A stretch of 64,000 bases of DNA from Macrostomum lignano (Eukaryota), in contig NIVC01000713.1 of assembly GCA_002269645.1 (NCBI GenBank), positions 124,001 through 188,000 of the forward strand. Reading direction: 5' to 3'. The notes below the pieces were generated by a model that ran no database searches, was not told the origin of the DNA, and worked only from the letters and a program-made list of their open reading frames with translations. This document shows, one piece after another, positions 1-64,000 of this stretch. Both the position numbers and the translations under genes were made by a program. The stretch's first letter is position 1, and each line of letters opens with the position of its first letter.

Positions 1-248
1 CACAAGTTTATCAAGCTATTATTGCTACGAATTGTTACCGGAGACCGGCAAACAACCCAAGTTCCGATAGAATTTCAGCTTCTGGATCCTTAGTGCATTC
101 TTTCTACACAAGTTTTTCTAGCGCTTACACTCTCTGCCCAAGTCTATGGCCAAACCCTATAGAGCAATATGGTAAAGAAGCAATTTTTGCTATATAGGTT
201 TAGAAAACACAACTGTACTTTAGGCGCGGCTCTCTTCAATAATTTGTT

Positions 249-262
249 GATGTTGTACTGTT
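249..262. repeat. Target-site duplication, left copy (14 bp)
   Basis: GATGTTGTACTGTT, identical to 6019-6032; the neighbouring bases differ on both sides. Confidence 0.95.
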
Positions 263-372
263 TGACTTACTTGACTTAGCTGCAGGGTGGTCCGTAGACA
301 CAGCGGGGAGGCGAGGGTCGCCCATTCCGCTAGCCCCTGAAGGCCCGCAGACAGGCAGAGGCGTGGGGCCGG

Positions 373-3300
373 TCAGGGTGGTCCGCCGGTCCGTCCTGCA
401 GCGTGATCTTCCGTTGGGAAGAAACTGGCTCGTCTAGTCGCCCGAAGGAACTGGATGAGCCGTGGGATGCTGTCGGGCTGGCAAACCTCGTCAATGGACG
501 GGTTCGGCCCGAGGTAGCGTAGCCGGTCTCTGTTAAAGAAAGGACAGTGACAGACAAAGTGCTGAGCATCTTCATTGTCGCACTCGCAAAAGGGGCAAAT
601 TTCGCTCTCGAGGTCGCCTCGGAGGAAGCAGTGCCTGGCGAGGTAGCCATGGCCGGTAAGGGTCATGACAAGGGCTCGAATATCCTTCCGATTCTGGTTC
701 AGAAGGATGTTTCTGAGCCTGTGAGACGGGCAAGGAACCGCGGCACGAGATTGCCGGCAGTTTTGGGTGCCCGCCCATCTGTCCCTGTGGAGGGAGTCAG
801 CCCAGTCGTCGATCTGACGATTGATGACTGTCAAGGGCATAGGGACCAGGGGGGCAGGGCCGAAAAAAGAGCCAGAGCCGCCCCTCTTGGCGAGGGTGTC
901 TGCCAGCTCGTTCCCCGGAAACCCTGCGTGCCCTGGGATCCACTTCAGCCTGACAGTATTGCTTCTGGCCAGGAGGTTGAGCTGCCGGGCGCAGTCGGCG
1001 ACTGTCCGGGAGTTCGTTGTGGTGTGGCAAAGGGCCTGTAAGGCCGCTTGGCTGTCGGAGTGGATGACAATAGTCTTTCCTCTCGTAACCTTGGCGTTTA
1101 GCTCTGCAGCGCAAGAGCTGATGGCAAGGACTTCGTTCTGGAAGACTGTGGAGAGTCTACCAGTGTGCTGGGCATGCGTGGCAATTACGCGGCCGTTGAT
1201 GATGATGCAGACCCCAAAGCCGGCGCGACCGTCTTTGATGGATCCGTCCGTGTAGCAATGGACCTCCTGGAAATTCCAGTGGTCATTGGCAGCATCCCTA
1301 GAGGGGATGGTGACCTTGTAGCGCTGAAAGAGGTTGAGAGTGCGGGGTTCGCCGTCAGATAGGACGTGGAGCCCGCCGCTGTCTCTCAAGTCCTTGAGGC
1401 AGAGGTCAGCGTGGGGCAGAAGCTTGCGCTTAGCCATGGCCCTATGGGGCTGGATTCGAATGCCAGCGTCAGCTAGACGGCGGGCAGTCTTAGCCGCTTC
1501 CCTGCGGACAAAGATGTCCAGCGGAGGAATGTTGAGGAAGGCGTTGAGGCCATCGTAAGGAGCAGACGGAGGGGCGCTCATGATCGTGCGACAAGCGCGC
1601 CCTTGCGCTCTCCTGAGAGCCTCTAGACAGGTCTTTATCTGCAGGGCGCTAGCCCAGATCAGGCCGCCATACGAGATAGCGGGCCTAACCATTGCAGTGT
1701 AGATCCACCAGAGGCGCTTGGGGGTGAGCCCCCAGGTGGTGCCGACGGCCCTGCGCAATTGCGCGAGGACTGCGAAGGCCTTTTTGGCTTTTGTTTGAAC
1801 GTGGGGAGACCAGTTCAGCCTGTGGTCCAGGGTAATACCCAGACATTTAGTCTGCTTGCAGAAGGGGATTTCCCTTCCGTAAAGCGTGAGCGGCCGAATC
1901 TGCCACTTGGTCCTGCTGGTGAACATGATCGCTGCGGTCTTAGTCTCAGAGAGCCTTAAACCACAGCGGTCCGCCCATTGCTCAGCAGCGTAGATGAAGT
2001 TCTGAAGAAGGTCCCTGAGGGTATCAGGGGACGGACCAGATGCCACCGCGGTGACATCGTCCGCATATCCAACTTTCAGAATGGGGTCAGGCCGAACATC
2101 CCGGAGGAGCTCATCGATGACCATATTCCAGAGAACTGGAGACAGCACCCCACCTTGCGGGCTACCTTTGCAGACGGGGACCGTCCTCTGGTAGCCCAGC
2201 AGACTGGCGGTGGCCGTGCGATGGCTGATCATGTACATGATCCATCTGGTGAGATGTGAGTGCGTTAGCCTCTCACAAAGAGCTCTTCGGAACGCCTCAA
2301 AGAGGACGTTATCGAAGGCGCCAATGATGTCCAGGAAGATCCCCAGAGCAAAGCCACTACCAAGCACGGCCTTCTCGAGTTTATCGACCAGGACGTGCAG
2401 CGCGCTTTCAGTGGAGCGACCCGCCCGAAAAGCGTGCTGGTTCTCGCTGAGAGGTTTGTTCTTCAGCTCAACAGAGAGAAGGCGCCAAAGCACCAGTCTC
2501 TCCATCAGCTTGACCAGGGAGGAGGTCAAGCTGATCGGTCTGAAGGATTTGATAGAATGGTAGTCCGGGCGGCCTGGCTTAGGGATAAAGATCACCTTTG
2601 CCTCGGTCCATGCCTGCGGGACATAACCAAGCGTGATGCATGCCCGAAGAAGGCTGCAAAGTTTGCGCAGGAAGCCTGGGCATTTAACCGCCTCTCTTAG
2701 AAGGGCCGGTACAATGCCGTCGGGTCCTGGGGCTTTGAAAGGCTTGAAGGAATTTGCCGCTCTCACAATGCGGTCCTCCGTGATGATAGATGCAGCCAGC
2801 GCGTGACCTCCCTCCGAGTGATCCGGAGTGGTCTGGTTAGCTGGCTCGTTAGGGAAAAACGCAGTGAGCATTACATCAAGCGTTTCCCCTGGGTTGTCCG
2901 TGGACGTACCGTCGGTGCGTTTGACCGAGGAGAGCTTAGACATTTTGTCCAGCGTGAGCGCTTTCACAACTCTGGAGGTGGGGCGTGAGCCCTCTAGCTC
3001 CTCACAGTATTGTCGCCATTTTTGAGCCTTTGCATTCCTAACCTGCCTTTTAAACTCATGAATTGCTTCATGATAGGCGGTTTGGTCTGCAGGGCTCTTA
3101 GTTTTAGTTGCTCTGCGGTGGAGTCTCTTAGCCCTGCGACGGAGGTTGCCGAGCTCGGGATTCCACCACGGCGCCGATTTTTTCCCTTTATAGGCTTTTA
3201 AAGGGCAGGACGCCTCAAAGGCGGCGGTTAGCGTCTCTGTCAAAACAGTCGCGCACTCATCCGCCTCTCGGCACGACGTGATCGTGAATGGTTGGCCAGG

Positions 3301-4077
3301 AGACCGATGGAATTCCTTCAGGGCGAGCCCGAAGGTTTCCCAATCAGTATTTCTGGCGTTCCGTCTCCACATAACACGAGTTGCGCTACGCGCGGCCATT
3401 AGGTTGAAGGAGATGAACTTGTGATCCGATAGTGAGGACACTGGAAGCACCCGCCACGCCCCAATACTCTGGTAGAGTCTGGGCGTTGCGAGCGTAGCGT
3501 CGATCACCTCCGACCACCGTCCGTTGTCAAAGGTAGGGGTGGACCCAGAGTTGCAGAACTCGAGGGTCGTAGAGGCAACGTAGGCTAGGAGGTCTTCGCC
3601 TCTCTGATTAATGCCAGTGCTGCCCCAGTGAGTGTGGTGGGCGTTGATGTCGCCGGCAACCATGAGCTCGTAGTTTTTGGCAGAGCAGAGCTCTACCAGC
3701 GTAGCGAGGGCTCTGGGGACGACCGCAGCATCGCCTGGTAGGTAAACCGAGGCAATGAGGGTGGTCTTCCCAGGAAGAAGGTCCTCGGATTGGATGACGC
3801 AGATGTCCCTGTTGGACAGGTCCGATCTGAGCCACGCACTGAGCGTTTTGCTCGCAAAGATGCAAGCTCTGGGAGGCTGGTTGGCCTCGCGAGGGTAAGT
3901 ATAAAAACAATTGTAGCCAGCAGGGGCGTTTTGAGGCTTACCTCTGAGAGTCCAGGGTTCCTGGACGAGGATGAGCCCCGGCTTGTCGAGCTCGGCGTAA
4001 CGCATAAGGTTGACCGAGGCTGCGACGCAGTGCTGCAGATTAATCTGCAGGCAATGGATTCCCTGGTTGCTGATCAT
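373..4077 (-). CDS. LINE ORF2 polyprotein: apurinic-like endonuclease, reverse transcriptase, RNase H and C-terminal Cys/His motif
   Basis: APE motifs (LVQEPW, GDINAH, IDATL, SDH). RT motifs (KAPGPDG, FRPISL, DIIGAFD, PQGGVLSP, YADD). RNase H (YTDGS, NEVLAI, SDSQAAL, WIPGH, GNELAD). CPFC..EDAQHFVCHC. The first ATG is at 4077; the track starts at GTG 4083. Confidence 0.97.
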   Translation of the reverse strand: MISNQGIHCLQINLQHCVAASVNLMRYAELDKPGLILVQEPWTLRGKPQNAPAGYNCFYTYPREANQPPRACIFASKTLSAWLRSDLSNRDICVIQSEDLLPGKTTLIASVYLPGDAAVVPRALATLVELCSAKNYELMVAGDINAHHTHWGSTGINQRGEDLLAYVASTTLEFCNSGSTPTFDNGRWSEVIDATLATPRLYQSIGAWRVLPVSSLSDHKFISFNLMAARSATRVMWRRNARNTDWETFGLALKEFHRSPGQPFTITSCREADECATVLTETLTAAFEASCPLKAYKGKKSAPWWNPELGNLRRRAKRLHRRATKTKSPADQTAYHEAIHEFKRQVRNAKAQKWRQYCEELEGSRPTSRVVKALTLDKMSKLSSVKRTDGTSTDNPGETLDVMLTAFFPNEPANQTTPDHSEGGHALAASIITEDRIVRAANSFKPFKAPGPDGIVPALLREAVKCPGFLRKLCSLLRACITLGYVPQAWTEAKVIFIPKPGRPDYHSIKSFRPISLTSSLVKLMERLVLWRLLSVELKNKPLSENQHAFRAGRSTESALHVLVDKLEKAVLGSGFALGIFLDIIGAFDNVLFEAFRRALCERLTHSHLTRWIMYMISHRTATASLLGYQRTVPVCKGSPQGGVLSPVLWNMVIDELLRDVRPDPILKVGYADDVTAVASGPSPDTLRDLLQNFIYAAEQWADRCGLRLSETKTAAIMFTSRTKWQIRPLTLYGREIPFCKQTKCLGITLDHRLNWSPHVQTKAKKAFAVLAQLRRAVGTTWGLTPKRLWWIYTAMVRPAISYGGLIWASALQIKTCLEALRRAQGRACRTIMSAPPSAPYDGLNAFLNIPPLDIFVRREAAKTARRLADAGIRIQPHRAMAKRKLLPHADLCLKDLRDSGGLHVLSDGEPRTLNLFQRYKVTIPSRDAANDHWNFQEVHCYTDGSIKDGRAGFGVCIIINGRVIATHAQHTGRLSTVFQNEVLAISSCAAELNAKVTRGKTIVIHSDSQAALQALCHTTTNSRTVADCARQLNLLARSNTVRLKWIPGHAGFPGNELADTLAKRGGSGSFFGPAPLVPMPLTVINRQIDDWADSLHRDRWAGTQNCRQSRAAVPCPSHRLRNILLNQNRKDIRALVMTLTGHGYLARHCFLRGDLESEICPFCECDNEDAQHFVCHCPFFNRDRLRYLGPNPSIDEVCQPDSIPRLIQFLRATRRASFFPTEDHAAGRTGGPP

Positions 4078-4079
4078 TA

Positions 4080-5546
4080 TCACGCAGTTGGGGAATCGTT
4101 GAGCAGGTCATCCTCCTCCTTTTCAGTGGTGGGTGACCCGCAGACCTCCATGGGAGTTTCAGCGTCCTCAGCAGTTAGGGTGGCTGTGGAGTCCTCCGCG
4201 GACGTGAGCCCAGCGTGGACGTTACCGTCGCCTCTCCTGCGTGCTTCGGTGCTGTCACTGCCCGTCCCCTCTGCCTCGTCGGTCAGGTCGATGCGGGTGG
4301 CGCCAGCCTCCTGGTGAGTCACAGACTCGAACCAGTCGGTCGGAGCCTCCCCGCTTAGAGTCTGGCCTTCTGGCTGTTGGGGTGGAGCGCGAGAAGCGCG
4401 GGCCCGCTCACGATGCGCACGAAGGTTCTTGGCCTGGTCCAGCGCGCGCTGGATCAGGCCGGACCTCCGGGTGCTCCTGGCGGGTCTGCGATTGCGATTT
4501 CCGGTTTCAGCAGCGCGAACTGCCTTACCGGGCATAGGATCGGCCGTTTGCCTCGGCTTCTTTGCCGGAGGAGCCTGGGCCCCAGTTCCGGTTTCGGAAG
4601 CTTTGGCATTCTTGGCTTCATCAGCTTTCCGCTCCTCGCAACGGAGGATGGTCAGCTGAGTCAGACCAATATGAATTGTGGACTTAGGCGGCAAGCGCTT
4701 AGCCCAGTCATCAGAGAGCCCTAGGATCACCGTAGCCCCCTTCTCCTTGCGGGAAGTGGCGTGGTGTAGGAGCCCGTTGACCTTAAGGTCGGGGTGCAGC
4801 TTTAGCAATATTTGCCTAAGCTGATCTCCGGACTTAATGGCACTGCCGGCCGGGATCCAGACGCGAAAGCGCTGGGTCTTCTGTCGTTCGCCCTCGCTGG
4901 CGAAGACGAGCTTGCCGAGCTTCTTGGGCCAGTTCAGCTTTGGCAGAAGCTCGCGTAGATTGCGGCTGCTCTCCTCCGAGCTGCACCAGATGAAGATGCA
5001 GCCGTCGGTCTTGGCAGACTTGACCACGCTCACAGGGCGGCCCGCCAGGAGCTGGTCGATGAGCGCAGCATCGATGGTGCGCCAGGCACTGTCGAGCTCG
5101 TCGGCCGTGAGGTCCTGCTCTTCCCCGAAGACGATGACCGCCGGTTGGAGCTTGACCTTTGAGGCGTAGTTGGTGGCGGCGGTTCCCGAAGGCCCGGCCG
5201 CGCTTGTAGCAGGTATACTGGGTGGCTCACCAGCGGGGGTTGTATCCTGGGGGGCAGGGGTTGCTGTGGTTCCTTTCGGCCCAACAGCAGCCTCGCCCTC
5301 CCTAGGTTCCCCTTCCGCCGGTGGCCGGCCCGCAGTACCCCGTAGTCGCCGTCGCCGCTCGTTGCGGCGTTGGTTGCGGGTGCGTCGGGCTTCAGCGGAG
5401 GGCCCGGTTGCGCGTGCGGGCATGTCACCAGCCGAGCCGGCGGCAAGCCCATCTGCCCCCGGTGGGGCGGCGCTGGTGCCAGAGTCACCGGCCGGAGTTG
5501 CCGGGGCCCCGGCTTCAGCGGGGGTTAAAGAGGCGGATGACGCCAT
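4080..5546 (-). CDS. LINE ORF1 protein (488 aa), presumed RNA-binding/chaperone
   Basis: ATG-initiated ORF directly upstream of ORF2. Arg-rich N- and C-terminal segments, a central folded-looking region (RFRVWIP...ATVILGL) and an acidic tail; no CCHC knuckle visible. Confidence 0.9.
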   Translation of the reverse strand: MASSASLTPAEAGAPATPAGDSGTSAAPPGADGLAAGSAGDMPARATGPSAEARRTRNQRRNERRRRLRGTAGRPPAEGEPREGEAAVGPKGTTATPAPQDTTPAGEPPSIPATSAAGPSGTAATNYASKVKLQPAVIVFGEEQDLTADELDSAWRTIDAALIDQLLAGRPVSVVKSAKTDGCIFIWCSSEESSRNLRELLPKLNWPKKLGKLVFASEGERQKTQRFRVWIPAGSAIKSGDQLRQILLKLHPDLKVNGLLHHATSRKEKGATVILGLSDDWAKRLPPKSTIHIGLTQLTILRCEERKADEAKNAKASETGTGAQAPPAKKPRQTADPMPGKAVRAAETGNRNRRPARSTRRSGLIQRALDQAKNLRAHRERARASRAPPQQPEGQTLSGEAPTDWFESVTHQEAGATRIDLTDEAEGTGSDSTEARRRGDGNVHAGLTSAEDSTATLTAEDAETPMEVCGSPTTEKEEDDLLNDSPTA

Positions 5547-5767
5547 AGCTGAAAGCGGGAAGGAGTGAGCTGAGTCACAAAAGAAAGAGGAAAGAAGAAA
5601 AAGAAAAGGACCGCTAGCGACCGGACAACCCCCCGGCCTTCCAGCCCATCGGCACGGTCAAACACCTTAGGCATTAGGGGGTACGTTAAGCAGTACCACG
5701 GCCTGCAGGCTGGCAAGCCAGACCCGCATACCCAAATTCGGCCGAAGCCACTGGATGGGTCGCCAGC

Positions 5768-6018
5768 GTCGGAGCCCAGTCTGTCCAGCAGCCCTAGGGT
5801 CTGCCTTGAACACACGCGGGGACGAGTACCCTGGGTCGACTTGTGAAACAGCGTGAGGGGGGGGGTCTGCGGCTGCCAGTGGCAAATAGCGGGTGCAGAC
5901 CTCCCTCTCCAGCCTTGACCTGCTGAATATAGGGGCAGGCGTGAAGCATCGCAGACCGTAGCCCTTAGGCCTGGTCTGTCTCATACTTCACTGGCGTGCT
6001 GAATACACCTTCGCGTGC
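5768..6018 (-). ncRNA. HDV-like self-cleaving ribozyme at the LINE 5' end
   Basis: P1 GCACGCG (6018-6012)/CGCGUGU (5818-5812) with a G1-U wobble; P3 GGG/CCC; L3 UACUCGU; P1.1 AC/GU; P4 5809-5784; putative catalytic C5783; P2 CCCA/UGGG plus GUCG/CGAC. G1 abuts the TSD. Confidence 0.8.
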
Positions 6019-6032
6019 GATGTTGTACTGTT
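6019..6032. repeat. Target-site duplication, right copy (14 bp)
   Basis: GATGTTGTACTGTT, identical to 249-262. Confidence 0.95.
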
Positions 6033-6158
6033 AATATTTGTTCAAATTGTCAATGGGGGGGGGGTCAATTCCCCTCACCTTCCGCTGACTCTCTTGAGCA
6101 GGCACACAAGCGCGCGGATACGTTTGCAGTCATACGCACAGGCACACACTCACACAGA

Positions 6159-6326
6159 CTTTATTTATCATTAGGCATGTACACTTCCCTGTGCCTCAAG
6201 GGGGTTGGCACTCAAGGGCGTTAATTGCACGAGCAGAGCCAAGCCGAGATCCCAATTTAGCCCCAAATTATTGTGATTGCACTGGGAATCGAGCCTGGGC
6301 CGCTAGACCACTGGGCTACGGCCCCC
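6159..6326 (-). mobile_element. tRNA-derived SINE, copy 1
   Basis: Pol III A box TAGCCCAGTGG (6318-6308) and B box GGCTCGATTCC (6295-6285), followed by a ~125-bp body ending CCTAATGATAAATAAAG; homologous to 27316-27503. Confidence 0.7.
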
Positions 6327-7574
6327 TTGCACACGACCAGACTGCCAGCCTTTCCAAGACAACTATTGCTACATATGGAGTAACTAAAATACACATGCAG
6401 CTAAGACTACGTCAGCTCACAGGGTGCAGAAAGTGCTAGTATAAATCTAAAAAGCAAGAAAACAAGACTAGACAAGATGCCGATTTGTTCAGCTTTCGAG
6501 GTCACACTCGGCCGGCTCTTCCTGCCGGCAGCATGCGGGAGCTCCGATAATTTGTGTTGACACTGGGGCTGGCCTGGCAGGATCCCGGAGGTAACAAGGG
6601 GACACGCCATGCATGGCAAAAACCAAATTGGGAGCGGTTAATTGCATTAGCAGGCTGGCTGCTGGGCCTTAGGCCACCGACATCAAGTCTTTGGCCTCCG
6701 ATGCTTCCTTCCTTCTTCATCCCCACTGATAATTTTGGTGCTTTCAATACTTTGAAGAGGCGAATCGAAGTGAGGTTAAATAGCCGTAGGTCATGAATGT
6801 TCAGCGGGAAATGGAGGCTCATGCATCGCTTCTCCACTGGTCAAGAAGTACGCGTGGATCCTGCAAGGTTCACTGCACTGCACTGCCGCAAAAAATCAAA
6901 TAAAAACTAATAATAAAATCATAAAAATTATGGAAATGTAGTTTGCGCCTTCACACTAGAACATAATATATTAGGGGTACTTTTGCACAAATTTTGTGTC
7001 AAGACATTTTTTTATAAATAGCCACCACGAGAGTTCAGCGCTGGTTTTCATCTTTTTGCACCTCGATTTTGTTTATTTCATTACGGAAGGGAATTATAAA
7101 TAAATTCCTTGACACCACCTCCAGCGTCTTTCAAGGTACAAACGAAACCTCAAAGGAAAGCTACATCAGGTAAACTGTACAGTTCAAATGACAATGCACT
7201 GCGGTAGATAAAATTTCACCCAGGGTTATGGATTAAGAGTTAATTGTTAAGACAGCAGATTCTACTATGACCGGAAGTTAATGTTATGTTAATGTTAATG
7301 TGTTGTTCATGTAGCAACTGGGCAATAAAACATGAAAAGAAGTCCTTCTCTTTAGAACATGTAGAAACAGCGTAACAGTGTCCCTATTGGCATCCAAATC
7401 CGATGTACTTTATTACAGTTGTAATATCCGCCATCAGCATTACGAGTGATCCCAGAAAACTCTACAAGACACAAGTGCTCAAGAGGCGATGCGGTAGGAA
7501 ACCAGCGCAACAGTCAACATGCAGCAAGTCGCAAGCAAGAACCAGCAGCAACAGGCTGTTTGCTGGCAGTCAAT

Positions 7575-8677
7575 TCAAATTACGCCGCTGTCAACGAAGT
7601 CATCGAGTTCGCGACACAGCTGAGTGAAGGCGGTGTGTAGACTGCAGTTTGCCGAAGCCTGCAAGAGGTGGTGATGCGAGAAAATGAAGTTCACCAACAT
7701 GCCAGACCTTGTACCTGCCCTGGAGACACTGTGAGCAAGGTTGGTCGGGAGAGGAAGACTGTGGTGGGGCAAATGAAGAACTAGTAGGTAGATAGGTAGA
7801 TTAGAGGACTGGTAGGTAGATTGAAGGACTGGTAAGTAGATTAGAGGACTGGTAGGTAGATTAGAGGACTGGTAGGTAGATTGAAGAACTGGTAGGGAGA
7901 TTACAAGACTAATAGGGAGATTGAAGGACTGGTAGGGAGATTACAAGACTAATAGGGAGATTGAAGGACTGGTAGGGAGATTGGAGGACTGGTAGCGAGA
8001 GGAATGATACAGTGGGGGCATAAACAAAAACAGAGCAGTGAATGTTAAAGAAACAAAAGCGACAAACGCAGGCACGGTGGCACTGAACAAACAAAATCCC
8101 ACAAACCTGGAACATGGCGTCAAGAACCTCCGGCCTACAGAAGAACTCAAAGACCAGTTCTAATAGGGCTTGAGACTTCTCAGTGAGATGCGAACCCAGC
8201 ATAGATCTCAGCAGCCGGTGACAGGCTTCCAACTGGTCGAGCAGGAAACACCGATCGTAAGTGTACTCAATCCGGTGGAAACTGCTCACAGACATGATCA
8301 GATTGCGAAACCTCAGCCGCAATTGGCGTCCACAATCTACCGACTCTTCGTCTCTGCTAAACTGCTCCTGACGGGCCAGCAAGCCAATTTTAACAACCAG
8401 CTTGATAACACTTTTAGTGACTTTCTCCGCCTCTCTGCGACTAGAAGCAACCAGCAGCAAAACTTTGAAGGCTTTGTCCAACAGGTTGTTAGCCCGTTCG
8501 TCTAGAATTAATCTGGCCGTTTTGCGGTTTGAGAGGCCGCTAGCTAGCTTGCGCTGGGCTTTGACCCCGATGGCGGATATGTTGAAGTCGGACACTGCAC
8601 GGTCAAGTGGAGGGTGGATCAGCAAGTGAGGTTGGTCCCGTTGATACTTTTATAGTTAGAAAAAGTATTCACTTACT
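7575..8677 (-). CDS. TNFAIP8: TNFAIP8/TIPE family protein, about 190 aa. Coding segments 8677 (A of ATG), 8594-8107, 7658-7575
   Basis: AQRKLAS, REAEKVTKSVIKLVVKIGLLARQEQF, HLTEKS..VFEFF, C-terminal LCRELDDFVDSGVI*. The phase-0 join CAG|GT...AG|GCT is clear; the first, 1-nt coding segment is inferred. Confidence 0.85.
7781..8000. repeat. 20-bp intronic minisatellite (CTGGTAGGTAGATTAGAGGA)
   Basis: About 11 tandem units in the TNFAIP8 intron. Confidence 0.85.
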
Positions 8678-11222
8678 CAATAAAAAGCAGAACTGCAGCA
8701 GCGGTGTTGCATTCAATTTAAGATGATCTGAAAGCAAATCTTACAAACAGAAAAGCACACTGAAAAAAGTACTTTTCATGCCAAGACGCCAGCCGCTTGC
8801 AGACTTGAATTTATGCTCTTCCCTTGGAAAAAACCTCGCTCAAAGCGTGAAGCTTTGCTGATTTGCAACCAGCAGAGCTACCGGAAGTTAAATGCTGGCA
8901 AGTTTCTGGGACCCCTGGTTGAAAGCAACAGGCTACATTGGTGCAGAAGACACAGATGCGGAAGCGAGAGGCTGCGTGGGTTTTGGGAAGAGGAGCCGAG
9001 GTCTAAATCCCAGGCCAAGCGCGAAACATTGGCTAGGGAGCGAGAGGAAACCTGCCCAGCCAACCAGGCCAGCCAAGTTCTTCCAAAATGAAAATATGCC
9101 TTCTGTTTCATTACTAAAGAAAGTCAGTTTGCTCAGCCAATCGGCAAGGGACAAATGCAAGGCCATACAATTCAATTCCAGATTCCTGTCCACATTGAAA
9201 GCGAAACCAAAGTCAACACAAAAAATCAGATAGAGAACCCAGACCAACATTTGATTTATTTTCTTATCTCAATATTCCTAGTGGGACTTGAATAATCAGG
9301 TGGTTAAGTAAAACCAGTCAGTCAAGCTAGCTCCATTTGAGCTAGATACAGAGTTCAAAGTTTAGGATTTTCAATTTTTAATATTTTACCTTTTAATTTT
9401 ATCATTGCAACACTTTATATAGATACTATTAGGTAAGGTGATATAAAATATCAGCCAATTAAAATGGTTTAAGGATACTACTTCTATACTAATAGAGGCT
9501 TTATTGATTTTTAAAAAATAATCTATTGATGCTACTTTTATTAGTAGCAATATTTGCACATTTTTTAAATAAAATAGTACATTTTAATGAATTCAGATAA
9601 AAATTAGAAGTGGCTAAATCACTTTGACCTAGAATTTTATTACTGATATAATTTTGTAATAGCTATTGTTTAGCTATGTTTAGTTATTAACTAAAATTTT
9701 AGCTATTTTTGCATTTGACTATGATATTAGAGAAGCATTATAAGATTTATATTTTTATTGGTAAGGCACTAAGAAATATAGAAAAACAAATAAATTGTAC
9801 AAACTATTTCTATATACATAGTTTTTTGCATAGTATACTATGTCAAGGTTTAGTAATACTATAGTACTTTAGATTTGCAGGCCTAGGACCTTGAAAAATG
9901 AAAAAATATTTAATACATTATATAAGTCATGAAAATGCAACTAGTGAACTATTTGAAATATCAGAACTAGAAATTAAAAAATCTAAAATATAGCAAAAAA
10001 TAATTTCTCTTAATAATAATAAAAAATGCTCATGATAAAACAATATAGACAAAATATCATTTGTAATAAGGTTTTATTGAAGTAGTTTTCAATAACTTTC
10101 AGTAGAACTAGGCTAGGTCTAACTTTTTATGACTCTACTAAACATATCTATTAAAAATAATTAAAATATCTATAACAATTTACTGTTCAATATATTAAAT
10201 ACAATACTTTTAAAAGATGTATAGATTTGATCTCTAGATAGCTGTCAAAACTAACAGCTTGGATTTGTATAATTTTTTTAGTTTATAATTTCACAATAAT
10301 ATATAGAAATGCAAACAAAAGCAAGGGATTTGGAAATTAAATGATAATAGCTCTAATGTCTTGAAAATCTAATATAATGCCAAATCTAGTATATTTTTAT
10401 TAGCAAGAGCAAATAAAATCGACTACTGAAATGTTCTATAGTAGCTTAAAACAATTTCACAATCACAGTGTATACTATAGTATTTGTATAAACAATATTA
10501 CTGTTAGAGTTGTTAGAACTAAAAAGAATAGCAAACCTTTCTAAGTCATCGGGTGGAACTCAGGTGACCGAAAGAAAGTCAACTTCACCTGCCAAAAACA
10601 AGTCATGGAAGTGTTAATTGTATCTGAGACAGACAGGTGTGCTAGAAGACGAGGCGAGGGCAATGCTTTGCAATTTACTCGTGAGCTGTTTTTAACATTA
10701 TGGCATTGGTTTCTTATCTATTTCTTGTATTACTAGTGGTTTAAATAATATTATATTTAAAACAAATAAAACCGTTTAATTTTATGTTTGGATTCGTACT
10801 GCAACTCTAAACACTTAATTTAATGCATTAAGCATAACAATAAAAAAATATATAACAACTATTTAATTTTATTAACAACACTTTGAGTGATAGAACAAAT
10901 TTTAACATGTGCATATTCTAACTTTTTTTAAGTTTGACACGCTGCGCTAGCAATGTTTTTTGAATATTTTTAGCAGATCTTAGCAGAGCCAAAAACTCAT
11001 TGGCTCTGTGTATCAGACTATAATTTTTTTAAAACTTGTACAAAATAATATGTTGTTTTTATAACAGGGGAATACTTGATTCAGAAGCTAGGCTATGCGT
11101 TCGTTGTGATTTTATCCTAGTTCGTTTTGTCATTGTCATGTTGATTGAATGACAAATAACACCAAGATCATGATAAAATACTGTTAAATACCCTATCTTA
11201 CGTACGTAAGTCATCGGAACCT

Positions 11223-11238
11223 GTAGCAACTTAGCAAC
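11223..11238. promoter_or_regulatory. Candidate RFX X-box-like site upstream of the ciliary gene TTC30/IFT70
   Basis: GTAGCAACTTAGCAAC has two AGCAAC half-sites about 100 bp before a 5'-UTR donor (GTAAG at 11326). IFT genes are established RFX targets, but the match to the consensus is imperfect. Confidence 0.35.
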
Positions 11239-11492
11239 TCGATGACCTCAAATATTGAGATTTATTAAAATCGAAATTTTTATGCCTAATTATTACAACA
11301 CAATTCAAATGTTTGTTTTTTGTAGGTAAGATTAATAAAAATATACAAGTTCTTTCGTGCTAGTGGCCAGTGCCATAAGCCTCATTTCGTTAGTTTTTAC
11401 TATTGAATTGATATGTGAACAGATTTTTGTGAAAATCTTTTTCATATCCAATTAACAGTCATTTGAAAATTGTCACATTGCAGTTGAACACC

Positions 11493-12857
11493 ATGACTCA
11501 CAATATAAAAGAGGGCCAGTTTACCTCCACAATATACGGCATGATCAAGGAGCACCGCTACAAGGAGGCCGTTGGTGCTCTAAACCACCAGCTGACCACT
11601 CATCCGGACTCGAGGGCAGCTCTGTCACTCCTCGGCTACTGCTTCTACCAGATGCAGGACTTCGTTTCCGCTAGCGATTCGTACGAGAGGCTGGCTCAGC
11701 TTTGCCCGGAGTCGCCAGAGTACCAGCTGTACTTTGCGCAGAGTCTCTACCAGGCTGGACTGTTTCAACAGGCGATTAAGGTGTGGAAGTGCTTTCTTTA
11801 CTCGTAGAATAGCGTGTTTTATAAAAAGGCTAGATGCTCAAAGCTGCAGAACCCGACACCTAAATCAATGACACCTGACACCTGAATCAGTAACACCTGA
11901 CACCTAAATTAGTAACACCTGACACCTGAATCAGTAACACCTGACACCTAAATCAGTAACACCTGACACCCAAATTAGTAACACCTGACACCTGAATCAG
12001 TAACACCTGACACCCAAATTAGTAACACCTGACACCAACACCAGACACCCTAATTGGCAACACCTGACACCCAAATTAGTAACACCTGACACCTAAATTA
12101 GTAACACCTGACACCCAAATTAGTAACACCTAACACCTAAATCAGTAACACCTGACACCTAAATCAGTAACACCTGACACCTAATTGGCAACACCTGACA
12201 CCCTAATTGGCAACACCTGACACCCTAATTGGCAACACATGACAGCACCTAACACCCAAATTAGCACCATTTGTACATCTGACACCTCAATCCCGTCAGG
12301 TCGTGGCCCAAATCGAGAACCCGGCCTACCGAAGCCAGATGCTCAAACTCGAGGCGGCAATCAAATTCGGCGAAGAAGATTTCGCCGGCTCCCGAGCTCT
12401 AGTCGATCAGTGCCCGAAGGACGACCCGGACACCCTGATCAACATTGGCTGCCTGCTGTACAAGGAGGGCAACTACCAAGAGGCCTGCGCCAAGTTCACT
12501 CAAGCCATGAAGGTTGTGAGCTTCCGGCCGGACCTGGCTTACAACATCGCCATCTGCCACTACCAGATGCGGCAATACGCCCAGGCATTGAAGTTCATCG
12601 CAGATGTCATCGAGAAAGGCATCCGGGATCATCCAGAGCTCGGCGTTGGCATGACTACGGAGGGAATCGAGGTGGGAGTGATTTAATCGAATAATATTTA
12701 TCATTAGAACTAACTAACTGACTGACTAACTAACTAGCTAACTAACTAACTAACTGACTGACTAACTAACTAACTAACTGACTAACTAACTAACTGACTA
12801 ACTAACTAACTGACTGACTAACTAACTAGCTAACTAACTAACTAACTAACTAACTAG

Positions 12858-12897
<40 letters not shown>

Positions 12898-13081
12898 TTA
12901 ACTAACTAACTAACTAACTAGCTAATTAACCAACTAACTAAATAGCTAACTAACTAACTAACTAACTAGCTAACTAACTAACTGACTGACTAACTAACTA
13001 ACTGACTAACTAACTAACTGACTAACTAACTAACTGACTGACTAACTAACTAGCTAACTAACTAACTAACTAACTAACTAG

Positions 13082-13133
<52 letters not shown>

Positions 13134-13205
13134 TTAACTAACTAACTAACTAGCTAATTAACCAACTAACTAAATAGCTAACTAACTAACTAACTAACTA
13201 GCTAG

Positions 13206-13259
<54 letters not shown>

Positions 13260-13329
13260 GACTAACTAACTAACTAACTAAATCGCTAACTAACGAACGA
13301 ACGAACGAACTAACTAACTAACTAACTAG

Positions 13330-13418
<89 letters not shown>

Positions 13419-16400
13419 CAATCACCACTCGCAGGTGCGCAGCGTCGGTAACTCGCTGACTCTGCACGAAACCGCCCTAGTAGAGGCCTTCAACCTAAAG
13501 GCGGCCATCGAGTTCAATCTGCACAACGTCGCCCAAGCCCAGGACGCCCTGACCGACATGCCGCCGAGAAGCGAGGAAGAGCTGGACCCCGTCACGCTGC
13601 ACAACCTCGGCCTGATGAACATGGAGGCCGACGCTGCCGGCGGATTTCAACGCCTCCAATTCCTGCTGCAGCAGGAGAGCTTCCCGCCGGAGACGCTGGG
13701 CAACCTTCTTCTGCTGTACGTGAAGTTCGACTATCACGATTTGGCAGCTGACGTGCTGGCCGAGAGCACCGAGCTGGCCTACAAGCTACTGCCAAGCTAC
13801 CTGCTCGACTTCCTAGAGGCGGTCATCCTGTGCCAGACGGCCCCGGAGGAGGCCTACAGGCGGCTGGACGAGATGGCCACCAGGCAGACGGAGACGCTGC
13901 GCAAGCTCACCAAGATGGTGCAGCAGGCCAGGCAGAAGCACGATGACGAGGCTGTGAAGAGGGCCGTCAACGAGTACGACGAAGGTGAGCGCCTCTGCAC
14001 CGCGCCCGCCTGCTGTCCATTCTCTACCGCCTCTCGCTCTCTCTCTCCCCCTCTATTGATATCTACTCTCACTCCCCTTATCTGCATTGACATCTATTCT
14101 CACTCCCTTATCTAAATTTACATCTATTCTCACTCCCCTTAACTGTATTGACATCTATTCTCACTCCCTTATCTAAATTGACATCTATTCTCACTCCCTT
14201 ATCTAAATTGACATCTATTCTCACTCCCTTATCTAAATTGACATCTATTCTCACTCCCTTATCTAAATTGACATCTATTCTCACTCCCCTTAACTGTATT
14301 GACATCTATTCTCACTCCCTTATCTAAATTGACATCTATTCTCTCACCCTTATCTAAATTGACATCTATTCTCTCTCCCTTATCTGCATTGACATCTATT
14401 CTCACTCCCTTATCTAAATTGACATCTATTCTCACTCCCTTATCTAAATTGACATCTATTCTCTCACCCCTTATCTGTATTGATATCTATTCTCTAACCC
14501 CTTATCTGCATTGACATCTATTCTTTCCCCTTATCTGCATTGACATCTATTCTCACTCCCCTTATCTGCATTGACATCTATTCTCACTCCCTTACCTAAA
14601 TTGACATCTATTCTCACTCCCCTTATCTGTATTGACATCTATTCTCTCCCCCTTATCTGTATTGACATCTATTCTCATTCCCTTATCTAAATTGACATAT
14701 ATTCTCACTCCCTTATCTGCATTGACATTTCTTCTCACTCCCATTATCTGCATTGACATCTATTCTCACTACCCTTAACTGTAATGACATCTATTCTCAC
14801 TCCCCTTATCTGCATTGACATCTATTCTCACTCCCCTTATCTGCATTGACATCTATTCTCACTCCCTTATCTAAATTGACATATATTCTCACTCCCTTAT
14901 CTAAATTGACATCTATTCTCACTCCCCTTATCTGTATTGACATCTATTCTCTCTCCCCTTATCTGTATTGACATCTATTCTCACTCCCATTATCTGCATT
15001 GACATCTATTCTCACTCCCTAATCTAAATTGACATCTATTCTCACTCCCTTATCTAAATTGACATCTATTCTCACTCCCCTTATCTGCATTGACATCTAT
15101 TCTCTCCCTTTATCTGCATTGACATCTATTCTCTCCCTTATTTACATATTCTCACTATTCTCACCTACACCCAGCTCTGGAGCGCTACATCCCTGTGCTG
15201 ATGCAGCAAGCCAAAATCTATTGGGACCGAGAGAACTACCAAGAAGTTGAGAAGATTTTTCGCAATTCGGTAGAATTCTGCAACGATCACGACGCCTGGA
15301 AACTCAACGTTGCTCACGTGCTGTTCATGCGTGAGAAGTACAGGGAGAGCGCCAGCTTCTACGAGCCAATTGTGAAGAAGAATTATGAGAACATCATGGG
15401 AGTGAGCGCGGCTGTTCTTGCCAACCTGTGCGTGTCCTACATCATGGTCAGCCAGAATGAGGATGCTGAAGAGCTGATGAGGAAGATTGAGAAGGATGAG
15501 GAGCAGGTGAGTGACACCTGGCTTGCTACAGTTGATCTGGACTGTCTCTTCCAGGTCCTCTCATCCGTGTGTCTGTCATCTTATCTGTGTCTCTGTCATC
15601 TCATCTGTGTGTCTGTCATCTCATCTGTGTGTCTGTCATCTCAACTGTTTCTCTGTCAATTTATCTGTCTGTCTGTCATCTCATTTGTGTGTCTGTCATC
15701 TCATTTGTGTGTCTGTCATCTCATCTGTGTGTCTGTCATCTCATCTGTGTGTATGTCATCTCATCTGTGTGTCTGTCATCTCATCTGTGTGTCTGTCATC
15801 TCATCTGTGTGTCCGTCATCTCATCTGTGTGTATGTCATCTCATCTGTGTGTATGTCATCTCATCTGTGTGTCTGTCATCTCATCTGTGTCTCTGTCATC
15901 TCATCTGTGTGTCTGTCATCTCATCTGTGTGTCTGTCATCTCATCTGTGTGTCTGTCATCTCATCTGTGTGTCTGTCATCTCATCTGTGTGTCTGTCATC
16001 TCATCTGTGTGTATGTCATCTCATCTGTGTGTCTCTCATCTCATCTGTGTCTCTGTCATCTCATCTGTGTCTCTGTCATCTCATTTGTGTGTCTGTCATC
16101 TCATCTGTGTGTCTGTCATCTCATTTGTGTCTGTCATCTCATCTGTGTCTGTCATCTCATCTGTGTGTCTGTCATCTCATCTGTGTGTCTGTCATCTCAT
16201 CTGTGTGTCTGTCATCTCATCTGTCTCTGTTATCTCACTTGTTAGTCTGTCTGTTATCAGCCCTCGATCCAAGGGTATTTCTCACAACTTTTATGAATGA
16301 ATTCTAAATTCAAAAACGGAAAATGTTCTCAAAAAATTTTTCCTTAAACAGGTGGCCTACGACGACCCGGACAAGAAGATCTTCCACTCGTGCATAGTGA

Positions 16401-17389
16401 ACCTGGTGATTGGCACTCTCTATTGCTCCAAAGGCAACTACGAGTTTGGAATCAGTCGAATTATCAAAAGTATGGAGCCTTTCCAGAAAAAACTGGGCAC
16501 TGACACCTGGTACTACGCCAAGAGGTGCTTCTTGTCACTGTTAGAAAATCTAGCCAAGCACATGATTATACTCAAGGACTCAGCGACTGAAGATTGCGCC
16601 AAGTTTCTCGAGCTCTGCGAAAGTGAGTGCAGCTTGCGGCTTTCGACAAATACTTTTCAGTTTTGCTGTGCCAGTCTTCTATGGGTACATGATTCTACTG
16701 ACATGATCCTACTGACACATGATCCTACTGACACATAATCCTACTGACACATGATCCAACTGACACATGATTCTACTGACACATGATCCTACTACTGACA
16801 CAATATCCTACTGACACAATATCCTACTGACACATGATCCTACTGACACATGATCCTACTGACACATGATCCTACTGACACATGATTCTACTGACACATG
16901 ATCCTAATGACACATGATTCTACTGACACATGATCCTACTGACACAAGATTCTACTGACACATGATCCTACTGACACATGATTCTACTGACACATGATCC
17001 TACTGACATATGATCCTACTGACACATGATCCTACTGACATGATTCTAATGACACATATTCCTTCCTACTGACACATGATCCTACTGACACATGATCCTA
17101 CTGACACATGATCCTATATTCGCACATGATCCTACTGACACATGATCCTACTGACACAAGATTCTACTGACACATGATCCTACTGACACATGATCCTACT
17201 GACACATGGTCCTTTTGGCACGTTTTCATGCGGATAAATGATTTTAATTCCTCTCTAGGATACGGCTACGATGTCAAAGCGTTCGTGGAAAATCCGTTGG
17301 CCCAGAAAGACCCGCAGCCTGGCAGAAATTCGGTCACCTTCGAGGCCCGCGTGCTCAGATCGATGCTGTTCGCAATCGCCGATGTCTGA
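11493..17389 (+). CDS. TTC30: Intraflagellar transport protein IFT70/TTC30 (fleer/DYF-1), 647 aa. Exons 11493-11780, 12300-12671, 13435-13984, 15175-15506, 16352-16622, 17259-17389
   Basis: [89 protein letters not shown]. All GT/AG junctions are phase-consistent (1944 nt). Confidence 0.96.
11863..12290. repeat. About 22-bp minisatellite (AACACCTGACACCTAAATCAGT), TTC30 intron 1
   Basis: About 19 tandem units. Confidence 0.85.
12708..13419. repeat. (ACTA)n microsatellite, TTC30 intron 2
   Basis: About 700 bp of ACTA with ACTG/GCTA variants. Confidence 0.95.
14050..15165. repeat. 30-31-bp minisatellite (ATTGACATCTATTCTCACTCCCTTATCTAA), TTC30 intron 3
   Basis: About 36 tandem units. Confidence 0.92.
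15560..16230. repeat. 20-bp minisatellite (CTGTCATCTCATCTGTGTGT), TTC30 intron 4
   Basis: About 33 units; source of the Cys/Ser/Val-rich spurious ORFs. Confidence 0.92.
16685..17210. repeat. 16-bp minisatellite (GACACATGATCCTACT), TTC30 intron 5
   Basis: About 32 units; same unit as 19236-20525. Confidence 0.92.
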
Positions 17390-18964
17390 CGACTGAAATG
17401 TTTTTAAGGCCTTAAATATGACATATTAAATGTAGCAAATACTATTGATTGGAAATTTCAGTACTGATTAATTGAATTTTATTATAAGCAGATCATGACA
17501 GTCACACGAAAAATTTGTAACACAATTTTTTGGTACAGTTTCTTAGAAATGCTGATTTCCTTGAAGTGCTTTACTTTTTCAATTTTGCTTTATTTATCAT
17601 AACTGTTTTGCCTTTTTTGAGCTTTGCGAGAAAACAGAATTAATTTTTGTTTAACTGCTCAATTAGAAATGAATTTGATTTTCGCTCTGGAAGTTTGCTA
17701 TGCTTGTTAGTAAAATTTATCTTGAACAAAAAGTTGTAATCAAATCGTTGATATTTAGTTTAGTAAAACAAAAAGTGCTACAAAAATATCGTAAGATTTT
17801 AATGAAAAAGAAAAAAGGATAATCTGGACTTTCGCAAGTATATAAATTATTTAGACGAAAATCTTCAAATTTGAAATAGCAAATTTTTGTTATATGTTTT
17901 TCGCTTTCTATGCGCGCATTTTTCTTTTTGCTTTTTCACCCGCTGTCTGAATTTGCGCAACTTTGCGTTCACGAATTGAAATAAACTTGAAATGAAAGAA
18001 AATAAAACAAAAATTGTTATTAAATTTTTCTAACTCTCATTATTGTTGTTTTGCATGTAACTACTGACGAACGCTACTAGCAAGTAGTACAGTACAGATT
18101 ATTTAAAAAACCTACTCTAAACATCGATCAAAATCTGCAAAAAAATGCTCTGAGAAGCCACGGACGCCGCTAATTCCATATGAAGGCCTGCCGTCACCTC
18201 ACTGACCCCGGAATTAGGATTAGCTAAAGCGATCAGATTGCAGGTGGGGCAAGGCTACAATTTTGTGCCTGCAAAAACAGGAAACTCAGGTGCGATCTAA
18301 TTACTGTGGGATGGCTATTTTCATAAAAGCAGGCCAATCTGAATACATAAAAAATAGGGTAAACATAATTGCGGGCGCCAGAGCTGGGCAGACCTACAGG
18401 CCGGCTTGAAAAAAAGAAAGTATTTTTATAATGGGTTTTTTTTAATTTTTTTAATGGAAAAACAAATTTGAGCTTTCCTACACCCGTGTCACAATTTTAA
18501 AAATCCCTTTGAATGCTTAAAATGGACGTTGCCCTGCGTTTTATAGAAAAGTCTGGATAGATTATAGATATGGATTAGGTGATTAACATTTTTTAAAAAA
18601 TGTTTAATCAAAAGTGTTTAAGGTAAGTTAAAGTTGGAAACTCGAAAACAGAAAAGATTGAAATTAAAAGCATTTTTGTTATAATTTGAAGACCGAGTGC
18701 TTAAAGGATGCGTATTCAGTCAGCCAAACTAGTAGTAGGCCAAAGACACGTAGGCAGCTACAGTAGATACATGCAGAAAGTATAACAAAATGCCACTGCA
18801 GATCTCTCTCGAACAAAGAACGATTGCCATTGGCTCGACTCAAAATCAGAGATGAGCCAGTCAGAACGAAGCCGAAAAGCTCTATAGCTTGCATAGTTAC
18901 TAATGCAGGCAGAAACGAGAAGTCCACAAATCAATACAATACGCCAGAGTAAAACTGTAAGCGC

Positions 18965-21867
18965 ATGAGCATGAAAAACTTGAGCGTTTTGGCTGTAGCA
19001 GGCGCAGGCAGCTGGGGGCATCACTACAGTCGGAATGAGCGAATTGTCTATGGCTGCCTTGGAGCGGCCCTCGGCTGCTACATCACGGCTGTTAACATGG
19101 CCATTCTGATAGCGTTCGCTCGCAACCGGCAGCTCAATAGGGTGCCGGGACACTCGCTGATCCTCTGGTTGATGGTTGCCAGTGATGTCATGATCGGCTG
19201 CTGCGCGCTGCCAGGTTAGTTAGTTAGTTAGTTAGCTATATTCGCACATGATCCTACTGACACATGATCCTATATTCGCACATGATCCTACTGACACATG
19301 ATCCTATATTCGCACATGATCCTACTGACACATGATCCTATATTCGCACATGATCCTACTGACACATGATCCTATATTCGCACATGATCCTACTGACACA
19401 TGATCCTATTTTCGCACATGATCCTACTGACACATGATCCTACTGACACATGATCCTACTGACACATGATCCTACTGACACATGATCCTACTGACACATG
19501 ATCCTACTGACACATGATCCTACTGACACATGATCCTACTGACACATGATCCTATATTCGCACATGATCCTACTGACACATGACCCTATATTCGCACATG
19601 ATCCTACTGACACATGATCCTATATTCGCACATGATCCTACTGACACATGATCCTATATTCGCACATGATCCTACTGACACATGATCCTATATTCGCACA
19701 TGATCCTACTGACACATGATCCTATATTCGCACATGATCCTACTGACACATGATCCTATATTCGCACATGATCCTACTGACACATGATCCTACTGACACA
19801 TGATCCTACTGACACATGATTCTACTGACACATGATCCTAATGACACATGATTCTACTGACACATGATCCTAGTGACACATGATCCTACTGACACATGAT
19901 TCTACTGACAGATAATTCTACTGACACATAATTCTACTGACAGATGATCCTACTGACACATGATCCTACTGACACATGATCCTAATGACACATGATTCTA
20001 ATGACACATGATCCTAATGACACATGATTCTACTGACACATGATCCTAATGACACATGATTCTACTGACACATGATCCTACTGACACATGATTCTACTGA
20101 CACATGATCCTAATGACACATGACTCTACTGACACATGATCCTACTGACACATGATTCTACTGACAGATAATTCTACTGACACATGATTCTACTGACACA
20201 TGATTCTACTGACACATGATCCTACTGACACATGATCCTACTGACACATGAGCCTACTGACACATGATCCTACTGACACATGATTCTACTGACACATGAT
20301 CCTAATGACACATGATCCTACTGACACATGATCCTACTGACACATGATCCTACTGACACATGATCCTACTGACACATGATTCTACTGACAGATAATTCTA
20401 CTGACACATGATTCTACTGACACATGATTCTACTGACACATGATCCTACTGACACATGATCCTACTGACACATGATCCTACTGACAGATAATTCTACTGA
20501 CACATGATTCTACTGACACATGATCATACCGACACTCCGCCCCATCCCCGCCAGGTTACCTGATTGACACGCTAAGCCAGCCAGTCTGGCCGCTGCCAAT
20601 GTGGACCTGCGACCTGTGGATTCTGTGCGATTATGTCAGCACCAATGTTGGGGTTCTGAGCGTCACTGCGGTGGCATTCGACCGGTTTTTGGCAACCAAC
20701 TGCGTGTTTCTGCACAAGCGCTGGATGCACAGGACGAACCAGCTGCGGCTCTGTGCGGGTCTCTGGTCCTTCACCGTGCTAAGGAATTTCCTCGTGTTTC
20801 CCGTCTGGGTGATCGCCACCGACTATCGGGCCAAGCAAATGCGGATGAGCAATGGCACCGAGGTCGCGTGCTCGCACCCGATTTATGCGAACACCTCGGC
20901 AGCTCTGGCTCAGCGGACGGTGGCCCTGTACCTGCCTATCGCCCTGCTGCTGTTTTTCTATGCCGCTGTGGTGTTCCGGATTTTACAGAGCGCCAGGCGG
21001 ACAGGAACTGGCGGATGCCGAGGAAGTCTCAGGGTGAGATTTTGAGGGTTTGGCATGGAAGTTTCAGGGTGAGACTTTTGAGGGCTTTTTGATCGACGTC
21101 TCATCAGACACTAGATGCCATGTATTATTTGTTAGAATGGTTAAGCCCTTGTTAGGGTCATAATTAACACTGCTAGACACAATTGCATCACCCTTGTGTC
21201 TAACACCTGTTAGACACAAGGGTCGCTAACACCTGTTAGACATTCCTTCCAAACCCTACAGAAGAACATCACAACAGCCAACGGTCCACCGAGTGACGAC
21301 CCGGCTAGCGGCCGCTGCACCGTACAGGCAACTTCAGCAGCGCCCAGGCATCGAGCCAGCAGCGCCACGGCTCAGCAGCCGAACAGATTCGGCAAGTCTT
21401 TCCGCACGGTCACCTGCGTGCTGACGTCATTCCTGCTGGCCAACCTGCCGTGGCACGTGCTGGACAACCTGATCATGACAGGGCGCAGCAGCATTAAGAA
21501 AACGGACTCAATCTACATCACCTCCTGGATCATGTGCTACGCCAACGCCTGCCTCAATCCGGTGTTCTACACCTTCATGAACCAGAAGTACCGCCGGCTG
21601 CTGCTCCAGAGAGCCGTGGTCGGCTGCCTCGGTCGGGGCAGCGGCGGCGGCGGCACCGGCACCCCGTCAGCTTCGGCGATGCCCGTCAGAAGCCGGTCAA
21701 ATCAGCTGACTCCGCTACGACTCAACGACGGTGAGAGGATCAACGACAACTACGTCGAGCCGGGATGTTGGTGTCGGCGAAGGCAATGGCCGGTGGAAAA
21801 ATCGGCAGTCGGTGAGGCGCGAGACGCAGCCGAGCTGCTGGTGGAGTGCGTCGTTACAACGGTCTGA
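18965..21867 (+). CDS. Class A (rhodopsin-like) GPCR, aminergic/muscarinic-histamine-like, about 444 aa. Exons 18965-19214, 20555-21033, 21262-21867
   Basis: TM1 ..NMAILIAF, TM2 ASDVMIG, WPLPMWTCDLWILCDYV (Asp3.32), DRF, TM5 YLPIALLLFFY, TM6 LPW, TM7 NACLNPVFY. Splice phases are consistent. Confidence 0.9.
19236..20525. repeat. 16/18-bp minisatellite (GACACATGATCCTACT / ATATTCGCACATGATCCT), GPCR intron 1
   Basis: About 80 units. Confidence 0.93.
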
Positions 21868-22774
21868 CTAACGGCTTGGTTTAAAGAACTATTCATCGAT
21901 CAGCTACTCCTGGTACACGCGCGTCCAGAATGACACCATGATTGTTGCAACCTGTTAGATAACGATCAGTGACATCTAGAGTAACATTTAACTGAACTAT
22001 TAGTCAGCAATAGCCTGTTTGGTTGGCGTTTACCCTGCTTTTGCAAGAAATATTTACTGACTAGCTAGATAACCGAATATCTCCGCAATAGTCATCCCGA
22101 TAAACAAGTGAAGCTGCTCATTGCATTGGCATGAAGTGGCTACCACAGCGTCCTTAGCCGATCATGGCTCAGCATCTGCAGATCCTCTTCACATCCAATT
22201 GACTTGCCAATAATCGGCAACCGAGCTTACATTATCATCGAATAAGTGCATATTGGGCCAGCTCATCCTAATGTGAACGCTGGGCAATAACTCCAGACTT
22301 GTTGGAAGCACAATTAACAAGTTGATTATCAGTTGCAGTCAAGTATATTAACAAGGGATGAACAACAGCTATCACCAGATGGATTTTATTAAGAAGTTAA
22401 TCGCCGATATAGCAGCAGATTTAGTACAAACGATCGCCACTAGCAAGCAGCCATCCCCCCTAGAGTTCATCTTTGATTCGATTGATTTTTCAACTCGACA
22501 CTGCATTCTGTATACACATAGAGTGCATGCACTGTCGCATCTGCGAGCCGGCTAAAATGTTCTAGCTTGAGTATTCCCAGATGAACAGTAAAAACCGTTT
22601 TTAATATTCCAGACCGCACGGGATCAAGATTCTCTGAAAGACAAAATCCCACATTCTAGTCGTCACATCGAACGTAACCGCTTTTCGAACGTACTCCGCA
22701 TTTTTGCTGGGCTGCCACACCATATCGCTGGTAACACATGTACTTGCAAAACTTCGAAACTTCTAACTGTAGGT

Positions 22775-23680
22775 TGCACTTCCGAACAGGTGACATCTCT
22801 GTCTAACTGCACTTTCCACTTCTGAACAGGTGACATCTCTGTCTAACTGCACTTTCCACTTCCGAACAGGTGACATCTCTGTCTAACTGCAGGTTCCACT
22901 TCCGAACAGGTGACATATCTGTCTAACTGCACTTTCCACTTCCGAACAGGTGACATCTCTGTCTAACTGCAGGTTCCACTTCCGAACAGGTGACATATCT
23001 GTCTAACTGCACTTTCCACTTCCGAACAGGTGACATCTCTGTCTAACTGCACTTTCCACTTCCGAACAGGTGACATCTCTGTCTAACTGCAGGTTCCACT
23101 TCTGAACAGGTGACATCTCTGTCTAACTGTAGGTTGCACTTCTGAACAGGTGACATCTCTGTCTAACTGCACTTTCCACTTCCGAACAGGTGACATCTCT
23201 GTCTAACTGCAGGTTCCACTTCCGAACAGGTGACATATCTGTCTAACTGCACTTTCCACTTCCGAACAGGTGACATCTCTGTCTAACTGCAGGTTTCACT
23301 TCTGAACAGGTGACATCTCTGTCTAACTGTAGGTTGCACTTCTGAACAGGTGACATCTCTGTCTAACTGCACTTTCCACTTCTGAACAGGTGACATCTCT
23401 GTCTAACTGCACTTTCCACTTCCGAACAGGTGACATCTCTGTCTAACTGCAGGTTCCACTTCCGAACAGGTGACATCTCTGTCCAACTGCAGGTTCCACT
23501 TCCGAACAGGTGACATATCTGTCTAACGGCAGGTTTCACTTCTGAACAGGTGACATCTCTGTCCAACTGCACTTTCCACTTCTGAACAGGTGACATCTCT
23601 GTCCAACTGCACTTTCCACTTCTGAACAGGTGACATCTCTGTCTAACTGCAGGTTCCACTTCTGAACAGGTGACATCACA
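22775..23680. repeat. 40-bp tandem repeat (CACTTCCGAACAGGTGACATCTCTGTCTAACTGCACTTTC)
   Basis: Strict 40-bp period, about 22 units, no unique spacers. Confidence 0.93.
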
Positions 23681-24220
23681 ATATAGCATATTCCTTGATC
23701 AGAACGAAAGCATGAGTAAACAGTAACATCTATGTTTATAAGTGTTAGAATTTGCAGCCCAGCCAAAAAATCTCATTTGCACCAGCAGCGAATGCCCCGA
23801 GTTGAGAGCTGTTCGTTCGTTCTCAACCTCGGAGAGAAAAACCCGAGCATTCTGCCCCTTCCTACTGCAAACTCAATTTGCTAAACATTTTCGAGAAAAT
23901 TCTCCCCGACACGCAATGGAGGAACTGGAACAGGGGGGGATAGGAAAGAATCGAGTCTTAAGAGACTTTAGAGCAGGGCTTAGCAAAATTTTCGACAATA
24001 ATCTAAATGAATGCATCAGCTAAAATGCAAACAAACAGATGCACAAAAACTGATGCTTGTTTTTTTATTTTTGTTAGAAAAATCTTCAAAAGTGTCTCTG
24101 TTAATGAATGATGCACAACATTTTCAATTAAAAAGACTGAATTCAAGCATTGTTAAGTGTAGCATGCAGTCAGGTCTGCTAGGAGTTGCTGCTTCTTGCT
24201 CTCGTTTTACAGTAGCATTG

Positions 24221-27200
24221 GCTACAGACTCTCCAGCTACAGACTCTACAGCTACAGACTCTGCAGCTACAGACTCTCCAGCTACAGACTCTACAGCTAC
24301 AGACTCTACAGCTACAGACTCTACAGCTACAGACTCTACAGCTACAGACTCTACAGCTACAGACTCTCCAGCTACAGACTCTACAGCTACAGACTCTGCA
24401 GCTACAGACTCTACAGCTACAGACTCTACAGCTACAGACTCTACAGCTACAGACTCTACAGCTACAGACTCTACAGCTACAGACTCTACAGCTACAGACT
24501 CTACAGCTACAGACTCTACAGCTACAGAATCTACAGCTACAGACTCTACAGCTTCAGACTCTACAGCTACAGACTCTCCAGCTACAGACTCTACAGCTAC
24601 AGACTCTCCAGCTACAGACCCTACAGCTACAGACTCTACAGCTACAGACTCTACAGCTACAGACTCTCCAGCTACAGACTCTACAGCTACAGACTCTCCA
24701 GCTACAGACTCTACAGCTACAGACTCTGCAGCTACAGACTCTACAGCTACAGACTCTCCAGCTACAGACTCTACAGCTACAGACTCTACAGCTACAGACT
24801 CTACAGCTACAGACTCTCCAGCTACAGACTCTCCAGCTACAGACTCTACAGCTACAGACTCTGCAGCTACAGACTCTACAGTTACAGACTCTACAGCTAC
24901 AGACTCTACAGCTACAGACTCTACAGCTACAGACTCTCCAGCTACAGACTCTCCAGCTACAGACTCTACAGCTACAGACTCTGCAGCTACAGACTCTACA
25001 GCTACAGACTCTACAGCTACAGACTCTACAGCTACAGACTCTCCAGCTACAGACTCTGCAGCTACAGACTCTACAGCTACAGACTCTGCAGCTACAGACT
25101 CTACAGCTACAGAATCTCCAGCTACAGACTCTCCAGCTACAGACTCTACAGCTACAGACTCTGCAGCTACAGACTCTACAGCTACAGACTCTCCAGCTAC
25201 AGACTCTACAGCTACAGAATCTCCAGCTACAGACTCTCCAGCTACAGACTCTGCAGCTACAGACTCTACAGCTACAGACTCTACAGCTACAGACTCTACA
25301 GCTACAGACTCTACAGCTACAGAATCTCCAGCTACAGACTCTACAGCTACAGACTCTCCAGCTACAGACTCTACAGCTACAGACTCTGCAGCTACAGACT
25401 CTACAGCTACAGACTCTACAGCTACAGACTCTACAGCTACAGAATCTCCAGCTACAGACTCTACAGCTACAGACTCTACAGCTACAGACTCTGCAGCTAC
25501 AGACTCTACAGCTACAGACTCTGCAGCTACAGACTCTACAGCTACAGACTCTACAGCTACAGACTCTACAGCTACAGACTCTACAGCTACAGACTCTACA
25601 GCTACAGAATCTACAGCTACAGACTCTACAGCTACAGACTCTACAGCTTCAGACTCTACAGCTACAGACTCTCCAGCTACAGACTCTACAGCTACAGACT
25701 CTCCAGCTACAGACTCTACAGCAACAGACTCTCCAGCTACAGACTCTACAGCTACAGACTCTACAGCTACAGACTCTACAGCTACAGACTCTGCAGCTAC
25801 AGACTCTACAGTTACAGACTCTACAGCTACAGACTCTACAGCTACAGACTCTACAGCTACAGACTCTCCAGCTACAGACTCTACAGCTACAGACTCTCCA
25901 GCTACAGACTCTACAGCTACAGACTCTGCAGCTACAGACTCTACAGCTACAGACTCTACAGCTACAGACTCTACAGCTACAGACTCTCCAGCTACAGACT
26001 CTGCAGCTACAGACTCTACAGCTACAGACTCTGCAGCTACAGACTCTACAGCTACAGAATCTCCAGCTACAGACTCTCCAGCTACAGACTCTACAGCTAC
26101 AGACTCTGCAGCTACAGACTCTACAGCTACAGACTCTGCAGCTACAGACTCTACAGCTACAGACTCTCCAGCTACAGACTCTACAGCTACAGAATCTCCA
26201 GCTACAGACTCTCCAGCTACAGACTCTGCAGCTACAGACTCTACAGCTACAGACTCTACAGCTACAGACTCTACAGCTACAGACTCTACAGCTACAGAAT
26301 CTCCAGCTACAGACTCTACAGCTACAGACTCTCCAGCTACAGACTCTACAGCTACAGACTCTGCAGCTACAGACTCTACAGCTACAGACTCTCCAGCTAC
26401 AGACTCTGCAGCTACAGACTCTACAGCTACAGACTCTACAGCTACAGACTCTACAGCTACAGAATCTCCAGCTACAGACTCTCCAGCTACAGACTCTCCA
26501 GCTACAGACTCTACAGCTACAGAATCTCCAGCTACAGACTCTCCAGCTACAGACTCTACAGCTACAGACTCTACAGCTACAGACTCTGCAGCTACAGACT
26601 CTGCAGCTACAGACTCTACAGCTACAGACTCTACAGCTACAGACTCTGCAGCTACAGACTCTACAGCTACAGACTCTACAGCTACAGACTCTACAGCTAC
26701 AGACTCTCCAGCTACAGACTCTCCAGCTACAGACTCTCCAGCTACAGACTCTCCAGCTACAGACTCTACAGCTACAGACTCTACAGCTACAGACTCTACA
26801 GCTACAGAATCTCCAGCTACAGACTCTACAGCTACAGACTCTACAGCTACAGACTCTCCAGCTACAGACTCTACAGCTACAGACTCTCCAGCTACAGACT
26901 CTACAGCTACAGACTCTACAGCTACAGACTCTACAGCTACAGACTCTCCAGCTACAGACTCTCCAGCTACAGACTCTGCAGCTACAGACCCTACAGCTAC
27001 AGACTCTACAGCTACAGACTCTACAGCTACAGACTCTCCAGCTACAGACTCTCCAGCTACAGACTCTCCAGCTACAGACTCTCCAGCTACAGACTCTACA
27101 GCTACAGACTCTGCAGCTACAGACTCTGCAGCTACAGAATCTCCAGCTACAGACTCTACAGCTACAGACTCTCCAGCTACAGACTCTACAGCTACAGACT

Positions 27201-27282
27201 CTACAGCTACAGACTCTACAGCTACAGAATCTCCAGCTACAGACTCTCCAGCTACAGACTCTCCAGCTTCAGACTCTACAGC
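24221..27282. repeat. 15-bp tandem array (GCTACAGACTCTACA), about 204 units
   Basis: Homogeneous array with A/C/G variants at one position; reads as ATDST in one frame. Confidence 0.95.
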
Positions 27283-27315
27283 TAGATTCTGATCCTCAGT
27301 TACCTGAGGCCCTAA

Positions 27316-27503
27316 CTTTATTTATCATTAGGCATGTACACTTCACTGTGCCTTGGGGGTTGGCCCTCAATGGCGTTAATTGCACGAACAGAGCCAAGCT
27401 GAGATTCCAATTGAGCCTTAAATTAATGTGACTGTAGTTGGAATCGAGCCTGGGCGGCTGACACATCAGAGCGCAGCGCCAGACCACTACGGCTCCCAGA
27501 GGC
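27316..27503 (-). mobile_element. tRNA-derived SINE, copy 2
   Basis: B box GGCTCGATTCC (27450-27440), degenerate A box, retained anticodon-arm-like segment. The body aligns with 6159-6326. Confidence 0.7.
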
Positions 27504-27542
27504 ACCGCAATACAAGCATAACTCGAAAACTGAACACAGCAC

Positions 27543-30500
27543 CTAAACATCCCCCACAGCAACGCAAATCTCTCCGCTCTCGAGCACCGATCTGAAGCGA
27601 GTAACTCGGATTTTCAAATCCTTCAAAGCCGAATTCGCTGGCATCATCAGCAGCCGCTCCAGACAGGCGACCGAGTCCGGGGCAGACAGGCTCGAGTCAA
27701 CGTTCACTGAGTCCAGGCTGTGCTTGAGCACGCACTGATCGGCCAACTCGCTGACGACACTCCAGTTAGCGGCTCTGCTGCCTCCTGACTGCTGACTGAA
27801 GTCAGTGGGTTTGATAAGTACATCGATAATGTAGCTGTCAAACTGAGAGCCATTTCATGGGGCAATCTGGCATCCTTCCACTGTGGAATCTGGCATCATT
27901 CCTTAGTGGAATCTGGCATCATTCCATCATGGAATCTGACATCACTCCATAGTGGAATCTGACATCACTCCTTAGTGGAATCTGGCATCATTTCTTAGTG
28001 GAATCTGACATCATTCCTTAGTGGAATCTGACATCATTCCATCATGGAATCTGGCATCACTCCTTAGTGGAATCTGACATCATTCCATCATGGAATCTGA
28101 CATCACTCCTTAGTGGAATCTGGCATCATTCCTTAGTGGAATCTGACATCATTCCTTAGTGGAATCTGACATCACTCCTTAGTGGAATCTGACATCATTC
28201 CATCATGGAATCTGGCATAACTCCTTAGTGGAATCTGACATCATTCCATAGTGGAATCTGGCATCACTCCTTAGTGGAATCTGAAATCATTCAACTGTGG
28301 AATCTGGCATCATGCCATCATGGAACCTGGCATCATGCCATCATGGAATCTGGCATCATTCCATCATGGAATCTGGCATCATTCCATCATGGAATCTGGC
28401 ATCATTCCACTGTGGAATCCGGCATCATTCCATCATGGAATCTGACATCATTCCATCATGGAATCTGGCATAACGTTGACAGAAAAGCGCCTGGCCACAC
28501 CTGTCAGATGCCGCAGACCGATCACTGCCCATCTCGCTATCGCCGGCATCCAATCGAATCAAGGCTTCGAGCAGCTGGAAGGCCGGATTCCTGGCCGGCA
28601 CCACAACCGGCCAGTCCGGCTTGGTAGGCGATCTGGTCACGTGACCGCTGGAGTCTTCCACAGCCACAGACAGCTTAGCCAGGTCGTATTTGCCTGTTAA
28701 ATCGAACCGATTAAAAGATTTACGAAATCGCCTGTCCGAATACAGGCGGCGGTACAAGCCGGCCAGTCCGGACACCAGCCGCAGCAGGCAGGCCTCGTAC
28801 TCGGCCAGGGTCAACGCGCCGTGCACGCTCGAATGCCTCACAACTTGAGCTCCGTGCAGCAGAATTGAAACGGCCCTTTCTAGGCGGCATATTCTATCAA
28901 ACTGAGGCTTGATTGAGGCCTGAAGTTACAGAAAAACTTTTAGATGCCGATATGTATCGAAAGTAACTTTATATATGTGAAAAAAATGTGTTTTCAAAAA
29001 CTACTTTTCTAAACTTATCGATTGTAATTCGATTTGATTTGATTTCGATTTTAAAATGCGCTTAATGCTACTTAGAGCCGAAAATTCGCATCTAGCACCA
29101 CTATAAGAGAACAGCAGGAGCAAAACATGCTTGAATTGGAAATTTTAAAGTAACTCGCCACCAAAATCGGCACTCACATTTTATGGTTTTTTCATACACC
29201 GTTTTCACTCTAGAACCCGGCACCCATTTCACATTGGAACCAGGCACCAGTTCCACTCTGGAACCCGGCACCAGTTCCACTCTGGAACCCGGCACCAATT
29301 CCACTCTGGAACCCGGCACCAGTTTCACTCTGGAACCCGGCACCAATTCCACTCTGGAACCCGGCACCAGTTCCACTCTGGAACCCGGCACCCATTTCAC
29401 ATTGGAACCAGGCACCAATTCCACTCTGGAACCCGGCACCAGTTTCACTCTGGAACCCGGCACCAGTTCCACTCTGGAACCCGGCACCAATTCCACTCTG
29501 GAACCCGGCACCAGTTCCACTCTGGAACCCGGCACCAATTCCACTCTGGAACCCGGCACCAGTTCCACTCTGGAACCCGGCACCAATTCCACTCTGGAAC
29601 CCGGCACCAATTCCACTCTGGAACCCGGCACCAATTCCACTCTGGAACTCGGCACCAGTTTCACTCTGGAACCCGGCACCAATTCCACTCTGGAACCCGG
29701 CACCAGTTCCACTCTGGAACTCACATCATCCGGTAGCAGTGCGGCCAGCCAAGCCTCTGGCACGTCGGCAGGATTCAAAAGCCTGTCGGAGTTCATCACG
29801 CCGACGCCGGTTTTACCGGGCGCGAACACGACTCTCCGACCCCTGAGCCGGTCGCCCAGGCCCGGCCGGGTGCTCAGCAGAGTCTCCAGGGCGCTCAGGC
29901 TGCGCAGGTAGTGGCCGAGAGTCCAGTCCGACTGCCACCGAATGCTGGCAGCCCCTGTCCGGTTGGCCAGCACCGCTTCTAACCGGCCGCAGGCGTCCGA
30001 GATTTGGTTGGAGCGCGCCGATTTTGAGCGCGCCTCAGGCGCCACCGAGACCAGCCAGCTTGACAGGTCGCTGCTGGCCGGCCGACCGGCGCTTCTGGGC
30101 GACTCTGAGCGCCAGTGGAATGCAGACTGCGGTGGCTCTTGGGGCCTGCTGGCTGACTGGGCTGGGGAGAGGGGCAATTGGTGCTGGCATTGCTTGTCGG
30201 TTGTCTGTCTGTCTGTCTGTATGCCTGTCTGTCTGTCTGCATGTCTGTCTGTGTTTCTGCCTGCCTGTCTGTCTATCTGCCTGTCTGTGTGTCTGTCTGT
30301 CTGTCTGCCTGCCTGTCTATCTATCTGTCTGTCTGTCTGTCTGTCTGTATGCCTGCCTGCCTGTCTGTCTGCCTGTCTGTCTGCATGTCTGCCTGCCTGT
30401 CTGTGTCTCTGTCTGCCTGTCTGTATGCCTGTCTGTCTGTCTGCCTGCCTGCCTGTCTGTCTGTCTGTCTGTCTGCCTGCCTGCCTGTCTGTCTGTCTGT

Positions 30501-30983
30501 CTGCCTATCTGTCTACCAATATGCCTGTCTGTCTGCCTATCTGTCTACCAATATGTCTGTCTGTCTGTCTGCCTGTCTGTGTGTCTGTCTGTCTGCCTGT
30601 TCGTCACAGCTCTCACCAGCAGCTCCGGCAGAAGCGCTGCCGTCCAGCTGTCCGAGAATCTGCCTCACAGAATCGTCCAACCGGCCGCTGCTGGCCGTCA
30701 CGCTGAGAGTCGCGGCCTCCCCGGAAGCGCCGGCCCGTTTCAAAAAGAACTGAAATGAGTGACGGGAGCCGCGAACCACCCGGCCCTGGCTGAGGTCGCT
30801 CAGCAGCAGGTGCAGGCGCTGCAGGGAAGCCAAGTTCACCGCCTGCACCTTCGGCTCGGTCTCGAACAGATCCGGGTGCACCGCCTGCAGCAGCGGCTTC
30901 AGCGATTTCAGCGCCTTCGAGTAGGTCATGCAGCAGCGGCGGCAGATTCTCAGCGCCAAGTTCGGAGTGTTGGCGAGCAGCAT
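27543..30983 (-). CDS. TCAIM: T-cell activation inhibitor, mitochondrial-like (DUF4460/DUF4461), about 491 aa. Exons 30983-30617, 30161-29725, 28919-28501, 27795-27543
   Basis: LKPLLQAVHPDLF..VNLASLQRL, IRWQSDW, LLHGAQV..LTLAEY, SVLESGEICV, and an Arg-containing N-terminal presequence. The last acceptor position is less certain. Confidence 0.88.
27868..28472. repeat. About 23-bp minisatellite (GTGGAATCTGACATCATTCCTTA), TCAIM intron
   Basis: About 26 units. Confidence 0.88.
29203..29722. repeat. 24-bp minisatellite (CTCTGGAACCCGGCACCAGTTCCA), TCAIM intron
   Basis: About 21 units starting at the GTGAGT donor; source of the LEPGTSST/SRVELVPG ORFs. Confidence 0.92.
30202..30600. repeat. (CTGT/CTGC)n microsatellite, TCAIM intron
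   Basis: Tetranucleotide array. Confidence 0.92.
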
Positions 30984-31164
30984 CAGAGCGCCATTGGCTG
31001 GGTGCCAACACTGCAGCGGATTTGTGTTTATGCAAGTGTTTATTAGACAGCTGGAACTCAGCTTGCTGTGTCTCTTTATCAAATCTGTCAGTACACCAAC
31101 TCTGTTCTCAGTGAGCTGCAAACTGTCTCTGACCAGTGCTACCTCAATCTCTCTCTTCCTAATC

Positions 31165-32345
31165 ATTCACCCTCTCTCCCTGTTCCTGTTCATCCTCTCT
31201 TCCTGTCCCTGTTCACCCTCTTTCCTCTGTCCCTGTTCACCCTCTCTCCCTGTCCCTGTTAACCCTCCCTCCCTGTCCCTGTTCACCCTCTCTCCCTATC
31301 CCTGTTCACCCTCTCTCCCTGTCCCTGTTCATCCTCTCTTCCTGTCCCTGTTCACCCTCTCTCCATGTCCCTGTTCACCCTCTCTCCCTATCCCTGTTCA
31401 CCCTCTCTTCCTGTCCCTGTTCACCCTCTCTTCCTGTCCCTGTTCACCCTCTCTCCATGTCCCTGTTCACCCTCTCTCCCTATCCCTGTTCACCCTCTCT
31501 CCCTATCCCTGTTCACCCTCTCTCCATGTCCCTGTTCACCCTCTCTCCCTATCCCTGTTCACCCTCTCTTCCTGTCCCTGTTCACCCTCTCTCCATGTCC
31601 CTGTTCACCCTCTCTCCATGTCCCTGCTCACCCTCTTCTCCCTGTCCCTGTTCACCCTCTCTCCATGTCCCTGTTCACCCTCTCTCCATGTCCCTGTTCA
31701 CCCTCTCCCTGTCCCTGTTCACCCTCTCTCCCTGTCCCTGTTCACCCTCTCTCCCTGTCCCTGTTCACCCTCTCTCCCTGTCCCTGTTCACCCTCTCTCC
31801 CTGTCCCTGTTGACCCTCTCTCCCTGTCCCTCTTAACCCTCTCTCCCTGTCCCTGTTGACCCCCTCTCCCTGTCCCTGTTCACCCTTTCTCCCTGTCCCT
31901 GTTCACCCTCTTTCCCTGTCCCTGTTCACCCTCTCTGTCCCTGTTGACCCTCTCTCGCTGTCCCTGTTCACCCTCTCTCCCTGTCCCTGTTCACCCTCTC
32001 TGCCTGTCCCTGTTCACCCTCTCTCCCTGTCCCTGTTCACCCTCTCTCCCTGTCCCTGTTGACCCTCTCTCCCTGTCCCTGTTCACCCTCTCTCCCTGTC
32101 CCTGTTCACCCTCTCTCCCTGTCCCTGTTCACCCTCTCTCCCTGTCCCTGTTCACCCTCTCCATGTCCCTGTTCACCCTCTCTCCCTGTCCCTGTTCACC
32201 CTCTCTCCCTGTCCCTGTTCACCCTCTCTCCCTGTCCCTGTTCACCCTCTCTCCCTGTCCCTGTTCACCCTCTCTCCCTGTCCCTGTTCACCCTCTCTCC
32301 CTGTCCCTGTTGACCCTCTCTCCCTGTCCCTTCATCCTCTCTCCC
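31165..32345. repeat. About 23-bp pyrimidine-rich minisatellite (CCCTGTCCCTGTTCACCCTCTCT)
   Basis: About 50 units upstream of the TCAIM coding start. Confidence 0.92.
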
Positions 32346-32659
32346 CACCATCACTTCCCGCACATGGTCCATAAGCTGTCAGCTCAAAAGTAGCAAAAAC
32401 AAAAATGAATGAATATCTATAGAGGACGCAAAACCATTAACACAACAAAACGATTTATGATATAATGAAGCCTGTGAACTTATTATTCTCCTTGCTCGGA
32501 CATTTTACATGTATATTAGGTTCTCAATAATATTTCGCACTGCTGACACGCCACGGACAAAAAAATGTCGAAAAAAGCAAGCGACCAACAAAAATGACAC
32601 CAACGGAGAATGCAGAAATCTCTCGTAATCTTTTAATAAGCAGTCAACACCTGTGATTT

Positions 32660-33270
32660 TTCAGGCAGTCACCAACCCCTGAATCTTCAGACAGTCACCA
32701 ACCCCTGATCTGAATCTTCAGGTGGTCACCAACCTCTGAATCTTCAGGCAGTCACCAACCCCTGATCTGAATCTTCAGGTGGTCACCAACCCCTGAATCT
32801 TCAGACAGTCACCAACCCCTGATCTGAATCTTCAGGTGGTAACCAACCCCTGATCTGAATCTTCAGGTGGTAACCAACCTCTGATCTGAATCTTCAGGCA
32901 GTCACCAACCTCTGATCTGAATCTTCAGGCAGTCACCAACCTCTGATCTGAATCTTCAGGCAGTCACCAACCCATGATCTGAATCTTCAGGTGGTCACCA
33001 ACCTCTGAATCTTCAGGCAGTCACCAATCCCCGAATCTTTAGGCAGTCACCAACCTCTGATCTGAATCTTCAGGCAGTCACCAACCTCTGATCTGAATCT
33101 TCAGGCAGTCACCAACCCCTGATCTGAATCTTCAGGTGGTCACCAACCCTCGAATCTTCAGGCAGTCACCAACCCCTGATCTGAATCTTCAGGTGGTCAC
33201 CAAACGGAAACCTGATTCTTCAGGCAGTCATCAAACCTGATTCTTCAGGCAGTCACCAACACTGAATCTT
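32660..33270. repeat. 26/31-bp minisatellite (TTCAGGCAGTCACCAACCCCTGATCTGAATC)
   Basis: About 21 units of two length variants. Confidence 0.88.
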
Positions 33271-33908
33271 CAGGGTGGGGTAAGTCACCACTCCCCATTA
33301 CAGGAGGAAACAGAAGTAAATAAAATAATAAATCATATTGAGACGAAAATACAGCTTTGAAGCATTGATATCTAACGACAAAACAGTAAGCAGACAAAGT
33401 GTAAGATAAGATATGAAAATAACTTCAACACACTTTAAATTATACTGAGAGATGAAATGTTTTTACAGAATGCGAGTAGATTATCATTGCTTAGGTCAGG
33501 CATCACTTTGAGCAACACCAACAAGAGTCGATGACAACGAACGAAAACAATTAACGAACACCAGAAAATATGAGTATGATTAATGAGTTCTCTGAAGCAT
33601 TGTATTTGCTTGAATTATAGTTTGGACTGTGACATCAAAGCAGTATTTTATCAACTAAGAAATTTTTAAAACGATAAAGTTCCAACCAGTCTAATTTGTC
33701 TTATGCTTAATAAGGCATGTCAGACTGATGAGACTAAATAGCGCCGAACAGCAGGGATAAGCATCAGGGAGACACCAACAACAGGCGGATAAAATATTTG
33801 CAAAATAACCTGGATAAGTAATTACCTCTTATTAAACTCGATATTATTATTGAATAGCAGCACCGCTACTTGTATGCAGGAAAAGCAAAATAAAACTCGA
33901 ATGAAAAA

Positions 33909-33910
33909 GC

Positions 33911-33946
<36 letters not shown>

Positions 33947-33972
33947 TAACAGACAGACAGACTGACAGACAC

Positions 33973-34003
<31 letters not shown>

Positions 34004-34067
34004 CTAAGACAGACAGACAGACAGACAGACACTAAGACAGATAGACAGACAGACAGACCGACAGACT

Positions 34068-34147
<80 letters not shown>

Positions 34148-34162
34148 CTAAGACAGACAGAC

Positions 34163-34217
<55 letters not shown>

Positions 34218-34272
34218 CACAGGTAGACAGACAGACAGACACACAGACAGACAGACAGACAGACACTAACAG

Positions 34273-34304
<32 letters not shown>

Positions 34305-34325
34305 TCAGACAGACAGACATGACAC
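33909..34325. repeat. (CAGA)n microsatellite
   Basis: Tetranucleotide array. Confidence 0.93.
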
Positions 34326-34497
34326 ACAGAAGGTTAAAGATTAAAAACGGCAGAGCCCAAAAGAAAAAAAGCAAAGCCAGAAAAATCAGCAATCACTCAG
34401 CCAATCCAGACACACAGATTCCTTAGAGCTTGCAGCTACCAACATCTCGGCAATGATCAGCCAGAGAGCAGCCAGAGAGCACAACAGACAACAAAGG

Positions 34498-37400
34498 TCA
34501 CCGAATAGCCGCGGGATTCCAGCAGAAGTGCTGTCCGCAGTCCATAGCGGCCAGAGCCGAGTGCACCTCATCGGGCAGCGGGCTGAGCCGCAGCGCAGCC
34601 TCGGCGTTCTCAGCAATATGAGCCGCCCGGATGGATTTCGGCAACGCTCCGATGCCCAAATCCGCAGCCCAGCGGAGCAGCAGTTGAGCAGGCGAACAGC
34701 CGGCAGTTTGAGCACAGCTGAGCACAGTGGGATGCTGCATCAGCTGCTGACAGTAGTCTGTGCTGCCCAGCGAGCTGTAGGCTTGGAAATGGATGCCCTG
34801 ATTGGCGCAGTAGTCGCGCAGGTCGCGGCGCTGCAGCATCGGATGGCACTCGGTCTGCAGCACGGCGCAGGGCGTCTTGGTGTAGCGGCGCAGCTCCTCG
34901 AGATGGTGCAGCTCGTAGTTGCTGACGCCGATGTGGCGCAGCTTGCCAGCGGATTGCAGCTCTTCGAGGGCGCGCCAGCTCTCGCGGCGGAGCTCCGCCT
35001 GCTTCGGGTCGCTGTGGCGGAGGCCCTGCGGAGTTGATAGTAGCTGAGATAGTGAGGATGCCAGTCTGAGATAGTGAGGATGCCAGTCTGAGATAATGAG
35101 GATGCCAGTGTGAGATAATGAGGATGCCAGTGTGAGATAGTGAGGATGCCAGTGTGAGATAATGAGGATGCCAGTCTGAGATAATGAGGATGCCAGTCAG
35201 ATAATGAGGATGCCAGTCTGAGATAGTGAGGATGCCAGTCTGAGATAATGAGGATGCCAGTCAGATAATGAGGATGCCAGTCTGAGATAGTGAGGATGCC
35301 AGTGTGAGATAATGAGGATGCCAGTCTGAGATAATGAGGATGCCAGTCTGAGATAGTGAGGATGCCAGTGTGAGATAATGAGGATGCCAGTCTGAGATAG
35401 TGAGGATGCCAGTGTGAGATAATGAGGATGCCAGTCTGAGATAGTGAGGATGCCAGTCTGAGATAATGAGGATGCCAGTCTGAGATAGTGAGGATGCCAG
35501 TGTGAGATAATGAGGATGCCATTCTGAGATAATGAGGATGCCAGTCTGAGATAGTGAGGATGCCAGTGTGAGATAGTGAGGATGCCAGTCTGAGATAATG
35601 AGGATGCCAGTCTGAGATAATGAGGATGCCAGTGTGAGATAATGAGGATGCCATTCTGAGATAATGAGGATGCCAGTCTGAAATAGTGAGGATGCCAGTG
35701 TGAGATAGTGAGGATGCCATTCTGAGATAATGAGGATGCCAGTCTGAGATAGTGAGGATGCCAGTGTGAGATAATGAGGATGCCAGTCTGAGATAGTGAG
35801 GATGCCAGTGTGAGATAATGAGGATGCCAGTCTGAGATAATGAGGATGCCAGTCTGAGATAATGAGGATGCCAGTCTGAGATAATGAGGATGCCAGTCTG
35901 AGATAATGAGGATGCCAGTCTGAGATAATGAGGATGCCAGTCTGAGATAATGAGGATGCCAGTCTGAGATAATGAGGTCCAGAAGCAGTATGAAAAAATA
36001 TTATACTACAGTAATGCAGTAAAATACAGTGCATTACAGTACACTACAGCAAAATACAGTGCAGTACAGCACACTACAGTATATTACAGTACAATACAGT
36101 ACACTAAAGTACTTGTTAATCAGTACACATCGCTCACCTGAACTCCGGGCCAATGGATCAAATACAAATCCAGATAATTGCACCTAAGCTTCTGAATGCT
36201 CTGCAGACAGGCCTTCTTAGCCGCCTCATAGCCCTGATGGCTGGGCGCCAGTTTGCTAGTGATAAACAGCTGCTCCCTACTCAGGCCGTGCCGCTGCACC
36301 AGCCCGTCGGGTCCGTCGAACAGAGCCGACCCGATCTCGGCCTCGTTTCGGTAGACTCCGGCTGTGTCGATGCCGCGATAGCCGGCGCCCAAAGCCGCGT
36401 CCAAACAGGCGTCGATCACGTCGAAGCCGCGAATTCGGAACGTGCCGACTGTTTGAATGCACGAGACTGGCTATTTTGTAGCTATCTGAGTTATTCAGCC
36501 TCAAAACACAAATCATACTACTTAGTAGCAAGGAAAAGGCTTTCAAAATGATGTTTTATGCTGAACAATTATTTGGCTATTGTTGAGTACAAGCTTTGGC
36601 TATTCTCTCTACATGTAGAGAGACAGAAGTCTATAAGAGATTCCCAAGCTAATGGACGGGGGATTCTCAAGCTAATGGACGGGGGATTCTCAAGCTGATG
36701 GGGGGGGGGAGATTCTCAAGCTGATGGACGGGGGATTCTCAAGCTGATGGGGGGGGAGATTCTCAAGCTAATGGACGGGGGATTCTCAAGCTGATGGACG
36801 GGGATTCTCAAGCTGATGGACGGGGGATTCTCAAGCTGATGGACGGGGGATTCTCAAGCTAATGGACGGGGGATTCTCAAGCTGATGGGGGGGGGAGATT
36901 CTCAAGCTGATGGACGGGGGATTCTCAAGCTGATGGGGGGGGGGAGATTCTCAAGCCGATGTAGGGGGAGATTCTCAAGCCGATGTAGGGGGAGATTCTC
37001 AAGCTGATGGGGGGGGGGAGATTCTCAAGCTGATGGGGGGGGAGATTCTCAAGCTGATGGGGGGGAGATTCTCAAGCTGATGGACGGGGGATTCTCAAGC
37101 TGATGGGGGGGAGATTCTCAAGCCGATGTAGGGGGAGATTCTCAAGCCGATGTAGGGGGAGATTCTCAAGCTGATGGGGGGGAGATTCTCAAGCTGATGG
37201 GGGGGGGAGATTCTCAAGCTGATGGGGGGGAGATTCTCAAGCTGATGGGGGGGGGAGATTCTCAAGCCGATGTAGGGGGAGATTCTCAAGCCGATGTAGG
37301 GGGAGATTCTCAAGCCGATGTAGGGGGAGATTCTCAAGCTGATGTAGGGGGAGATTCTCAAGCCGATGTAGGGGGAGATTCTCAAGCTGATGGGGGGGGA

Positions 37401-38914
37401 GATTCTCAAGCTGATGGGGGGGGAGATTCTCAAGCCGATGTAGGGGGAGATTCTCAAGCCGATGTAGGGGGAGATTCTCGAGCCGATGTAGGGGGAGATT
37501 CTCAAGCTGATGGGGGGGGGAGATTCTCAAGCCGATGTAGGGGGAGATTCTCAAGCTGATGGGGGGGGGAGATTCTTAAGCCGATGTAGGGGGAGATTCT
37601 CAAGCTGATGGGGGGGGATTCTCAAGCCGATGTAGGAGAGATTCTCAAGCTGATGGGGGGGGGGAGATTCTCAAGCTGATGGGGGGGGGAGATTCTCAAG
37701 CTGATGGGGGGGAGATTCTCAAGCTGATGGGGGGGGAGATTCTCAAGCTGATGGGGGGGAGATTCTCAAGCTGATGGGGGGGAGATTCTCAAGCTGATGG
37801 GGGGGGAGATTCTCAAGCTGATGGGGGGGGGAGATTCTCAAGCTGATGGGGGGGGGAGATTCTCAAGCCGATGTAGGGGGAGATTCTCAAGCCGATGTAG
37901 GGGGAGATTCTCAAGCCGATGTAGGGGGAGATTCTCGAGCCGATGTAGGGGGAGATTCTCAAGCTGATGGGGGGGGAGATTCTCAAGCCGATGTAGGGGG
38001 AGATTCTCAAGCTGATGGGGGGGAGATTCTTAAGCCGATGTAGGGGGAGATTCTCAAGCTGATGGGGGGGGATTCTCAAGCCGATGTAGGAGAGATTCTC
38101 AAGCTGATGGGGGGGGGAGATTCTCAAGCTGATGGGGGGGGGAGATTCTCAAGCTGATGGGGGGAGATTCTCAAGCTGATGGGGGGAGATTCTCAAGCTG
38201 ATGGGGGGGAGATTCTCAAGCTGATGGGGGGAGATTCTCAAGCTGATGGGGGGGAGATTCTCAAGCTGATGGGGGGGGAGATTCTCAAGCTGATGGGGGG
38301 GAGATTCTCAAGCCGATGTAGGGGAGATTCTCAAGCCGATGCAGGGGAGATTCTCAAGCCGATGTAGGGGGAGATTCTCAAGCCGATGTAGGGGGAGATT
38401 CTCAAGCTGATGGGGGGGGAGATTCTCATGCCGATGTAGGGGGAGATTCTCAAGCCGATGGAGGGGAGATTCTCAAGCTGATGTAGGGGGCGATTCTCAA
38501 GCCGATGGAGGGGGAGATTCTCAAGCCGATGTAGGGGGAGATTCTCAAGCCGATGTAGGGGGAGATTCTCAAGCTGATGGGGGGGGGAGATTCTCAAGCC
38601 GATGTAGGGGGAGATTCTCAAGCCGATGTAGGGGGAGATTCTCAAGCCGATGTAGGGGGGGATTCTCAAGCCGATGGAGGGGAGGTTCTCAACCTGATGG
38701 GAGGAGATTCTCAAGCTGATAGATGGGAGATTCTGGGAGTGAATCGAAAAGTACAAGGCGTGATAGTTAATGTACACAAGAGAACTTTTTTAACCGCGTG
38801 ACGCCAACCAGTTATTATTTAAAACTCACGAAACAGCGTAGGGATTTTATCCCCATTGTACAGCCGAGCCCAGCCCGGGGCGTTGGGCTCGCTGATCTCA
38901 TGTTGAGACGCCAT
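34498..38914 (-). CDS. Aldo-keto reductase family enzyme, 307 aa. Exons 38914-38830, 36448-36138, 35025-34498
   Basis: Catalytic tetrad context GIDTAGVYRNE, FITSKL, YLDLYLIHWPG; also IGVSNY, QTECHP, QAYSSLG, LPKS..HIAEN. Phases are consistent. Confidence 0.93.
35044..35978. repeat. 22-bp minisatellite (GAGATAATGAGGATGCCAGTCT), AKR intron 2
   Basis: About 42 units. Confidence 0.93.
36643..38730. repeat. About 24-bp G-rich minisatellite (GGGGGAGATTCTCAAGCCGATGTA / ...GCTGATGG), AKR intron 1
   Basis: About 88 units with a variable poly-G run. Confidence 0.93.
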
Positions 38915-39128
38915 GGCGGTAAAAAGGTGCTTAAAAGGTATTTCGTTTAATAGCAGGGCTTTGGCTAAACTGACTTTGACACTCACTGGCCGCGTTGAAG
39001 CATGCAACAATTAGGATTAACAAAGACTGGCAATATTATAGGTTCTTTGGTCTTTTATCTACTGTGTTCAAGCAGAGTTTGCATGTATTTTTACGTGCGA
39101 AAGGGCCATTAGTTCACCAAGATGTTTA

Positions 39129-39460
39129 GGGGAGGCTGGCCCAGCAACTGAAGATCTGGGAGGCTGGCCCAGCAACTGAGGATCTGGGAGGCTGGCCCAG
39201 CAACTGAAGATCTGGGAGGCTGGCCCAGCAACTGAAGATCTGGGAGGCTGGCCCAGAAACTGAGGATCTGGGAGGCTGGCCCAGAAACTGAGGATCTGGG
39301 AGGCTGGCCCAGAAACTGAGGATCTGGGAGGCTGGCCCAGCAACTGAGGATCTGGGAGGCTGGCCCAGCAACTGAGGATCTGAGAGGCTGGCCCAGCAAC
39401 TGAGGATCTGAGAGGCTGGCCCAGCAACTGAGGATCTGGGAGGCTGGCCCAGCAACTGAG
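39129..39460. repeat. 28-bp minisatellite (CTGGGAGGCTGGCCCAGCAACTGAGGAT)
   Basis: About 12 units. Confidence 0.9.
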
Positions 39461-40094
39461 ACTACTATTCAAAGTATGGAGAGCAAACAAAATGACAAAG
39501 ACTACAATGCCACCTTCAAGCAATGCGAGGCATGGCATATAATTTATTCATACTTTTGTTAATAATCAAGATTGCGAAAGAAAGCTTTAATCAATTTTAC
39601 ATATATAGTGTCTTACTAATAGAAACAAAAGTATAACTGTACCGTATAGTTAACCTTATTGTAGAAATCATAGCACAGATTTTAGTGAGTAGTGGAAGCT
39701 ATTACAAGCAACTCACACTGGCCTCTTGCTTTAAAGTAAATATACATGTATGTACACGAAAAAATTGGTTAGCGAATAGTATAGCGATAAATATGCTTGC
39801 AAGTTAAACAAATCTTTAATAGGCTAAGAAAATTAAACGAAATGAATTCAATAGCGCAGCAATGCGATGAAACAAACGATACACTCTGTTTAACGTAACG
39901 AAATAACAGCATTAGCTAATTTTTCTATTCAGTTAAAACAAATTAAAGAAAATTGATTTAAAAAGAACAGTGTAATCTTTTTTGGCCATGTACGAGTAAT
40001 TGAAATCCAGACAGGATTAGCATGGGTTTATATACGAGCCGTAGCCCGTAGGTAAATAGGTAAATAAGCTAGGCTTTATGCTGGTTAAGTTTAG

Positions 40095-40640
40095 GTAAGT
40101 AGGTAGGTAAAGCAAGTAGGTAGATAAATACGTAGATAAGGTAGTTCAGTAGGTATATAAGGTAGTTCAGTAGGTAGATAAGGTAGTTCAGTAGGTAGAT
40201 AAGGTAGGTAAGTATGTAAATATGGTAAGTAGATAAGGTAGGTGAATAGGTAGATAAGGTAGGTCAATATGTAGATAAGGTAGGTGAATAGGTAGATAAG
40301 GTAGGTCAATATGTAGATAAGGTAGGTCAATATGTAGATAAGATAGGTGAATAGGTAGATAAGGTGGGTCAATAGGTAGATAAGGTAGGTGAATAGGTAG
40401 ATAAGGTAGGTCAATATGTAGATAAGGTAGGTGAATAGGTAGATAAGGTGGGTCAATATGTAGATAAGGTAGGTGAATAAGTAGATAAGGTAGGTGAATA
40501 GGTAGATAAGGTAGGTCAATATGTAGATAAGATAGGTGAATAGGTAGATAAGGTGGGTCAATAGGTAGATAAGGTAGGTGAATAGGTAGATAAGGTAGGT
40601 CAATATGTAGATAAGGTAGGCAGCGAATTAGATAAGGTAG
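40095..40640. repeat. 21-bp minisatellite (GTAGATAAGGTAGGTGAATAG)
   Basis: About 25 units. Confidence 0.88.
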
Positions 40641-41134
40641 ATAGACCGATACGTAGTATAAAATAGGTTAGGATAGTTAATTAGTCAGCAGGTGAATTGA
40701 TACACAAATTGTAGGCTAAGTGTATTCACACGTATCTGATGGGTAGGTAAGAAAGTAGACAGGTATGTTGCTAAATATTTCTTGCTAAACAGTGAAATAC
40801 TGAAGTATGTTAAATACGATAAAAACTCAACAAACAATATCTAAACACTTCTAAGGTACTGCGATTCGAAGGAATAGTATATATTATATTATAGTGAAAA
40901 GTAAACAATGCCACACTAATGCTAAGCAAATATAAAAGTCAACATTAAGGTGAGGTTGAGTAGGTAACGCAGGTCATTTAATGCACAAGTAGTAGGCACA
41001 CACATATGGTAGATTCAACTCAGTAGAAATCATTTCTCATTGTCTGCAAATGAAACACAGTTTGGTAAATTGAAGCGATAACTTTTCTCGCCTAGGTGGA
41101 TATCATTAAACATCTGCTGCAAAGCTGGCCGGCA

Positions 41135-44100
41135 CTACATAATGTACACTCGTTTGGCCTCGTTGAGCTCGAATCGATTTTGAGTTCGAGGACAGATTAT
41201 GTACCCGCCGTTGCGTTGGGCCATTTCGAGCAGACTCTGCGCCAGTTTAATAGGTGGAGTGAGTTCTTAATAAAGCTAGTTAGTGCTAGAGCTTCACAAA
41301 ACTAAAATCGAAATTACTTTCGAAGAAACACAATTTTATTAAAACGAACATGCTTTCTAAGAAACAAACATGCTTTCTAAGAAACAAACATGCTTTCTAA
41401 GAAACAAACATGCTTTCTAAGAAACAAACATGCTTTCTAAGAAACAAACATGCTTTCTAAAAAAACAAACACGCTTTCTGAAAAAACATGCTTTCCAAGA
41501 AACAAAAATGCTTTCTGTCTAAAAAACAAACATGCTTTCTAAGAAACAAACATGCTTTCTAAGAAACAAACATGCTTTCTAAGAAACAAACATGCTTTCT
41601 AAGAAACAAACATGCTTTCTAAAAAAACAAACACGCTTTCTGAAAAAACATGCTTTCCAAGAAACAAAAATGCTTTCTGTCTAAAAAACAAACATGCTTT
41701 CTAAGAAACAAACATGCTTTCTAAGAAACAAACATGCTTTCTAAGAAACAAACATGCTTTCTAAAAAACAAACATGCTTTCTGAAAAAACATGCTTTCCA
41801 AGAAACAAACATGCTTTCTGTCTAACAAACAAACATGCTTTCTAAGAAACAAACATGCTTTCTAAGAAACATACATGCTTTCTAAGAAACAAACATGCTA
41901 AAAAAACAAAATGATTTCTGAAAAAACTTGCATATGAAGAAAATACATGCTTTCTGTCTAACAAACAAACATGCTTTTTAAGAAAAAAGTATGCTTTCTT
42001 AGAAAACAAAACATGTTTTCTTAGAAAATCCAATGTCTTGAAGCTATGTTTTACTAGGCGGACTTAAGACACCTGCTTTTTCTTGAACTGGTTAATTAAG
42101 AACTAAAGCTACCAACTATCATAAAAACAACAATTACTCACCTTCTGGCTATAGATATTGCCGTTAGGCAGAGCCATAGGCGGATTATCGTGGTCCATGG
42201 GCAGGCGCGAGATCGGGCAGATCAGCTTGGACTGGGTGTACTGAGCCTTGGGCAGCGACTGGGCCAGCTGGCCGAAGTGCGGCTGGCAGACCGGACACTC
42301 CAGACAGCGCTTGCCCTCCTTACCGCATTGGCTGAGGTGGGTTGGGGATTTTGCGGCATCAATTATTGACAATATATCAATATATCATATATCAGTACAA
42401 ATAAACTCAATACAAACGAGCTAAACAAAGACACCGGCGATAGCAAAACTACAAAGATCGAAGAAATACTACTCCTGAATTAATGACAGTGATAACAAAA
42501 ATGACAGTGATAACAAAAACCCCCAGTGATAACAGACACCGTATGATAACAAAGACAACAAAGACACCCATCGACAACAAAGACAACAAAGATACTAAGT
42601 GACAACAAAGATAAAACAGTGATATGAGTAACAAAGACAACAAATACACCCAGTGACAACAAAGACACCCGATGATAACAAAGACAACAAAGACACCCAG
42701 TGACAACAAAGACACCCAGTGACAACAAAGACACCCAGTGACAACAAAGACACCCAGTGACAACAAAGACACCCAGTGACAACAAAGACACCCAGTGACA
42801 ACAAAGACACCCAGTGACAACAAAGACACCCAGTGACAACAAAGACACCCAGTGACAACAAAGACACCCAGTGACAACAGACAACCCAGTGATAACAACA
42901 AGCACTTACTTAGTCTTCAAAGCGGATAATCCAGTCTGTAGGTTAGCGCAGAAGATGCTACCAGAAGCGATGGAGAACACAGCGCAATTCACCTGTCGGA
43001 ACTTGTCAACCAGACGATGCCACACGGCCGGCTCGGTGAGGTGCCGGTATTTCTCAGGCGGTTGGCCGTCTTTGTCGCAGGGCAAGGCCAGCAGCCCCAT
43101 CGCCTCGCAAAGGCTGCGATTTCGTTCGGCCAACAGCTCGGCCGGCGCCTCCGTGTCCGCCTCCGGCGACAGGTGCTTGCGGGCGTACTTGACGGCATCA
43201 AGACGGCGACCCTGCTGTACCAGCTTGACAAAGTCCTGCGGGAATATACAACCAAATTCACTGCTACTTTAAGTCGAGCAGGACTATGGTAACTCCAAAT
43301 CTGCCTCAAGATCTATTGGTTCCATACTTGCCCCAGACTAGGGGCATGACCCAAAAGGTTAAAATGGGTCAACTGGGACCCAATATTTACTAGGTCAACT
43401 ATGACCCAAACAACAGCTGGGTCAACTATGACCGAACCCCAGCTGGGTCAATTATGACCCTAACCTTTACTGTGTAAACTATGACCTAAATCTTTACTAG
43501 GTCAACTATGACCCAAACCCCCCCCAGCTGGGTCAACTATGACCCAAACCCCCCAGCTGGGTCAACTATGACCCAAACCCAGACTGGGTTAACTATGACG
43601 CAAACCCCAGTTGGGTCAACGATGACCCAAACCCCAGTTGGGTTAACTATACCCCAAACCCCAGCTGGGTCAACGATGACCCAAACCCCAGTTGGGTTAA
43701 CTATACCCCAAACCCCAGCTGGGTCAACGATGACCCAAACCCCAGTTGGGTTAACTATACCCCAAACCCCAGCTGGGTCAACTATGACCCAAATCTTTAC
43801 TTTTTTTAACCATGACCCAGGCCATTACTGGGGCAACCATGACCCAAACCAATACTGAGTCAACCATGACCAAAGCCATAACTGGGTCACAAATGACCCT
43901 AATCCACTACAGGTTCATAATAATGAAGCCTACAATAAAAAACCGACTCACCTGCAGTCGCAAAGAGTACTCAAAGTTGCTACCTAATTTTCGCAATTTC
44001 GAACGATGCTCGGTGCACCAAGCCACGGCTTCGCTGGTGTCGGCAGACATTAAAGACTTCTCAACGCCTTGACAGGCGGCAAAATAGGGCAGATTAGTCA

Positions 44101-47100
44101 GCTGTTCAACGTCGTGCAATTTAGCCAATCGTTGAGCCGTAGAGTGCAGGCCGTGACGAAGGAAATAATCCACCATCATGCAGGTGATGCGCCGGCGTTC
44201 CCAGTAGCGCTGGCAGGTGGCCTGGCTGACTGGCGTACCCGATGACTGCTGCTGCTGCTGCCTGTAGCCGTCTGCGCCGCGAAGGTAGTCAAGGCGTCGC
44301 TTGGCCGACTGCAAGTGATCCACTTCCTCTTCCAGGCCATCGTCCGCCTTTGAGGAGTATTAGGGTGATTGTGATGGAGCTCAGGGGTGATTGTGATTGA
44401 GCTCAAGGGTGATTGTGATGGAGCTCAGGGGTGATTGTGATGGAGCTCAGGGGTGATTGTGATGGAGCTCAAGGGTGATTGTGATGGAGCTCAGGGGTGA
44501 TTGTGATGGAGCTCAAGGGTGATTGTGATGGAGCTCAAGGGTGATTGTGATGGAGCTCAAGGATGATTGTGATGGAGCTCAAGGGTGATTGTGATGGAGC
44601 TCAAGGGTGATTGTGATGGAGCTCAAGGATGATTGTGATGGAGCTCAAGGATGATTGTGATGGAGCTCAAGGATGATTGTGATGGAGCTCAAGGGTGATT
44701 GTGATGGAGCTCAAGGGTGATTGTGATGGAGCTCAAGGGTGATTGTGATGGAGCTCAGGGGTGATTGTGATGGAGCTCAAGGGTGATTGTGATGGAGCTC
44801 AAGGATGATTGTGATGGAGCTCAAGGATGATTGTGATGGAGCTCAAGGGTGATTGTGATGGAGCTCAAGGGTGATTGTGATGGAGCTCAAGGGTGATTGT
44901 GATGGGGCTCAGGGGTGATTGTGATGGAGCTCAGGGGTGATTGTGATGGAGCTCAGGGGTGATTGTGATGGAGCTCAAGGCTGACTGTGATGGAGCTCAT
45001 GGATAATTGTGATGGGGTTCAAGGATGATGGATGATTGTGATGGAGCTCAAGGGTGATCGTGATAGGGTTCAAGAATGATTGTGATTGTATTATCTTATG
45101 TAACTTATTGTTATCATATACAATAAAGCATAATACTGCAGACCAAACAACAAACCTTTCGCTTCAGCTTTGACAGTTTGTCAATCACTCCTGTGAGTAT
45201 TTGATTCACATCTTGCTGCGTCTTAGCTTTGGTTAAGTCGTCAGAATTCTTGGTTAGTATTGAAATATCCTTGTCCATTTGTTTTTGAACAGCTCGAAAA
45301 GTCTTATTAAGTGACTCATATGGCACCTACAAAAGAGATAAGAAAAAAATTTTAATTAGACACAGGTAAAATATATGACTACAAATGCTGAAATACAAAC
45401 AGACTTAAGGTAATATATTAACTAGACCATGATATTTATTAGGCCTAGGCCTATTCTTAAAAAATATATTTAACTAGGCCTATTGTCCATGCAATTTTCC
45501 AGCTTTACAAGTGCCAAGTTCCAAGTGGTAATTTAAAGTTGCTATTCTCACAAAGCCAGCCAACGATCACCATTTTTTTCTTTGCCCCCACTTCAATACA
45601 ATAGCTACCACAAGATTTCTAAGACATCTAGTAAAATAAGAATTTTCTAAAAGTGATATCCTATAAACAAAAGATATATATATCTATAATGACTTGGTGG
45701 CACAATAGGAATAAGCTAAAGAAGTTAACCCTAGAACAAAAATATTAATCTTAAATTTTGATTATATTTAAATAATAATCAACAAGATTTGATTATAATA
45801 TTATAGATCACGAGGCCAACTCCTCCATTGGAAGAGAAAGGAGAAGAACTCCTATCACCAGAATCCTATGCCTGAAATCCATCAGCTGAATCTTATGACC
45901 CGAATCCCATCATCTAAGTCCTTTCCAAAATCCATCAAAATCCTCTCTATGAAACAGAAATCCATCAAAATCCTCTCTTTCAAACAGATATTTATTTATA
46001 AAAACTCTCTCAGTGAAATAGATATTCATCAAAACTCTCTCAGTGAAACAGATATTCATAAAAACTCTTTCAGTGAAACAGATATTCATCAAAATTATCT
46101 CCATAAAATAGATATTCATCAAAACTCTCTAAGTGAAACAGATATTCATCAAAACTCTCTCAGTAAAACAGATATTCATCAAAATTCTCTTTGTGAAACA
46201 GATATTCATCAAAATCCTTTCCATGAAACAGAACTCCATTAAAATCCTTTTTGTGAAACCAATATTCATCAAAATTCACTCTGTAAAACAAATATCTATC
46301 AATATTATCTCTTTCAAGCAAAAATACATCAATTTAATTAACAGACTCTGTTAAATTGGAGTGTATTAAAAACACTTTCTAATTGTTTGGCTTAAATATA
46401 TGCAAAGAAATGGATTCAGTGCTAAGGGTTAGGGTTAGAGCTGCATAATGCTGCCTATTAAAAGGTGCCAATAATAAAAAAATTGAACCAATTGAACCAA
46501 TTAATTACAAAATTGATTTTTTACTCAGTCAGTATTAGTCTCAGTTAAAGTTAACAAAATGATTGTACAATATAAATCAGCTCTCCAATACACAGTGGCA
46601 GTTAGAAGTTGAAGCCTCCAAATTTATCAATTGCATCTTGCAAAATGAGTACAATCTTTGAAGAAAGTTAAAAGTATAGAAAATCGTTTTTTGAATGCTA
46701 TGCTTTTAGTTTTCATACTAAAAGCAAGCAACTTATATCAGCATTGAAAGATCTATCCAGCAATATCTTTTTTCTCAAAGTTCAAAACTTAAAGAAAAGT
46801 TTACGTTTGAAATTTCCCAGTTAAAAGCATTGCATTTTTGAGTGTACATTCACTGTCTGCTACAGTAAGAGGCTTGCAAGTTTATGCATTGAATTTCATT
46901 GTCCGCCAGTTAGCAAGGGTCCAAGATACACACGCAGCCACTTAGAATGCCCCTACCCTACCCCACTAGAGAGAAAATACACTGCCGAGATAAGAAAAAG
47001 TTGTGGCGCAATCACTCAAAATTAATGCAAATTTTCAGTTCAAAGCAGAAAAAAGGCCAAAGAAGGTTAAGAAACCAGTTGTCTACTTTTTTAACAGACT

Positions 47101-48021
47101 TAATTTTGAAAATTTAATGCGTAGAAAAATTTAAAAAAATTTGAATTGAAATTAAATTCAAAATTAAAATTGAAATTTGACTTAGGGTGCAAAAAGTGCA
47201 CTAGAATTTTTTGCAAGGATGTGATATGGATTTCACAATTTATTGTTTTATGGATGTCTTAAGTCTATAACTTCATATTCTTAGAATTAGCCAGTAATTT
47301 GAAACACACTATTAGTGTTAGACCATTTTTTGTCTGCAGCAGTGCAGCGCATCCTGGTCTTGAAAATTGCACCCTGAAATCTAGCACAAGGTATGAAATC
47401 GCACCCAAGTTATAGACAAAAAACCTAGCTGACAAACTATTTTTAGTACATTAGATTTGGCCTAGTGAAGAAATTAAAGGTAAAATTTTACCTTTTAATT
47501 TAAGTTTAAATTTATATGAAAACAAAAACTACAAGGGTGAATATTCCAAGACTTTAATTTAAAGACTTCTTACTTGTATCTTTATTCTATTGTTATACTA
47601 GTGTATGTCTTAAACTAACAAGTTATGCCAAATTGCATAGGCCTACACATATTGCTTTGCTTACACTAGGCCTAGGCCTAGAATATAACAAAATATTAAT
47701 CAAATCAAGATACGAGAAAAGGTCTTAAAAATCTAGAATATTTATCACTAAACAAATAGATACTTGTGTTAACTGTTAGCAATTTAACCAGACAAAGAGC
47801 AAAAAGGCTATTCATCTGGTCAGTGGTCCCCAGAAAAGACAACAACTGCTGAAAAAATAGGTTTAGCTTTAGGCCTACTTTTTTACAACCAGGTCTATTT
47901 TACTTAAGGCTAAAAAAATAAAAAATAACCCTTTCCGACTTTCTCTTTCTTCTTCACTTACCCGCAATGTTGAGTGATTCATGATGCGAATTGAATTAAA
48001 AACATCCACTGAGCTCTCCAT
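41135..48021 (-). CDS. MAEA: MAEA / GID9 (CTLH E3 ligase RING subunit), 414 aa. Exons 48021-47962, 45326-45156, 44347-43952, 43235-42910, 42331-42142, 41236-41135
   Basis: STLR|VPYESLNKTFR, LisH (MVDYFLRHG), CTLH (AVAWCTEHRSKL), LQTGLSALKT, CPVC..LICPIS..PPMALPNG, C-terminal CPRT..KRVYIM*. All junctions are phase-consistent (1245 nt). Confidence 0.95.
41348..42022. repeat. 20-bp minisatellite (AAGAAACAAACATGCTTTCT), MAEA intron 5
   Basis: About 33 units. Confidence 0.9.
42485..42900. repeat. 19-bp minisatellite (GACAACAAAGACACCCAGT), MAEA intron 4
   Basis: About 20 units. Confidence 0.88.
43345..43900. repeat. About 27-bp minisatellite (GGGTCAACTATGACCCAAACCCCAGCT), MAEA intron 3
   Basis: About 20 units, each with an internal GGGTCA/TGACCC inverted repeat. 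Confidence 0.88.
44363..45085. repeat. 22-bp minisatellite (GTGATTGTGATGGAGCTCAAGG), MAEA intron 2
   Basis: About 33 units. Confidence 0.92.
45955..46280. repeat. 30-bp minisatellite (GAAACAGATATTCATCAAAACTCTCTCAGT), MAEA intron 1
   Basis: About 10 diverged units. Confidence 0.82.
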
Positions 48022-49384
48022 TCTTCAAAACATTAAAAATATGAGTGAAAACGTGACAAAAATAAAGACCTTAAGTTACGTCAGACTCGGAGTGTCGAGA
48101 AGGCTCAATGAGTGTACAAACAGCACAGCCGCAAGCCTATCCTTATAGTATCACCTCTTCTTAATCAATTTGCAACTAGAACTTACTTTAGTGGAGCCTA
48201 CGCTATGGATTATGATGACACAGCTGATTCGATCGAAAAAAAGAACTTTTATTTTTAACATTTTTAAACTAAAGAAAAACTAAAAAAGTTCTATGAACAT
48301 AATTTTTTTTCTTTTTAACTAAAACTATGACATTAGATTCAAAATTTGACCCGAAGTATTTGTTTTACTATTGGATGCCGTTACTGCAGATAATTTTTTC
48401 AACTTTTACTATTCCAGGAAAACAGATTTTTTGATATTTAATTGCTTTAGTTCACCTAGCTACAAAATAGATACTAACATTAGTTAGGATTATTAAAGGT
48501 ATATATAGTGACACCTTACTTAGTCTTTGACTCTTTGGACTAAATAGCCAAATGACATATGTTGCCTTCAGCTATAGTCAGGAAGATGGCCTTTTCCCCA
48601 GGAAATTTCTGGTGCAAAGGGGGATTTAATGTACACTACACCAATGTATTCCAACACAATAGTAGGAAGAAAAAATTAAGTGCAATATGATATAGGACAA
48701 AAATTGTGCAATTTGTTTGGCATAGCACAGAAATTGGAATGATGATATTTTCATTGACAGAAAATTAGTGCCTTTTTGTTTGTCAGTATATTGATGTTTT
48801 TCAATTAAAATATATCAATATTGTATTTTTTATACAACAGATTCAAATACAAGTTTTTTATTAGTACTTTTCAAACCAAAAATATTGATAAATTTATTTT
48901 GCTTCTAATATTAAAGTTGACAATTACACTTATACTCTAGTTACATAAGTTACACTTATAAAATTGTTGTAAAAACTGAGATATGTTAATGTGCTTTTTG
49001 ATAAAAATAGTTTTGGCACAGCACAAGCAATTTTTTTTGATAGGATTTGTTTTAGTATAGGTGTGCCATGGTCTTGACTATGGGCCCTTTATGTGCCATA
49101 TAATAGCTATAACTAAGCTGTTAGTTGCATATCTGGCCCGATTGGGATAGGTTATAAGCTATTATTATTATTAGCATTAGTATTAATATTGAACTAGTAT
49201 ATAATAGAATATTTTATAGATTATTAATGATGAGTTGCATTTATTCAAAGTATTTTTCTTACTGTTTTTTTTCTTTTTCTCACTTATTTTTGTACTATAG
49301 TCCAGTGAAATGATATGTTAATGGGTATTGAATTGTTTATAACAAAATACACTTCATTCATGGTATTAAGCAATATTTATATAT

Positions 49385-55705
<6,321 letters not shown>

Positions 55706-56074
55706 GCGAGAGAGAATTTCTGTAATCAATTGTCTGGTTGAGCTCAACAATTTATAAGCATTGCTAGCCATGCAGCCAGTGTTAGGCTAATTGGCTGAGT
55801 CACCGTGTTAATGATGGCTGGCAAAGTTTGAGCTGTTGAAAATTAGGTACTGGAATTAGGTACTGTTATCAATGGTCGCTGGAATTTAGAAGGTAGGTAT
55901 TATGCTTCGTTATGGCTTCTCAACCCTCTGTGCTATAGTTACTATGACAACTAACTGTTCCCGGTTGTCATCCCTCTTTCTGTGAGCTTGTAAATATTTT
56001 TCCAATATTGAGATTCAAACTGGAGATAGCTGGCGATCTGCGTGCAGGATTAGAAATTCAACATGCCAAATCGT

Positions 56075-56702
56075 GAAGGATTGACTAACGTCTATGGCAA
56101 AACCTCATTTGATTCCTCTGTGTGCTGAAGGATTGACTAACGTCTATGGCAAAACCTCATTTGATTCCTCTGTGTGCTGAAGGATTGACTAACGTCTATG
56201 GCAAAACCTCATTTGATTCCTCTGTGTGCTGAAGGATTGACTAACGTCTATGGCAAAACCTCATTTGATTCCTCTGGGTGCTGAAAGATTGACTAACGTC
56301 TATGGCAAAACCTCATTTGATTCCTCTGGGTGCTGAAGGATTGACTAACGTCTATGGCAAAACCTCATTTGATTCCTCTGGGTGCTGAAGGATTGACTAA
56401 CGTCTATGGCAAAACCTCATTTTATTCCTCTGGGTGCTGAAAGATTGACTAACGTCTATGGCAAAACCTCATTTGATTCCTCTGGGTGCTGAAGGATTGA
56501 CTAACGTCTATGGCAAAACCTCATTTGATTCCTCTGGGTGCTAAAGGATTGACTAACGTCTATGGCAAAACCTCATTTTATTCCTCTGTGTGCTGAAGGA
56601 TTGACTAACGTCTATGGCAAAACCTCATTTGATTCCTCTGGGTGCTGAAGGATTGACTAACGTCTATGGCAAAACCTCATTTGATTACTCTGGGTGCTAG
56701 AG
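56075..56702. repeat. 52-bp tandem repeat (GAAGGATTGACTAACGTCTATGGCAAAACCTCATTTGATTCCTCTGGGTGCT)
   Basis: About 12 near-identical units, no spacers. Confidence 0.93.
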
Positions 56703-57889
56703 GAATCTAGCTGGATGCAAGTGGGCAGGATTGGAGGAATCTAGCACGCTGACGAGTGCATCAATGGCTGAAACACGAGTGCGCGTAGAGCACGAGGGTT
56801 TTTGCCATAGACGCACAAGTCAAAGTGCTTGATTCCCATTCTTATTTGATCCAATATGTGTGGCTAAAGTAGACAAGGGTGGAGCTGGGGGTGTGGAGTT
56901 AGACTTGAACCATAGACAAAATATGCACGAGCTAGTCTGAACATTCTTGCACGATGGAAAGAAGATTATGCTTGTAGTCTATGGCTGTTCTGCTAAATAT
57001 AGAAACATTGTGCATTACATTCTTGCACGATTGACATTCCCGCACGGAGTGCACATGTAAATTCAAGGTGCTTTTACCATAGACACTTGCATTTCTGCAC
57101 GCATATGGCGACTTCCAAAGCATCCTTGCACGCTGGATCAAATAAGAATAGTTGGTTGTCTTCTAGCCAGATAAAATAGCCTTGAACAGCTGGCTTAGCC
57201 TGCAGCCTACTGGATGGCAGAGGTGAATCTTAGGAAGAAGGACAAAGAAGAACATTGTTTGTTTGGCTTCTTTATGTCTCTGGCTTGCAATTAATCAATA
57301 TTTGTCGGAGCCTAAATTCTGACATATTTAAAATATTTAATTCCACTGCCCGTTGCCTTCCTTGTCATTTTTGCATTGGCAACTTCAGATACTGCTGCCA
57401 TGTCACAGTAGTATAGTATATGAGTAATTTATGACTTGAAGTTGCAAATAATATGTGGTATACATGTCATCCTGTGTCCTTGCCTTGTTTCGTAGACTGA
57501 ATTGTTAATTTTTAGCAATCCTTCGGTTTTGAACTGTTTTATGCTGCACTATTACAAGGCGATAAGAAAACACTTATTCAGTATGTGCATTCAGCGCCTA
57601 CATTAATATTATATGCACCTTTTTATTATATTTTATCTCCAGATACTACTATATGATTTACAGACCCATTGAATTAGCATCATCCTGTTTTACCGACTCC
57701 AGAATGACTCAGACTGAAAATTATTAAATCAGAAATCAATTTAAGACTGAAGGTTGCAGGAAAACTTGAAAAAACCCTAATCCAGTTCGAGTGCATAGCA
57801 AGCAAGAAAAAAGATGTGGCGCCCCAGACCCCAGCAAGTTTGATAACACAGTTTTGGTCTCCTTTTACTCGCTTGTTTCTGACCTCTGA

Positions 57890-58106
57890 CTTCTCTCCTC
57901 ACTGCTCTCTCATTGGCTGAGCCAGATTTGGCCTGCCCGTAGGCTGAGTTTCGTCCGTCTGACTCTGGCCTCTCTCCTTACTGCTCTCTCATTGGCTGGG
58001 GCTGCCCATTAGGCTGAGTTTCGTCCGTCTGACTCTGACCTCTCTCCTTACTGCTCTCTCATTGGCTGAGCTAGATTGGGCCTGCCCCCTAGACTGAGTT
58101 TCGTCT
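57890..58106. repeat. Three diverged direct repeats (about 60-75 bp) containing CTGCTCTCTCATTGGCTG
   Basis: Shared blocks near 57892, 57971 and 58040. Confidence 0.7.
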
Positions 58107-61100
58107 TATGTCTTGCGTTCACTTTTGTACATCGAGTTAAATGTTTTTTGTTCATTCTTAACCCCATATACACCTCAGGCCGCAAACCCGAGGAAAATAA
58201 GGAATTTTAGCTGCCACATTAAATTTAAGTGACACTGCGCAGAAAAACTACTAAAAAGTAGATGCTCTGCTTTTTCACTACTTTAATTGCGAGTGGCTAA
58301 TCTATTTATTTTAGAATGTGGTTCTCGATAATGTTTTAGTAAAAACGCCTGTAAAAGAGATTGTAAATTGTTTCATTTTATTTTCTGATTGTGTCACTCA
58401 TAAAACAGCTAATATTTAAATGATTAAAAAGTGTTATTATTGAATTTGGATATTGTCAGTGTGTTGACTTTTTGTAGCTCTATGTAATACATGTACACCC
58501 ATATTTCAGTGTATGGAACTGCCTTCTGCCCTTGGCTATTTATTCAATATTACTTACAGTGTCCCTAATCTGTACTTAAACTGCTCTAAAAAATGCCTTA
58601 TATTATATAGTTTAAAATGTTTATTAATAAAGCTCCAAATGTCTTTCATGTGCAAGGATTACATGGCGCTTGTGCCCAGCTCAGCCTGTCTGCGATAAGA
58701 AAATGTCACTAATGTAATAATTTACTTATTTTATGTTTCCTTCCTGACTTATAAATTTTGCCATTCATTGACAGTATTGCCCTTGGATTACATCTAAACA
58801 GTACTAAGAATATATAGTTCTACAATAAAGGTACAATTATAACAATTATGCAGCCGAAAAAGTTTTTGACAAAGTTATTGTTGAGTCACTATAAATTATT
58901 CTAGTTTTAGTAAATTCATTGGAGATCAAAACGTTTTCTCGACAATACCAGATGCATGTCAATATTTTTCATCAGAGGTGCCAAAACTACATGTACATGT
59001 ACTGCAATATGGGGATCAGAACAGTCAGCAGAGCCGCTGTGTGCACCATGTGTTGGCGTGTGGCACGAGTGCGTGCCTGAGTACAGTATTGGCACGCTTG
59101 TATTGCTCAGGAATCAGTGGAATGGCCGCAGAATTGCCTCAGTCCTGCCTCGGGAACGATCTCACCGAAGCCGTTGCGCCAGGGTGCCCACATTTGTTTA
59201 TCTTCCTGCAAATATAATGATATTATATGGCGCAGAATCTATCATTTTGATTTCAAAAACCCAAGCTTCTCGGCCCATCAAGTAAGGGTCTTAACATGCG
59301 TCATAGTGATGAGGACGCACTTTTTCCCAAATCCCGCGCTAGCACATGGGCTCTAAACTTACTTGCCTACTAACAGTGGGCAGTGGGCATTTTTATCCTT
59401 TTTCTGCGAATTTTCATAGAATTTATACTAGATATAATGTCTGGCCATACTAGTAGCCATAATAACATAGGCGCAGCTTTTTGGGTCATAAATCATCGCT
59501 TTCGAAGCTGATCTGACAGCCACCTGCGCCTCACTCAGTGTTGAAGCGGGCGCCAGATGGTCTGAGAGGATGCGGGCGGTAGCTTTTTTCTCATCATTTT
59601 GACAGGCCATCAAGATTTATGAGGTCAGAGCCTATTGTTCGGATTCACTCAAGCGTGTGACAGCTTTGACAGCTATGCGTTTTACCCCTAAAAGTACCTT
59701 GGGATTAGCGATTAGCGATTTCTCTTCATTATCTTCACTTTCTATTTAATAAGAGCTTTCTAATGTATATTTTTTCATTAATTTCTGTCAATCCTACGCG
59801 AAAAGTCATAAATCATTTTGTTGCGATTTTGAGTGATTTATGGCCGCACCTGTCATCTTTTTACGACCCTGTGGGAACTGATAGGATCTCTCGGTCACGT
59901 GATTCTGGGTAGCAACGATGAGCTTAGCCAATCAGAAAATTCGGCGCTCATTTTAACAAAACGGCTCGGCCAATCAGAATCGACGTGTTCCGTTATAACA
60001 AACTGCGGTCCAGTTGGCGGCTATTTAAACCGGAGATTTTGGCCCGCTCGGACGCAACTACTTCTTCTTACTTTGGCTCGGGCCCAGCGCGCAACTTCTG
60101 GTTCCCGGAGCACGACCGTCGTTTCTTGATCCCCGGATTGCAACTTCCCCCATCATCATCAAGGACGAGTCCCCCGGTCGACAGCAGCGAACATCCAGTT
60201 AAGAGCATCACCTGCTAGCTAACAGCGAAGATTGTGACAGCATCATCCCGAGTCTACAGCTGCAGAGCATCGAGCCGATTCGGTCACCGTGGAATACCTG
60301 GTCTCCGGCTGTTGAGTTTCTGATTGGTTGGGTGAGAGGCTACCTAGACTTGCTTGATTGGGTGATCCCTTTTCTGTCCCCTGTTGCAGTAGCTGAATTA
60401 GGCGCACACTTTTGCTCATTTTGTTCAGTAGTGCTGTTGCTGAGGCAGGAATCATTCAATAATACTGCCAGTAGTCTAAGACTCCAATTCAATCTAAAGT
60501 GTGAAGTGAATTAAGGAGAAGGTTAAATCTAACAGTTATCTTTGTCGGCTTTATTTCTTTGTTCGCCGGTGGCTCAGATGAGTAGCTAAGCTAGTAGGCG
60601 CCGGTCACAGTGGACCAATGGCAAGGCAGTTCTCAGTCGACCAATCTAACAAATCAGTGAGCAAAACTGCCAGAAGTGCAGAATCGGCGCCAGAGATGTA
60701 CTTTGTGCACTCTAGGGTAGCCAAGCGGCTCGGGTAAATGAATCATGCGGTCTCTGAAGTTCGAGTTAGCCTATCATCAGCGCTATGAGAGGCTAGTTGG
60801 CGCGTTGAAGGCTAAAAGTACATATCTTCGTATTTAGCAATGTAATAGTACATGTAGCTACCCCATAGACTCGCCACCGCAAGAATCCCCTGCACAAGTC
60901 CCCTCTGTACCTGCATGGCCAACGCGATCTAGTCCCAGCAGTGTCCCTTATCATCGGCTATGACTTCGAGATTGACAGCAAAAAGACACTAGTTGGCAGG
61001 TAAGTGCAAAGCCCCTTCTAGTCGGAAGCCCGATTTCGAGAGTCCCGGTGTGGTGAGCCAGGGCGCACGGGCTGGTGGCAGCAAGTTAGTTGATCTGCGG

Positions 61101-61908
61101 ATTAGCTAATTTCTACTTTAAAAATTCTCCCTGCTCGTCTCTCGCTGTCCCTCTCTTAGCTATAGGACCTAGACTGCTCGCCACACGATCAAGCTACCAT
61201 GGGGCTGACCATCTGACAGGAGTGGGGGGCCAGGTCTCTAATTGATTTATTTCTGAGCCTGAGGCCCGAAGGCTTCCCTAACAAGGAGCCCGAAGGTCGA
61301 AACCCATCAATAGATTCATTTAGTGTAATTTTTACTGAATTACATGCATGTATAATTGCATTTAATTTTGTAATTCGGATTCCGACAAAACCGATGTTAC
61401 AGTATAATATCAGCTATACTAAAAAATATTACTATAGGCTGCCACAAAACATAAATTTGGCTGGACTTTGTGGCTGCACTGCGACATCACTGTTCACCTT
61501 AAATCTTTGTTTCGTCAGCGATAGTTTCAAGAGTTGCAAAAGCTCAAACTCTTAGCAAACGAGTTTTTTACGCCCAATAGAACTAGATGAGAAGTTGTAA
61601 AAAGACTTCCAGTAACTGTAACTCAAACTGATCAGTAAAAAATTGACAGATTCGCCTCATTGGTTCTCGGCAGAGCTGCATTCATATTGATGTGCGGAAT
61701 GCGACAGAGAATGCAATAGCAACTGATGAGGTGAGTTTTACCGCATGCTGTACGCTTTAATCCGCGATTACATGTGAACATGCACTAACCTGCAGCAGCT
61801 ACCGTTCAGAACGCACGGAGTACCGCTAACCAACAAGTATACTCATCACAATAGACCACTACGGATTCTGAAATTATCCGAAATAGCTATCCTTAAAGAT
61901 CGCTGTCT

Positions 61909-62946
61909 ATGGCATCCAGCGATCAGCAGGAGCAGAAGTCGGAGCCCGACTCCCTGATGCGGCGGCTCCGCGAGAAGGCGCTGATCGGCTTCGCCCAGCA
62001 GACCACAGCGCACGGACTTGTGCGCCTGACGCAGGGCTCGGGACTGCGCCGCCTTATCTGGGCTCTGGCCATCCTGGGAGCCTGCGTCGGGTTCTCCCTG
62101 CATCTTGCAGAGCTCACCCAGCGTTACATCAGCTACCCAGTGAACACCGAGTTCTCCAACGAAGGAGCAGACTTCAAATTTCCTACTGTGACCATCTGCC
62201 CGACCAATGAGTTTGCTATGCTTGCGTCAATTTAGAGAGCAACTACTCAATTCCAGGTATGACAGTTTACTATTGTTCTCAGTTTCTGGTCTTAATTTTA
62301 CGTGCTTTATCATGCCTTTCAGGGTATAAAAATGTCTTTGGACGATGATGTTTGACGCCCCGTATATTTACTACGTGCTCAGCCAGAAAGATTGGAACAC
62401 TTCAGTGTCTGAATATCCATACGAATTTTACCCGGACGGAAAGTTTGCACTTCGATTTTTGGCCTATCGCGGATTCAACTTTGCCCGGGCATACGAAGTC
62501 GTGATTTATTGCCGCTACAAGGCTAAGGAATGCACCTACGACAACTTCACTGTGTACAAAGATGAAAAAAAGTGAGCGAAGATAACGTTAACACATGGTT
62601 AGAGGTAGAGGTGCTTCAATCAGCGCATATTTACAGTTCAAGATTAGTGAAATAAGATTGAGATTTAAATTATTCAATTTTATGGCGCTCCAGACTGAAG
62701 ATGTGACTGCAGTATTACTCGTAAATTGACAAACCAACAATTTTCATCTCGTTCAGCACCTCGGAATGGACATAAAATTTTTCAGTTTCTGGTGCTACTC
62801 CTTCAGTCCGTCAAACCGAAGCATCATCAATGTGGGTGAGGGCAGTGGGCTGTACCTGCTGCTCCACCTAAGAGGCGACGCGTTTCTCACTGACGAAGAA
62901 CAAATTGACTACGTGCCCGGCTTCCGGGTGGCTCTGCACGAGAACG
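61909..62946 (+). pseudogene. DEG/ENaC (amiloride-sensitive channel) family, 5' part. Exons about 61909-62256, 62323-62571, 62786-62946; two apparent frameshifts
   Basis: FAQQTTAHGL (HG gating motif), TM1 LIWALAILGACVGF, FPTVTICPTN, VIYCRY..ECTY, GEGSGLYL, PGFRVALHE. The frame breaks after CPTN (TAG 62233-62235) and before MMFD (62345). Downstream exons were not found in the window. Confidence 0.75.
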
Positions 62947-64000
62947 GTGAGAGAGGCTCTCCTATTTAACCTGTATCTGGGCTCCAAAGTCTGCACAGGG
63001 CCGTGGTGCCGTGCAAAAATGCTATCGAAAATTCATACTTCCTAGTATCAGTTGGACTTTGACAGCAAAATTTTATGTCAGGGACTACTAAAACAGGTGC
63101 TTCATACCTTTGTTTCATGACAGTGTTTACTGCATGGGTATTACTCCAGTAGTCCTTTCGGTTTTTTCACGCCTAGATTTCTATTCACTGTTGCACGATC
63201 GGAGGTGTGCGAACCGTTTTAATTGCTGCTGTCATCGATTATTTGTCTCCCAACACGCAAAGCATCTGGTTTTCAATGGTCTCCATTCTGTTTTTCCATT
63301 TATTTGTATGTTGCTATTTAGGATCATTTTAAAATGGCATAGATATTTTGGAATTTTCCTATATACTAAAAATGAGTTGTCTGTGGGTATGCGATAGATT
63401 TCAGAAAAATGGCTCAACCGATTTTCTTCAAACTTGCACCATTTGATCAGAAATTTTCCTGGGACGGTACATGCATCTTGGCTAAGAAATTGCTCAATTT
63501 TAAAGGGATTAAATATTCGAAAAACATGCTTTTTTGCAAAGTTCAAGCAGCTCTTTCGACCTGAAATGCATTGTAAGAATGCTAGAGAAAAAACTGACTG
63601 GCTGAAGTCCGATTGTGATAAAGATTGCATCACAACAAGTTGAAAACAGAGCCAAAGAAATGCACACACGACTTGATTAAAATTGCGTAACCATATTGCT
63701 AACTTAAATTGAGACTGATACTGGCTTACTGAGAAATTGATAATGTCATAAATTTTTACTCCAATTGACTTGCTGTAAGAATTGAATTATAAGGGCCACA
63801 ATTCATGTTCTCCAATTGAAAAGAGATAGCCAGATGCGAACAGACTGGACCGCTAATGTAGCGACCTGGGTTCGGATCTTAGTAGTGCAAAAAGATTTTT
63901 TATTAAAACACCTTAAAAACACGAAACTGCTAAACATAAAAGAAGCGCAATGTCAAACATATAAGTGGCACCACGTCGAACATTAAAAAGCCACCATGTC

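What the first reader, a model, noticed from the sequence alone, without database searches (positions are those of the whole stretch)
5768..6018. HDV-like ribozyme whose cleavage site coincides exactly with the 5' end of an intact LINE
Seen on the minus strand, all core HDV-like helices are present. P1 is GCACGCG (6018-6012) with CGCGUGU (5818-5812), including the G1-U wobble. P2 is CCCA/UGGG, extended by GUCG/CGAC across a small loop. P3 is GGG (5831-5829)/CCC (5821-5819) around L3 UACUCGU. P1.1 replaces the usual CC/GG with a compensatory AC/GU pairing (L3 with G5811, U5810). P4 is UC..GGCAG..CUGCU..GA (5809-5784), directly followed by C5783-A-G-A. J1/2 is a 171-nt insert with its own stems (GUGAAGUAU/AUGCUUCAC, CAGACC/GGUCUG, GGUCUGC/GCAGACC). 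G1 is the first base after the 14-bp TSD. Established: HDV-like ribozymes process the 5' ends of R2 and several other non-LTR clades. Inference: this is a promoter-independent, self-excising element with a possibly undescribed A-U P1.1 variant. Caveat: an extra C (5779) in J4/2 could compete with the first P3 pair.
Basis: partly seen in the sequence, partly recalled or inferred. Interest (0 to 1): 0.88.

Follow-up and report, generated by a model that had tools for sequence, protein, structure and literature searches.

The report
HDV-like ribozyme heading a flatworm LINE
The first 251 bases of an intact jumping gene (LINE) of the flatworm Macrostomum fold into the double-pseudoknot shape of a hepatitis-delta-type self-cutting RNA. 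The predicted cut falls exactly at the element's first base, which is a device already known from other LINEs, so this is a new example and not a new mechanism.

Summary
On the minus strand a 5,756-bp LINE (263-6018) lies between perfect 14-bp target-site duplications. It has intact ORF1 and ORF2 (endonuclease, reverse transcriptase, RNase H). Its closest protein match (98% identity) is from Macrostomum lignano.

A strict HDV-like descriptor hits only this site in the 64-kb window. With the cleavage site fixed at the 5' end defined by the duplications, only 2 of 20,000 shuffled 5'UTRs satisfy the descriptor.

Two relatives from other datasets (ORF2 61% and ORF1 65% identical) keep the same architecture. 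Of 40 pairs that fall in the same alignment columns, 13 changed on both sides, including pairs in P1, P2, P1.1 and a helix that closes J1/2. One relative contig begins exactly at the homologue of G1.

Caveats:
- Cleavage is untested.
- No Rfam model matches.
- The joiner after the putative catalytic C is not conserved.
- The G1-U wobble is G-C in the relatives.
- The "A-U P1.1 variant" is not conserved, and P1.1 variation is already documented.
- More distant relatives of this LINE group show no such motif.

Verdict: a new member of a known kind (ribozyme-terminated LINEs). Interest is moderate.

The parts
6019..6032 (-). Target-site duplication, upstream copy (AACAGTACAACATC). C6019 is the -1 nucleotide of the predicted cleavage site.
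   Evidence: Exact 14-mer found only twice in the window, 0 expected by chance.
249..262 (-). Target-site duplication, downstream copy.
263..6018 (-). Full-length LINE, 5,756 bp: 5'UTR, ORF1, ORF2, 3'UTR. It ends in short TAAGTCA-type repeats and has no poly(A).
   Evidence: The closest protein is 98% identical and from Macrostomum lignano.
5768..6018 (-). Whole HDV-like ribozyme candidate, 251 nt.
6012..6018 (-). P1 5' strand GCACGCG. G6018 is G1, and cleavage is predicted between C6019 and G6018.
   Evidence: Pairs with 5818-5812. Two compensatory changes relative to L002. Present in the unconstrained MFE of nt 1-209.
5841..6011 (-). J1/2 peripheral domain, 171 nt. A closing helix 'P1.2' (6008-6006/5998-6001 with 5843-5852) encloses four hairpins: 5991-5941 (which contains the 5978-5952 hairpin), 5940-5918 and 5905-5860.
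   Evidence: P1.2 and the hairpins show compensatory changes relative to L002. The third and fourth hairpins were compared by eye with L001 and L002.
5832..5840 (-). P2 5' strand: GUCG-A-CCCA.
   Evidence: Pairs with 5778-5768. Compensatory changes in both halves.
5819..5831 (-). P3 (GGG/CCC) with L3 UACUCGU. U at L3 position 1 and G at position 6 are invariant in all three sequences.
   Evidence: P3 never varies, so covariation says nothing about it.
5812..5818 (-). P1 3' strand CGCGUGU.
5810..5811 (-). P1.1 3' strand GU. It pairs with C5826 and A5827 of L3.
   Evidence: Both pairs differ in L002 (U-A and C-G). L001 has C-G plus U.U.
5784..5809 (-). P4 hairpin: UC-AA-GGCAG-A-CC CUAG GG-CUGCU-G-GA.
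   Evidence: A hairpin of different length and sequence sits at the same place in L001 and L002.
5779..5783 (-). J4/2, CAGAC. C5783 is the putative catalytic cytosine and the only C conserved here in all three sequences.
   Evidence: The bases after the C are not conserved (AGAC, GUG, UGC).
5768..5778 (-). P2 3' strand: UGGG-CUC-CGAC.
5547..5767 (-). Rest of the 5'UTR. It is also conserved with L001 and L002 and includes a hairpin, ACCCA...UGGGU.
4080..5546 (-). ORF1, 488 aa, with only a weak sub-threshold DUF4780 match.
373..4083 (-). ORF2, 1,236 aa: AP-endonuclease, reverse transcriptase, RNase H, and a C-terminal Cys/His motif.

Best explanation
The 5'-terminal 251 nt of this Macrostomum LINE RNA form a large HDV-like self-cleaving ribozyme.

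Proposed mechanism:
1. The element is transcribed as part of a longer RNA (read-through or host transcript), or from a promoter of its own.
2. The nested part (P1, the J1/2 domain, P3) folds first. P2, P1.1 and P4 then complete the double pseudoknot.
3. The conserved C5783 and a Mg2+ ion catalyse attack of the 2'-OH of C6019 on the C6019|G6018 phosphodiester.
4. The released element RNA starts at G6018 with a 5'-OH. Reverse transcription of this RNA to its end gives copies whose first base is G1 at every insertion site.
5. The closing helix of J1/2 probably holds the outer ends of P1 and P2 together, as shown for other large HDV-like ribozymes.

Shown here: the anatomy, the exact match with the element boundary, and conservation with compensatory changes. 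Inferred: catalysis, which C is catalytic, and the biological role in 5' processing and possibly in translation of the uncapped RNA.
For: - All helices are present in the canonical order.
- G1 is the first base after an exact 14-bp duplication.
- The strict descriptor has a single hit in 128 kb of both strands, and 2 of 20,000 anchored shuffles pass.
- Two relatives share the architecture: L002 (ORF2 61% identical) and L001 (ORF1 65% identical).
- 40 of the window's 56 pairs fall in the same columns of a structure-blind MAFFT alignment as the pairs defined separately in L002.
- On those 40 pairs, 98.9% of cells are paired and 13 pairs changed on both sides. Slid controls give 30-45% paired and 0-2 such pairs. 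The changed pairs comprise 2 in P1, 4 in P1.2, 2 in P2 and both P1.1 pairs.
- Unconstrained MFE folds of nt 1-209 (window) and 1-196 (L002) contain P1, P3 and the J1/2 hairpins.
- L3 keeps the U and G that form the reverse wobble of HDV-like ribozymes (PMC3774820).
- The L002 contig starts exactly at the homologue of G1.
- Literature precedent exists for each unusual feature: ribozymes at the 5' ends of R2, R4, Dong, baggins, RTE and L1Tc (PMC3774820, PMC6765202, PMC3185411); J1/2 of 216-498 nt (PMC3774820); and a J1/2 helix that activates the core (PMC4908430).
Against: - No cleavage data exist.
- No Rfam family matches, even at E<=10 on the 96-nt core.
- The three or four bases after the putative catalytic C are not conserved (AGAC, GUG, UGC) and lack the two adenosines typical of canonical members (own knowledge).
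- The window copy has one extra base there.
- The base opposite G1 is U only in the window copy. It is C in L001 and L002.
- The two base pairs at the foot of P4 are not kept in L001 (A.A).
- Only three sequences support the covariation, and one of them lacks P1. The 40 pairs counted were selected because they pair in both sequences.
- The full-length pseudoknot-free MFE prefers another long-range helix.
- About 24 more distant relatives that have 5'UTR sequence show no motif.
Confidence: 0.78

Rival explanations
1. The fold is real and conserved but is not, or is no longer, catalytic. On this reading it is a structured 5'UTR module used for translation initiation, for binding the element's own proteins, or as DNA for an internal promoter, and it only resembles an HDV-like ribozyme.
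For: The J4/2 sequence is not conserved and is non-canonical, G1-U is replaced by G1-C in relatives, and no Rfam match exists. The 5'UTR downstream of the fold is conserved too. HDV-like folds in R2 also act in translation and protein binding (PMC6765202).
Against: A non-catalytic role does not explain several features: P1 starts at the very first base of the element, a C is kept at the junction between P4 and J4/2, and the U and G of L3 and a P1.1 pairing are kept through changes on both sides. Active natural ribozymes with a non-G +1 base and a one-pair P1.1 are known (PMC4035085, PMC3185411).
Confidence: 0.12
2. The 5' end at G6018 is set by an internal promoter that starts transcription at +1, as in many I- and jockey-type LINEs. 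The ribozyme would then be at most a back-up for read-through transcripts, giving a dual system like Pr77/L1TcRz.
For: A defined 5' end shared by copies (TSD, L002 contig start) is equally expected from a fixed start site. L1Tc combines both functions in its first 77 nt (PMC3383444). No host gene reading into the element was found upstream, where the flank is satellite-rich.
Against: A promoter alone does not explain RNA-level compensatory changes in long-range helices. This reading is compatible with the best explanation and is not exclusive of it.
Confidence: 0.1
3. The resemblance is due to chance in a G+C-rich 5'UTR.
For: With J1/2 allowed up to 350 nt, shuffled windows give 0.4-1.9 strict hits, and a relaxed descriptor passes 0.7% of anchored shuffles.
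Against: Only 2 of 20,000 anchored shuffles pass the strict descriptor. There are 13 pairs with changes on both sides, against 0-2 in slid controls. The same fold appears at the same place in two relatives.
Confidence: 0.03

Closest known systems
HDV-like ribozymes at the 5' ends of non-LTR retrotransposons: R2, R4, Dong, baggins, RTE, and also SART and R6 (Ruminski et al. 2011, recalled from memory; PMC3774820; PMC6765202)
   Same: A double-pseudoknot ribozyme forms the first nucleotides of the element RNA. In R4, Dong, baggins and L1Tc the cleavage is at the element's 5' junction. P1 lies wholly inside the element. J1/2 can be large, 216-498 nt in silkmoth R2.
   Different: The host is a macrostomid flatworm and the element is a non-site-specific LINE with endonuclease, RT and RNase H domains and a DUF4780-like ORF1. 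Its clade was not determined here. J4/2 is not conserved. G1 pairs with C in two of the three sequences. No match to the Rfam models.
L1TcRz / Pr77 of trypanosomatid L1Tc/ingi elements (PMC3185411, PMC4035085, PMC3383444)
   Same: The ribozyme belongs to an endonuclease/RT/RNase H LINE that inserts at many sites, and cleavage is at +1. The +1 pair and P1.1 deviate from the canonical form (one or two pairs of varied composition).
   Different: L1TcRz is compact (77 nt) and doubles as a promoter. Here the ribozyme spans 251 nt with a 171-nt J1/2 domain, and promoter activity is unknown.
Large HDV-like ribozymes with a structured J1/2 (drz-Agam-2 family, PMC4908430)
   Same: A helix closes J1/2 next to P1 and P2 (called P1.2, the 'pinch'). 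Here that helix is GUG..CAGC/GCUG..CAC in the window copy and a 9-bp helix in L002, with four compensatory changes.
   Different: The domain here is a conserved four-hairpin module, not a single helix. Its effect on rate is untested.
Mammalian CPEB3 ribozyme (sequence features recalled from memory)
   Same: L3 begins with U and has G at position 6. A GU dinucleotide after P1 forms P1.1 with one C-G pair plus a weak second position (U.U, as in L001). P4 starts directly after P1.1.
   Different: CPEB3 is a compact intronic ribozyme with a canonical purine-rich J4/2 and is not part of a mobile element.

Membership tests
HDV-like self-cleaving ribozymes | Nested double pseudoknot with strands in the order P1, J1/2, P2, P3, L3, P3', P1', P1.1, P4, J4/2, P2' | tested here: met
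   All strands are present in that order with no spacer between P3', P1' and P1.1. The same holds in L002, and in L001 where its sequence exists.
HDV-like self-cleaving ribozymes | Helices maintained by selection (compensatory changes in P1, P2, P1.1) | tested here: met
   13 of 40 pairs changed on both sides and 98.9% of cells are paired. Slid controls give 0-2 such pairs. Only three sequences were available. P3 is invariant and P4 varies in length.
HDV-like self-cleaving ribozymes | Cleavage 5' of the first nucleotide of P1, usually G1 in a G-U wobble | tested here: inconclusive
   G1 is the element's first base and pairs with U5812. In L002, and by inference in L001, the partner is C. Active natural variants with other +1 pairs exist (PMC4035085). 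Cleavage itself was not observed.
HDV-like self-cleaving ribozymes | L3 with the conserved U and G (reverse wobble) and the base(s) that form P1.1 | tested here: met
   L3 is UACUCGU, UUCUCGU and UCUCCGU in the three sequences. U at position 1 and G at position 6 are invariant. The role of these bases is stated in PMC3774820.
HDV-like self-cleaving ribozymes | Catalytic cytosine at the start of J4/2, about three nucleotides before the P2 3' strand | tested here: inconclusive
   A C is conserved at that place in all three sequences, 3 nt before P2' in L001 and L002 and 4 nt before it in the window copy. The following bases are not conserved and are not the usual adenosines.
HDV-like self-cleaving ribozymes | Match to a curated Rfam model of the family (a convenience test, not a defining feature) | tested here: not met
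   No match at gathering score in the window or in 19 loci, and none at E<=10 on 601 nt or on the 96-nt core. The models describe compact subfamilies, and I do not expect them to span a 171-nt J1/2 or to score pseudoknot pairs.
HDV-like self-cleaving ribozymes | Mg2+-dependent self-scission giving a 2',3'-cyclic phosphate and a 5'-OH | not testable with these tools
   This needs a transcription/cleavage assay.
Non-LTR (LINE) retrotransposon, AP-endonuclease type with RNase H | Target-site duplication, ORF2 with endonuclease and reverse transcriptase domains, no LTRs | tested here: met
   14-bp duplication. Pfam Exo_endo_phos_2, RVT_1 and RNase_H all above their cut-offs. Both ORFs are open.
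Non-LTR (LINE) retrotransposon, AP-endonuclease type with RNase H | Assignment to a named clade (I, LOA, Nimb, Ingi, ...) | not tested
   No reference sequences of named clades were at hand. Relatives carry DUF4780 in ORF1.

The most novel reading that the evidence does not exclude
This subfamily uses an HDV-like core with an atypical active-site joiner: variable J4/2 without the usual adenosines, and G1 paired with C or U. The conserved 171-nt four-hairpin J1/2 module is more than a clamp. It could be a platform for the element's own proteins or a regulatory switch, and helix X (5996-5991 with 5766-5761) could be the alternative inactive state.
Probability: 0.2. Interest if true: 0.6.

Novelty: new member of a known kind. 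Interest (0 to 1): 0.42.

Why it matters
- It extends ribozyme-terminated LINEs to a free-living flatworm used as a regeneration and germline model. I found no paper linking Macrostomum to an HDV-like ribozyme.
- It concerns a dispersed LINE with an RNase H domain, not an rDNA-specific one.
- The element looks young and intact, so it offers a testable natural example of a large HDV-like ribozyme with a conserved peripheral domain and an unusual J4/2.
- For genome annotation, it explains why full-length copies have a sharply defined 5' end.
- It does not change the current picture of how such elements work.

Tried and rejected
- **Rfam scans** of the window, the 5' region, the 96-nt core and 19 related loci found no ribozyme family.
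- **Protein searches with ORF1**, alone and as an alignment, returned a single relative. Low-complexity words filled the candidate list.
- **Exact look-up of the window's ORF1** found nothing on record.
- **P0003**, the second-closest ORF2, had no retrievable DNA.
- **Metagenome scan with an ORF2 alignment** gave 80 loci, all 38% identical or less. None showed homology to the 5'UTR by nhmmer. None gave a credible descriptor hit: strict hits sat at noise level and mostly inside ORFs, and a relaxed scan of 21 candidate 5'UTRs gave 3 hits against about 1 expected. Three further contigs also had none.
- **DNA pattern scans** of viral and prokaryotic genome collections gave nothing, or five chance matches in G+C-rich bacteria with no fold.
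- **ORF1 and ORF2 scans of viral contigs** found nothing.
- **Other copies in the window:** there are none.
- **Full-length pseudoknot-free folding** does not show P1. Only folding of the first ~200 nt does.
- **Helix X** (CGCCAG/CUGGCG) was considered as an extension of P2. I rejected it as a conserved feature because in L002 the equivalent pairing overlaps the P2 3' strand.
- **C5779 as the catalytic base** was rejected because L001 has G there.
- Comparisons use features stated in the cited papers or described in words. My first notebook entry does contain a 7-letter L3 string of the HDV ribozyme recalled from memory, and it cannot be edited.

Full report
**What is there**

Read on the minus strand, the window holds a 5,756-bp non-LTR retrotransposon at 263-6018.
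- It is flanked by an exact 14-bp direct repeat, AACAGTACAACATC, at 6019-6032 and 249-262. The repeat occurs nowhere else in the window, and none is expected by chance.
- The bases next to both copies differ, so the duplication is exactly 14 bp and the element begins at G6018.
- ORF1 (5546-4080, 488 aa) has no Pfam match above threshold, only a weak DUF4780 hit.
- ORF2 (4083-373, 1,236 aa) has AP-endonuclease, reverse-transcriptase and RNase H domains. Both frames are open.
- The 3' end has short TAAGTCA-type repeats and no poly(A).
- The closest protein, 98% identical over the part it covers, is from Macrostomum lignano. The window is therefore from that flatworm or a very close relative.
- The element is G+C-rich (57-63%) and sits in an A+T-richer region made almost entirely of minisatellites.
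- There is no second copy in the window.

**Check of the observation**

- P1: G6018-G6012 with C5818-U5812, 7 bp, G1-U.
- P3: GGG/CCC around L3 UACUCGU.
- P1.1: C5826-G5811 and A5827-U5810.
- P4: 5809-5784, followed by C5783.
- P2: CCCA/UGGG plus GUCG/CGAC.

I wrote a descriptor for the HDV-like architecture. Its requirements were:
- a P1 of 6-7 bp starting with G;
- a 3-bp P3;
- a 7-nt L3 with U first and G sixth;
- both P1.1 pairs;
- a P2 of at least 4 bp abutting P3;
- a C placed 2-4 nt before the P2 3' strand;
- a J1/2 of up to 350 nt.

On both strands of the window it hits only this site. That is not significant by itself, because dinucleotide-shuffled windows give 1.9 hits on average, or 0.43 when a 7-bp P1 is required. 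The reason is that a long J1/2 offers many partners for P1.

The informative test fixes G1 at the 5' end, which the duplications define independently. Then 2 of 20,000 shuffled 5'UTRs satisfy the strict descriptor and 133 of 20,000 satisfy a relaxed one. Part of the strict descriptor was set after I had seen the sequence, so these numbers are indicative.

**Relatives and covariation**

Protein searches found two close relatives whose contigs reach into the 5'UTR.
- L002 is a Logan contig of run ERR14788467, with ORF2 61% identical.
- L001 is a JGI metagenome contig, with ORF1 65% identical, and it is cut off inside J1/2.

Both keep the same architecture:

| Feature | Window | L001 | L002 |
|---|---|---|---|
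| Core (P3, L3, P3', P1', P1.1) | GGG UACUCGU CCC CGCGUGU GU | GGG UUCUCGU CCC CGCGAGC GU | GGG UCUCCGU CCC GCAGGC AG |
| P1 | GCACGCG/CGCGUGU | 5' strand missing | GCCUGC/GCAGGC |
| P1.1 | C-G plus A-U | C-G plus U.U | U-A plus C-G |
| P2 | GUCG-A-CCCA / UGGG-CUC-CGAC | GCCG-A-CCCAAA / UUUGGG-CAA-CGGC | GCCG-C-CUCAGA / UCUGAG-CAA-CGGC |

In P1, positions 3 and 4 changed on both sides between the window copy and L002.

It is GUG..CAGC with GCUG..CAC in the window copy, and a 9-bp GCAGGGCGC/GCGCUCUGC in L002.

I defined the pairs separately in the window copy and in L002. Forty of the window's 56 pairs fall in the same columns of a MAFFT alignment that knows nothing of structure. The rest are P3, displaced by one gap column, and P4, which differs in length.

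On those 40 pairs, 98.9% of cells are standard pairs and 13 pairs changed on both sides. Sliding the partners by 1-3 columns gives 30-45% paired and 0-2 such pairs. The counted pairs were selected because they pair in both sequences, which inflates the percentage paired. That selection does not create compensatory changes.

Unconstrained folding supports the same picture.
- Nt 1-209 of the window copy and 1-196 of L002 each give P1, P3 and the J1/2 hairpins in the minimum-energy structure. In L002 the closing helix appears as well.
- Folding the full 250-260 nt without pseudoknots loses P1. This is expected for a pseudoknotted RNA and fits co-transcriptional folding.

**The 5' end in another genome**

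The L002 contig begins exactly at the homologue of G1, yet it runs about 530 nt past the conserved 3' terminus (CCCTGCAGCTAAGTCA) into unrelated sequence. One explanation is that the assembly broke at a repeat boundary shared by several copies. The other is that the contig is a read-through transcript that starts at the processed end. Either way, the same first base defines the element in a second species. A fixed transcription start would give the same result.

**What does not fit the canonical picture**

- No Rfam family matches at gathering score, nor at E<=10 on 601 nt or on the 96-nt core, nor in 19 related loci. In my judgement the Rfam models describe compact subfamilies, and they cannot score pseudoknot pairs, so this weighs little.
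- The bases after the conserved C are AGAC, GUG and UGC in the three sequences. Canonical members have a purine-rich joiner ending in two adenosines (own knowledge). C5779 cannot be the catalytic base, because L001 has G at that position.
- G1 faces U only in the window copy and faces C in the two relatives. Natural active HDV-like ribozymes with other +1 pairs, and with one or two P1.1 pairs of varied composition, are described for the L1Tc group (PMC4035085, PMC3185411). These deviations lower confidence but do not exclude activity.
- The two pairs at the foot of P4 are not kept in L001 (A.A).
- At this particular insertion, C6019 can pair with G5811 and lengthen P1 at the expense of P1.1. 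This kind of site-dependent damping is reported for L1Tc and R2 (PMC3185411).

**How far the motif extends**

I examined 80 metagenome loci with ORF2 38% identical or less, four other contigs and three more.
- None shows homology to this 5'UTR.
- Descriptor hits are at noise level.

On present evidence the ribozyme is confined to the Macrostomum-type subfamily. Alternatively it has diverged beyond my descriptor, or many of the contigs lack the true 5' end.

**Comparison with what is known**

HDV-like ribozymes that cut at or near the 5' junction are established for R2, R4, Dong, baggins, RTE and L1Tc (PMC3774820, PMC6765202, PMC3185411). From memory, they are also established for SART and R6 (Ruminski et al. 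2011).
- J1/2 loops of 216-498 nt occur in silkmoth R2 (PMC3774820).
- A helix in J1/2 that brings P1 and P2 together speeds large HDV-like ribozymes by up to three orders of magnitude (PMC4908430).
- The U and G of L3 form a conserved reverse wobble (PMC3774820).

The finding is therefore a new member of a known kind. The 'A-U P1.1 variant' is neither conserved in the family nor outside the documented variation. I found no open-access paper that links Macrostomum or other free-living flatworms (apart from a planarian R2 in PMC3774820) to such a ribozyme.

**Verdict**

I put the probability at about 0.78 that this is a functional HDV-like ribozyme that defines the element's 5' end. The main rival is a conserved but non-catalytic structured 5'UTR, at about 0.12. 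A promoter-defined 5' end may coexist with the ribozyme. Interest is moderate: a clean, testable example in a new host and LINE lineage with some unusual core features, but no new principle.

Noticed in passing
window 7793-58068, for example 24221-27284, 50368-54357, 36637-38734, 19245-20535: Outside the LINE the window is a mosaic of more than 30 different mini- and microsatellite arrays. Examples are a 15-bp unit in 204 copies, a 28-bp unit in 142 copies and a 24-bp unit in 88 copies. The 15-bp array produces a spurious 1,093-aa ORF at 24011-27292.
   Followed up: partly
window 30202-30600 and 33910-34330: A (TGTC)n array and a (CAGA)n array 3.4 kb apart are reverse complements of each other. 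The repeat finder reported them as 250-nt inverted repeats of about 82% complementarity. It is unclear whether they bound anything.
   Followed up: no
window 5996-5991 with 5766-5761 (minus strand): CGCCAG in J1/2 can pair with CUGGCG just 3' of P2, and this helix appears in the full-length minimum-energy fold. In L002 the equivalent pairing overlaps the P2 3' strand. It may be an alternative inactive conformer, or it may be chance.
   Followed up: partly
window 5547-5767 (minus strand): The 5'UTR between the ribozyme and the ORF1 AUG is also conserved with L001 and L002, including a hairpin ACCCA...GGCUUCGGCC...UGGGU. Its function is unknown. A role in translation of an uncapped RNA is one possibility.
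   Followed up: no
window 6019 and 5811: The -1 base of this insertion (C6019) can pair with G5811. This would extend P1 by one pair and compete with P1.1, so this copy may cleave less well than copies in other flanks.
   Followed up: partly
window 4080-4083: The ORF1 stop and the first possible ORF2 start overlap (GUGA). L001 has a similar 4-nt overlap. This suggests ORF2 is translated by termination-reinitiation.
   Followed up: no
L002 1 and 5950-6492: The relative contig starts exactly at the homologue of G1 but continues about 530 nt beyond the element's 3' terminus into sequence with an open frame on the opposite strand.
   Followed up: partly
L004, L005, L093, L094, L095 (ORF1): Distant relatives of this LINE group carry Pfam DUF4780 in ORF1. 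The window's ORF1 matches it only weakly (E=0.023). This domain of unknown function may be the ORF1 core of this LINE lineage.
   Followed up: partly
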